DNA of 64,000 bases from Octopus bimaculoides (lineage: Eukaryota). The translations under genes and the position numbers were made by a program. Below are positions 1 through 64,000 of the stretch, in pieces. The DNA is taken from the NCBI RefSeq assembly GCF_001194135.2, contig NC_068990.1:54151898-54215897 (forward strand). The letters run 5' to 3'. A model generated the notes under the pieces. That model did not search any database. It saw only the letters and a program-made list of their open reading frames with translations, and was not told where the DNA came from. Within the stretch, counting starts at the first letter, position 1, and every line of letters begins with the position of its first letter.

Positions 1-107
1 ATTTTGAGCTCTATCCTTTAAGAGACATGTATACATATATATATACAAAAACTCAACTGTGAGTTTTTGGCTAAGACTGTTAACAGATACTATATATTTT
101 GTAAAAT

Positions 108-131
108 TTGTTTTATAAAAGTATATATTTA

Positions 132-164
<33 letters not shown>

Positions 165-576
165 CATATATATACATATACATATATAAATATATATATA
201 TACATATATATGTATATATATATATATACATACACACACACATATATATACATATATATATTACTTAATCATCCATCGACATCACCAATAGTTGAATACA
301 AAAATGACTTTTCTTAAATATGTTTATTTTTTACTTATTTTTATAAAGCATTATCATTATCCAATAACATCACCATTAGTTGAATGAAGAAATGTCTCAG
401 GTTGAATTCAATTTAGGTGTTCTTTTTGTTAGGGTTTATAAACTGGTAATTTTTCAAATGTTCAATTTGAATTTCACTAATTTTGGATAGCCTTGATAAT
501 GTTGTATTAGCATATATATGTATGTGTGTATATACATACATACACACATACATACATAAATATATATATGTATGTA

Positions 577-615
<39 letters not shown>

Positions 616-674
616 AATTCATTTAACATATGCGTTTTACTCCATTTACTAAATTTATATATATATATATATAT
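108..674. repeat. (TA)n/(CA)n microsatellite-rich tracts (representative; many others throughout)
   Basis: Direct reading. Other large tracts at 19398-19620, 29712-29755 (ATT), 41003-41044 (AAT), 58497-58567, 59403-59458, 59922-60032 (TATC/TC/TA), 63020-63071. Confidence 0.95.
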
Positions 675-1437
675 NNNNNNNNNNNNNNNNNNNNNNNNNN
701 NNNNNNNNNNNNNNNNNNNNNNNNNNNNNNNNNNNNNNNNNNNNNNNNNNNNNNNNNNNNNNNNNNNNNNNNNNNNNNNNNNNNNNNNNNNNNNNNNNNN
801 NNNNNNNNNNNNNNNNNNNNNNNNNNNNNNNNNNNNNNNNNNNNNNNNNNNNNNNNNNNNNNNNNNNNNNNNNNNNNNNNNNNNNNNNNNNNNNNNNNNN
901 NNNNNNNNNNNNNNNNNNNNNNNNNNNNNNNNNNNNNNNNNNNNNNNNNNNNNNNNNNNNNNNNNNNNNNNNNNNNNNNNNNNNNNNNNNNNNNNNNNNN
1001 NNNNNNNNNNNNNNNNNNNNNNNNNNNNNNNNNNNNNNNNNNNNNNNNNNNNNNNNNNNNNNNNNNNNNNNNNNNNNNNNNNNNNNNNNNNNNNNNNNNN
1101 NNNNNNNNNNNNNNNNNNNNNNNNNNNNNNNNNNNNNNNNNNNNNNNNNNNNNNNNNNNNNNNNNNNNNNNNNNNNNNNNNNNNNNNNNNNNNNNNNNNN
1201 NNNNNNNNNNNNNNNNNNNNNNNNNNNNNNNNNNNNNNNNNNNNNNNNNNNNNNNNNNNNNNNNNNNNNNNNNNNNNNNNNNNNNNNNNNNNNNNNNNNN
1301 NNNNNNNNNNNNNNNNNNNNNNNNNNNNNNNNNNNNNNNNNNNNTTGTAGTTTGGAATCAGTAGTTCTTTGACTGCTATTTCTAAATTTTCAGTATGTTG
1401 GAGAAGCAACTCAAGCTAATCCCTGTATATTTATGAG

Positions 1438-1468
<31 letters not shown>

Positions 1469-1487
1469 ATGTATGTATGCATGTATA

Positions 1488-2150
1488 CACTGTGCAATAA
1501 ATATACTGTTGTCTAAATTACACAAAAATGAAAATAACACTGGCATCTCATTTTAACAGATATATTTACCAAAATTACATAAAAATATATTGAAATACTA
1601 AAGGGTAAATTTATTCAATAAAATCGCCATTGGCTTTTACCACAGCCTCCAGACAACTTCAGAATCTTCTGCAGTTCTTCTGGGTAGTCTCCTTGTTTAA
1701 GTTAGTGAATGCTGCCATAATCCTTGCCTTTAGATCATTTTCGGTGTTACAAGGAGTTTTGTTGGTCTCTTGCTCAACTGCACCCCATACATAACAATCA
1801 AGGGGTTTGCAGTCTGGGGAGTTAGGTGGCTAGATGTTAGGGGTGATATGGTCGCAGAAATTACCTGACAGCTATGACTGGTTCTCCTGCTTGTGTGGCA
1901 TGTACGGAGTCCTGTTACCAGACATAGGGTCTTCCAGCAGCCACCCTCTTGACCCAGGGCAGTAGTACCTTTTCCAGGCACTTGATGCTGAGTCTGAGGT
2001 CATGTGGAAAGATGAATGGAGGCATAATGTTGTCATCACTAGTGATCACTCCAAACACCAGGATGTTGACTGGATGTTTAATTTTTATCACACTCAGTAC
2101 ATGTTTTGGGGACACGATAAGCCAACAGTTATTCTGTGTGTTCATCATCT
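1488..2150 (-). mobile_element. DD37D (maT-like) Tc1/mariner 3' fragment
   Basis: Frameshifted peptides IKHPVNILVFGVITSDDNIMPPFIFP..LLPWVKRVAAGRPYVW and C-terminal ..LEAVVKANGDFIE*; probable end TA|CACTGTGC at 1486-1495. Confidence 0.75.
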
Positions 2151-2191
2151 GTACGTATATAAGTAAATGATGACAATTTACTCATCAATCC

Positions 2192-2238
<47 letters not shown>

Positions 2239-2741
2239 ATTCTTTCATTCAAGAAATTTGGAATTGTGTAAATGTATGAATTTTCAACATATACACACAC
2301 ACACACACAGAAAAATCTACCTTTTATAGATAAGATACATATTATATAGCTTGGACAATTTTCAGCTCTGATATATATTGTTTTCAAACACAATACATTC
2401 ATGAGGGATATTATCTCTGAATAAATGATACAGTAAATTGCTTTACGATGATGTATTCTCTCTTTCATTTATATCAAACTCAACAAAACTTGTATAAGCA
2501 TGTGGCTGACTGTGAATACATGATAATGACCAATGTGGCCAAAATGCATCTAGTGTTCCTGCTAGCCACTGCTGGGATGATTTTCATCTCCATCCAATAT
2601 ATAATGTGCTTTTGAACAATGCACACTCATAAGAGATGTTATGATAGGAGGAATACTGTAGTAAATCTGTCTTTCAAAGACATATGATAAATAGATGGCT
2701 ATATATGTGTGTGAGAGTGTATACATGTATAGATGTGTATG

Positions 2742-2779
<38 letters not shown>

Positions 2780-5459
2780 CTGCAATTTTATACATAAGTA
2801 TTCAAGCTGACACACCAACCAAACACTTGAGGCTAAGATACAAAATCATCAAACCCAATTTGTCAACAACGATAATTAAAGTGAGTAGGATGTGAATCAC
2901 TGAAGTACACAAAATGTACGAAGTCATGAAGTGAATTTCCATGAATAAGCTTACCACCTACATGATATAATACATACATACATGCATACATATATATATA
3001 TATATATATACACACTCACACTTGTGATAACTGAGAATGTGATTACTCTTAATAAGTTGTTAAGAATTTATTGGATGGTTTCATCTTGACATTGTCTATT
3101 AAGGACACTATAGCAGAGCTAGTCTATCTGTCTCTGCAGCAAATTAAAAGAAATAATAATAATCACACTTAGAAGAGGTGCAGAGTTCAGTTCCACTGCA
3201 TGGCACATCAGGCAAGTGTTTTCTACTTTAACCATGGGCTGACCAAATCATTGTTAGTGAATTTGATAAATGAAAACTGAAAGAAGTCTTGTCTTGACAT
3301 CAGGTCATGGCTGTCAACAAGTGTTACCATTATATAAGCAACGTTGTTCATTTCCAGTCTTCCATGAAAAACAGGTCTGGCCATGGTAAATATCAATTCA
3401 TTTGGAAAGTACTAAGGGTTGGTGAAAAGAAAGGCATCCAACTGTAGAAAATCTGCTTTGAAAAATTCTGTCTGATCCATCTAAGTATGGGAAAGTGGAT
3501 GTTAAATGATGATGATGATGAGGAACTGAGCTTGCATGACATATATCAGGATACCAAAACTATATCACCCCCACCTATGTTGACGACACATTAATTATAC
3601 ACGAATGTCTTAATTTTCTTTTCTTTTCTTTTTTTTGTCACTCAACATCAACACTTTAAAATCTGTTAGCATTCATTAAATTATGTGCTGCAACACAGGA
3701 CAACTTGATGGCTTACATTGAGAAATTGTTAGTTCTATCAACCACTGATTGATACAGTGGAGCAGAATGAATCCACCTCTTCATACATTAAGCAATCATA
3801 GTAGATATCAAGTAAGTGCTCCTATGTAGTCACTCTCATTACTAGAAACAGCAACCATACAAATACCTCTCAAATTACTTTCTTCTACCTTGAAAACAGG
3901 AAAGAGATGCATTATGTAATGTAGTCCTACATCCTTAATGAAGGATGGTCATGGCTAGAATGCTTTTGAACATACGTCTGCTCAAACAGAGGTGACATAA
4001 TAATAACATCGTTAGAGCTGAGAATTTAAGAGTAATTAAGCATAACTGGATTTACTTGCTGTGATCATTCCACATTCCCCTATTTAAAGTCATAAATAGT
4101 AATAGTTTAGTAGATTACACACACACAAATTTATTGCTATATATATTTAAACTTTCCAGCCTGGTAGTGAAATTAGTTTATCTTCCTCATCGCAAACACT
4201 ATGTCAAATCCTTCTAGAGCAGACAGTATCATTTTACCCATAAGCATTCAGATCACTCCATCAAATGTAATGCTTATTTATTCACATTGTTTTGAATTAA
4301 CCACATATTATGTTGTGGCTTTGAGATTTTGATGAAGTGTAAAGTGATAGTGTTGATTTAGAACAACATTGTACAGTAGGTGTGAAACGCTGGGTATGGT
4401 CAGTTTGAGCATAAAACAGGTAGAATATTTGAGCCACACATGACTGATTTATTCAGCATTTTCCATGTTGACATAAGATTATAGAATTTGTTGAGCCTTC
4501 CTGTCTTGTTATGAAATAAGGTTTTTCGTTGCTTGTGGTCTTCACACACAATAAAACACTGAGTATCTGATGTAAACACTGTCACTGTTTTTGCTCACAT
4601 AATTTCAGGTTTAGCCCCACTGCATAGTATCTTGGGCAAGTATCTTTTACCATAGCCCCAGGTTGACTAAAGCTTTGTGAGTGGATTTGGAAACTGAAAG
4701 AAGCTTGATGTACATATGCATGTGTGTGTGTATGTATACATGTATGTTAGTGTCTCTTTATCTTGATATTGTGACAGATGTAAACGAGTATCACTGCCAT
4801 ACAATTGTGTCCTTTGCTTCCAATCTTTTGTGAAGAACATCTGACTATGGGGAAATATTACCTAACTCGGAAACAGGTGAAGGATGGCAATAGAAAGAAT
4901 ATCTAGCCATAGAAAACCTACCTCAACAAATTCTGTCTGACCCATGCAAGCATGGAAAAGTGAACATTAAAACACGATAGGCTTCTATACAGTTTCCATA
5001 TACTAAATTTCACAGATAAAGCCTAGGTTAGCCCAAGCCTATAATAGAGGACACATGTCTAAAATGGCATGCAGTAGGATTGAACGCTAAGCCACATGGT
5101 TACAAAGTGAACTTCTTAAATCCACAACTGTCTGATATAATTTATATAACCAAAGTAACAAGGAAACCTCTATGTAGTAAGACCTGCTAGAAATATCCCC
5201 CAAATTATATCCTAGTCTTGAAAACATAAAGGACACATTGGATAATGTATTTTTATGTCCCTCTAGAAAAACTGGATGGTTCAGGTTGGAACAACTTTAC
5301 TTAGGTAAGCTCGATCTGGGATGACCAGTGGCTAAGAAATAACAATACTCCCTCATCTGAAATTACTAGATTCAGCAGACAATAGAATCACATTGATAAT
5401 TAATGAAGCCATCTAAAATTACAAATCTTTATTTTATTCCACAATAATGATGATGACAT

Positions 5460-6300
5460 TTTTGGGGATGCGGTGCAGTATGTTGATTTTGCCTAACATC
5501 TTTTCAGAGTTGATAAAATAAGTACCAGTTGAGCACCAAAATTGATGTAATCAACTAGACTCCCCTCCAAAATTCCAAGCCCTCTGCCTATAGTAGCAAG
5601 GATTGTTATTATTATTTAAGGGGGGAAACTGGCAGAATTGTTAGCAGGCCAGGCAAAATACTTAGCAGCATTTCATCCATCGTCACCTTCTGAGTTCAAA
5701 TTCTGCTGAGGTTGACTTCACCATTCATCCTTTCAGGGTCAATAAAATAAGTATCAGTTGATCACTGGTATCAATGTAATCAACTAACCCTCACTACTAA
5801 AATTGCTGGCCTTGTGCTAAAATTTGAAACCATTTAAGGTGACAAACTGGTAGAAATATTAGCATACTTAGTAGCATTTTGTCTTTCTCTGCATTCTGAG
5901 TTCAAATGTCACCAAAGTCGACTTTGCCTTTCATCCTTTTGGAGTTGATGATAAATAAGTACCAGTTGAGTACTGAGGTCAATGAAATTGACTTATCCCT
6001 CCCCCAGACTTTTGGGCCTTGTGCTTGTAGTAGAAAGGATTATTATTATTTTTACTAAGATGGCAATCTGACAGAAATCCTAAGCATGTTTAGTGGCATT
6101 TCTTTTGGCTTTAAGTTCTCAGTTCAAATTCTGCCAAGGTCAACTTTGTCTTTCAGAGTCAATAAAATAAATACCAGTCAAGAATGGGGNNNNNNNNNNN
6201 NNNGAAACAATTAAAGGTGGTGAGCTGGCAGAATGATTACCATGCCGGAAAAATGCTTAGCAGCATTTCTTTTGGTTCCTTACACTCTGAGTTCAAATCC
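5460..6300 (+). mobile_element. Cluster of about five same-orientation copies of one SINE family
   Basis: Recurring ctggcagaat..gttagca..ttctgagttcaaatt..gactt..tcatccttt..ataaaataagtaccagttg unit (B-box-like GAGTTCAAAT). Other copies at about 27240-27490 (+), 29755-29915 (+), 36380-36910 (-), 40740-40960 (-). Confidence 0.75.
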
Positions 6301-6839
6301 TACTACTGCATCTTTCTTCCACCCAGACTCTCTCTCTCGTCTAATCCAATTCTTGGTCACCTGAGCAAATGTACAGACCCCAGCATATTGAGTACTCTCA
6401 ATACTTCTTGCCTTGCTGCTGAAATCTCCCTGCCCCCCAATCCCACTTCTATTTCCCCTCCCTAGCCTACATGTCTGTCTTCTCTGAGCACTTTCTACAT
6501 TGTCCAGTGTACAAGGCACCACTATTCTTGTACTGACAACAATGAAAAGCTGACATATGGGCTCCCTCCAAGTGACAAGTGAATTAAGGGATCTTTCTAA
6601 TTTTGATACAATGCATGCAGTGTACAAGTAAAGTGGTTGGCTAGCTGAGCAGAGAATGCACAGGGTTCTGAGGTCTCTTTATTCATCCTCCCTACAGTTG
6701 GTACTGTGAAAAAATGTTCCCAGTCCACTCTGTAAAGTGGTTTGTAAGAGGAAGGACATTCAGCTGTAGGAACCAAGCCAAATTATACATACAAGCATCA
6801 GTGTATAGAGGTAGCAGCTCCTTGCTGGAGATGACTCAG

Positions 6840-8060
6840 ACCATGACATCATCATCATTTAATGTCTGCCTTCCATGCTGGCAAGGGTTGGACAGTTTGT
6901 CAGGAGCCAGCCAAGTAGGAGCCTGCACCAGACTTCTGTATCTGCTTTGGCAGTGTTTTTATGGCTGGATACCCTTCATAACACCAACCACCCAGCAGAG
7001 TGGACTGAGTGCTTTTTACATGGCACAGGCAAGGTCAATTTTGGCATGGTTTTTACAGCTGGATACTTTTTACATGGCATCAGCACTGGCAGGCTCACCA
7101 AGTAACTTACAAGACAAAGATCCTTTGAGAGGGGAGGTGGCATTAGAGGAAGTGATCTTGTCAGATGATGAAAGGTTATAGTGACAGAAACAGGTGTCAT
7201 GCTGAAGAGGAGATACATGGTAGAGAAAGAAAAAGAGAGAGAGAGAGAGAAAATGAGGATGGAAACAAGCATGCTGCTGTAAAGGAGATACATGGTTACC
7301 CACCCTGAAGGAAGAGCAGGAGAGAGATGGTGGCAAAGTGCTAGGCATAATCACAAGGGACAGGGATCAGAATATAAATGAGATGGTCGAGTAAAAGAAG
7401 AGAGATATAGATGGTGGTAAGTGCCAGGGCATACCTTTGAGGTACGGAAGTCATAATATAAGTGGCAGCACATAGCCAAAGAAGCGGGAGTTGAAAATGG
7501 GGGGAGGGCAATGTAGTGAGTGGTGAAAACCTGGGTATATAGAGGGGCTGGGCTACCGGATAGCAATGATAAAGTGAACACGGCCATGAGGACAGGATTG
7601 GGGAGTGAGCAATAAGTAGAGTGCATGAAAAAGAAGAAGTGAGGAAGAGATGTAGTTTGGTTTGTTGGAGTAGGGTGTGTGATGTTTTCTTGTTATGTGT
7701 GGGAGGAATACACAGTACTTCTAAGAACTCAGGTTCGCTGACGTGGGTGGGTTTTCTCAAGAACCTCATATCACCAGACATCTCAATTCATTGTCATTTC
7801 CTCCTTGAGGCCCAACATCCTGAGATCAGTCCTTACCACTCCATTTCATGTCTTCCCGGGTCTCCCTCTTCCACAGATAGCACCCATTTTCAGTGATCAG
7901 CACTTCTCTATATAGTTGTCTTCATCCATACTCACCACATGTCCAAACCAATGTAGTCCTCTCTCTTGCATGCTGCATTTGATTTTTCTTATGCCCAACT
8001 TTTCTCTCAATACATTTACACTTTGTTGTACATGCCCATTGATGTTGCACAACCAGTAAA
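6840..8060 (-). mobile_element. Older RTE LINE 3' end
   Basis: LREKLGIRKIKCSMQERGLHWFGHV C-terminus, purine-rich UTR, and tail catcatcatttaatgtctgccttccatgc. Confidence 0.75.
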
Positions 8061-8101
8061 AATGATAATGATACACACACACATACACACATGTATATAT
8101 A

Positions 8102-9557
8102 CACCCTGAACCACGCTAATAGCTTAGGAATGAAATTTAGGATTTAGTAGTTTTCTGTGAATCGATTTTGATAAAACTTTTTCCAGCTGGTTTGCACACT
8201 ATGGCAACACTATTGTTTTGTTTTCATTATTCTGTGTAACGTCCTTTCCTTTTTAATTCAGATTCTTCAGTTTTGGGGTGAACCAGGCTAATAGCATCTC
8301 TCCTCCCTAAGAACAATGGGACGTGGAAAAGGCCTTAACGATGAAGAAAAGTCAGTCATTGTCAAGGAAAGTGCTAAAGGCACCTCTTTTCATGTCATTG
8401 TGGAGAAGTTAGGTATGTGGACACAGATGATTCCTGAAGGACTCCTTGCCAAGGAAGAAACAATCTGATTGTGGGACTTCAAAGACTCTGACAGCTAGAG
8501 ATTTAAGGAATATTAGCCACAAGTTACATGGGAAACCTGGACAAACAAGCAAAGCCATTTTCACTGCCTCACATACCAGAAATCGCATCCTCGGGACCAT
8601 GGCTTCTGTGCAAGAAACTCTGAAACTGCCTCCTTTAACGCCCTGTCACAGGAGTTTGAGGCTTCAATGGGCCCAAAAGTACATGACATTAGATATGAGT
8701 TGTATTCTGTACACTGACAAAACCAGAGCGACCCTTGACAGATCTGAGAGTTGGGTGTATTTTGGAGATGAGCATCACCAACGTTTACAACATCAACAAC
8801 AGGGTGGCAGAATCATGTGGGCTGGTATCATTGGGTTTAGACTTGTTGGCCCAGTTAGGGTGCCTGAAGGAGGTCTTGGATCCCTGGCTAGATGACATAC
8901 TACTGTCACTTCTAAGGAATCTCATATTCATGCATGACAATGCACCCTCCCACTCTGCTACGACCACCCAAACATTACTAGGGTCTTACGGCATACAAGA
9001 TGAAAGGTTGACGGTGTGGCCAGCAACATCTCCAGATCTCAACCCTATTGAAAATTCTTGGTCCATCATTAAACAAGATGTTTATGCCAATTTACGTCAA
9101 AAGATGTCTTATGGGCAACCATCAAAGGTGCAGCAGAGGTAGTCAAACCTGCTACTATTAAGAAATTGGCAGATTCCATGACTAATAAGGCTTTTGAAGT
9201 TATCCATTAAATTGGCACTCATGCGGCTAAATAATTCATTATGTCAATAAATGTTATAATATTATTATGGTTTTGTTAAATATATACTCAATGTATGCTT
9301 AATATGTATCACTACCCTTCATCTTCTGAAAAAAATGTCTAGATGGGCTCTTTTCATTGAAAAGTTATTAGCGTGGTTCACCCAAAAACTGAAGAATCTG
9401 GAATAAAAAAGAAAGGACGTTACACAGAATAATGAAAACATAACAATAGTGTTGCTATAGTGTGCAAACCAGCTGGAAAAAGTTTTATCAAAATCCATTT
9501 ACAGGAAACCGATAAATCCTAAATTTCAGTCCTAAGTTATTAGCATAGTTCTGGGTG
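8102..9557 (+). mobile_element. Full-length degenerate Tc1-like element, DD37E (TRT-like), about 195-bp TIRs, TA target duplication
   Basis: TA|caccctgaaccacgctaatagc...gctaataa/ctgggtg|TA; TIRs about 8102-8295 and 9364-9557. ORF starts MGRGKGLNDEEKSVIVK at 8316. Motifs YTDKTRATLD, FMHDNAPSH, WPATSPDLNPIE; 37 residues counted between the second D and E. Frameshifted. Confidence 0.9.
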
Positions 9558-11834
9558 TAGTTTGGCCAATGTTTAAAACATTTGTCAGCAGCGGAAGAGT
9601 TTTTGTCTAAACATGTTTTCGTTTGGTTTTCCTTTAGACATAATGATTTCAAAAAATATTTCCTCACTAGTATTGTTGTTTAATCTGTCAACCTAAAACA
9701 AGCAAATCTATGATCAAGGACATTCCATCAATGACTATCCCACTTTGCGTTCAGATAGAGTTTTTATTTGCGACCATGTTATTGTGTCCTCTTCAAAAGG
9801 TGTAATTTGAGTGAAATATAACTGCTATTTCTAACATGTAGAATGACTACACAGAAGTCTTCCTTGGTGACTTGCCTTATCTGTGTATCTTTATTGAGTT
9901 TCAAGTTCAATTAAAAAATATTTAACCTTTTCATTCTAATTAATATTGAAAATAATGAAGAATTTAGTAAAATTACTTGTTATTTTTGAATGAATTAAAA
10001 CTTCATCTCGAATTGGGAGCAGGTAAAACCATTCATCTAAAGTTGAGTTTTCACTGAAATAATGATCATTTTAACTAGTGAATTTCTTAAATATATTTGT
10101 TTATCATAATTTGTGTAAATCAGATACATTGAACACACAAATGACCTGTCTAGGTGAGCAGCAACCACTACTATGAGATCGTTCTGACTGCAAACTGGTG
10201 ATGATGATGATGATGATGCAGTAAAGTTTGGTATATACAGTGGCATTTATTATCCATCACCTGGTCATTGTGGGTAGTGAATTGGTAGAGTGTCAGATAA
10301 AACATTTTGCAATATTTCATTAGGTCAATTCATGATCAGAGTTGTGTAAGTTAAAATAACTGTCTTTAATCCCTACCAGATTCACACATGTCTGAGTGGA
10401 CATCATTAATGCTCAGTAGATATGACAAAAGTTTATCTGCAAGAAACACATATATAATGATGGGAGGGGGAAGGAAAAACAACAACATTCTTATATATTT
10501 TACAGAATCAATATATTTTCAAATTGAAAATCAAATCTATTTGAAAGACTTCCAAAGATTTTTAAAAAAACCATCACCAATGTTTAAAAAAAAGTTACAT
10601 TCAATGAGGTAATCTGGTAATAAGAATTAGAAAATGAAGAAAATTTTGATTATATGAAGCCCCAAAGTGAAATACTGGGTTTTTCAGAAGCATGCAATAA
10701 ATGAATATGGGGAGAAAAAAATTACAAACAAAACAAAACAAAACAAACAAAAAAAAAGAAACTAGAACATGGCATGCAAAGAAAGAGAAGAGAAATATTT
10801 CTTTCTTTTACAAGTTATGAGATAATTAGGGATGAAAGCACCGCCAACATTGGAGTCAACAGCAAATAAATTTACTTTCCTACACAAATCTCAATTATTT
10901 TTTTCTCTGATATATCATCAATTTATTAAGACTTATCTGAAAATACAGTATTTTTGGCAATAAAGGTATTGTATTTTTATATATAAAATGAGAAGAAAAA
11001 TATACGTATATATGTTAGTGTTTGTATATATAGTTTTCTGAATTCAAATCAATGTCTGAAGTAGACAGTTGAAAAGTTTGGCATATAAAGCTGGAAGACA
11101 TGCCATTAACAATTGTTGGCCCCAATATCAAATAAAAACAGAATCCCACATGTTTACTGCGCTTAACATCATTTTTGTGGAAAAAAGAGTAAGCATCTAA
11201 ATAAAGAGTACATGAAAAAAAAAAAGATAATGGAAAACAGAAGTGTTTCTGTATTGATTATCAACTAACTGCATTTCACATAAAAATGTTCATAAAAGAA
11301 ACAAACAATTTGGAAGAAAACTCAACATAAATTCTGTATGAAGGATTGTATGTTATGGTTTCTCTGAAGCTTGGTGGGTGGGATGCAGAATATTACATAT
11401 CAGACACAATCGGCTCTTAAAAGTCACCCAATATTTTTAACAGGGAAATAGAGAGTGTGTGTGTGTGTGTGCATCAATCATAGGTGTAGATGTCGCTGTG
11501 TGGTTAAGAAACTGTGGTCTTAGTTCAGTCCCACTGCACAGCACTTTTGGCAAGCATCTTTTACAATAGGTAGGAAATACTACCTTGCTTAGAAACAATG
11601 AAACAATTGAGGGTTAGCAACAAGAAGTGCATCCAACCATAGAAAAATTTGCCTAAACAAATTCCATCTGGGATGTAAGATGATGATGATGTGTGTATAT
11701 ATATATATATACACCAATAGAAGTGAGCACCAGAGATGGTGATGATCATTTCAAGAGAAAGACAGCAGTCACTGAATCAGTAGCAATCCAGTCAAAATAG
11801 CTTTTAAACCCTGATTAAAATATAATTAACAGAA

Positions 11835-12200
11835 GGTATGGCTGTGTCATTAAGAAACTTGCTTCCCAACCATGTGTGCATGGCACCTTGGGCAAGAGTC
11901 TTCTATTATATCCCCAGGTCAACCAAAGGCTTGTGAATAGATTTGATAGAAAGAAACTGAAAGGCCAGCATGTGTGTGGGTGAGTGTGTCTGCGTGTACC
12001 CTTGATTTGACATCACATGATGTTTGTAAACAAACATCACTGATCACTGTCTTACAAGTGATGCTATTAACTTTCCAGTCTGGCTTTGGTAAATATTACC
12101 TTGCTTGGAAACAGGAAAGGCATCCAACTATAGAAAAGTCTTCCTCAACAAGTTCCATTGAACTTATGCAAACATAGAAGAGTGGACAGATGACTAATAA
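11835..12200 (+). mobile_element. tRNA-derived SINE with RTE-like 3' tail (representative copy)
   Basis: Head tggctgtgt..aagaaacttgcttcccaaccatg, body gaaactgaaag, tail ggcatccaactatagaaa..catagaagagtggac. Related copies at about 3170-3520, 4600-4980, 11480-11690, 14290-14640, 33010-33420 (-), 52040-52160 (-), 59460-59600, 60985-61275. Confidence 0.7.
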
Positions 12201-12835
12201 GAATCAAAACTCTGTAAAATGGAGTTTTAGAGTTGTTTTTATCGAATCCATGATGAAAATGTTGTGATCCTTAAAAGTTAAAAAACTAAACTCCAACAAA
12301 TGTTAGCAAATCAAAGAACTAACAACCTGTTAAATTAATTACAAACTCATTAAAGACAAAAGACTGTCTACCAACAGCTGAGGAAAAATAAAACTGACAT
12401 ACTTTATCCTCTTATATAATGCTAACAGTTGAAATCAGGAAACTGCCTGGAAAGTTCTGTGAAATAAATAATGTACACACTCCAAAGATACTGTGATCAT
12501 TAAATTTGCTGCTGATTGTAAGCCAAATTCCATAACCACTAAACCATGAGCTATCACATGTGGGAAGGGAATTAAAAATAAATAATATTCATGCTAGGTG
12601 TTTTCCTCCACTATTAAGCAATTAAAGTATCTTAGTAAACTAAGGAAATAAACTCACCAAGGAAACAATGCAATGCTGATGGCAAATGTGAGCTCATCAC
12701 TTGCCACTAATGTCATAAAATGCCTCTTAGTCTCAAAACTAAAGAATGTCAAGCAATAATATGCTTGATTCCACTTCTACAAATGCAACGTTTGTAGAAA
12801 TGGAATCAATGCAATATTTGAAGCAAATATATTTC

Positions 12836-12841
12836 TTTATT
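12836..12841 (-). promoter_or_regulatory. Candidate polyadenylation signal of the IRF gene
   Basis: AATAAA on the minus strand about 550 nt after the stop codon. The hexamer is common in AT-rich DNA. Confidence 0.3.
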
Positions 12842-13384
12842 GCTGTATGTGTCTGTGATACTGTTTAGTAGAAGAAAAAAAAGTTTAAATCATGCACACA
12901 CACACACAAACACTTTCTCTCTCTCTCTGCTTGTCAGTAGATAAAAAAAATTCATGCAAACAATTTCAGAGTTAGTTTCCTCTCTCTGTAGAATATCTGT
13001 CTACCTTTTATGATTGCTTCAGTAGTTTTGTAGATGACAGTTGCATTGAATATGTAAGAATAAAACCAACTGACAAATTTTTTAAAATCTTTGTAGCACT
13101 TTAGTTTTAATGAAAAACAGAACAAAGAAACATTAATCACAATTTAAGAAGAGAAAATAAGAAAACTCTAGAAATAATGTTCCTATAGATAAAGAACTAC
13201 AACAAAGATAAATGCTCTAAGTAAATGAAATAGGGATTCTATATATATATAGAAAAAAGGGTGGGGAGATCTGAATTTTTCAACAACCAAATACTTCTGA
13301 ACATTATCAGAAAATACCCCACTTTTTACTGTTAGAAATCTAACAACTGATGTTTGGACTATTGGAAAATAGTCAAAAATAAAT

Positions 13385-13734
13385 CTAACACGATATGGTC
13401 CTTTTTTTTTTAACAGGAAATTTTGCAGTATGATGAGAAGAATTTTCAATTTTCTGTGAAGCAGTGTTTACAGCAGTGAGTACCTGCAGGTTTCTGGGTG
13501 AGGCGCAAGTTGGTAAATTGGAAGTGGGTTGATAACATTTCCAGGAAGATTGGAAGTGTGTATCTGTCATAGCTCCAACTCCTTCTTGGTTATTTTCTTC
13601 ATTGTTTTTCCAACAGGTGGCAGGAATCACATGACCAGTTTCAACATTTTCTAATTTCACTTTCACCAATGGCATCATAGTTTTCTGTTCAGCTTGGGAA
13701 TAGCCAGGGTCATTCACCTCTTCTTTGACTCTCA
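13385..13734 (-). CDS. IRF1/2: IRF1/2-like, probable terminal coding exon
   Basis: Acceptor gtttgtttaattttag| at 13735, phase 1, giving ..KPQVRVKEEVND.. (compare IRF2 LQVTIKEESNP). Ends PVKKKRTISC-TAG at 13385-13387. No IAD1/SMAD-like domain is recognisable, consistent with the IRF1/2 group. Confidence 0.82.
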
Positions 13735-15412
13735 CTAAAATTAAACAAACAAATCAAATTTGTTACTTATTATTATCTCAGACTTTGAGTTATTAATAAT
13801 AGTTTGGTAAATTATTTGGGAGAAGTGATTTTGATATTTTAGAGCTTTAACAGCTCTAAAATGAAGATGTATTATTACTGATAGCAATTTAATGTTCATA
13901 ATTCCTTGCAGCAAACTGTATATAAAGGGATTAAACATACGATTACATAAATACATGTTTCATTTTTTGAGTAAGAAATAACTTTTAAAAATGGATCTTA
14001 TATATCATTGCTATTATGTAAAAGTGTCATAAGTCCAAAATGTTGCTTTTTCAGAAGATGAAAAAATAGTTTCACCATTCCATAGCAAAATCTGACAATT
14101 TTTGATATCTTGGCATCTGAAGCAGTTGGAGATATGATAGTTTGACCAAAAGAACCAGCTATTGCAAGCAAAAATAAATATTGAAAAAATAAAAACGCAT
14201 TTGGTCAAACTTGGACATACGACAGTTTGACATAATAGCGAAGGAAGGAAGGGAGGGAGGGAGGGATGTATGTATGTATAGACACAATAATGACAGTATG
14301 GTGTGCAGAAGCTCATTTTGCAACCATATGGTTTCAGGTTCAGTTCCTCTGTACAGCACTTTGGACAAGTGTTTCCTATTATAACCCCAGGCCAAACAAT
14401 GCCTTGTGAGTAAATCTGGTTGATGGAAACTGTGTTGAAGTCAATTTTATGTTTTTCTTGATGTTTTTGTTTGTTCCACACAGACATCACTTGACAACCA
14501 GTGTTGGTTTATTTACATCCCTGTACTGTAACTTAGCAGTTCAGCATAAGAGATGGATACAATAAGTACCAGATTTTAAAAATAAATATTGGGGTCAATT
14601 TGTTCAACTAAACTTTAGTATGGCTGCAATCCAATGATTGAAACAATCTAAAAATAAAAGATATATAACTATATATAATATGAACTGTTGAACATATTAG
14701 ACAGTGAAACTACTGTAGAAGCTAATTACCTTAGATGCACAGGCCAGGAAGTCAGACTAACAAAGAAGAGATATACTACCAACTATATTAGTAGATTATT
14801 GTTAGACTACATAGTGCACCTACTTCTGTTTTGGTTTTCTAAATCAAAACTCTAAGATATTAACCAATAAATTTCATCAAACCATTAAGTCATCACCTCA
14901 CCTTTATAATATCAGTATATTGCTAGTATTATTCAATCAACCTTGAAGTCGATGGAATAATTAAATACTAGTGCACCTACTCATACATAATTTAACTTCG
15001 AAATTCTAAAGACATACATCTGAGAGGCAGGCTCTTAACAACACTTGCCGATCACTGGTCACAATTGAATTAAATCCTTGCATTAATTTTTCTCAACCAT
15101 TACTTTAAATACACTCCGCTTCTGTCAACTTACTGACCATGCAGTGCCCTCTATCAAAACCTATATGTTATATGTAACTCTTCTATCAATTTCTTATCTG
15201 ATCTTATTTTCTGCCTCAAGTTGCACATCTGCAAGAATTCAAACTGAATGTTAACATCATTTACCTATGATTATTCCTTAGTCTTTGAAGGCCTGAAAAT
15301 GCTATGAACTTGCACAATCTCTTCCAAAAGTAATAAAATATAGTCTTGTTCACTACCATTTGTGTAAAACTCTACAATAAAAGAATTTTGGAAAAAATTG
15401 TTCAAATCTTAC

Positions 15413-16033
15413 CTTGAGGTTTTAATGAAGAATCATCAATATAACAGTGATCTAACAGAAATTTGTGTTTGGGACATGATGTAACTGGCAATGATTGGAT
15501 GGACTCGGTCACTTTTGGGAAAAAAGGATTCTGTGGTGTCAAATGAGGATTTTGAATTAGAAGAGGAACTTCAGCTGGTGGTGTAAGAGGTACTACAGTG
15601 GGTGCAGCACACTGAAGTAAATTGATGGTGGGTTGTGTGATGGTAACAGCAATAGGTGTGGTGACTGGAAGTTCAGGTGGTGAGCTAATGGAGACAACAG
15701 GAAGTGGTACAGGACAAGAAAGTCTGTCAGACCGAGTTAACTGGGTCAAGGCATCAACAGCATCAGCAGTAGGGTTAGAATATGATGAAGTGTCACAAGG
15801 AGTCTGTGTTACAGGTGGAGCTCGAATTGTTCCACGGTGGAGCTGTAGTAATGTATTGGCTACTTCACTATCGCTGATCAAAGTTTCAGAACTGTCGGAT
15901 TCAGAAAGGCTATTACAAGACATGGAAGAATCCACTGAATGGTTTCTTTTTGGAGGGCTCTTTGGTCTGATTTCTCTATAGAGAGATTTTTGTTTGTCAT
16001 CTTCTTTATCTTCATTAAATGGACAATTTTTCT
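15413..16033 (-). CDS. IRF1/2: IRF1/2-like, Ser/Pro/Thr-rich central exon
   Basis: Lies within ORF 15402-16058. Acceptor tttttgtttatttacag| at 16034; donor CAA G|gtaaga at 15412; 621 nt, phase 1/1, keeping the frame from the previous exon. Confidence 0.88.
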
Positions 16034-17385
16034 CTGTAAATAAACAAAAACAAAACATTTCTTTTAAGGTTGGTATAAAACCACAGAAAAATTATGGATA
16101 CCACCTGGAATTTAAATTTTGGCTTCAGATTTGGTTCATCCAGAAATTATTATTACACTATTATGCTACACCTCACGCTATATAAGGCACTTTTTAACCA
16201 TTTACGAAATAATTTGTGCCAAAAGAATTGATATAATTGTCTAAATGAAACTTGCTATACAGCAAGAATTTATTTTATCACAAGCAAATCAAATCTGACA
16301 AAACTTGATGCCTTGCAATATTGAATATCTGAGTTCATGACTAGCTCTCTACCCAGTGCTAAACCCACTGCTTATTTGCTTCTATGTTTGTGTAAGTATG
16401 GGAATCATCATAGTAAGACAAAGATACTCTACATATGCAGGGAAGTGACACATTACATACATAGCTTGTTTTACAGATGCAGTGATTACACTGTGTAACA
16501 AAATTCAATTCTTTTTTGTCTTTGGTCAGTAAGTGTTGTTTCTTATTTGCTTCTATCTAGAAATCAAAAGAAATGACTATTATTCCCTTCAAACTTTGCA
16601 TTTGTGACCTGGACATCAACATTTTGAAACTGACCTATTATCCATTACATTTCAGATGGATTCAGCACTGAGCTGCTGATACAGAAATAGTATTATAGCA
16701 AATATTCTGCTCAATACCACAGATTTGCTGGTCTTGACCATAACCAGTTGAGTATGTACCTTAGTAACTGACAAAATGTGCATCTCTGATCAGGAGTAGT
16801 GGGGGAGCATCATAGCCATGTATTGAGAGGGACTTTTTGAGGTTTGAATAAATACAAGAAAAGCAAAGTTTGAAGGAAATGTTAGCCATTTTTCATACTT
16901 TATAGGGGAAAGCAAATAGGAAAAAACAGCTGCTACCCAAGGACAAAAATCATGTTACACAGTGTTATTACAATGACTTTTGTCTAGCTGGACACAGACA
17001 GACCTTCATACATTAGTGTAACTTCAGTAACACTTGACTTTTGTGTTGCTGTTTTACTAACGTTTGTAATGTCAAGGTATGACCAGACACTTCCAAACTA
17101 TACCTGAACTATACCTTAGCAACCAGATCACATCATCAAAGTATGACCAGATACTATACACTTCTATTTTTATATTAAACTTAGTTTAGGAGAGTTGAGC
17201 TAAACTCTGTAGTTATCAATGTCAACTCAAACCATTCTCCACTAGATAGAGTCTCTTTTATATTTATACAAATGAGTCAGTTTGCTAAACTGTGTATATC
17301 TGTGAGAAATTACTTTTCAAATTAAAAAATCAAATTACGAACAATAACGAAGCTTAATTTTTCTTTCCACAACGCTGGAATATCA

Positions 17386-17886
17386 ATTAACCCTTAAGCA
17401 TTTAAACTAGCCATATTTGGCCCAAATATTCTACTTGTTTTATGTTCTAACAGGCCAGATCCAGTCTATCACACCTAGCCTACAATGTCATTCTAAAACT
17501 AGACAGTCAAATCAACAAAATCTGAGAGATATGCGATAATGCATGATTAATTTGTTCCAGTTGATTTGATCAACGGAATAGCCTGCTTGTGAAATTAATG
17601 TGTAAATAGCTGAGCATTAAAGACATGCATACCTTTAATGTAGTTCTCAAGAAGATTCAGACACAGGATGACAACGCTGGCCTTTTGAAATACAAGTACT
17701 ATTAATTATTGCCAGCTGAGTGGACTGGACCAACATGGAAAAGTGTTTTGCTCAAGGACACAATACACTACTGAGAATCAAACTCGCAACCATATGATAG
17801 AGAGCCAAATACCCTAATCACTAAGCCATACATCTTCACTAAATAGGCCTTACATTTGACAGAGTAATTTGAATGTTAAAGGATTA
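17386..17886 (-). mobile_element. TTAA-CCCT terminated (piggyBac-type) MITE with a nested insertion, just inside the intron after the second DBD exon
   Basis: Begins ttaacccttaagcatttaaac; other end gagtaatttgaatgttaaagga. Plus-strand relatives at about 4230-4430, 41805-41933, 43455-43665. A second family ending gggttaa/gagttaa lies at about 26630-26830 and 45540-45748. Confidence 0.55.
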
Positions 17887-17959
17887 TATTATGGAGAACA
17901 TTCTGTGGGTGTCTACATCATTATTTAACAAAGAGACAAGTCAAAGAACATATACTCAC

Positions 17960-18115
17960 TGTTACAAAAGAATTGGTAAACTTTGTAAGCATTCGTACCA
18001 CCCTTATGGTTTAAATCAGAGAGTTCTTTGCAATCGGGTAAACTGTTTAAGGCACAGCGAAATGTTGCTTTAAAGCGTTTTGTGTTGGGCTTGTCTTCTG
18101 TTGGTACAAACCTGC
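17960..18115 (-). CDS. IRF1/2: IRF1/2-like, coding exon for the C-terminal half of the DNA-binding domain (not in the ORF track)
   Basis: Hand translation GRFVPTEDKPNTKRFKATFRCALNSLPDCKELSDLNHKGGTNAYKVYQFFCN aligns to IRF2 [50 protein letters not shown]. Acceptor ttccattgcag|; donor A|gtgagt; 156 nt, phase 1/1, in frame with both flanking exons. Confidence 0.95.
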
Positions 18116-18807
18116 CTGCAATGGAAACATTGATACATTATTGCTTTATGGATTTAACCAAATGACTTGTTATGGCTACATCACTTACAAACACAGCAGA
18201 ACTGTTCCTAAACACAGAGACATTAAAAAAATTTTTTTTTACCTGGAAACGCTAAATTTTAAAATTTCTCTCTTATGTGAGCTAAATTAATCACAAAAGA
18301 TACAAGCTAATCAAAAACCAATAGCAGCCAAATATCCTTCAAATTGTGCTCTACCATCTTTACAAAAGATGAAGTTATAAGTAAACCTAAAAAGTTGGAG
18401 TGGTCACAGATGGAATGTCTTTAATTATAAGATTTAGTTGGTCTAGGTTGATCTAGAGTTAAACAAAACAGACTGAATACAGAACATTCGATATCACCTG
18501 CCTCAAACATATTACACAATGTTATCACATAAACATGACACATTTTCAGCATGAAATATGGCACAGCTAGCAAGTTGACTGAAAGTGGAACTTTCCCACC
18601 AGTTAAGTGTATAAGTCTGAATATGGTGAATAAGTGTATAGATCTGAGTATTGTGAATTCTAAGTGTTCTGATAAAGTTGAAGGTTACAATGTGAGAAAA
18701 AATTATATCTCAGAGAAATCAAAGTACTTACTAATGTGAAAATCCAAATTTATTAACTTTCTCAGAGAGAATGACATTAACTATCTACAGCTAGAAATAC
18801 CATTTTG

Positions 18808-19062
18808 TATCATCATCATCATCGTTTAACATCCGCTTTCCATGCTAGCATGGGTTGGACGATTTGACTGAGGACTGGTGACACCAGATAGCTACACCAG
18901 GCTCCAATTTGATTTAGCAGAGTTTCTACAGCTGGATGCCCTTCCTAATGCCAACCACTCCGAGAGTGTAGCGGGTGCTTTTACGTGCCACCGGCACGAA
19001 GGCCAGTCAGGTGGTACTGGCAACAGCCACGCTCAAAATGGTGTATTTTACGTGCCACCTGA
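18808..19062 (-). mobile_element. RTE 3' UTR/tail fragment
   Basis: Near-identical to 45835-46070 (catcatcgtttaac..ccatgctagcatggg..ggatgcccttcc). Confidence 0.85.
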
Positions 19063-19397
19063 GAATGTATGTCTATGTGAATCCCTAAAACTCGAGAACT
19101 ACACAACTAATTTCATTCAAATTTTACACATGCCTTACTTAGGGTCCCGGTTGTGTTTTAGTCAAAAAAAAAATGTTTAACTTCTTGCATAGTTTGAGCC
19201 CACAGCAACATAATATCTCATCCACTATTTAAGTATTACGTGTTAAAAATGAAACAAAAACACTCATGTCAAATACTTTCACTTTGAAAACGAAACTATT
19301 CCACTAACTGAAACAATCACATTTCGATACTGTAATGACAGATACTTNNNNNNNNNNNNNNNNNNNNNNNNNNNNNNNNNNNNNNNNNNNNNNNNNN

Positions 19398-19466
<69 letters not shown>

Positions 19467-19649
19467 TATATGTATACATATAGATGTATATGTACACGTA
19501 TATGTATATATATATATATATAGATCTATATGCATACATGTATACATATGTGTAGATGTATATATATAGATGTACATGTAATATCTACACATATATACAT
19601 GCATACAGATATCTATACATATATACACCCATTAGTCATTTGTTTTCTT

Positions 19650-21195
19650 ATCCAAAACTACGTCAGAAGTACTGAATGGATGGAAATTATATTCTATACA
19701 TAATGGCCATAACCCCCATGAAAATTCATATATTTTTGATGTTGATGAAATTTTAACCATACATATTACACACAAATAAAGTAATATTTCTAAATTTTCT
19801 TCTTAGAAGTTACCAAGACCCCTTCATAGGGACTTCACACCCACAATTTAGTCATTTTTCCTAAGCAAAAACGAATACAGTTGTACCATTGGAAGCTATA
19901 GGGTCACCCGAATGTAACAGATGAGCATTATTTGTAATTCAACGGTACAACAGTGTAAGACTATCCTTTCAGATATACTTACATTGTGATTTCTGCAATG
20001 TGGTGCATAAATTGTCAAGTAAATGAGACTCATCTTTGCCTCCACTGATTCACTTGCAAAGTGTTGAGTAAAATTATTTCGTTGCAGACCTCCTTTGAGT
20101 CTTTTTATTATCACTGCAACACATATAGTCCCCAGTTGGTAACATTGATTTCAAGGCCTTCCCAGATGAGTTACTGGTTGTTTTAAGACATTTATTGATT
20201 GTAAATATTTTCTGCCCAGTTACCTATCGGTAGAGTGGTCATTTGCAAACTCCAGAGGCGACACTTTCATTTCCCTTTACTCCAAACGTCACACGTTGTT
20301 ATTTCAATTGGGTCATGCCCTTCCAATTGCTATAGATCCATAACACATCTTACAGCTGTGCCTGTCATCTGTATGGTGAGGAATCCTACATTGGGGAGTA
20401 GTAACGACTACGCTACGGTGGCTGACTGATTATCATGATCATTTGTCTTTTGGTTTCCTCAACAGGTCTTTCCAAGTGGAGTTTAGTGTCCAATGAAAGA
20501 AGGAAGGTATGCATAAGTGGACTGGCTGAGGCCTTAGATTTAGGTCTCACTTGGCTTGCCGGTCTTAGGTCAAAAAATTTTTTAACTTCTTGCATAGTTT
20601 GAGCCCACAGCAATATCATACCTCCTCCACTATTTCAGTATTACATGTCAAAAGTAAAAAATAATAACATCACTCTACTGTAATGTCAAATACTTTCACT
20701 TTAACACTGAAACTATTCCACTATTTCAGTATTATCTGTCAAAAGTGAAACAATAACATGTCGCTACTGTAATTTCAAATACTTTCACTTTGAAACTATT
20801 AAAGTGAGACTATACTCTCACATATATACAGGCATACTATAAGACCCAAGTTAAAAACATTCCCAACAATTCAACTTCTCTGGTTGACATTAACACACCC
20901 ACCCCCAATAGGGGCCTTCATTCCCACATTATAGAGCTCCATTTTTCAGGAGGAAAATCCTTTTTACAGGTTTCAAAAGACTGAAATTTTGGAATATGTG
21001 CATAAAGATCAATAGTATGGGATACATGTCTCATGATTAGAATTTTTTAGGGTGTGTAAAGAGGGAAAGAACCCTCATGTGCAATTTTGATGAAATTCGA
21101 ATCATATGTATTCCAGTTCTTTACAGAAAATATAACAGAAAAGTCTCATTCTTCAATTGCATGTAACACGGGCAACACTGGGTATCTCTGCTAAT
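19650..21195 (+). mobile_element. Putative non-autonomous Helitron/Helentron-like element with internal ~80-bp repeats
   Basis: Ends gtaacacgggcaacactgggtatctctgctaat (short hairpin plus CTAR-like end), with aattttgatgaaatt motifs typical of such elements. The internal unit ccactatttcagtatta..aaagtgaaacaataac..aaatactttcacttt recurs at 20570-20790 and 19180-19330. Confidence 0.35.
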
Positions 21196-22313
21196 ATCAT
21201 CATCATCATCATCGGTGTTTAAAGTCTGCTTTCCATGCTAGCATGGGTTGGATGATTTGACTGAGGACTTGTGAAACCAGATGGCTACACCAGGCTCCAA
21301 TCTGATTTGGCAGAGTTTCTACAGCTGGATGCCCTTCCTAACGCCGACCACTCAGAGAGTGTAGTGTTTGCTTTTACGTGCCACCGGCATGAAGGCCAGT
21401 CAGGCGGTACTGGCAACGGCCACGCTCAAAATGGTGTATTTTATGTGCCACCCGCACAAGAGCCAGTCCAGGGGCACTGGCAACAATCTCTCTCGAAAGT
21501 CCTTACACATGCCGCGGGCACAAGTGCCAGAAAGGCGACGCTGGGCACAGGTGCCTTCACGATTTCGCTTTTNNNNNNNNNNNNNNNNNNNNNNNNNNNN
21601 NNNNNNNNNNNNNNNNNNNNNNNNNNNNNNNNNNNNNNNNNNNNNNNNNNNNNNNNNNNNNNNNNNNNNNNNNNNNNNNNNNNNNNNNNNNNNNNNNNNN
21701 NNNNNNNNNNNNNNNNNNNNCTTGCCGGGTCTTCTCACGCACAGCATATTTCCAATTGGCAGAGTTTCTACAGCTGGATGCCCTTCCTAACGCCGACCAC
21801 TCAGAGAGTGTAGTGTTTGCTTTTACGTGCCACCGGCATGAAGGCCAGTCAGGCGGTACTGGCAACGGCCACGCTCAAAATGGTGTATTTTATGTGCCAC
21901 CCGCACAAGAGCCAGTCCAGGGGCACTGGCAACAATCTCTCTCGAAAGTCCTTACACATGCCGCGGGCACAAGTGCCAGAAAGGCGACGCTGGGCACAGG
22001 TGCCTTCACGATTTCGCTTTTCCCAATAAGTCTTCGCAAGCTGAGTTTCGTGTCCAATGGAGGAGACGACGTTGGCATGGGTGCCAATCGTTGAATTTAA
22101 ACTCAACTTCGATTTCACTTGCCTCAACAGGTCTTCGCAAGTAGAGTTTAGTGTCCAATGAAGGAAGGTACGCATAAGTGGACTGGCTGAGGCCTTAGAT
22201 TTAGGTNNNNNNNNNNTACGCATAAGTGGACTGGCTGAGGCCTTAGATTTAGGTCTCACTTGGCTTGCCGGGTCTTCTCACGCACAGCATTTGGCAGAGT
22301 TTCTACAGCTGGA
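21195..22313 (-). mobile_element. RTE 3' UTR segment, tandemly reiterated around N-gaps
   Basis: Tail at 21195; 21307-21572 is repeated exactly at 21756-22021, with a third start near 22290. Confidence 0.8.
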
Positions 22314-22324
22314 TATATATATAT

Positions 22325-22510
22325 AGTGGGTGAGAGATGTGTGCAAATGGATAATGGTATACTTGCACTTAGTGACTCAGAGAAGAAAGACAAGTGGAGA
22401 TGCCATTATGAAAGGTTATTAAATGTGTAGAATGATTGGGAAAAGGAGAATCTTTCAAATATCAAACCAATTGAAAGACCAGCCACCAGAGTTGATAGCA
22501 GTATAATAAA
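22325..22510 (+). mobile_element. RTE ORF fragment
   Basis: VGERCVQMDNGILALSDSEKKDKWRCHYERLLNV, homologous to 57900-58040. Confidence 0.75.
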
Positions 22511-22980
22511 TAAGACAATTTATCTCTTTCTTCCTTACTCTACCACCTCATCTATTCTCTGATCTTTGTTACTTCCTGGCATTTCCCCACCATCTCTCTC
22601 CTGCTCTCTCCCTTGCTTTTCCCTCTGGCTAGGTACCAAGTTTCTCCTTTACATTAGCACACCTATTTCTGTCCTCTTTCTTGTACTTCCTCCAAAGCAA
22701 GACACCTGTTTCTGCCTCTCTGTCACACTCTAACCTTTTATCATCTGACACTAGATCTCCTCCTCCAATTCCTGCTCCTCTCTCTAAATTCCTTATTTTG
22801 CAAGTTACTTGGTGACCCTGCCAGTGCTGGTACCACAGAAAAAGCATCTAACCATAAGAACCCTGTCAAAACAGGTAATGTAGCCTAGGGTAGTCTTCTA
22901 CCTGGCCGGCTCTTGTCAACCATCCTACCCATGCATGCATGAAAGACAGACATTAAACAATGATGATGATGATATATATA

Positions 22981-23897
22981 TGAGGCGTGTTCAAAAAAGA
23001 ATCTGACTTAATTTTTTCCTGCCAAAACTAATGCTGCATGGGCAAAATCCTTTGGGTGGGAAGTAATGCCACCCTTCCTGCATGTGTGAGAAAATTTTCC
23101 TAACTTAAGTCAGTTCCCAGCTGTTACACCTAGAGTACAGATGTGCAGTGCATGCTTGTTGGATTTTCATTTTCACTGAATGCATCAAGTTTTGCCAATA
23201 GCTTGTGATACTCAAGCTCAACCCACCCAGAAGATTCAGCAGGCTTTTGGCGAAGGTGCCACGGGCAAAACTCAGATCAAAGAATGGTACAACTGCTTTA
23301 AATATAGTTGCATCTCAGTGGAGAGCAAGGAACGCTCAAGTAGGCCATCCACAAGCCGAAACAAGGGGCTGATTGAGAAGGTTTGGCAAATAGTCATGGA
23401 AGATTCATGTAACAATCCAGGAAATTGCTCTTGAAGTAGGAATAAGCACAGGATCAGTGCATCCCATTTTAAGGGAGGATTTGTGCATGTGAAGAGTGTC
23501 GTCAAAAATCATTTCCGAGGTGCTGGCAAAGCAGCAGAAGCAATTCTGCATGGAAATTGCTCAGGACATGCTGGATTGTGCCAACTACAACCCAGACTTC
23601 ATGAAGACCATCATCACTGGTGATAAGACATGGGTTTATGGTGTCTGCTTGATACGTTTGGTCACTTTGCATGAAAATGAAAATCTGATGAGCACATACT
23701 ACACGTCTGTACCCAAGGTGTAAGAGTACACAGCTGCATTCAAGGCATAAGAGCTGGGAACTGACAAGGCCTACCAGTGCAAAATTTTCACACATGTGCA
23801 AGAACGGCAGTTCACCTTCCACACCACAGGATTTTGGCCATGTGACATTAGTTTTGGTCAGAAAAAATAAAGTTGGATAGTTTTTGAATGCACCTTG
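22981..23897 (+). mobile_element. Mariner-family derivative: 5' half of a transposase followed by an inverted second 5' end
   Basis: Peptides QAFGEGATGKTQIKEWYNCF..ERSSRPSTS and ..IITGDKTWVYG. The right about 255 bp is the reverse complement of the left terminus and 5' UTR. Confidence 0.8.
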
Positions 23898-26029
23898 TGT
23901 ATACAAACACACACACACACTGCATGGATATGAGGTCATCAACTAAACAATATATGTTGATGAGAGAGAGAGAGAGAGAGAGACAATGAAAATCTGTGCA
24001 CCAAACAGAAATTATGAATAAAATATTTTTATTTGTAAACAATGAATATGATCTCTAGTTTAAGGCTATTTCAATACAAAACCCTGTCATAAAGAGAGAA
24101 AAATAGTCCAACTGTAATGGAGATGTAATTTCTAACAAATGAAGCTCTTAACTTATTGTTCTTAGCTACTAACTACACACATCAAAACCTCATCTACTTC
24201 ATTTTATATTTTTTCTTTTGTAGTTAAACAAAATGCGAAAAAGAAAGATAGCCGTAGCCTATTAATAAATAATGAGACCATGCATATACTTCAATACTCT
24301 ACTACAATATTTCTTTATTTTCATCATCTTTTCTTTTGATAGTTGAGCTACCAACGTCTCACAGTCTAATCCAGTGGACCATGTCAGAAAAGCAGCTAAT
24401 AACTGACTAATGTGTTAATAAAATTTCTAAAATAGAATAAGTTTGTTTGTTGAGAAGTGAATTCTGTTGTTTGGGGGAAGGTCTTTCTTGGAAGATATGA
24501 GAAGTGTATCCCTTTCAAAATTCACTTTTCTTTACAACCCACAAATTTATTCTAATTCATAACTTATACCAACAAGTTTTTGCAGTCAAACAAACACTAT
24601 CTTGCTTCAACTTTATATTTGTTTATTATTTGGTACATTCTCTAACCATCGCTCTTTAAATTTCTACTGATCTGTTTTGAAATTTAAAATTTAGAAAATA
24701 ATAAATGTCATTTTTAAGGATCCTATGTTAAAACAAACTCCAGGAAACAGTTCCTTCAATTTTGACAATTCCTTAACAGGTTACCTAACCTATTTAAAGT
24801 ACAGATGCTTTTAACAATTATTTGTACACTATTGACACTTAAATCTATTTCATACACTTGTAATTTAATCTCACTTTAGTGAAGTATTGTAGTATTTGTT
24901 GGAGCATGATAAGCAAATAAAGTAGAAAGGTGACTTGAGAACAATGTACTTTTTACCTATATTTACATTAAATAAATGACCTCAGGATTTCATACGACAA
25001 ATATTTTAGTGACCACAATAAAGAGAATGTGACAATATCACTCTTTCAATGGACCATACTTGTTTTCTTCAATTCCAGTCTTTCAAGAATATACTCAATT
25101 CTTTCAATTTGAATTTTGTGATAAATGAACAAACACTTTGTCAAATGCTAAGGTATTTATAGAAAAAGAGAAAGTGTTTAAAATAGCCCTCTGTGCATTA
25201 TACTTAGTGTAAATACATTGCAAAAAAGCAAATTTATTGCAGTATTTATCTTGAGATAATATCATTTCTTATGAACATACTGTGTTTAAAAACATGATAT
25301 ATATCAAAGGCAGGCAAACACTATCCTAGCAGCAGGTGGTGAGAATGCTAGATACATTGCAGTCTCACTGCATTTGTTAATAGAATGTACTCACAGCCTA
25401 CTGCACACTAAGTTGAAATTTGTCACCACTGATATAGGAAAACAGTTATTAGACAACCACTGGAATGACAAAAAGCTGCCCAGCTGAATAAAAATCCATT
25501 ATATGCAACAAAAACAGTATTATACAAGAATAGCCATCTGTCTATCATAATGTAAATACATTGTGAAAAGAGTTTAGTTATATTCACATACAGTGAAATG
25601 CTAATGTAATGGTATGTTATTTCCTGTTAGTGTGCTATACTTAAATATTCAAATTATTTAAACTCTTTGAAATTCAATATATTTTTAAATGTCATACAAA
25701 CTTCTTTGACATATCACAGAGTTATTAGATTTTAACACCTTTCATCTCCCTTCATTCTTCCTTAGCATGGATGTGATAGCTTTTGTGATCTGAAAATATA
25801 TATTTCCACAAATAGATGCTCTTGTGACAATTAACCACTTCACTGTGAATTAGAAAAATGACTTGATAATTAGTCAGTAAAAATAAAGCCAACAGAGTGT
25901 TGTGTATTTTCCAGTATCACAACCCTGTAGCTGTAGCATTAATGTGTGGAACATACCTATATAATCAGTAGTGGCAATGGTAGTGATAAGTATAATTCCA
26001 TTGCTGAGAATAAGGGACCATAGACACAT

Positions 26030-26410
26030 GCATTATTTCCCTCCATCAATTCCTGCCTCTGGCCAGAGATTTAGTTCATTCTTTGATGTCATCCAACCAA
26101 AATCTTTTTGATCGCCACCTTTTGTTTCCCATCTTCCCTCTACAGTGTGGTGGTGGTGGGGGTCGTCGAGATTCTGAGCCCTGATGACATACCCAAAATA
26201 CTGCAGCTTTCTCTTCCTGATAGTTGCCATAAATTCTCTTTCTGATTCCATTTCAAGTACTGACTTGTTTGTTCCATGGCCAATCCAGCTGATCCTCATT
26301 ACTCTTCAATAGCACATTGTTTCAAATGTTTTGAGTTTGGCAGCATTGTTTGCTCTTAAGGTATAACTTTTACATCCATACAGTAAAACAGTCCAAACTC
26401 ATGTCAATGG
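26030..26410 (-). mobile_element. Non-LTR (RTE-like, second family) RT C-terminal fragment
   Basis: RISWIGHGTNKSVLE..REFMATIRKRKLQYFGYVIR. Confidence 0.7.
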
Positions 26411-29400
26411 GCCATTAATGTAACATCTGTTACCCAGCACAATACTACAATTAGAAAATAATTGCCCAAGGTACCACATACGAGTCACACCAAGAAGCAA
26501 ACTTCTTGATCATAACGTTATTCTTGCATTAATGTTTAAATTAGCAAAGATAATTCTATTCACTTTTATTAAGATACCAAATTAGAAATATTTGGTTGAA
26601 GAGAATAAATCTTACAGCAATTACTAATTCTATCCTTTTTGATGCCAACCAGCCTGAGACTGCCCTGAGTTCTATGATACAAACTTCTTGCTTTCAAGTG
26701 AAAAATCTTACACCAAAATTGCATGTTCCAAACACAAGCTTAATAATGACAAAGTGATATTACTAAATCCCTCATTGTTTTTAAAATTAATTGTATATAC
26801 CAACAGAAATATAGTAACAACAGGGTTAAATGCCTCCTCTTCCAGCTCTTAACTATTTCTTTCAATATATGTGGTTATTATTATATCTGACAATTAATCA
26901 GATCACAGTATGAAATACAAGCTTGCCCTTAACAATCTAAGGATAATCTTGGACATCATAAAAACATTGGAAACTATAAAATATATTTTAAAGCATTATA
27001 TAAATGTGATGACAAAATGTTGGATTTAACACTCCAAGTTTTCATATTTTAATTATGTTCATGCAGGTATTGGTCCAAGCAGAGGACTTAATAAAACTAA
27101 AACACAATTTTTCAATCAATACATTTTTCTAGTATATGCAGTACAATTCCTAAGAAGACTGCACATGTATAATAGACTGATAAACATTAGCATTATTTCA
27201 CTACAAAAAATAATGTCCCCCAAATTTTAAGCCTTCTGCCTATAGTAGAAAAAATTATTACTATTAAGATGGCAAGCTGGCAGAATTGTTAACATGCTGG
27301 GCAAAATGCCTGGAGGCATATCATCCATCTTTATGTTCTGAGTTCGAATTGCACCAAAGTCAACTTTGCTTTCATCCTTTTAGGGTCAATAAAATAAGTA
27401 CCAATCAAACACTGGTGTCAATGTAATCAACTAGACCCCTCCCCAAAAATTTCAGGCCTTGTGCCTGTTGTAGAAAAGACTATAATTATTATAACAGCTA
27501 AGTATCAGCAGATTTTTTTAGCCTCCCTTTGTTCCAGAATATCAATAACAAATATTACATCACTTTCATAGTTTACAATTAGACCTACATTAGACTGACC
27601 CAACAGATCTCTGATAAATGTACATGAAGAACAAGGAACAAACATAATGGTACACAAAAACAAATCACTCATGTTACTCAACCATTCCTGCTTTCAAGAG
27701 GTTTGGTTGAGGGTATCTAACTATAAAACACCACTACGATTGAATTAATCCAAATGTTTCAGGAGGAAATTGCAACTTAGGTAATATTCTGAAAGAAATG
27801 TATCATAGATATTTCCTTGAATATTTCAGTGTTCCCCAAAATTCTGTGAAAAAATATTGGGATTTACCAACTGTCTTTTATAATTTAAAAAATATTTTAT
27901 AATAAAATGATATTTACCATTTCTCAAATATTAAGTTATTTTATATTGTTGCTTTTTTTATATGTATTAATTCTTTCTGTCAAAAAAGAATATGTATTAA
28001 TTCTTTCTTTGAATGTCTCATTAAAACAAAGGTGGTGGCAGGTAGTCTGTAAACTATAGATATGGGTTCCATCTGTTCAAAATATCATATACACATTCCA
28101 TGATAAAATAAGTTTAGGAATCAGAGCACAATAATTCAGTCAGAGTCAGCACTATTAATTTATTGTCAGTCATTTTCATCACATTTTGTTGTCAACAAGA
28201 AATTTTCTGGAATTTTGTTTTATGCAATAACAATTATACAGTAAAAGAATTTGTGATTCATGTAGAATGAATAGAAATGGCACCAACCATTTCAAGATGT
28301 CATTAAAACTTTCAAAAGTGATTGGCATGTTGGTAATGAACCAACCAGAGAAGGACTCCAGTTATTATTTGTATTGTTATTAACTGAACAATGCAAATTC
28401 ATTGCTTTTATTTTTACATTAAACCATCATGTTAATTTGAGTGAGATGAAGGCTCGGTTGTGTAAATTTCCATAAATCCAAGAAAAATGGCCAGGCAAAT
28501 GGTGTTTAAATCTAGATGATAGCCTTCCTACAGTTCTAACAATTCGACTGTAAAATGGAATTGAGAAGTTGGCAAACAAAGTATACTTTGTTCCCTGTGA
28601 GCACAGTGGAAAGGCTGTAACAAAGTACAAATGTATTTATAAGCCACTATTTCAACTGTGTGAAAAATAATGGTGCAACAGACATAGCTTGGCTCAGATC
28701 TATAGTTACACATTCACATCTTGACACAATAACATCACGTCAATTTTGACAATATGTGTGTGTGTGTGTGTGTTATTGTTATTAAGTTAGTACATGCTAA
28801 TTTAATTAGTAGGAATTTTATCTAGAGGTTTGGTGACAACAAGTCCCCTCAAATCTCAAGAATCATCCTTGGGAATCTGGCAGAATATAAGACTGTTTTC
28901 CTGCATGTTGATAATCCAAGTTTCAATTCCAATCTCTTTCAATCTTTTAGGTAGCAATTTTGGTGTTTGTGTCAAGTGCATCAGTTACCACAAGAATAAT
29001 TGTTATCTTAGTTTCCAACAGTCTCTTCAGCTTTAGCTACATCCTGATATTTCTCAAGTTTTTCAATTTCTTTGATATCAACTGCTATCATAGGGAATTG
29101 CAAAATATGATCTTACACTGTTTATTTTGTCTTCTATAATCATATCTAGTTTTGTTTCAATAATATGGTCAGATCCTGTAATTCTCATTTTCTATCACAG
29201 CTGCTAGTTCGTGTTCAAACAAAGTTCCTGTTATTTTGAAGCCACACACTCAACTAACATCTCAATGCACAATCATGTCTGTGCTTATACACACCCACCC
29301 CTTCTGTACTAGCATACTGCACTCGCTCAAGAAGTGACTGATACTTTTGTCACCTTTCCTGCAGATTCTACATTTACTGTCTAGGTTTTGTCAATCTGTT

Positions 29401-29714
29401 CTATTGGCTTGTTTCTGAGGAGCTATAATTAGTGTTTTGGGCTCTCATTTCAAGACCCCATCCATCAACTAGAGACAAACTGGGTTTGTTGCATGAAATG
29501 GCCATGTAATTACATTTCTTTGTTTGCTTAATCTGTTGTTCTTCCTTTTTTGTGTTTGAATTCTCCAACTATTTCAGCCACTTTATGGGTATCTGGCTGC
29601 TAACAGTATTCTTACTTTACTCTGCACAACACAATTTTTCAAACCCAATATAACTGTATTAATAATTTTTTCTGCATTCATTAATTTTCTACCATCTTTT
29701 TTCTTAGTAGTTAC

Positions 29715-29756
<42 letters not shown>

Positions 29757-30349
29757 GGTGAGCTGGCACATTGGACAAAATGCTTAGTGTTATTCTTCTA
29801 TTTTTCATCCATTTGGGGTTGATAAAAGTACCAGCCAAGTACTGGGGGTTAATGTAATTGACTTACCCCTTCCCCTCTAAAATTGCTGGCCTTGTAGCAA
29901 AATTTGAGAGTAATATAATTATTAATCAGTAGAAGTTACAAAGTGATTCAGGAGCAAAAGTTTTGTGCATGACACATGGATTAAGTGCCATACAGGAAAC
30001 TCTTTGTAACTTCTGCCAATAAAAATAATAAAACATACAGTATTACATTGCGTTCTATCAGTTTTGTTGGTGTGTGTGTGTGCATGCGTGGTTGTGCCTG
30101 TTTTTTTTTTTTCAGATAGAGGCATGAGAAAAATTGCACAACTAAACTAGAGACTCTTTTACTGGTTCCAGGCACTGTGCTCTGGTTATACTGCAGCACT
30201 GTCATCAAACTGTTCAAATTGTGAGATGCCAACTTTACCATGCAACAGACTAGACTGATAACATATTCATGGTGGTGGGCCTGCATCTTATTTGCTAATG
30301 TTTAGGAAACTAATTCCATGCCAAAGGATTGGTAGGAGGAGATTTTCAT

Positions 30350-31510
30350 TGAAATCACCATTTAATGTCTGTTTTCCATGCCGGCATGGGTTGGATGGTT
30401 TGACAGGAGCTACTAAGGCAAGGGGTCACACCAGGCTCCATTGTCTGTTTACGCATGTTTCTATGGCTGGATTGCCTTCTTAATGCCAACCACTGTACAG
30501 AGTGTACTGGGTGCTTTCTACATGGCATCATCACTGGTACTTTTTACATGACACCAGTGCTGACAATCTTGTCAGGTACCCCCTGCCCCCAGATGGGAGG
30601 GGGGCTTTGTGCCAGTTGATGAAAGATTAATAGTATAGAGGGACAGGGGTAGGTGTTCTGCTGTAGATTAGATACATGAATACTCCAGTTGAAAAAAAAA
30701 AAGAGGACAAGTTAGAGGGTAAGATAAAGAGAGCAAAAGTGAGAGAGCCGGTGGTGAAGATGTGTTGGGACATACCCTCGAGGGGCACTGGGTGGTGAGA
30801 ATAAGTGGGGTGAAGCAGAGGTTTGGATTGATTGGGTGGGTAGGGTAGGGGCAACTGAGGCAAATGAGGGAGTGAAATATAGGAGAGGCTCAGGAGTGGG
30901 GATTGTAGTAGGTATATGGGGGCATTGAAGGTAATAGCAGATAAGCAAGGTATTAAAGATGGAGATCAACACAGGGGAGAGAAGACACAAATAAGCATTA
31001 GCCAAGGTGGTTTAGGATATCAATTCTGCTGTGGTGGACAGGTCTTCGTAAGTACAGCAAAGTGCCAAAGACCTCAATCGTTTGTCATCTCCTTTGTAAA
31101 ACTCAGTGTCTTCAGATCAGCCTTCATCCCATGTCTTCCTGGGTCTCCCTCTTCCACTTTTAAGTCAACGACACTTCTTTATATAAACATTTACATCACA
31201 TGACCAAACTAGCAGTCTTCTCTCTTGTACACTGCATATAATTCCTCTTATGCATAACTTTTCTCTCAATACACTGGTGCTCTGTCACACACATTCACTG
31301 ACATTGCATATCCAGTGCATTCAAGGCCCACATCTCACTACCATGTAGCATTGCTGTTCATATACATACATCATAGAATTTTCCTTTAACTTGGAGAGAG
31401 AGCCCGTTGGTTGCCAACAGAGGTAAAAGCTTCCAGAATTTTCTCCATCCTATTCTTATTCTAATGATTACACTTTCTGTAGATCCTCATGCAATTATCA
31501 TCTCTAAAAC
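30350..31510 (-). mobile_element. Older RTE LINE 3' end
   Basis: Same tail and body segments as 6840-8060 (ccatgtcttcctgggtctccctcttccac; ttttctctcaatacact). Confidence 0.7.
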
Positions 31511-34253
31511 AGAATAAAATTCCATTCCCTAGGAGAGAACTTACACATATTTATGGCCTTGTCAAATAAAAAAAATAGTAATAAAGAAATAAAATAAAAT
31601 CAAAAGCATCCAATAATTGAAGAAATAAAACAAAATTGTTGAAATAATTTCAGTTTGGATTAGTTTCAGACATTGCATTACAATTGTCCATTATTTTCAG
31701 TGGAAGTATCTAAAAAGTTTCCTCAAGTGAGCAAACTATGAAGTTACATCGGAATACTGTATTGGACGATAGTCTAAACTCAGGTAATTACTGTCTGGCT
31801 GTCAAATATGTACTATTATGTAAAAGAGTTGAGCATAGATCAAGGCTTGTTTACATTTAATAGTCTTCAACTACTACTATGGCTCAGAATCTTGGAAAGG
31901 AGAGTTAAGTGGATTGTGAACAAGTTGTTAAGTAACAATGAAATGAATTAATTCAATCCTAATCTTAAGCTGCTGAAAAGGCCACCATGGAACCTAATTT
32001 CACCACTAGACTAAATACATTTAGATGTGATTCCTTATATATTCAACAATAGTTGACAATACTTTGAGTAATGTTAAGGTAAAGGAAAACAACCAAAAAA
32101 ATTCTGATGGTGCTAACTGGTTGCAACCAACAACTAAACACTAACTGCTTTTTTTTGTACTGACAGAAATAATCATCTCTCCAGAATTTCATACAACAAT
32201 AAACAGTCTGGTTCCAAGTTAAAATAATGTCTACAAAACTGGGCAAGAATAAGAATAAACAAAGAGAATTAGGAAGCAAGTCAGAATAATTTACATAAAA
32301 AAATACTGGATTTCAAAGAGTTGTCACTTTAATATTGAGATATTTTAAAGTGTGATGAAGACAAATAGTTAAATGAAAGGCTTTGATTAAAACATTACTA
32401 TATAAAGATGCAGACAGTAGCCAACCAGTTAACTAGACCATGAAAACAGGCAGAGACAGACTAGTAGACAGAGAGTAAACAAGGCTTGGCAGATAGAAAA
32501 ACTGGATATGGTCAAGAGCTGTTGGCTCATTTAGTGGTGAGTTTACTGCATGTTGCTTTAAATAGTGAGTCATGAATCTGACCAATACATCTAATGCTAC
32601 TTGAGCTTCCACAGATGAGTAAGTGACTTATTGTGGTATTTTATATTGGATCACACAAGCAGAGCTTGCTATTTCCTAAATAGCACATCCAGACAAGAAG
32701 GAAGTCATTACATCCACAAAACACAATAAACTTGAGGATTTATTAAAATCCCACTGCAAGTAATACTCCAGGTCTCTAAAGATAAAAACCACTTTAATCC
32801 AACCCAAGTTAACTGTGGATTCTTCAAGATCGCATCTGATAAGTAACATGGTTTGCTGACACACAAACTCTAATATCAGGCAATACTTATTTCTCAATTA
32901 GTTCAATTGAAACAAGTACTGAACTGATTATAAACCACTGTATGTGGGGGAAGGAGGGGAGTGTAATCAAGAGACAAACACTTTAAACATTCAGCCTTTA
33001 GGTCTTAATGTCATCATCATTATCATTGCTTTCATGTCTTCTTTTCCATGCTTGCATGAATTCAGACAGAATTTATTGAGGTAAATCTTCTGCAGCCAGA
33101 TGCCCTCCCATTGCTAATCCTCACCCATTTGCAGGTAAGTGATATTTCTCATGGCCAGACATGCTTTTGTAGAATATTAGAAATGAATGATACAGCTGGT
33201 ATGACAGTAACAATCAAAAGTATCACATGATACTAAGACAAGGACACTCACATGTGCATGTGTGATGCACGTCTTCCAGTCCTAAATCCATTTACAAGGA
33301 CATAGTTGGCCAGGGCTATAGTAGAAGACACATGCCTAAGGTGCCACTGTGTGGTACTTTGAAATCATGTGGTTGGAAAGCAAACTTTTTAACCACACAG
33401 CCACACCTACGCTTGCAGCTAAGAGAACATTTGTGTGTGTGTGTGTGTGTGTGTGTGTATTCCTACATCTGGTATATGTCTGTGGGAGAGAAAGAAACTT
33501 CCATAATATGCTGAGTTGTATGGAGATCACTTGAAGACTTAGAGAAAACTAGCTTTGCAAATCCTATTGTCCACCCCAAGGGGAATTAAAGATTTCAACT
33601 CAGCACTATAAGTTGCAGAAAAAAAGTAAAAAAACTTGTATAAGTATACAATGTTCTTGTTGTTCACAGATGTGTTTGAAGAATAGTGGAAATACACTCA
33701 GTATCTATCATCATCACTACCACCACCACCACCACCACCACATCTTCATCAACATATTGATGTCCACTTTTCCACATTTGCAGAGATCAGATAAAACTTG
33801 TTGAGACAGATTTTTCTACTGCAGATACTCTTTCTTGCACATCAACACAAAAGGAATACACATACATATGCTCCCCCACCCACCATACAATGAACCTATT
33901 TCTATCGACCACATTTCACTCACAAGACAATGGTCAATATGTACCAATAGTAAACGATAGCAGTGACCATGCAGTAGAAAAATGAACTCAGAACCACCTG
34001 GTACCAAGCAAACTTTGTAATTACATGACCAATGGATCTGAAACTATTGCATCTCACTGCAAGTAATACTCCATGTCTCTCAAGATAAGACCACTTTAAT
34101 CTTGCATTTAGAAATATGGAAGAGATTTCTTTAAATTAGAGTAGTTGTGTTTTAATCCAATTCTTTATCCATTGAAAGGAAACATAGATCATGTTGATTT
34201 CAGGGATGACCACTTAATTGCTCAATCAACAGAACCACCTATTTATTAAATCA

Positions 34254-34295
<42 letters not shown>

Positions 34296-34806
34296 TATTC
34301 CACTGACACTTTAATGTAATTGTGAGGGAGAATGAATGTGAAACAGTAATGACAATATATGAATTACAGGTACAATTCTTTTGTTGGGCTGTCTAATTTT
34401 TGTTTGCAAAGCTTGGTTTTGATGTGAAGCTATGGTAAAAACTCTTGCCCAAGAAATCAGATTGTAGGATCCAAACCCAGAACCTCATCATTGACAAAGA
34501 GACTTTTTAACTACTCGGCCTTGCCCGCAACTCTTAGGAGAATTTATACCACCAACAACCAGTTCTCATGATAAAGGACTGTGTAAGAAAGAGAAATGGT
34601 AAGAATATACGTGTGAAAATTAGGAAGAAGAGAATACAAGAAGGTATGTAAGAAAGAGTGAGATACGAAATGAGAAAAGCAAAACAAAATAGTGTGGGAA
34701 TTAATCTACATGTTCTCTTCTATTTATAAACTTACCCTTCCACATTTTCTTTTTCTAGTTACTGAAACAACAATAGTTAAATTTGGCTTGTTAAATGAAT
34801 ACTTAC

Positions 34807-35025
34807 CAGTGTGTTCAGCCCATTTTACAAACAAATTGGCATCATTTGGTGTCCAGTTTTGGCTAGAACCATGCTTCCAAGGAATGCGGAAGATTTTCTT
34901 CTTTTTATCAATCCAATGCAAGCCTGGAATGTCTCCAAGATTCAGAAGTCTGCTCAACCAGGGTCGCATACGTTCACGTTCCACAGGGCGTACTCCTCTC
35001 CGTTTAACAGCTGGTTTGGCAATCT
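34807..35025 (-). CDS. IRF1/2: IRF1/2-like transcription factor, coding exon for the N-terminal half of the IRF DNA-binding domain
   Basis: Translates ..IAKPAVKRRGVRPVERERMRPWLSRLLNLGDIPGLHWIDKKKKIFRIPWKHGSSQNWTPNDANLFVKWAEHTG, matching the IRF2 N-terminus (MPVERMRMRPWL..IPGLKW..IFQIPWMH..W..HTG). Acceptor ttatttgacttacag| at 35026; donor G|gtaagt at 34806; 219 nt, phase 1/1. Confidence 0.96.
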
Positions 35026-36959
35026 CTGTAAGTCAAATAAAAATTGTTTCAGAGATTGTTGTAAACATTCACTTCAGAGCTGCCTGTTTTTACATTCTCA
35101 TATAGAATGGACAAATGTTGAGACTAATCTTAACACACAAAGATGTATGGTAACAGCTACCAAAGTCTCATTCCTCTATAATTTATTCAGAGATATTCTA
35201 AATTTCCAAGTTCCAACCTACAAACATTCTACTCCCAACACTCAACAAACTCCCTTCCACCATCCCCACATCTAATGTCTGTCCACCTGAGCACTCAGGT
35301 TATGAAGTCAATCATTTCTCATGAATAAATCAAACATTTAAACTTTTGCTTCAGTTATCAAAGATCAGAAACTACTATACAGTCACTTGACCTGCTTGAA
35401 ATAGTAACTAAATCTCCCACTACTATCTTAAAAAGGAAAAGACACACATGGTCAGGGCCTACATTGATGACTCGCATCTAAACAACAGAAACTATCAATG
35501 TTAACAACTTGTTGTCATGGTGCCATTATAATAGGGTACCACTGCCTTGTCTTGTGTCAAGGCACAAACAAATTACAAATACTTTGAGGAAAAGATTATG
35601 ATTCTGCTGGAGATGGGAAATTCAAGATCTGTTAAGTGATTTCAAATTTTGATAAGGTTGTAACTTGTAAAGTCTAAAACATAGAACTGCAAATTCTTAA
35701 TGTTTGAATTGCAGGAGCTGAAACATGAATAAGAGAATGCAATAATTTAAGAGCCTGAAAAAAACCTAAAAACATGCCACATTTGCTGTAATTTTACATC
35801 AAAAAACCAATACAAATTCTTCTAACATGTTTTTAAAAAAATATCAGATTAAATGTCTTTATACAATCTATTGAAATCAAAACTTACACTGAAATGTTCT
35901 GAATTCCACTAATACATTTTAACCAAAGGAGGGCTAGAGGGAGATGAAATGGGTCACAGAGAAAGGAGAATAAGAAGAGCTAGAGGGAGAGAAAGTGGAG
36001 CCACAGAGGAAGGAGAGAAAGAGAGACTAGAAGGAAAGGAAGTGAGATCACAAGTGAAAGAATTCAATACACACAACTAAAGAGTTGTGAAGATTTGTTC
36101 AGCATAAAGTCCAATACTTAAGTCTCTGCCATCTGCAATCCCTTAGAATAACCAATAATAATAAAAGTCAAGAGATGCAGCACGGAATTTTGTCAGTGAA
36201 CAGGTCACGATCTCAAAGCAATGAAAATATTTTGGCAAATTAAATTTAAAAGTTGAAGTGAATCTAACGGTTTTTGTGTGTTTCTTAAATGGCTTATAAA
36301 CACTGCTTATAAACACTGCAATTGGTTTCGTTCCAGCACACAATCTCAGATCAGGTCACTAGCTATGCAAGTACATCTCCTTAATAAAAGTAATCCTTTC
36401 TACAATAGATACTCACTAGATGAAAGGCAAAGTTGACCTTGGCAGAATTTGAACTCAGAACAGAGACAGACAAAATGCCACTTACCATTTTGTCTGGTGT
36501 GCTACCAATTCTAAGCCAGCCCACTACCACCAATATTAATTGTTTCTAATTTTATCATAAGGGCAGAAAAAATTTTAAGAAGAGGTGGGGTTAGTTGATA
36601 TACCAACCTCACTGCTTAACTGATAAATTATTTTATCAACTGTGAAAGGGTGAAAGGCAAAACTGATTTCAGTGGGATTTTAACTTAGAATGGTAAGTGC
36701 CAGAAGAAATGCTGCTAAGCATGTGGCCTAATGTGCTAACAATCTTGCCAGCTTGCTGCCTTAATAATAATCCTTTCTACTAAAGGCACAGTGCCTGAAA
36801 TTTTGGGGGAGGGGACAGTCGATTAGATCAACTCCAGTGTTCAACTGGTACTTAATTTATCAACCCCCAAAGGATGAAACACGAAGTTGACGTCTGGAAT
36901 TTGAACTAAGATCGGAGCAACCAACAGTAATAATAACAGTTTCTTTACTAACCACAAGG

Positions 36960-38815
36960 GTGGTCCATTCACTCACAGCATTCTCCCCACTTTCATCCAC
37001 CTTCCAGAAACTGGCTAGAAGACAACACTTCCCTCTCTACCCTTATTTTCTTTTTCAAGTGAAATTTGAAGAAGTTCATCAGGGACTGGCCGAAGAGAAA
37101 AGTGTTTGTCTTCAGCCCTTTCAATCTCCTCCACCGTACAACTTCTTTCACCATGGCCACCAGGCATTTAAACACTTCCTTTCCTTCCTGGTTAAAGGAA
37201 AGTGGCAGGGCGATCTTCACGATGGATTATCCATCCCAGACGCGACATCAGGTGTTCGACATAAACCAACATAAACCCAGCAATGGTCAGACACTGGACA
37301 GGCACATGCAGGACTGTTTTGTCATCCTGCGCACATCTCAGACATGACTAGTTGACGGCACTTCTGTGCCTGTAAAGTTTATTTTGAACAGGCAAAGCTC
37401 CCCAGTAGCACTGCCAANNNNNNNNNNNNNNNNNNNNNNNNNNNNNNNNNNNNNNNNNNNNNNNNNNNNNNNNNNNNNNNNNNNNNNNNNNNNNNNNNNN
37501 NNNNNNNNNNNNNNNNNNNNNNNNNNNNNNNNNNNNNNNNNNNNNNNNNNNNNNNNNAGCGGCTAGCTGATCTTCGATGCCCAAGGTCTCCCCAAGAACG
37601 TCATCCCACTTTTCCTCCACTAATCTTTTACAAAAAGCTAAAGTGGATGTTCCACCTATCGCACCATCCAATTGGCTGAGGACTGAGTGCTTGAAGACAT
37701 TCCACTTTCCAAATGCTGCCCTTGGTCTGTTTTACTCAGGACTGCATTGTCACCACTATTATTTGATTTATACGAATTTTTGTCATCAGTTTTGGATTCA
37801 CCATTACCTTCGAGCCTATTTTTATTTTCATTTTGACTCTTCTGCTGTTGCTGCTGCTGATATTTCGTGCTATTCTGGTCTACCTTTATTTTGTGTCGTG
37901 ACAGTCAATGCATGTTCATTAAAGAAATACGTGTCTGGCAAACAGTGACCACACCTGTTCACTGTCAAGGAAGCACTGGAGATATCATAGCCTCAGTGCA
38001 TGTCTGAGCATCATCAACCCAGATCACCAAGAAGCAGGTGCTAACAGCAGATAGACTGCCTGAATATCAGGACATGTCCCTTCCACAAGAAGGAGAGTAT
38101 ATGCTCCAGCGTAATCAGACAATGGCCAAGACAAGGCATGACAGTCAAGCAATAATAGATGACCTCTGCTTGACCTTTCAGGGATAGCTTTTTCTCGGCC
38201 TGTTTCTGAGTGAAAGTAGTCACCCTGCTCACTACCTCATCCCAGCTTTTGTCCATCTGGAGGTCCAGACTAAACCAGACCCCAAGCAATTTAACTAATT
38301 CATCCATCCAGTGCCCAATAATGCAGTTGGACAGCATGGACTTGCTTCTCAAGGTGCTAAGCCCACTGATTTTTCCTGGTTAATTGTCACTCCTGAAACC
38401 ACCCCATAGTCCCTAAGAGCAGTGTCAATCATTTCTATGTGTTTAAGATCCGACACCACTATGGTGACGTCATTGGCATATGCCAATACACATCTCCCAC
38501 ATCCTAGGTCATGTGGGATGCCTCTCAATGCCTCCATTTTATGTAGTAGTGACTCAAGAGTTAGTACACACAAGAGACGAGAGTGGGCAACCTTGCTGGA
38601 CCGAGCACATAATGTTGAACAGCTCTGAGAGGTGAACATTCACTCTGACCACTGAACAGATGTCGCTGTGCATTGCAGCAATCCAGCCCCTGAATACAGG
38701 TCTGAAAACCAGCTGCCTTGAGGACTGCTGCCAGGTATAGATAGTCAACCCTATCAAAAGCTTTAGACTGATCTAAATTGATCAGAGTCCCATCTGTGCC
38801 AAGTTTTTTAGCCAC
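36960..38815 (-). mobile_element. Tx1/L1-clade non-LTR retrotransposon ORF2 fragment
   Basis: Broken frames LINLDQSKAFDRVDY, SVQQGCPLS, LAYANDVTIVV, VKLLGVWFSLDLQMDKSW..KLSLKG, and C-terminal VRWRRLKGLKT..FFKFHLKKKIRVERE. Confidence 0.8.
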
Positions 38816-38819
38816 TCTC

Positions 38820-39335
38820 TCAATTATGTATCACATGAGGTGGAGGTTGTCATGGATGGATCTCTACGGGGTGCCTCCCCTATTAGATTCCTGACAAGAA
38901 GTGATAACCTCGTAGCTAACACCTGGGCCAAAATTTTGAACTCTACTGAAACGCTTCCGAGAAGCAATCAAAGAAAAATGGCCGGGAATGCTCACCAGAG
39001 GAGTCCTTTTTCATCACAACAATGCTCCAGCCCACACCTCAGTAGTTGCCATGGCAACAATCCAGACATAGCCCCCTCTGACTTTCATCTATTCTCAAAA
39101 ATGAAAAAAGGCCTGGCTGGTCACCATTTTGCCAGTGACTATAACGTCATAGACGTGGTAGGAAGTTTCTTGGAGTCTCAAACAAAAGAGTTCCTCTATG
39201 CCGGGAAAATGGTGCTTCAGCACCGCTGGAGAAAGTGTTCAGCCATCAAGGGGGAATATGCTGAAAAATAAATCATCAGCAGTTTTGTACTATGTTTTAT
39301 TTTTTTGAGGCTCAAGACTTTTCATAAACCCCTCG
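38820..39335 (+). mobile_element. Mariner (DD34D) 3' fragment
   Basis: PDIAPSDFHLFSKMKKGLAG..LQHRWRKCSAIKGEYAEK*; ends ..ttcataaacccctcg|TA. Confidence 0.85.
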
Positions 39336-39359
39336 TATATTCAGAATCCATATTATAAA

Positions 39360-40740
39360 GGTCACCTACCTCTGTGGAAGCTATCAACTAATTCTAGCTT
39401 TCCAACCTGGCATTGGATGGAGTCTATTTTCTGCACATTTTAGTGTTTATTGTACTAGTGCACCTTCCACACACAAAAACTATTTTCCCTGTTAACCTTC
39501 CCCTGATATTGCTGCACCTCTTATGTGTCCATAGCTTACATTAGATACATCTTATGGAGTTTCTACTTATACCTTTTCTACAGGTCGAGCAGGGCCATCT
39601 ACCTGAAAGGATTTGTGATATGTTCGCTTTCCTACTTACTAAGACTTTGGTTTTTGCTAGATCAACTTTAAGGGCTTTTGATTCTAGACCTTGCTTCCAC
39701 ACCTGAAATTTCTTCTCTAGTTCTGGAAGTAATTCGGCTATCAGAAGGTCATCAGCATAGAGGAGCTCCCAGAGGTGTCCTGTCTTAAATTCCCCTGTTA
39801 TCGCCTGGAGAACTATGATGAACAAGAGGGGGGGAGCACTGAGAACTGATCTTTGGTGAACCCCTACTTCTACCTTGAATTCATCTCTATACTCATTGCC
39901 AACCTTTACCTTACTGACAGCATCCTTATACATGGCTTGTACAACTCTCACCAACCACTTGTCTATCCCTAGTTAAAGGCTTTCTCCATGTCAACAAAAG
40001 CCAAGTATAGAAGTTTTTTTTTGGCTAAGTACTTCTCCTACAGCTGTCTTACAAGAAATATAGCATCAGTGGTGCTTCTCTCTTGCACAAAACCAAACTG
40101 TATCTCATCTAGACTAATTCTCCTCCTAATTAGTTCAGTTATGACCCTCTCCGTAACTTTCATCACCTGATCCAACAATTTGATACCTCTGTAATTATTT
40201 CTGCCTAAGGTGTCACCGTTACCTTTGTAGCAGTTGACTATGATGCTACAACACCAGTCATAGGGTATGACTCCCTCATGTACAACCAGATTATCTATAC
40301 GGGTAACTAGATCATAACCCACACTGCCAGGTAACCAGACTGTCCATTTCCCATGAGTTCTCTACATTTAGCAGCCTTCCATAGTGGCACTTCCGAGCCT
40401 CCTTTTTTGCAGAGCCACTAACTGCAAGTGAACCCTCATCCATGCAAATAGACTTCTCTCCAACATCACAATTTCCCCTGGCACACTCTCTTGCAAAACA
40501 AAGCACTTCAAGCAGCTGGCCCTCACACTGCAAAACATTAGTAAACTTCTTCCTTTCTAGCTGCCTGATAAAGGTTTTGCAGCCACCACCCTTCCAGTTC
40601 TTCCAAGCCTGTTTCTTTGCTCTAATAGTCCTGTCAACTACATTGTACCACCACCATGTCACCTTAGGCCTGGTTGGGACTTTGCAACAGCCACAAATTT
40701 GGTCTGTGGCTCTCAGCAAATTGTTCCCCACCTCGTAGGA
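39360..40740 (-). mobile_element. RTE-clade LINE internal fragment
   Basis: NYRGIKLLDQVMKV..QFGFVQERSTTDAIFLVRQL; GVHQRSVLS..LLYADDL. Confidence 0.9.
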
Positions 40741-41001
40741 ACAAACACAAGACCTGAAATCTGGGAGAGGGTTAGTTGATTACATTGACCTAAGTGCTTG
40801 ACTTGTACTTTATTATAATGATCTCAGAAAGAGAAAGGCAAAGTCAACTAGCTGAGGGAGAAAACAGTTGACTTTATCAACCTCAACAGGTGACTGGTAC
40901 CTTTTTTTTATCAACCCCATAGAAGGATAAAAGGTTAAAGTCAACTGCTAATGAGAACAAATAAACACCACAACACATTCTGTTCTCTGCAACAAGAACA
41001 C

Positions 41002-41045
<44 letters not shown>

Positions 41046-42635
41046 TCTCCTTCCACTACCCCCAACACTACCCCAACACTTTTTAAAAATTTCTTTAGTC
41101 ACTCTTAACTACTTAATTCCTATCATTGCAGAAATTTTTGAGTTTGTAAAACTCACCTGTCTCAAAAGCTCACCATCACTCCCACCTCACCCTCTGCTAC
41201 AAGAAAAAAAAATTAAGGCTCACTGGTTTAGTTTCAGGCAGATTCTCATTTATTTAATACTTGGTAACAGTCACCTTATCAATAGTAAAACATAAGCAAC
41301 AAGTAGGAAGAGGGCAACAGAACAGTCTGTCAAGTTCCTCTACCCAATAAGAAACAGAGAAAGGAACATTTTTCAACACACCATCGACCTAGTTTTTCTG
41401 GTTTGTCCCAAATAACTAGCTCTGTCTGTCACTGTCTATTTATTTTTATACCACACACACACACACACAAAGCTTTTTCACTTCAGTTCAATTATTATTC
41501 AGACTAGTATTGTCACTTTTATTATTTTCTGGTCTATTTTAGCCACTAAATTCTAAAACACACTAACATAAATAAAGTCAACAATGGTGAGAATTGAGGG
41601 TGATAAGTTCACTTTTAATATTCAGCAGTCTTGAAAATCAACCCAGAAAAATAATTTTGGTCAGCTGCTATAAATTACAAAATAACAAAAGCTAACAGTG
41701 ACAGTGTAATAGCTAACTGTTTCCTTGAAGCAGCAGTTGGCTGTTGACTAGTCATACAACATACTGCTGCTGCTAATAATAATAATACTGTTCTTCCATT
41801 TACAGTGTAACCCTTTAGCAATTAATCTACCCAATGTAAAGCTTATGTATTCATACTGTTTTGAATTAATCATGTATTGTCTCAGCTTTGAGATTTCAAT
41901 GTGATGATGATGATGTTATTGTCTATTTTTACACTGATGTATAAAATATAACCTAAACTCAAACAACTACACGACCAAATTATTGTAAAGGGAGTTGCAA
42001 GTCAACCACAAAAATAAAATAAAGCCCTAAAGATGGAGCACCTACATGTCACTGAATCTGCTAGAAACAGCAGCCAAAATCTTCAAGACATCCTACTCTC
42101 TTCAAAAAAGAGATGACAACAATAATAAATGGAATGTCTGCTGAATGAGGGGCTGACCTGCAGTTTAAACAACAACTAAATCTAACCCTTCCCCATGCAC
42201 ACACACCACCATCACTATAAATATGTCAGCAAGTGCCTTCAGTCACCTATTAACAAATTTACAGGTGAAACAGGATGAAAGATATTGATTGGTAAAAAGT
42301 TCAACAACAGCTGACCTTTAACTCTTGACTAATTTCTCTAAAATATCAATGAAAGAATGAATAGAGGATAATGACATTGTTCAATGCCTTAGTTTTCAAA
42401 CCACGGTAGTGGTGGTGATGAACTTTGGCTTGTCAGTAATACATTTCTGAAAACACAAGTCAGACATGTTTAGGGGCATAGCAGTCAGTGGAACTAACCC
42501 TAATATGTGACTGATACTTATTTTATAATTGAAAAAAGGAAATACTAAATAGAATGAGACGATTTGAACTAAGAACATTAAGAATCTGGTGGAGTGCAGT
42601 CCACTGTGCCACTAAAAAGGATAAATCTATTTCAC

Positions 42636-42677
42636 CGCCTCCTTGTTCTTTCCTTTTGACATGAGTTTAGATGCCAT
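42636..42677 (-). CDS. Candidate start-codon exon of the IRF gene (MASKLMSKGKNKEA)
   Basis: ATG in strong Kozak context (aagaATGG) with a basic peptide, upstream of the DBD exon. However, the only donor (GCG|gtgaaa) is weak and phase 0, whereas the first AG of the next exon needs phase 1. It is in frame only if the second AG of cagAG|ATT is used. Confidence 0.25.
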
Positions 42678-45247
42678 TCTTGTCACCAACTGTTCTAGAT
42701 CATAGACTTAGGAATGCATAAAGGCAATGAGGACTCCGCAAGTAACAAAGATTGATTTTCTTTAATGCCAAGTGGCAAATGAATGGGACAAGTGGTAAAA
42801 ACTGTCCAATATTTGTCAAAAAGAGGGGGAGTGAGAATATAAATGCAAAAGGAAAATGAAACATAAAAAGGCATTGGAGGGGTGATGCATACCCTGTTCA
42901 AACACAAGGATAAAATAAAATTTAATTTAATAAATATATTCTCAGATGAATTCATATGTCAACAAAATTACACCAAAAGTTATTTCCCTTGCTTATTGTT
43001 TATGCATAAGTAACAAAGAAAAAAAGAAAATTTTGATTCACCTGTCCACCAGTTTTGAAGTTTCAAACCAAAATTTAATGAGTTCAAGTCACTTACCCAA
43101 TGAGTGTTTCTGCCAGATTTGGTGAAGATTTCTTCAGCCGTTTTCCAGGAATTTTGCAAACACACAAACAAACAGACCAACACTCTGCTTTCGCTTATGC
43201 ACACAGGATAATAATAATTTGTTATTGTATATAGTGCAGAATTAGTAATGAATTGGTTTAAGGAAACACTCAGCATAAAAGCAATCAATTTTCTTGACTT
43301 GAGAGTTTAACAGACACAAAATTTAATCTGAAATGTGATTTGTTGAAAATTCACCTTGTGCTCAAAGCACTCACATCCAGTAATTAATTGGCTACACTCC
43401 ACTGATTCTTACAAACACAAAAATCGTGAATAAAGTTCTTCCATTTACAGTGTAACCCTTTAGCAGTTAATCTACCAAATGTAAAGCTTATGTATTCATA
43501 CTGTTTTGAATTAATCATGTATTGTCTCAGCTTTGAGATTTCAATGTGATGATGATGATGTTATTGTCTATTTTTACAATGATATTGTAGGATAGATGTT
43601 AGAGGCTAGATCTGGCCAGTTTGAACACATATGGCTGGAAATAGCCAGTTTAAATGTTTAGCATTAAAAAGGGAAAATCTTTACATCTGACAAGAACAGC
43701 AGAAAGTATTCTCTCAGATATTTCAGAGAACTGAAATACTAAGCAATTCAACATTCCTCAAGGACTTTGTTCATGTCTGCTCACAAAATCTTTGGACCTT
43801 TTTATTTAATTTAATTTATTAATATTAATTCAATGTTTTTTATAGGTCAACTGCCAATTTTAGGAAGTCAATAGAGATTGAGGTGGCAAATGGTTGGCCT
43901 AACTGCAGAAATACCCAGCCCAGTTTCACTGCTGGGTAAGTGGTCAACTCAGGATGGCCTGAGTAGGCAATTGGTTGACTTCTAAGAAGTATTAAAAAAA
44001 GCCAAAACAAAAAAAAAAAAATTGTGCCATTCAATAGCAACTAGTTACTAAGTCAGTGAGGTGAGCTCTAGAAAGTGTATAAGACAAATCAGTGGTTGTT
44101 GGCATCAAGGTAAATGTGGAAGCTTCAGCTAGAATTCCCAATGTAGCAGTCACAATGATACACAATTCACTTGCCAAAAGAAGTAAATAGATAGACAAAA
44201 CAATGAAGTGAAAGAAATAATTCAATCTATTTGGAATGGCAATTATTAATGTAAAATTTCAGTTGGGCATCGAAGTAGGGCAAAAAATGTGTGTACATGC
44301 ATAAATAAATATTTCATTATGTAGGAAAGTACTATGAAGATTCAATTGCATAAAGAATGGGAAGATATATAGCTTGTGCTTTTCTCGAGGGCATATTTAA
44401 ACCAAAATTTCCCCTCTCCTTCACTATTATTTTTGTAATAATTCTTTTAACATTTTATCATCAGTATCAGTTGTTTAAATTTTAACAATGTCACAAAGCA
44501 TATTATATACTTGTAAATGTGAAATCTTGTGATATCTCTAGTCTTGTTGGTTGCATAATAGTTGAGGAAAAATATATATCTTCCTTCTCTTACTGCTTTT
44601 TTTTTTTTTTTTTTTTTTGCTCAGAACAAACAATTTAAGAAATAAGCCAATAATTTTAGCTTCTTTGGGGTTAAACTGCAATATCTATCTATCTATATGT
44701 ATGTATCCCCCTCTCATTCTTCCTTCTGTTACTACTATATCTCTCTCTTCCTCCCTGTCTCTCGTTGCTCACCTATTTTCTACTTCCTCCCCTTTTTTCT
44801 CTCTCTACCACTCTTTCTCCTTACTCCTCACTGGTCACAGGTGTCCAGCCCTACTTCCTTTCTTCCTTGGCTATCGCCAAGCACACACACAAACTATTCT
44901 TCGTCCCTCTTCGTATAGCCTTTTTTGTTTATTCTATTGTTTTGTTTTCCTGTCTTGTTTTCTGTCCGCCACTACACTCCTCCATGGTACAAATTTTATT
45001 TGTGGTCCGTGGGAAGAGCCATTTTAACGATGTGTCCTGCCCTAACTTTTCGAAGTGCCAGTGTTAGAATGATAGCAGCTGATGAAGGAAATGTTCTCTA
45101 TGTGGCCTGTGTGTTTTCTGTACTCTGTTTATCATTTTGTCTACGTTTTGTTTGCAATGTCCTGTACCCAGATATGTATCTATATATACAGGTAGATGTA
45201 AGTATGTACATACATGTACGTATATATGCATATACTCATTTATTATT

Positions 45248-45280
<33 letters not shown>

Positions 45281-45834
45281 GAACTATGTGTTAATGGAAA
45301 ATTTTGTCATGGAAGGTAAAGGAGGGAACTCCAAACTTCAAACTGATTCAAAATTAGATGGTGACATGCAGTTGCAAGTAAGCTTTGTACTGGTAAATAT
45401 GGTGATAACAGTTTCAGTCTGAGACCTTCTAAACAAAATGTAACATGTACTTACAAAATCTTAAAACAACTGACATGATATAGTTTTTATGTAAAACTAA
45501 TTCAGATTAGACAATATAAAGTAATGACTTGAGTTCATTACAAGCCTGCCTGAGACCATACCCTGGTCCTATGATATAAATTTCATGATTTTAAATAAAC
45601 TAGATGAAAACATCAATCAAAATTTTATGTTAATTTACATTTCAAATACTAGCTAAATAATGACAAAAGTTATTTTACTAAATTCTTTATTATTTTCGAA
45701 ATTAAATGACAATATTTCAGCAGAAATTTGGTAACAAAAGAGTTAAGCATGTCAGCTGTCTGGCATAACAGTATGTTCTTCATGCAGAGGGCAAACCTGG
45801 AAAAATTTTCCAGTGCTATGATAATTGCAGTTCA

Positions 45835-47320
45835 TCATCATCATCATCATCGTTTAACGTCCGCTTTCCATGCTAGCATGGGTTGGACGATTTGACTGAG
45901 GACTGGTGAAACCGGATGGCAACACCAGGCTCCAGTCTGATTTGGCAGAGTTTCTACAGCTGGATGCCCTTCCTAACGCCAACCACTCAGAGAGTGTAGT
46001 GGGTGCTTTTACGTGTCACCCGCACGAAAACGGCCACGCTCGAAATGGTGTCTTTTATGTGCCACCCGCACAAGCCAGTCCAGGGGCACTGGCAACGATC
46101 TCGCTCGAAAATCCTACAGGAGCCNNNNNNNNNNNNNNNNNNNNNNNNNNNNNNNNNNNNNNNNNNNNNNNNNNNNNNNNNNNNNNNNNNNNNNNNNNNN
46201 NNNNNNNNNNNNNNNNNNNNNNNNNNNNNNNNNNNNNNNNNNNNNNNNNNNNNNNNNNNNNNNNNNNNNNNNNNNNNNNNNNNNNNNNNNNNNNNNNNNN
46301 NNNNNNNNNNNNNNNNNNNNNNNNNNNNNNNNNNNNNNNNNNNNNNNNNNNNNNNNNNNNNNNNNNNNNNNNNNNNNNNNNNNNNNNNNNNNNNNNNNNN
46401 NNNNNNNNNNNNNNNNNNNNNNNNNNNNNNNNNNNNNNNNNNNNNNNNNNNNNNNNNNNNNNNNNNNNNNNNNNNNNNNNNNNNNNNNNNNNNNNNNNNN
46501 NNNNNNNNNNNNNNNNNNNNNNNNNNNNNNNNNNNNNNNNNNNNNNNNNNNNNNNNNNNNNNNNNNNNNNNNNNNNNNNNNNNNNNNNNNNNNNNNNNNN
46601 NNNNNNNNNNNNNNNNNNNNNNNNNNNNNNNNNNNNNNNNNNNNNNNNNNNNNNNNNNNNNNNNNNNNNNNNNNNNNNNNNNNNNNNNNNNNNNNNNNNN
46701 NNNNNNNNNNNNNNNNNNNNNNNNNNNNNNNNNNNNNNNNNNNNNNNNNNNNNNNNNNNNNNNNNNNNNNNNNNNNNNNNNNNNNNNNNNNNNNNNNNNN
46801 NNNNNNNNNNNNNNNNNNNNNNNNNNNNNNNNNNNNNNNNNNNNNNNNNNNNNNNNNNNNNNNNNNNNNNNNNNNNNNNNNNNNNNNNNNNNNNNNNNNN
46901 NNNNNNNNNNNNNNNNNNNNNNNNNNNNNNNNNNNNNNNNNNNNNNNNNNNNNNNNNNNNNNNNNNNNNNNNNNNNNNNNNNNNNNNNNNNNNNNNNNNN
47001 NNNNNNNNNNNNNNNNNACAAACAAAAACTAACTTGCTAGTTAACCTGCCTTTGATGTTGCTGCACCTCTTATGTGTCCATAGCTTGCACCGGGTACATC
47101 TTATAGAGTTACTACCTACTCCTTTTCTACATACTGAGCAGGGCCATCTACCTGAAGGGGTTTGTGTTTTATCTACCTTCCTACTTATTAGGATTTTGGT
47201 TTTAGCTAGGTTGACTCTAAGGCCCTTCAATTCTAGACCTTGCTTCCACACCTGAAACTTCTCCTCTAGTTCTGATAGTGACTCCGCAATTAGGGCAAGG
47301 TCATCAGCATAGAGGAGTTA
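45835..47320 (-). mobile_element. Young RTE-clade LINE 3' part spanning an N-gap
   Basis: WKQGLELKGLRVNLAKTKIL..WPCSVCRKGVG.. on one side of the gap; CpG-intact 3' UTR and (CAT)n tail on the other. Confidence 0.88.
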
Positions 47321-48049
47321 TGCATGTGAATTATTATCAGGTAAATAAATAGCTGAAGACATTCCTAAGATTCAGTCTTTGGCGACGTAACTACAACAAT
47401 ATCGGTACTTATACGAAAATTCTCATTCTTACAAAGACAGAATTAAAAAAAGTTGTACTGCAACTTTCAGAGAGTATACGTGTGTGCGTATATCACATAT
47501 AGCTACAGAAACATTTGAATTAACAAAGAAGCCTATACGCGATAGTTTGATCTGCTTGAAATAACAGCTAAATCAACCCAACCCGATGATTCTTCTTCAT
47601 TATTATGGTTGTAAACCAAAACTAAATAAATAAAATTTTAAAAAAAACACAGAAACCATAAAAACGGAATAGAATCATGAACATGATTAAATTTTCTAAA
47701 GAAATATACCAATATGTCACTAATGCAGCATTTAATCGTATGTCGTCTTAACTATATAAAATAGGTACAGAAATTAAACAAAATCAATATATATTAACTT
47801 TGTTTAATACTAGTCCCTCCTCCACCAGATCGTTCTTGTATAGGCGAAGGAAGGGACAAGACATTTTGCCTGCAACTCTCAACAACAACAACAGCATCTA
47901 AAGTATTGCAATTATACAGAAACTTTAGTCTTGTAATTTCCCGAAGTTCCGTCTACGAAATTTAGTTTCCCTGAGTTCCGTCTAATGTATTTAGTTTGGT
48001 AATGAAATTAGATCCTGGTGACACTATTCCACATTTTCACCACATTATT

Positions 48050-48740
48050 TCATTAAATAATCTAATTCCATTTTTCTGAGAAATGTTTACTGTCTTTTGT
48101 ACTAAATGTTTTTAAAAACGGGAGGGGTGTAGACATTCTAGGAATGATACCCCCATCTAATTTTTTCCAGACATGTAGAATCTCATTATTTTGTAGGCTT
48201 TTTGTTAAGGCAATGGGAGCATCATCTGACGGGCATTTGGCTGCTATTACTAGCAATCCAGCGACATGGACGCTCAAGTCTGCCCCGAACGAGCAGACCT
48301 TATAATGAAAGCACTCCAGCTGTGAGTATCCTGCCTTTTTTCCTAAGTGCAGGAACCCAGGACTACACTAATCAACGTATCCTCCTGTGGTAATGTGTCT
48401 TCAGAGATTTGGCTTCTATTTCCAGCATAACAAACGAACACGTACAGGTTGCCTTATTGGCACATTTGAGGCTCCTGGAGCTTTGTTGGTCAAGATCTTC
48501 ATCCGGGAACTAAAAAAAAAATCAACCAGCCTGGTGGGTGTTAACAAGTGTGTGAAAAACGAATATGAAAAAAATAAAATGAGCGCTGACGACCCTGGGG
48601 TGGGGAGGGGGCTTTCGGAAAATTCACAAGATCCGATTTTTCCGTCATAACTTCGGCTACAATGGATATATATTGATTTTTTTTTTACAGAATCCTACGT
48701 TTTTGGTTATGGAGGATCCGATTCTGAAAAAAAATTCAAA
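48050..48740. mobile_element. Unclassified CpG-rich insertion, possibly a DNA transposon relic
   Basis: Compositionally distinct, with a stop-free minus frame of about 100 codons and a cataacttcgg..gaggatccgattctgaaaaaaaatt subterminal-like end running into an N-gap. Confidence 0.3.
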
Positions 48741-49671
48741 NNNNNNNNNNNNNNNNNNNNNNNNNNNNNNNNNNNNNNNNNNNNNNNNNNNNNNNNNNNN
48801 NNNNNNNNNNNNNNNNNNNNNNNNNNNNNNNNNNNNNNNNNNNNNNNNNNNNNNNNNNNNNNNNNNNNNNNNNNNNNNNNNNNNNNNNNNNNNNNNNNNN
48901 NNNNNNNNNNNNNNNNNNNNNNNNNNNNNNNNNNNNNNNNNNNNNNNNNNNNNNNNNNNNNNNNNNNNNNNNNNNNNNNNNNNNNNNNNNNNNNNNNNNN
49001 NNNNNNNNNNNNNNNNNNNNNNNNNNNNNNNNNNNNNNNNNNNNNNNNNNNNNNNNNNNNNNNNNNNNNNNNNNNNNNNNNNNNNNNNNNNNNNNNNNNN
49101 NNNNNNNNNNNNNNNNNNNNNNNNNNNNNNNNNNNNNNNNNNNNNNNNNNNNNNNNNNNNNNNNNNNNNNNNNNNNNNNNNNNNNNNNNNNNNNNNNNNN
49201 NNNNNNNNNNNNNNNNNNNNNNNNNNNNNNNNNNNNNNNNNNNNNNNNNNNNNNNNNNNNNNNNNNNNNNNNNNNNNNNNNNNNNNNNNNNNNNNNNNNN
49301 NNNNNNNNNNNNNNNNNNNNNNNNNNNNNNNNNNNNNNNNNNNNNNNNNNNNNNNNNNNNNNNNNTTAATGGATACATCTTAGTAATAGAAGTACTAGAT
49401 TCCCTGTTTGTGGTAGACGGAAATAAATGGGGTGGTCACGACGGGGCTACTAAAATAGTGATGATTAGAGATAGAGATAAGAAAAAGTCCTTGCTGAATA
49501 AAGTAAAAATAGAAGAGAAAGACAGTTTGCAGGAGCGAAGGAGAGGAGATCAACAAGTATAATAATTGACTATAAGTATGAGATATATGAATTATGTGTA
49601 GCTATGTGCGAGTGCGCGGACAAATGTACTTAAGTTTCTTATGTTGTAGCATATGTGAAGAAGGGATGAAT

Positions 49672-49713
<42 letters not shown>

Positions 49714-49728
49714 GAGTTGCTGGTTATT

Positions 49729-49742
49729 AGTTTCAGTTTCAC
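49729..49742 (-). promoter_or_regulatory. IRF-E/ISRE-like element 2
   Basis: Plus strand AGTTTCAGTTTCAC (ISRE consensus AGTTTCNNTTTC); minus strand GAAACTGAAACT is a full IRF-E match; about +85 to +98 from the predicted TSS. Confidence 0.55.
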
Positions 49743-49796
49743 TAAAACAACCAGTCAGCCAGAAAAGCAGGCAGACGGTAGACAGGGGAAATAAGA

Positions 49797-49812
49797 GAAG
49801 TGAAAGCGAAAC
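49797..49812 (+). promoter_or_regulatory. IRF-E/ISRE-like element 1
   Basis: GAAGTGAAAGCGAAAC fits G(A)AAA(G/C)(T/C)GAAA(G/C) with an upstream AAGT; about +15 to +30 from the predicted TSS. Confidence 0.55.
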
Positions 49813-49822
49813 ACAACAAGAC

Positions 49823-49855
49823 AACTGACAAAAAGAGACAAAATTTAGTTTTATA
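49823..49855 (-). promoter_or_regulatory. TATA + Inr core promoter oriented toward the IRF gene (predicted +1 about 49826)
   Basis: Minus strand has TATAAAA at 49855-49849 and TCAGTT (Inr consensus TCAKTY) at 49828-49823; the first T of the TATA box sits at -29. The region retains CpG dinucleotides. Confidence 0.6.
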
Positions 49856-52554
49856 AAGTGGTAGGACTGGTACGAGCAATAAACATTCCAGAGAGACGAC
49901 GATGATATAGGAGGGTGAGTGGTGTTGACTTTGTAAAATGAATGTAAATACATTCGTCTGTCTCATTCTCAGCAAACACTACAAGGGAACTAGTGGCAAA
50001 CTGGTTGCAGTCGGAGTTGGCAAACAAAACTCTAAATCAAAGTTTATAAAATGTCACAAGTATTGCCGTGAAAACATTCTAACGTTTCGAGTATCTGAAA
50101 CGTTAAGGGTTCGTTTTATTTCCTAAAATGGTACTAAAACAACATCGACACAGACGGAGACCCCCCCCCCAAAAAAAAAACATGATCCCGTTTAATAATT
50201 TCCTTAGTCGCTCTCATCCAACAACACCCATACATCTCAAGGAGAAAATCCCCTACAAATATTCCCAAAGAAACTTTACATTCATTAAAGCATCACAAAG
50301 ACTGGAATTTTTCTCACTTGAGTCCCACATTAGCTTAGGTCTGAAGATACGACCTACATTCCCATCTGTTGTATCCATCACCAGTAGTCCTCCCTGTCTC
50401 TAACTTCTGGCCTATCATTTATAACAAAATCTCTGGTCTTTTTATACAGCCACAGAATGACCTTTCATCTTTGAAAACCTCTACTCACCAAATTATATAT
50501 GATGCTCTACCGATAGTGACAACCAGGAAATATTAATGTGCTCGCTCCACCTGCTAAAATTACAAACCAAATCTAACGCAATTAGATGTAGTCGTTCCTA
50601 CATCTACTATGCCTGAAAATAAGATGAGATGGTCACGGCTGTAACGCCCATGGTTTACCCAAACCCGCCTAATGTCACTCAGTTAACACAATAGTCCAGA
50701 TTGGGAGGGTTTCTTAAGATTAGAAGCACGCACGGCCTTCACTTTGTCAGACGAGTGAGGAGAAATGGTGGAATAGTTTTAAAAATAACGAAGTCATAAG
50801 AAACTAGTTTTGGTGGAGAAAAGTTAAAAATGAAGCGTGAGAAGGGAAAGGAGAATAAAACAAAACAGCCAGGAGATAAAAGATTTTTAAAGATAAAATC
50901 TAATTATAAAGAAACTAGAAAAGTTAGTTTGGGGCAGGAGATAAGAGAAAAGAAAAAGAACAAGAGAGAGGAAAAAGAAACAAGGGAAAGGATAGAGGGG
51001 AAGAGAGGATAAGTAAAAGAGAGGAAAGAGAAAGTACAGAAAAAACGAGAGTGGGAGGAAAAGGAAAGAGAAAGTAGAGCGAAAGAAAAGTTGTGGAAAA
51101 GTTAATGTGGGGAATGGGAGAAGGACATAAAATAAATAAAAAGTTTTACACTGAAATGCAAATAATTGTATCGGAATTTCAACACACTATTTTCATATAA
51201 TTTGATAAAGATAAGTCATTATACAAGAAACATAAGAAAAACCAAATTTATTTGGATATATCGTCTTAGGAGAGAGACTAATGGCGCAATGAAAAAATAC
51301 CCTTCTTCGTCCGAGTTCATTAATAGAGCTTATTAAAAGAGAAAAATATCCACATACAACTAGTTTTGTCTCTTTATTCGCCAAGGTGGTAGTGGCTTTC
51401 ATCACATTCCACTTGGGTTAGCAGAGTAGAAGCAAAAAAGAAAGAGGATGAATAACAAAATAGAAATACTATCGTCCTTACAAGTTCAAGAGTGGGGGGG
51501 GGGTATAGAGAAAGAAATATTAACGAGAGATGAAAGATAAAGAGGAGGATTCAAATATACAGTGCGAGTGCGTATGTGTATGTATAAACACACACATTAT
51601 AAGATATAGAGTAAACAGATGAGACGTAGGGAGAGAGAAAGTTGAACAGTTGAGGGTGGCAATATGTATAACCCAAATCTAGTTTTTGTTGCTTGTTTTT
51701 AAGTTTCTTTCATTAGAGTAAACAACTCAATGAACAATTTACGTTTTATGACTGACAGGCCACAACACCAACCACACTTATAAATGAAACACACACAAAC
51801 GTGTGTGTGTGTAGTATTAGACAGAGGAAACTGGTAGTGATATCTACGTCAGCAAAATTTTTCAACTTTTAGTGGGGAAAATTTGTAAATTTGGAATGAT
51901 TCACGCCGTAGTTTTTTTTTAAGTTTGTGAAGTTTTCTAAATTGATAAAACGAAGCATTTTAATAAGGCGGTGGTGGTGTTAGTATTTGTATGAGAAAGA
52001 TCACAACGTACTTAACAGAGAAACTCGGAGTATTAGTTCGGTCGGGGGCTGTGGTAGAAGACACTTGCCCAAGGTGCCACGCAATAGGACTGAACCCGAA
52101 CCATGTGATTGAGAAACAAACTTCTTAGCATACAACTATACCCGAGCCTATAGCGACATGTATCTCCACTTCAATAACTATGGAGTGAAGGATATTTGAG
52201 AAGACTGAGCAAAAAAAATCAACACTGATCTGTGACAAATGGAAAATTATCGAGTCAAATATGTTGTGAAGGGGGGGGGGTTGCAAACATATACACACAA
52301 CTTTTGTAGTTTTATAGAGGAAGGGGTGTGTTGTGATAGTTATACCGTTCGAAAAGATATAAACGGTATACTTTAATATACAAGTCTTATTAAAGGAGGT
52401 CGTAAAGCAATTAATTAGATCTACATGTTTATTATCGTCCTGGTAGCTAGCACCAACAGAAAGAAAAAGGACAGCAACAGCCAAGTAGGGAAGTAACAAG
52501 TGAACTTGTCATTCAGGGCTCCTCACCTTCTATCATTTTCCCTTTAAAACTCGA

Positions 52555-52745
52555 GCAACAAGGAGACTTCTTCGTGGTCGCTCGACATGCTAGAAATAGT
52601 AGCCTAATAGCCCTCATATCACATTTTACTGCCTTAAATAAGTAAAGAACACATCATAGTGTAATCAACATACTCTGAAGATGAGATGGTCATGTACCAA
52701 AGGAGGTCTACTCGATCAAGACTGACCTGGGGCTAAACAACTTTG
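52555..52745 (+). repeat. Dispersed repeat family (gaaacctctac..ctgctagaaatagcagccaaat..ctgacctggggctaaacaac)
   Basis: Related copies at about 3780-4010, 5155-5345, 18300-18470, 35370-35500, 42030-42180, 50500-50650. Confidence 0.65.
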
Positions 52746-54227
52746 ATGAACGAACTTCGACAATAGCGAACTAAACATTTCAAGGACATTATCATCATCA
52801 TAACGACCGTAATAAAGACGATCTCTTTAAAAACATAAAAATATTTTCTAAACGCCTTCGCCCCTCTAAGTAAAATTATCGATCTAATCTAATTGTATCC
52901 CTTCCACTAACTAATCAAAACTCTCTTTGATAGTTTTATTTACCTCAATATGATACACTGCCAAACTAATTCACTCCTCAAGTGTATGGTTAAATATCCA
53001 CACCCTACGTTTTCCTTCGCAGTCCCATGTCTCATGGGATACTGTTTCATACAACTGAATGTAATTTTAAAATATTTTTTCACCTTTAATTTCAACTTTT
53101 CTCCCTGCACCTTTCTCATGAAGTATTTAACTTCGAAGGCCAGCTACACCAAAACTCGGTTTTCATTTATCGTTCAGCTGTATAGTCTTCCTAAGATCTT
53201 ATTCTAAGAACATCATTCTTCTAACACTCGTCTCAAAAAGCTCGATATAATTTTCTAAAATTTATTACTCTTAAAACAGAACAAATATATTTAATTGCAG
53301 TGTGTTTTCTTAATGCGAAAAATACTTTGACAGAGATCTTAGGTAGAACTTCCACAACAGGTCAAATAATGAAAAGAGGCTGGGGGAATATAAAAAGAAA
53401 AAACTGGTAGGAAATATAGCAGAATAGTTAGTAATAAAGATTTTTTATATATTAGCACAAGTCTACAAATTTGTGGAAGGACACTGAATAAACCTGAATG
53501 TATTAAATATGAATAGAAAAATGTTATGTTCAACAGCAAATAAGGGAGAGTAATTTCACTTTTAGGGAGGGTACTAAAAACGAGAATAATATCCCAAACA
53601 ATAAAAATTATGTCCATAAGTTTTATTCACTTAAAAACACCACCATATCTATAAAACATACCTACACAAGTGTGCCCCCCCAGCGACTTTGTTTCCTTAT
53701 AGATTCTTCCGTTTACATCGGATTTTTTTCTTTTTGAGAATATGTTTTATATATGGCTGGGAAGTGTAGTTTCGGAAAATTCACACGAATTGGATTTGCT
53801 TCCTCATAAATTTCAGAATAATGGTTATTTTTTAATGAAATTTTCTACAAATACCTTTCAGTATGAGTAGATTACCATTATATCGGAATTGAAAAAAAAA
53901 AGGTAGGCTCACACACATAGATACTAACACAGATCACATATAATACACAAAATGAAACTTAAAGTTTCTAAGAAAAAAATTGTGATGTGTGTCAGTATGT
54001 ATGTTCGCGTGCTCACCATTTTTCTTTTCACATTAAATTGCCATACCGTAATTTTACACACTTTGAGAACTTCTCTCACAACCACGGAATAAATTTTTTC
54101 ACAACGAATACAGATATAATTGGAATTTACACCATCTGAAGCATATTTGTAGAAAATTTCATCAAAAATTATCCGATTCTCTGGAAGTGATGAGGAAACA
54201 CTCGTGTATGTATGCCATATACATACA

Positions 54228-54293
<66 letters not shown>

Positions 54294-54879
54294 ATTAACC
54301 AGAGAACCATATATAGTTGTATAGCGTACCCTAACACCATCTTAGCGCTATTCATATACAAAATATAATGAAACTAAATGTTTGCTTGCAGTTGTTTTAC
54401 TTTCTGTTTCACCAACTATTTGCCATACAATCATGGTCGATTACAATAAAGTTGTTAAAACTTTCTGAAACAAAGATAATGGAGGTGGGGGAAACGTACA
54501 TTCATTCACACACTGAACACACACACATATATAATCACAAGCTCTACACACTGTCAACTTGTACCTATTAATATTCTAAAGAAATACTTTTCATGATTCA
54601 CATTAAGAACATTTTACACGCTAACTTGCTGGATAACTTTATTTCAAGCAAGACACGTTAAGACAACTTTCACAAAGTGTACACACGTACACTGAAAACT
54701 GTAGATCACAACTATGTCTATGATATANNNNNNNNNNNNNNNNNNNNNNNNNNNNNNNNNNNNNNNNNNNNNNNNNNNNNNNNNNNNNNNNNNNNNNNNN
54801 NNNNNNNNNNNNNNNNNNNNNNNNNNNTAACAGGTGTATATGGTAATTACCTGGTGTATATAGTAACTAGATGTATATA

Positions 54880-55280
54880 TTAAGTTGTTTAAAAAATGCT
54901 GTCTAATTTTTAGAAAACATTTTTCAAATTCGACTTAACATGTTATTTTTGTAGTGTTTGAGACAAAATTTTACATGCTTAATAATCGATGTGTACTCTT
55001 TAATAAACTTTTGTGGATTTCTTTCAGAATATCATTTTGAAGTATAGAAATCCTTAATTTCAAACATGGTAAAAGAAGAAATGCATTCACTTTTTTTTGC
55101 ATGAATTCAAGCTTGGACATAATGCTTCCCAAACAGCCACCTCAACAGAGCATGGGGTGAATTGTCTACTAGTGATCAGAGGGTAAAACAGCGATTTCAG
55201 AGATTCTGTTGTGGGAATGAGTGCCTTGAAGATCAAGAAGGTAGAGGACATCCATCCAACTTTGATGAAAACAATATTAA
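54880..55280 (+). mobile_element. Mariner 5' fragment (Hsmar1-like N-terminus) interrupting a minisatellite
   Basis: Hand translation from about 55067: MVKEEMHSLFLHEFKLGHNASQTAT..RAWGELSTSDQRVKQRFQRFCCGNECLEDQEGRGHPS, similar to mariner FEFKMGRKAAET..WFKKFCKGDESLEDEERSGRP. Confidence 0.75.
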
Positions 55281-55282
55281 CA

Positions 55283-55587
55283 GTAACTAGCAGGTGCATA
55301 TGGTAACTAGCATTTGTATATGGTGACTAGCTGGTGTATGAAGTAACTAGATGTATATAGTAAACTAGCTGTGTATATAGTAATTAGCAGGTGCACATGG
55401 TAACCAACAAGTGTATATAATGATGCGCAGTTGTTTATGGTAACTAGCAGGCATATATAGTAACTAGTAGGTGTTTATAGTAACTAGCTGGGGTATATGT
55501 TAATTAGTTGGTGTATATAGTAACTAGCAGGTACATATGGTCACTAGTTGATGTATATAACAACTAGCAGGTGTATATGGTAACTTG
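55283..55587 (+). repeat. Minisatellite, about 20-bp unit gtaactagcaggtgtatatg (also 54828-54879)
   Basis: About 15 degenerate tandem units read directly. Confidence 0.9.
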
Positions 55588-56032
55588 TGATGATCCTTTC
55601 CTACCCTTGCAAAGAAATTCCCTAATAACAAGAGTTTGTCCCTCGGCGGCATTACTATCCTGCCACTCTTGCCTTCACCTACTCTCTTCTGCAGACATGG
55701 GAGTATGATGTAGCCCTTGGAACCTTCAGATTTGTCAAATTGTCCAACCCATGCCAGTATGGAAAGCAGACATTAAATGATGATATGTTGGGTGGGAGAC
55801 TTGGGGGAGATAGAGATAGATGTACAGTGATAGAGATAGATGTCAGATGTACATTGGGGTAGCTGTAGTGAGTGGGGGACAAAGGTTGTAAGGAATTTGT
55901 CAATGGCAGATATGCTAGAATGATGAGAATGATAGCAGATAAGACAGAAGTGTTAAAGATAAGGTAATGGCAGTCTTAAGATGTTGCTCAGAGGTGGCGT
56001 GAAGATAAACAGGGTACAAACAAAGGAGTTAC

Positions 56033-58215
56033 CATCATCATCATCGTTTAACATCCGTTTGCCATGCTGGTATGGGTTGGATGGTTCAACTGGGGTCTGG
56101 GAAGCCAGAAGGCTACACCAGGCTCCAGTCTGATCTGGCAGTGTTTCTACAGCTGGATGCCCTTCCTAACGCCAACCTATCCAAGAGTGTAGTGGGTGCT
56201 TTTTACATGCCACCAGCACAGGAGCCAGAAGGGGCTGGCAACAACCACAATCAGTTGGTGCATTTTATGTGCCACCAGCATGGAAGCCAGTCAAGGCAGC
56301 ACTGGCATCGGCCATGTTCGGATGCTGCTTTTTATGTGCCACCAGCATGGGTATCACAACTACAATTTCCATTTGATTTTGGTTTTGATGTACTTGACTC
56401 AATAGGTCTCTTCAAGCATGGCATGTCACCCTACAAGCCAAGGTACTTTTGAGTGGGCTGGTTATGCAACACTGGTTACAGCTGTGAACTCACTTTATTT
56501 GCCGGGTCTTCTCAGTCACAGCATATCTCCAGAGGTCTCGGTCTTTTGTCATTGCCTCTGTGAGGCCCAACGTTTGAAGGTCATGTTTCACTGCCATGTT
56601 TCACTGCCGTGAAGCATGGCAGTTCGCACACATGCATCGTAAATCTACTTTTGACTCTGAGTGAGAGGCCCTTTGTCACCAGTAGGGGTGGGAGCTTTCT
56701 GAACTTTGCCCAGGGTATTCCTATTCTAGTGGTAACACTTTCTGAGCATCCACTCCCAAAGCAGACTTGGTAACCTAGGTAGCGGAAGCTATCAACTACT
56801 TCTAGTTTCTCTCCCTGGCATGTGATGGAATCTGTTTTCTGAGCATCTGTGGAGTTTATTGCCTCTGTGCATCTGCTGCACACGAAAGCTATCTTCCTGG
56901 TTAATCTTCCATTGATGTTGCTGCACCTCTTATGTGTCCATAGCTTACACCGGGTACATTTTATGGAGTTTCTACCAACACCTTTTCTACAGATCGAACA
57001 GGGCTACCTACCTGAAGGGGTGTGTGATGTGTTTGCCTGCCTACTTACAAGAACTTTGGTCTTTGCAAAATTGACTCTAAGGCCCTTTGAATCCTTGCTT
57101 CTACACCTGAAATTTCTAGTTCTAGTAGTGATTCTGTTGAGGGCCAGGTCATCAGCATAGAGGAGCTCTCAGGGGCAATCTGTCTTGAATTCCTGTTATT
57201 GCCTGGAGGACTATAATGAATAAGAGGGGGCTGAGGGCTGATCCTTGGTGGACCCCTACTTCTACCTGGAATTCTTCACTATACTCATTGCCAACCCTAA
57301 CTTTACTAATGGCATCTCTGTATAGGGCCTGTATAGCCCTTGTTAACCATTCGTCAATCCCTAGTTTCCACATCACCCACCAGATAATGGATCAGGGAAC
57401 CCTATTAAAGGCTTTCTCCAAGTCCACAAAAGCCAAGTATAGGGGTTTATCTTTGGCTAGGTATTTCTCCTGCAGTTGCCGTACAAGGAATATAGCAACA
57501 GTAGGGCTTCTACCTGGCACAAAACCTAACTGCATCTCATCTAAGCAGACTCTCTCCCTAATTATTTGGGCTATGACCCTCTCCATGACCTTCATCGCCT
57601 GATCCAGCAGTTTGATACCCTGTAGAAATATTTCTATCTAAAGCATCACCTTTACCCTTGTAGCAGTTGACTATGGTGCTGCTACGCCAGTCATTGGGTA
57701 TGACTCTATCATGAACTACCTGGTTTACAATATGGGTGACTAGGCCATAGCCCACACCACCAGTTGTTTTAAGCATCTCAGCAGTGATTCCTGATAGGCC
57801 GGGGGCCTTTCCTGGCTTCATACCCTTAATTGCTTTATCTACCAGGGTGCTATCTATTTGGATTGCTGGTCCCTCTACTGGGTCAATATTTGGCAGGCTC
57901 TTTTCCTCCCAATCATTCTCCACATTCAGCAGTCTTTCATAATGACTTCTCCAGGCCTCTTTCTTTTCTAAATCATTAAAAGCAAGTGCACCATCATCCA
58001 TGCAGACATATTTCTCTCCTGTGACACCACAATTTTCTCTCATACACTGTCTTGCAATCCAAAATACTTCAGTTCTTTGGTCCTCATGTTGCTAGACATT
58101 GGCAAACTTCTCTTCTGCTTCGCTCTTGGCTATGTATACCTGTCGCCCAGCCTCCCTTCTGGCTATCTGGTATAGTTCCCTGCTACCCCCACCCTTCCAG
58201 GCTTTCCAGGCCTGC
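56033..58215 (-). mobile_element. RTE-clade LINE, 5'-truncated, with (GAT)n tail
   Basis: YERLLNVEN, KAPGLSGITAEML, QLGFVPGRS..LQEKY..AFVDLEKAFNRVP, GVHQGSALSPLLF, YADD region; 3' UTR ends in a catcatcat tract on the plus strand. Confidence 0.92.
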
Positions 58216-58526
58216 ACTCAACAAAATTAAGTACACTCCAAAAGATTATTACTGACAAGCTGATCACCATTTAAAGACTACATCGATATAACAGGGAATG
58301 TTAAAACAACATTTTAATATTATCAAATCAATTGAACACAGAATGAAAATTGGAAATATTTTTGAAAATTAGGGCAATTAAAGATGCAGTTCTATTTTTA
58401 AGAGATGAGGAATTATGTACATTATTTACATTAGATGGATATTTGTCCTCATCTTTGTTGTTAACACAACGTTTCGGCTGATATACCTTCTAGCCTTCAT
58501 CATCATCATCATCATTATTATTATTA

Positions 58527-58569
<43 letters not shown>

Positions 58570-58571
<2 letters not shown>

Positions 58572-58684
58572 TCACTGCCTGGAATCGAACTCAGAATCTT
58601 GGGGTTAGTAGCCTGCGCTCTTAACCACTATGCCACAGGCATATGGCGTAGTGGTTAAGAGTGCGGGCTACTAACCCCAAGATT
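58570..58684. repeat. Head-to-head pair of tRNA-derived elements forming a 41-bp inverted repeat
   Basis: Arms 58595-58635 and 58644-58684; A-box-like tggcgtagtggttaag and B-box-like gagttcgattcc on the minus copy. Confidence 0.8.
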
Positions 58685-59402
58685 NNNNNNNNNNNNNNNN
58701 NNNNNNNNNNNNNNNNNNNNNNNNNNNNNNNNNNNNNNNNNNNNNNNNNNNNNNNNNNNNNNNNNNNNNNNNNNNNNNNNNNNNNNNNNNNNNNNNNNNN
58801 NNNNNNNNNNNNNNNNNNNNNNNNNNNNNNNNNNNNNNNNNNNNNNNNNNNNNNNNNNNNNNNNNNNNNNNNNNNNNNNNNNNNNNNNNNNNNNNNNNNN
58901 NNNNNNNNNNNNNNNNNNNNNNNNNNNNNNNNNNNNNNNNNNNNNNNNNNNNNNNNNNNNNNNNNNNNNNNNNNNNNNNNNNNNNNNNNNNNNNNNNNNN
59001 NNNNNNNNNNNNNNNNNNNNNNNNNNNNNNNNNNNNNNNNNNNNNNNNNNNNNNNNNNNNNNNNNNNNNNNNNNNNNNNNNNNNNNNNNNNNNNNNNNNN
59101 NNNNNNNNNNNNNNNNNNNNNNNNNNNNNNNNNNNNNNNNNNNNNNNNNNNNNNNNNNNNNNNNNNNNNNNNNNNNNNNNNNNNNNNNNNNNNNNNNNNN
59201 NNNNNNNNNNNNNNNNNNNNNNNNNNNNNNNNNNNNNNNNNNNNNNNNNNNNNNNNNNNNNNNNNNNNNNNNNNNNNNNNNNNNNNNNNNNNNNNNNNNN
59301 NNNNNNNNNNNNNNNNNNNNNNNNNNNNNNNNNNNNNNNNNNNNNNNNNNNNNNNNNNNNNNNNNNNNNNNNNNNNNNNNNNNNNNNNNNNNNNNNNNNN
59401 NN

Positions 59403-59459
<57 letters not shown>

Positions 59460-59920
59460 TATAGGTGCAGGCATGGCTTGCTTCTCAACCACATAGTTCA
59501 AATTCAGTGCCATAGCACTAAAGTGTCCTCTACTTTAGTCCTAGGTCTACCAAAGCCTTGTACATAGATTTGCTTAATGGAAACTGAAAAATGTCCATTA
59601 TACATATGTATGTGTGTGTACCATCATGACAAACAAACATTTAATGATGATGATCATGATGCGTGTGTGTGTGTGTGTAAACATCTGAATGAATTATTTC
59701 TCCCTTTAAGTGATTGTCACACAAAAAAACAATGTCTTAAACTAAAATGTATGGGAACAAATGTAGTTGCATAGTAGTTGACTAATCAGAAAGAAATGAA
59801 ATAGAGCCAGTGTGTGTTTTTTATTGGCAAAAATGACCCTCCCAATATACAACATAAACATGTTTCATAAATGTATGTCATGTCTACCAACTGTGGCACC
59901 ATAGTCCCCCAACTGCAAGC

Positions 59921-59966
<46 letters not shown>

Positions 59967-59997
59967 GTCTATCTCTCTCTCTCTCTCTCTCTCTCTG

Positions 59998-60028
<31 letters not shown>

Positions 60029-61294
60029 GTATNNNNNNNNNNNNNNNNNNNNNNNNNNNNNNNNNNNNNNNNNNNNNNNNNNNNNNNNNNNNNNNNNNNN
60101 NNNNNNNNNNNNNNNNNNNNNNNNNNNNNNNNNNNNNNNNNNNNNNNNNNNNNNNNNNNNNNNNNNNNNNNNNNNNNNNNNNNNNNNNNNNNNNNNNNNN
60201 NNNNNNNNNNNNNNNNNNNNNNNNNNNNNNNNNNNNNNNNNNNNNNNNNNNNNNNNNNNNNNNNNNNNNNNNNNNNNNNNNNNNNNNNNNNNNNNNNNNN
60301 NNNNNNNNNNNNNNNNNNNNNNNNNNNNNNNNNNNNNNNNNNNNNNNNNNNNNNNNNNNNNNNNNNNNNNNNNNNNNNNNNNNNNNNNNNNNNNNNNNNN
60401 NNNNNNNNNNNNNNNNNNNNNNNNNNNNNNNNNNNNNNNNNNNNNNNNNNNNNNNNNNNNNNNNNNNNNNNNNNNNNNNNNNNNNNNNNNNNNNNNNNNN
60501 NNNNNNNNNNNNNNNNNNNNNNNNNNNNNNNNNNNNNNNNNNNNNNNNNNNNNNNNNNNNNNNNNNNNNNNNNNNNNNNNNNNNNNNNNNNNNNNNNNNN
60601 NNNNNNNNNNNNNNNNNNNNNNNNNNNNNNNNNNNNNNNNNNNNNNNNNNNNNNNNNNNNNNNNNNNNNNNNNNNNNNNNNNNNNNNNNNNNNNNNNNNN
60701 NNNNNNNNNNNNNNNNNNNNNNNNNNNNNNNNNNNNNNNNNNNNNNNNNNNNNNNNNNNNNNNNNNNNNNNNNNNNNNNNNNNNNNNNNNNNNNNNNNNN
60801 NNNNNNNNNNNNNNNNNNNNNNNNNNNNNNNNNNNNNNNNNNNNNNNNNNNNNNNNNNNNNNNNNNNNNNNNNNNNNNNNNNNNNNNNNNNNNNNNNNNN
60901 NNNNNNNNNNNNNNNNNNNNNNNNNNNNNNNNNNNNNNNNNNNNNNNNNNNNNNNNNNNNNNNNNNNNNNNNNNNNNNNNNNNNGCCGACCAAAGCCTTG
61001 TGAGTGGATTTGATAGACAGAAAACTGAAAGAAGCCCGTCGTATATATGTATATATATACATGTGTGTGTGTGTGTTTGTGTGTTTGTGTTTGTCCCCCC
61101 CCAACATCGCTTGACAACCGATGCTGGTGTGTTTATGTCCCCGTAACTTAGCAGTTCAGCAAAAGAGACCAATAGAATAAGTACTAGGCTTACAAAGAAT
61201 AAGTCCTGGGGGCGATTTGCTCGACTAAAGGCGGTGCTCCAGCATGGCCACAGTCAAATTACTGAAACAAGTAAAAGAGTAAAAGAGTAAAGAG

Positions 61295-62646
61295 ACCATT
61301 GATTACAATCCCAGAAAGTCCATGAGTTCAATCCAAAAGATCTCGGTGTGTCAGAAGGTACAGTCAGAAATATTGTCCACAAAGACATCAGATACAAGTC
61401 TTATATGATGAGGAAAGGTCAATTTGCCAGAAAAAGCAAAAGAAAATCACGACATCAGATCTAAAATGCTCTTAAACAAACTGAAAAATCCAGCAGAGGA
61501 GGATTTGATTTGGTTTTTCTCAAACAAGAAAAACTTCAACCAAGATCAAAAAGTTAACAGAAGAAATGACAGATGGTTATGTGTATACCCTTCTGAAGTT
61601 CCAAGTGTTTTTGCATACAAAATTTCCTGCAGCTGTCATGGTTTTAGGGGTTGTCAGCAATGAAGGACATGTGATGCCTCCTTACTTCTTTCCACAAGGC
61701 CTTAGAGTTAACTCTGCTGCCTACATTGAGGTCCTGGAAATAATTGTTTAGCCTGGATAGACAGTGTATGCAATAGAAGGCCATATGTATTTCAGTAAGA
61801 CTGCACTATCACACATGACTTTAGTAACACAGGAATGGATGGCTGAAAATTTTTATGATCATAACCCCTAACATTTGGCCTTCTAATTCCCCAGATTTCA
61901 ATCCATTGGACTTGTAGTGGCGTGAAATTATAGCCGCCATTGAGGAAGTACTATTCTGCGCATGCACAGGGAACTTCACCACCAGAAGCTCCTCGAGTTG
62001 CGCATGCGTAGTAAAACTCGTACTTAAGAGAGAGTTTCACTTTGTTAAGCGAGTTGAGCTGAGACCTTCTACGTAACAACACCTCGCTCCTCCACGAAGC
62101 ACTTTTACACTGTTCTCTGGCAGGCATCAAGGAAGCCCTTAACCTTCCAATACCAACTACATCTCAATCAGCGGCTGCTAAGCTGAATGACAGGAATTGT
62201 GAAACCAAGCATCATCATAAATAAAAACCTTTTTATTATATTGTTAATTGTTCTAATGTCTCTTCATTTATAATTATGTTGAAAGGTGATAGAGAGAGAC
62301 TAAAGTCTCTATGACAACTATCAAACCATTACAGACTACTTCATATGGAGCATTGTTGAGAGAGAGGTTGATGAACATGCCCATAACACCAAAGATTCTA
62401 TGAAAGTTGCTGTAGTCAGAGTAATGTCCAAAATGAAACCAGGACTACATGATTCAAGCATGTAGATGATTAAGATCTCATACAGAAGCAGTTGTTGAAG
62501 CTGAAGGTGGCTTTATTGAATAACATTATAGAATAGGTTTTTTTTTTATCCTCATAGCATTTTTTGATAAATGAAGTGATTATCTGTAATTATATATCTG
62601 TTGTTTTATCAACATAAATCTGTTCTCAAATATCTTACGCACCTTG
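61295..62646 (+). mobile_element. DD37D (maT-like) element, 5'-truncated, interrupted by a solo LTR
   Basis: LIWFFSNKKNFNQDQKVNRRNDRW, TKFPAAVMVLGVVSNEGHVMPP, WPSNSPDFNPLD|YFIWSIVERE, ..EGGFIE*; terminal ..tatcttacgcaccttg|TA. Confidence 0.85.
61913..62333. mobile_element. Solo LTR (421 bp) with 4-bp TSD GACT
   Basis: GACT|TGTAGTGG...CCATTACA|GACT: TG..CA termini, 7/8 terminal inverted match, internal AATAAA near 62220. Removing it restores AAT CCA TTG GAC TAC TTC ATA TGG (NPLDYFIW). Confidence 0.85.
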
Positions 62647-62783
62647 TACATATATATTTAAGTCACAGTATATGGAGTCAAGTACTCCAGTAGTAGTTAT
62701 AAAAAAATCTCCTTAATGTATCATTCTACAAAACATGTAGAACATACAGCACAATAAGAGAGAAAACGATATGGAGTGTCGAG

Positions 62784-62986
62784 AGTCATAAATAACTGAG
62801 AAATAGTTTGATGAAATTTTATCTAACAATAAAAAATTCAAATATCATGACAAATTGTTTAAATATAATAATATAAATTATTTACATGTTTTTAAGTCAC
62901 AAAACAATTTGTCAAGATATTTGAATTTTCTTATTGTCAAATGAAATTTAAAATTTCATCAAACTATTTCTTTGTCATTTATGACT
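62784..62986. mobile_element. Foldback/MITE-like palindrome of about 200 bp
   Basis: agtcataaataactgagaaatagtttgatgaaatttta..ttcaaatatcatgacaaattgttt is mirrored by aaacaatttgtcaagatatttgaa..tttcatcaaactatttctttgtcatttatgact. Confidence 0.7.
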
Positions 62987-63021
62987 TTATATATACATAT
63001 TATCCATATGACAAAATCATG

Positions 63022-63071
<50 letters not shown>

Positions 63072-64000
63072 NNNNNNNNNNNNNNNNNNNNNNNNNNNNN
63101 NNNNNNNNNNNNNNNNNNNNNNNNNNNNNNNNNNNNNNNNNNNNNNNNNNNNNNNNNNNNNNNNNNNNNNNNNNNNNNNNNNNNNNNNNNNNNNNNNNNN
63201 NNNNNNNNNNNNNNNNNNNNNNNNNNNNNNNNNNNNNNNNNNNNNNNNNNNNNNNNNNNNNNNNNNNNNNNNNNNNNNNNNNNNNNNNNNNNNNNNNNNN
63301 NNNNNNNNNNNNNNNNNNNNNNNNNNNNNNATTGTATTATATCACTCTAAACTTTTTATGTTCTCTATATTTTTTTCCTTCCTCTCTATATGTAAAACAA
63401 ACATCCTGATGAAGGGAGTGTCTAATCTCTAATATGAGTACAACACCATATTAATAGACACATCTCAGAAACGGTCCGTAGATGTATACTTTTAACTTAA
63501 CTTTTATATTATATGTTTTTTTTGTTGTTTTTTTTTGAAATCCTGTCCTAATGTACACGTTTTTAATACAATACATGTAAATTTATAACTTCATCATACC
63601 GTATATATTTACCCATTATATGTTATATCATAATGTACGTTTACACATCGTAATGTTTTAACTTTAATTGTCATATTTTTATACAACTTAGAAATCATGC
63701 ATATTTATAAATATTTTTTTATTTTGAGCATTCATATTTCTAAAGTTTTTATTGTTGTATTTGCTTGTTTTACCGTACCTTTTAGACACTTTAGAGACTG
63801 AATACTATAAATTCATTTATTGATTCTTGAAGGAATTGAACACACATATTGTATCTTGCGTTGGACATATGGTATTATTCCTGTGATTTTCCACCCTTAT
63901 GTATCCATTTTTACTATAAGATGTATATATATATATATGTATATACATACATAGCAAAGATGTATATCAGAACGGCAGGCAACTCATTTGAGGAAAGATA

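What the first reader, a model, noticed from the sequence alone, without database searches (positions are those of the whole stretch)
49729..49855. IRF gene appears to carry its own binding sites: TATA/Inr promoter followed by two opposed ISREs
Seen: on the minus strand, TATAAAA (49855-49849) and TCAGTT Inr (+1 about 49826) at canonical spacing, then GAAAGCGAAAC (49802-49812) and AGTTTCAGTTTCAC (49729-49742) about 70 bp apart in opposite orientations, all pointing into the IRF1/2-like gene 15 kb away. Established: vertebrate IRF2, IRF7 and IRF9 promoters have IRF-E/ISRE sites that drive feedback loops, and molluscs lack a recognisable interferon orthologue. Inference: an IRF autoregulatory, ISG-like circuit operating without interferon.
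Basis: partly seen in the sequence, partly recalled or inferred. Interest (0 to 1): 0.8.

Follow-up and report, generated by a model that had tools for sequence, protein, structure and literature searches.

The report
IRF-site pair upstream of octopus IRF gene
Two strong binding sites for IRF immune transcription factors lie beside a TATA box in an unmethylated-looking DNA island just upstream of an octopus-type IRF1/2-like gene, so a self-regulating loop is plausible, but nothing here shows that transcripts start there or that the protein binds.

Summary
All four motifs are at the stated coordinates. The two GAAA-repeat sites are unlikely to be chance. GAAANNGAAAC occurs 5 times in the window against 0.7-1.2 expected. 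A pair within 100 bp arises for 2 of 252 composition-matched control motifs. The TATA+Inr pair alone is at chance level (1 seen, about 0.86 expected), but it sits 14 bp from the site pair.

The gene is a real IRF1/2-type gene under purifying selection, and its recognition helix is intact.

New indirect support for the link comes from composition. The cluster lies mid-way in an 8-kb island (47-55 kb) with CpG o/e 0.62-0.79, against a window median of 0.19. That island abuts a CpG-depleted, strand-skewed minus-strand unit (about 16-48 kb) holding the IRF exons.

Against the exact model:
- The DBD exon needs an upstream ATG exon in phase 1.
- No usable ATG or splice donor follows the proposed start before a 625-N gap.
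- The TATA also reads on the + strand, with both sites upstream of it.
- A better ATG/donor candidate lies at 52.5 kb.
- No orthologous promoter sequence could be retrieved.

Verdict: probably an IRF-responsive module in the gene's 5' domain. The start site and autoregulation are unproven. It is a new member of a known kind.

The parts
49729..49742 (-). Site 1: GTGAAACTGAAACT, a perfect ISRE / IRF-E consensus
   Evidence: It is the only match to RNGAAANNGAAACY and to GAAA[GC][TC]GAAA[GC][TC] in the window.
49795..49812 (+). Site 2: GAGAAGTGAAAGCGAAAC, three GAAA-type hexamers. From memory, its first 12 nt equal the PRDI element of the IFN-beta promoter.
   Evidence: It forms an inverted repeat with site 1, 12/14 matched (I4).
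49849..49858 (.). Two-faced TATA element TTTTATAAAG: TATAAAA on the minus strand, TATAAAG on the + strand
49823..49828 (-). Inr-like TCAGTT, A at 49826, 29 nt from the TATA box
   Evidence: It is the only strict TATAAA+TCAGT pair in the window, but about 0.86 is expected by chance.
49912..49920 (+). Donor-like AGG|GTGAGT on the + strand, 60 nt past TATAAAG (rival orientation)
   Evidence: 6.9 bits, equal to the real exon A donor at 6.8. There are 21 sites of 6 bits or more on both strands of the window.
50156..50165 (-). NF-kB consensus GGGGGTCTCC, about 330 bp upstream of the proposed minus-strand start
   Evidence: It is the only GGGRNWYYCC match in the window, where 2.7 are expected window-wide.
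47018..54727 (.). CpG-retaining island, inferred to be unmethylated in the germline. It is bounded by assembly gaps and a LINE fragment.
   Evidence: CpG o/e is 0.62-0.79 and TG/CA o/e about 1.0, against a window median of 0.19 and TG/CA 1.3-1.6.
48741..49365 (.). Assembly gap (625 N), 460 nt downstream of the proposed start. It could hide the end of exon 1.
49677..49710 (.). (GA)17 microsatellite directly beside site 1
52527..52536 (-). Best candidate for the missing ATG exon end: gggaaaATGATAGAAG|GTGAGG, phase 1. It would give MIEEIAKPAV...
   Evidence: Donor is 7.7 bits. It is not significant alone: 4 candidates in 29 kb.
34807..35025 (-). IRF DBD exon A. Acceptor ttacag|AG, donor ACTG|gtaagt. 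It opens in phase 1 and encodes IAKPAVKRRGVRPVERERMRPWL...AEHTG.
   Evidence: It is 98% identical to the related species, against 80-88% in introns.
17960..18115 (-). IRF DBD exon B (RFVPTEDKPNTKRFKATFRCALNS...YQFFCN)
   Evidence: (P0008, 98% identity).
15402..16033 (-). C-terminal exon C. Its acceptor is in phase with exon B, and it has no Pfam domain.

Best explanation
The segment 49729-49858 is an IRF-responsive control module. It consists of two inverted high-affinity-type IRF sites (one perfect ISRE, one triple-hexamer IRF-E) next to a TATA element, with a lone NF-kB consensus 300 bp away. It lies in the unmethylated 5' regulatory island of the IRF1/2-like gene, which is transcribed on the minus strand.

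Proposed mechanism: IRF proteins dock on the GAAA repeats and raise or damp transcription of the IRF gene. These proteins could be the gene's own product, its paralogues, or both. The result is a feedback or feed-forward loop like those of vertebrate IRF2 and IRF7.

The module acts in one of two ways. Either it is promoter-proximal to an inducible TATA/Inr start at 49826, or it is a first-intron enhancer below a start near 52.5-52.9 kb.

Shown:
- The motifs exist and are non-random.
- The gene is a constrained IRF1/2-type gene with an intact recognition helix.
- The island and the transcription-unit signals are present in the sequence.

Inferred:
- The methylation state.
- That the module serves this gene.
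- Who binds it.
- The direction of the effect.
For: - Motifs and their statistics.
- The only strict TATA+Inr pair of the window lies 14 bp from the site pair and points at the gene.
- The only kB consensus of the window lies 300 bp away.
- IRF domain: Pfam E = 4e-35. Best solved relatives are IRF2 (1.3e-36) and IRF1 (1.4e-32), with R, C, N, S of helix 3 conserved.
- Exons are 98-100% identical to a related species, against 80-88% in introns. There is an in-frame 3-nt indel.
- CpG o/e is 0.62-0.79 across 47-55 kb, against a median of 0.19 elsewhere.
- Gene-body CpGs are hypermutable: 21 of 36 differ as CG<->TG/CA, against 10% for other C/G sites.
- The same depletion is seen in the related species' contigs, but not at an unrelated octopod locus.
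- In Octopus bimaculoides methylation marks gene bodies. A large gene class is unmethylated at the TSS (PMC9476566).
- + strand skew is negative from 16 to 48 kb (13 of 16 bins) and about 0 outside.
- Mollusc and shrimp IRFs bind ISRE. The shrimp Vago4 ISRE lies in a 5'UTR (PMC13524488; PMC4602278).
Against: - There are no transcript data.
- Exon A needs an upstream ATG exon. No legal ATG/donor follows 49826 in the visible sequence.
- Three assembly gaps lie between the cluster and exon A. The island's edges coincide with gaps, so mis-scaffolding cannot be excluded.
- In the minus-strand reading both sites are downstream of the start (+14 to +97), which is unusual.
- The TATA+Inr pair alone is at chance level.
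- The nearest full-length relatives show no GAAANNGAAAC: an octopod paralogue with 10 kb of upstream DNA, and transcripts with 250-nt 5'UTRs.
- No orthologous promoter could be fetched, so conservation is untested.
- Transcription-linked skew is established for mammals and is only extrapolated here.
Confidence: 0.45

Rival explanations
1. The module belongs to a + strand promoter of a different, unseen gene. Read rightwards, both IRF sites lie 40-125 bp upstream of TATAAAG (49852-49858). A weak Inr (aCATTCC, A at 49885) and a good splice donor (AGG|GTGAGT, 49915) follow. This is the classical layout of an interferon-stimulated-gene promoter. The target would then be an ISG-like gene beyond 64 kb, or the promoter would be bidirectional.
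For: - The TATA is two-faced.
- The donor at 49915 scores 6.9 bits, the same as a real donor of this gene.
- No donor exists on the minus strand.
- The right flank (55-63 kb) is again CpG-depleted, as a second gene body would be.
Against: - No host-like coding exon is seen on the + strand from 49.9 to 64 kb, only transposon remnants.
- The implied first exon is only about 30 nt.
- The + strand Inr is weak and at the far limit of spacing.
- No positive skew appears to the right of the island.
Confidence: 0.15
2. Chance. This is a fortuitous cluster of short A/T- and purine-rich motifs beside a microsatellite, with no regulatory role. The reader found it because it was looking for IRF sites near an IRF gene.
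For: - TATA+Inr is at chance level. A loose definition gives 42 such pairs in the window.
- Site 1 is a two-unit tandem of AGTTTC next to a (GA)17 repeat.
- Other GAAA-repeat matches lie in a purine-rich tandem (50943-50992) and in a local repeat (19167-19347, similar to 20572-20784).
- A 23-base version of the pair finds about as many unrelated matches in metagenomes as chance predicts.
- Genome-wide, hundreds of such pairs are expected.
Against: - A pair within 100 bp arises for 2 of 252 composition-matched motifs and in 0.03% of local shuffles.
- It coincides with the only strict TATA+Inr pair, the only kB consensus and the only CpG island of the window.
Confidence: 0.2
3. Assembly or mobile-element artefact. 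Either contig 49366-54727 is mis-scaffolded into this locus, or the module is carried by a transposable element. In either case its nearness to the IRF gene means nothing.
For: - The CpG island starts and ends at N gaps. A LINE fragment sits at its left edge.
- The scaffold has 12 gaps in 64 kb.
- The two sites form an inverted repeat, like short terminal repeats.
Against: - The 1.2 kb around the cluster is unique in the window and in the related contigs.
- There is no target-site duplication around 49729-49812.
- There is no Rfam or tRNA-like match.
- Skew in contig 47018-48740 matches the gene body.
Confidence: 0.1

Closest known systems
Vertebrate IRF genes with IRF-E/ISRE in their own control regions (IRF2, IRF7; also IRF5, IRF9). 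Stated from established knowledge, not tested here.
   Same: An IRF-family gene has consensus IRF sites in its 5' regulatory domain. This would give the logic of a feedback or feed-forward loop.
   Different: In vertebrates the loop runs through interferon, JAK-STAT and ISGF3, and the sites are mapped by binding and reporter assays. Here there is no transcript, binding or induction evidence. In the proposed orientation the sites lie downstream of the start. The module is 14.8 kb from the first known coding exon.
IFN-beta PRDI/PRDIII and (AAGTGA)n hexamer repeats, the classical IRF1/IRF2 targets
   Same: Site 2 (GAGAAGTGAAAGCGAAAC) has three consecutive GAAA-type hexamers. From memory, its first 12 nt are identical to PRDI.
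   Different: No enhanceosome context is present: no adjacent PRDII or PRDIV. The single kB consensus is 340 bp away. The resemblance is recalled from memory, not computed against a reference.
Invertebrate IRF-ISRE axis: oyster CgIRF1/CgIRF8 to CgIFNLP, scallop CfIRF1/2, shrimp LvIRF to Vago4
   Same: Mollusc and crustacean IRFs bind vertebrate-type ISREs (PMC13524488).
   Different: In those cases the target is a cytokine-like gene, not the IRF gene itself. My searches found no report of IRF autoregulation in an invertebrate.
Octopus genes with a methylated body and an unmethylated TSS (class MP2 of Macchi et al. 2022, PMC9476566)
   Same: A CpG-depleted gene body abuts a CpG-retaining 5' island.
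   Different: Methylation here is inferred from CpG o/e and CpG hypermutability only. The island is wide (8 kb).

Membership tests
ISRE / IRF-E (IRF-binding DNA element) | Sequence matches RNGAAANNGAAACY or GAAA(G/C)(T/C)GAAA(G/C)(T/C) | tested here: met
   Site 1 matches both consensus patterns perfectly and is unique in the window. Site 2 matches GAAANNGAAAC and has a third hexamer.
ISRE / IRF-E (IRF-binding DNA element) | Occurs more often or more clustered than composition predicts | tested here: met
   5 sites against 0.69 expected in shuffles and 1.15 for permuted motifs. A close pair arises for 2 of 252 permuted motifs and in 0.03% of local shuffles.
ISRE / IRF-E (IRF-binding DNA element) | Conserved in orthologous loci | tested here: inconclusive
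   Orthologous DNA was not retrievable. Two exact ORF look-ups, two six-frame protein searches and one metagenome pattern scan gave no orthologue.
ISRE / IRF-E (IRF-binding DNA element) | Bound by an IRF protein and confers inducibility | not testable with these tools
   This needs EMSA, DAP-seq or ChIP, plus reporter assays.
TATA/Inr core promoter of the IRF gene | TATA box with an Inr 25-32 nt downstream, on the gene's strand | tested here: met
   TATAAAA, then 29 nt to the A of TCAGTT, on the minus strand.
TATA/Inr core promoter of the IRF gene | The combination is rarer than chance | tested here: not met
   1 observed against about 0.86 expected from motif counts. A loose definition gives 42. 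Only its position beside the IRF sites is unusual.
TATA/Inr core promoter of the IRF gene | A first exon with a splice donor (and the ATG that exon A requires) follows the start | tested here: not met
   No donor of 2 bits or more from 49826 to 47318 in the visible sequence. The ATG at 49645 has no legal phase-1 donor. 625 N could hide one.
TATA/Inr core promoter of the IRF gene | Transcripts start there and splice to 35025 | not testable with these tools
   No transcript of this gene is in the protein collections.
Autoregulated IRF gene (IRF2/IRF7 type) | The gene encodes an IRF with an intact GAAA-recognition surface | tested here: met
   Pfam IRF covers 1-104 of 105 positions, E = 4e-35. 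Helix 3 FRCALNS and His of WKH are conserved against IRF2.
Autoregulated IRF gene (IRF2/IRF7 type) | The IRF sites lie in that gene's own control region | tested here: inconclusive
   The CpG island and strand skew place the 5' end of the unit at about 47-48 kb, next to the cluster. The exon link is missing, and the + strand reading is open.
Autoregulated IRF gene (IRF2/IRF7 type) | The gene's own product acts on the sites | not testable with these tools
   Paralogues exist (P0018, P0020) and could be the binders instead.
IRF1/IRF2 subfamily (the gene) | DBD is closest to IRF1/2, with no IAD1 (IRF-3) domain | tested here: met
   IRF2 1.3e-36 and IRF1 1.4e-32, against IRF3/4 at about 1e-22. The C-terminal exon has no Pfam hit. 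Further 3' exons were not excluded.
IRF1/IRF2 subfamily (the gene) | Tryptophan pentad | tested here: not met
   Four of the five Trp are kept. The fifth (IRF2 W77) is Phe (KRFKATFRCA). Relatives P0018 and P0020 have Tyr and Phe there.

The most novel reading that the evidence does not exclude
A cephalopod IRF1/2-like gene drives or restrains itself through a pair of inverted IRF sites in its own unmethylated 5' island. That would be an IRF feedback circuit working without a canonical interferon or ISGF3, and so would suggest that IRF autoregulation predates the interferon system.
Probability: 0.2. Interest if true: 0.55.

Novelty: new member of a known kind. Interest (0 to 1): 0.38.

Why it matters
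If real, this would be the first mapped cis-regulatory module of a cephalopod immune transcription factor. It would also be evidence that IRF self-regulation is older than interferon. That would give a concrete element to mutate, and a reporter for antiviral signalling in cephalopods.

It is not a surprise, however. Mollusc IRFs are already known to bind ISREs, and vertebrate IRF genes are known IRF targets.

The useful practical result is where to look. The gene's 5' end is placed at 47-55 kb by CpG and skew signals, and there are two concrete start models to test (49826 and about 52.6 kb).

Tried and rejected
1. Fetching the orthologous promoter failed by every route.
- Exact look-up of ORFs 49639-49953(-) and 50128-50403(+) found nothing on record.
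- Six-frame translations of 49366-51200, and of 47560-48740 plus 51200-52420, searched against 5.8 bn proteins gave no hit at E <= 10.
- A metagenome scan for the site pair gave six contigs, none alignable to the window.

2. Looking for a full-length orthologue or transcript to read the N-terminus gave none, either in the 90%-cluster search or in 1.84 bn representatives.

3. A conserved upstream ATG exon within 1.9 kb of exon A was not found.

4. The MITE/TIR reading of the inverted sites was rejected because there is no target-site duplication.

5. A LINE or LTR promoter was rejected. The LINE piece at 47018-47317 is 5'-truncated and lies 2.5 kb away. The cluster is unique in the window.

6. 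No ncRNA or tRNA-derived element was found.

7. Comparing CpG retention in three LINE copies to test the island was uninformative, with 2, 3 and 3 CpGs.

Inspection of stop-free segments showed only transposon remnants to the right.

9. Paralogue promoters carry no GAAANNGAAAC.

10. Papers naming the related-species sequencing runs were not found.

Full report
**Observation.** Reading both strands of 49500-50100 confirms every motif at the stated coordinates.
- Minus-strand TATAAAA is at 49855-49849.
- Minus-strand TCAGTT has its A at 49826, 29 nt from the first T of the TATA box.
- + strand GAAAGCGAAAC is at 49802-49812.
- + strand AGTTTCAGTTTCAC is at 49729-49742, which reads GTGAAACTGAAACT on the minus strand.

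GAGAAGTGAAAGCGAAAC (49795-49812) holds three GAAA-type hexamers. From memory, its first 12 nt equal the PRDI element of IFN-beta. The two sites form a 14-nt inverted repeat, 12/14 matched, with 55 nt between the arms.

**Is it more than chance?**
- GAANNGAAAC-type counts: GAAANNGAAAC occurs 5 times in the window against 0.69 in dinucleotide shuffles.
- As a control on real sequence I scored all 252 permutations of the same nine letters. Their mean is 1.15 sites, only 2% reach 5, and only 2 of 252 (the true motif included) have two sites within 100 bp.
- Local shuffles of the surrounding 2 kb give such a pair in 0.03% of trials.
- The full ISRE and IRF-E consensus patterns each occur once in the window, at site 1.

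The TATA+Inr pair is different. It is the only strict TATAAA + TCAGT pair in the window. But 84 TATAAA and 163 TCAGT predict about 0.86 such pairs, and a loose definition yields 42. Its only weight is that it sits 14 bp from the site pair and points towards the gene. A perfect NF-kB consensus (GGGGGTCTCC, 50156-50165) is also the only one in the window.

**The gene.**
- Exon A (35025-34807, minus strand) and exon B (18115-17960) together encode a full IRF domain: Pfam E = 4e-35, covering positions 1-104 of 105.
- The best solved relatives are IRF2 and IRF1. The alignment starts at PVERERMRPWL, and the recognition helix FRCALNS is conserved.
- The fifth tryptophan of the pentad is Phe. The nearest full-length relatives have Phe or Tyr at that position.
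- A C-terminal exon (16033-15402) follows in phase and has no Pfam domain.
- Genomic contigs of a related species (Logan runs SRR11869391 and SRR11869384) are 98-100% identical in the exons and 80-88% identical in the introns. They carry an in-frame 3-nt indel in the N-terminal part of exon A. The gene is therefore real and under selection.

**The missing link.** Exon A opens in phase 1 with the coding sequence IAKPAVKRRGVRPVERER before the internal Met.
- An in-frame stop lies three codons upstream of the acceptor, and there is no ATG in between. An upstream exon ending ATG+3n+1 is therefore required.
- Downstream of the proposed start, the first ATG (49645) has only one phase-1 GT, and using it creates a TAG stop.
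- No minus-strand donor of 2 bits or more exists from 49826 to 47318 in the visible sequence. A 625-N gap begins at 49365.
- The best ATG/phase-1/donor candidate in the 29 kb upstream is gggaaaATGATAGAAG|GTGAGG at 52536-52527, with a 7.7-bit donor. It would give MIEEIAKP..., an N-terminal length like that of homologues.
- That candidate is one of only four, so it is not significant alone. If it is used, the IRF sites are intronic, 2.7 kb below exon 1.

**A rival orientation.** The TATA element TTTTATAAAG also reads TATAAAG on the + strand.
- Read that way, both IRF sites lie 40-125 bp upstream of it, which is the classical ISG layout.
- AGG|GTGAGT at 49915 scores 6.9 bits, the same as exon A's real donor.
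- Against this reading, the + strand Inr is weak and the implied exon is about 30 nt.
- No host-like coding exon is seen to the right, only transposon remnants.

**New indirect evidence for the link.**
- The window is strongly CpG-depleted: median o/e is 0.19 and TG/CA o/e is 1.3-1.6. The exception is one sharply bounded block, 47001-55000, with o/e 0.62-0.79 and TG/CA about 1.0. The cluster sits in its middle.
- In the gene-body alignment with the related species, 21 of 36 CpG positions differ as CG<->TG/CA, against 10% for other C/G sites.
- The related contigs are equally depleted (0.16-0.29). An unrelated octopod locus is not (0.4-1.2).
- In Octopus bimaculoides methylation marks gene bodies. 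A large gene class is unmethylated at the TSS and promoter (PMC9476566).
- Independently, the summed GC and TA skew on the + strand is negative in 13 of 16 two-kb bins from 16 to 48 kb, and about zero outside. That is expected for a minus-strand transcription unit running from about 48 kb to the last IRF exon.

Caveats:
- The methylation state is inferred.
- The skew rule is established in mammals and only extrapolated here.
- The island's edges coincide with assembly gaps and a LINE fragment.

**What could not be done.** No orthologous promoter sequence and no transcript of this gene could be obtained by any route. Conservation and the start site therefore remain untested.
- The nearest full-length relatives show no GAAANNGAAAC. 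These are a paralogue in octopod assembly GCA_054771915.1 with 10 kb of upstream DNA, and transcripts with 250-nt 5'UTRs.
- The metagenome scan returned an unrelated eukaryotic contig family carrying the same 84-nt site pair, about 0.5 kb upstream of a RecQ-like helicase gene. By my estimate from motif composition and an assumed collection size of about 600 Gb, roughly one chance match is expected, so I treat it as coincidence.

**Comparison and verdict.**
- IRF/ISRE regulation is already documented in molluscs and shrimp, including an ISRE inside a 5'UTR.
- IRF genes that carry IRF sites are well known in vertebrates.
- My literature searches found no report of IRF autoregulation in an invertebrate.

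My probabilities:

| Explanation | Probability |
|---|---|
| IRF-responsive module in this gene's 5' domain | about 0.45 |
| Chance | 0.2 |
| + strand promoter of another gene | 0.15 |
| Assembly or mobile-element artefact | 0.1 |

Within the first explanation, a start exactly at 49826 is about as likely as an intronic-enhancer arrangement. Autoregulation by the gene's own product is about 0.2 overall. This is a new member of a known kind, of moderate interest.

Noticed in passing
window 47001-55000: A sharply bounded CpG-retaining island (o/e 0.62-0.79, TG/CA about 1.0) in a window whose median CpG o/e is 0.19. Its edges fall at assembly gaps and a LINE fragment.
   Followed up: yes
window 16000-48000: + strand GC+TA skew is negative in 13 of 16 two-kb bins and about zero outside. 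This fits a minus-strand transcription unit spanning the IRF exons.
   Followed up: partly
window 31859-31978: A 120-bp intronic block is 97-100% identical to the related species, where neighbouring intron is 80-90%. It is not coding-like and is AT-rich with TAATTA-type motifs. It may be a conserved non-coding element.
   Followed up: partly
window 19275-19297: A second pair of opposed IRF-like sites, ACTTTCACTTT|GAAAACGAAACT, lies in the large intron 1.2 kb above exon B. It sits inside a local repeat (19167-19347, 73% similar to 20572-20784) whose other copy keeps only AAGTGAAAGT.
   Followed up: partly
window 50156-50165 (-): The only NF-kB consensus (GGGGGTCTCC) in the window lies about 300 bp from the cluster.
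   Followed up: partly
window 52527-52536 (-): ATGATAGAAG|GTGAGG is the best in-phase ATG plus donor candidate for the missing first coding exon. It sits at the CpG o/e peak of the island (0.9-1.3).
   Followed up: partly
window 18062-18080 (-), exon B: The fifth tryptophan of the IRF pentad is Phe (KRFKATFRCA). Relatives P0018 (Tyr) and P0020 (Phe) share the change and the motif SLPDC.E, suggesting a cephalopod-specific IRF1/2-like clade.
   Followed up: partly
L004, L005, L007, L008 (e.g. L008 5492-5575): Four metagenome contigs of one unknown eukaryote carry AGTTTCAGTTTCAC and GAAAGCGAAACT with exactly the same 84-nt span as the window. The pair lies about 0.5 kb upstream of a split RecQ-like helicase gene (DEAD, Helicase_C, RecQ_Zn_bind). 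The flanks are unrelated, and the pair overlaps a 108-aa ORF. It is probably a coincidence.
   Followed up: partly
window 18878-19180, 21271-22094, 45906-46124, 56009-56449: There are several copies of one SINE-like repeat (translation ...GYTRLQSDLAEFLQLDALPNA...). The same family occurs in octopod assembly GCA_054771915.1 (L010) at 70-88% identity, which ties the window to octopods.
   Followed up: partly
window 38000-40750 (-), 47018-47317 (-), 56580-58090 (-); 38840-39271 (+), 61300-62460 (+), 8446-9142 (+): Three copies of a non-LTR reverse-transcriptase element are about 80% alike. There are also mariner/Tc1-like transposase remnants, some of them inside the putative first intron.
   Followed up: partly
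window 50943-50992 and 50800-51150: A purine-rich tract with a 19-nt tandem repeat (AAGAGAAAGGAAAAAGAAC x2.6) produces several weak GAAA-repeat matches by composition.
   Followed up: partly
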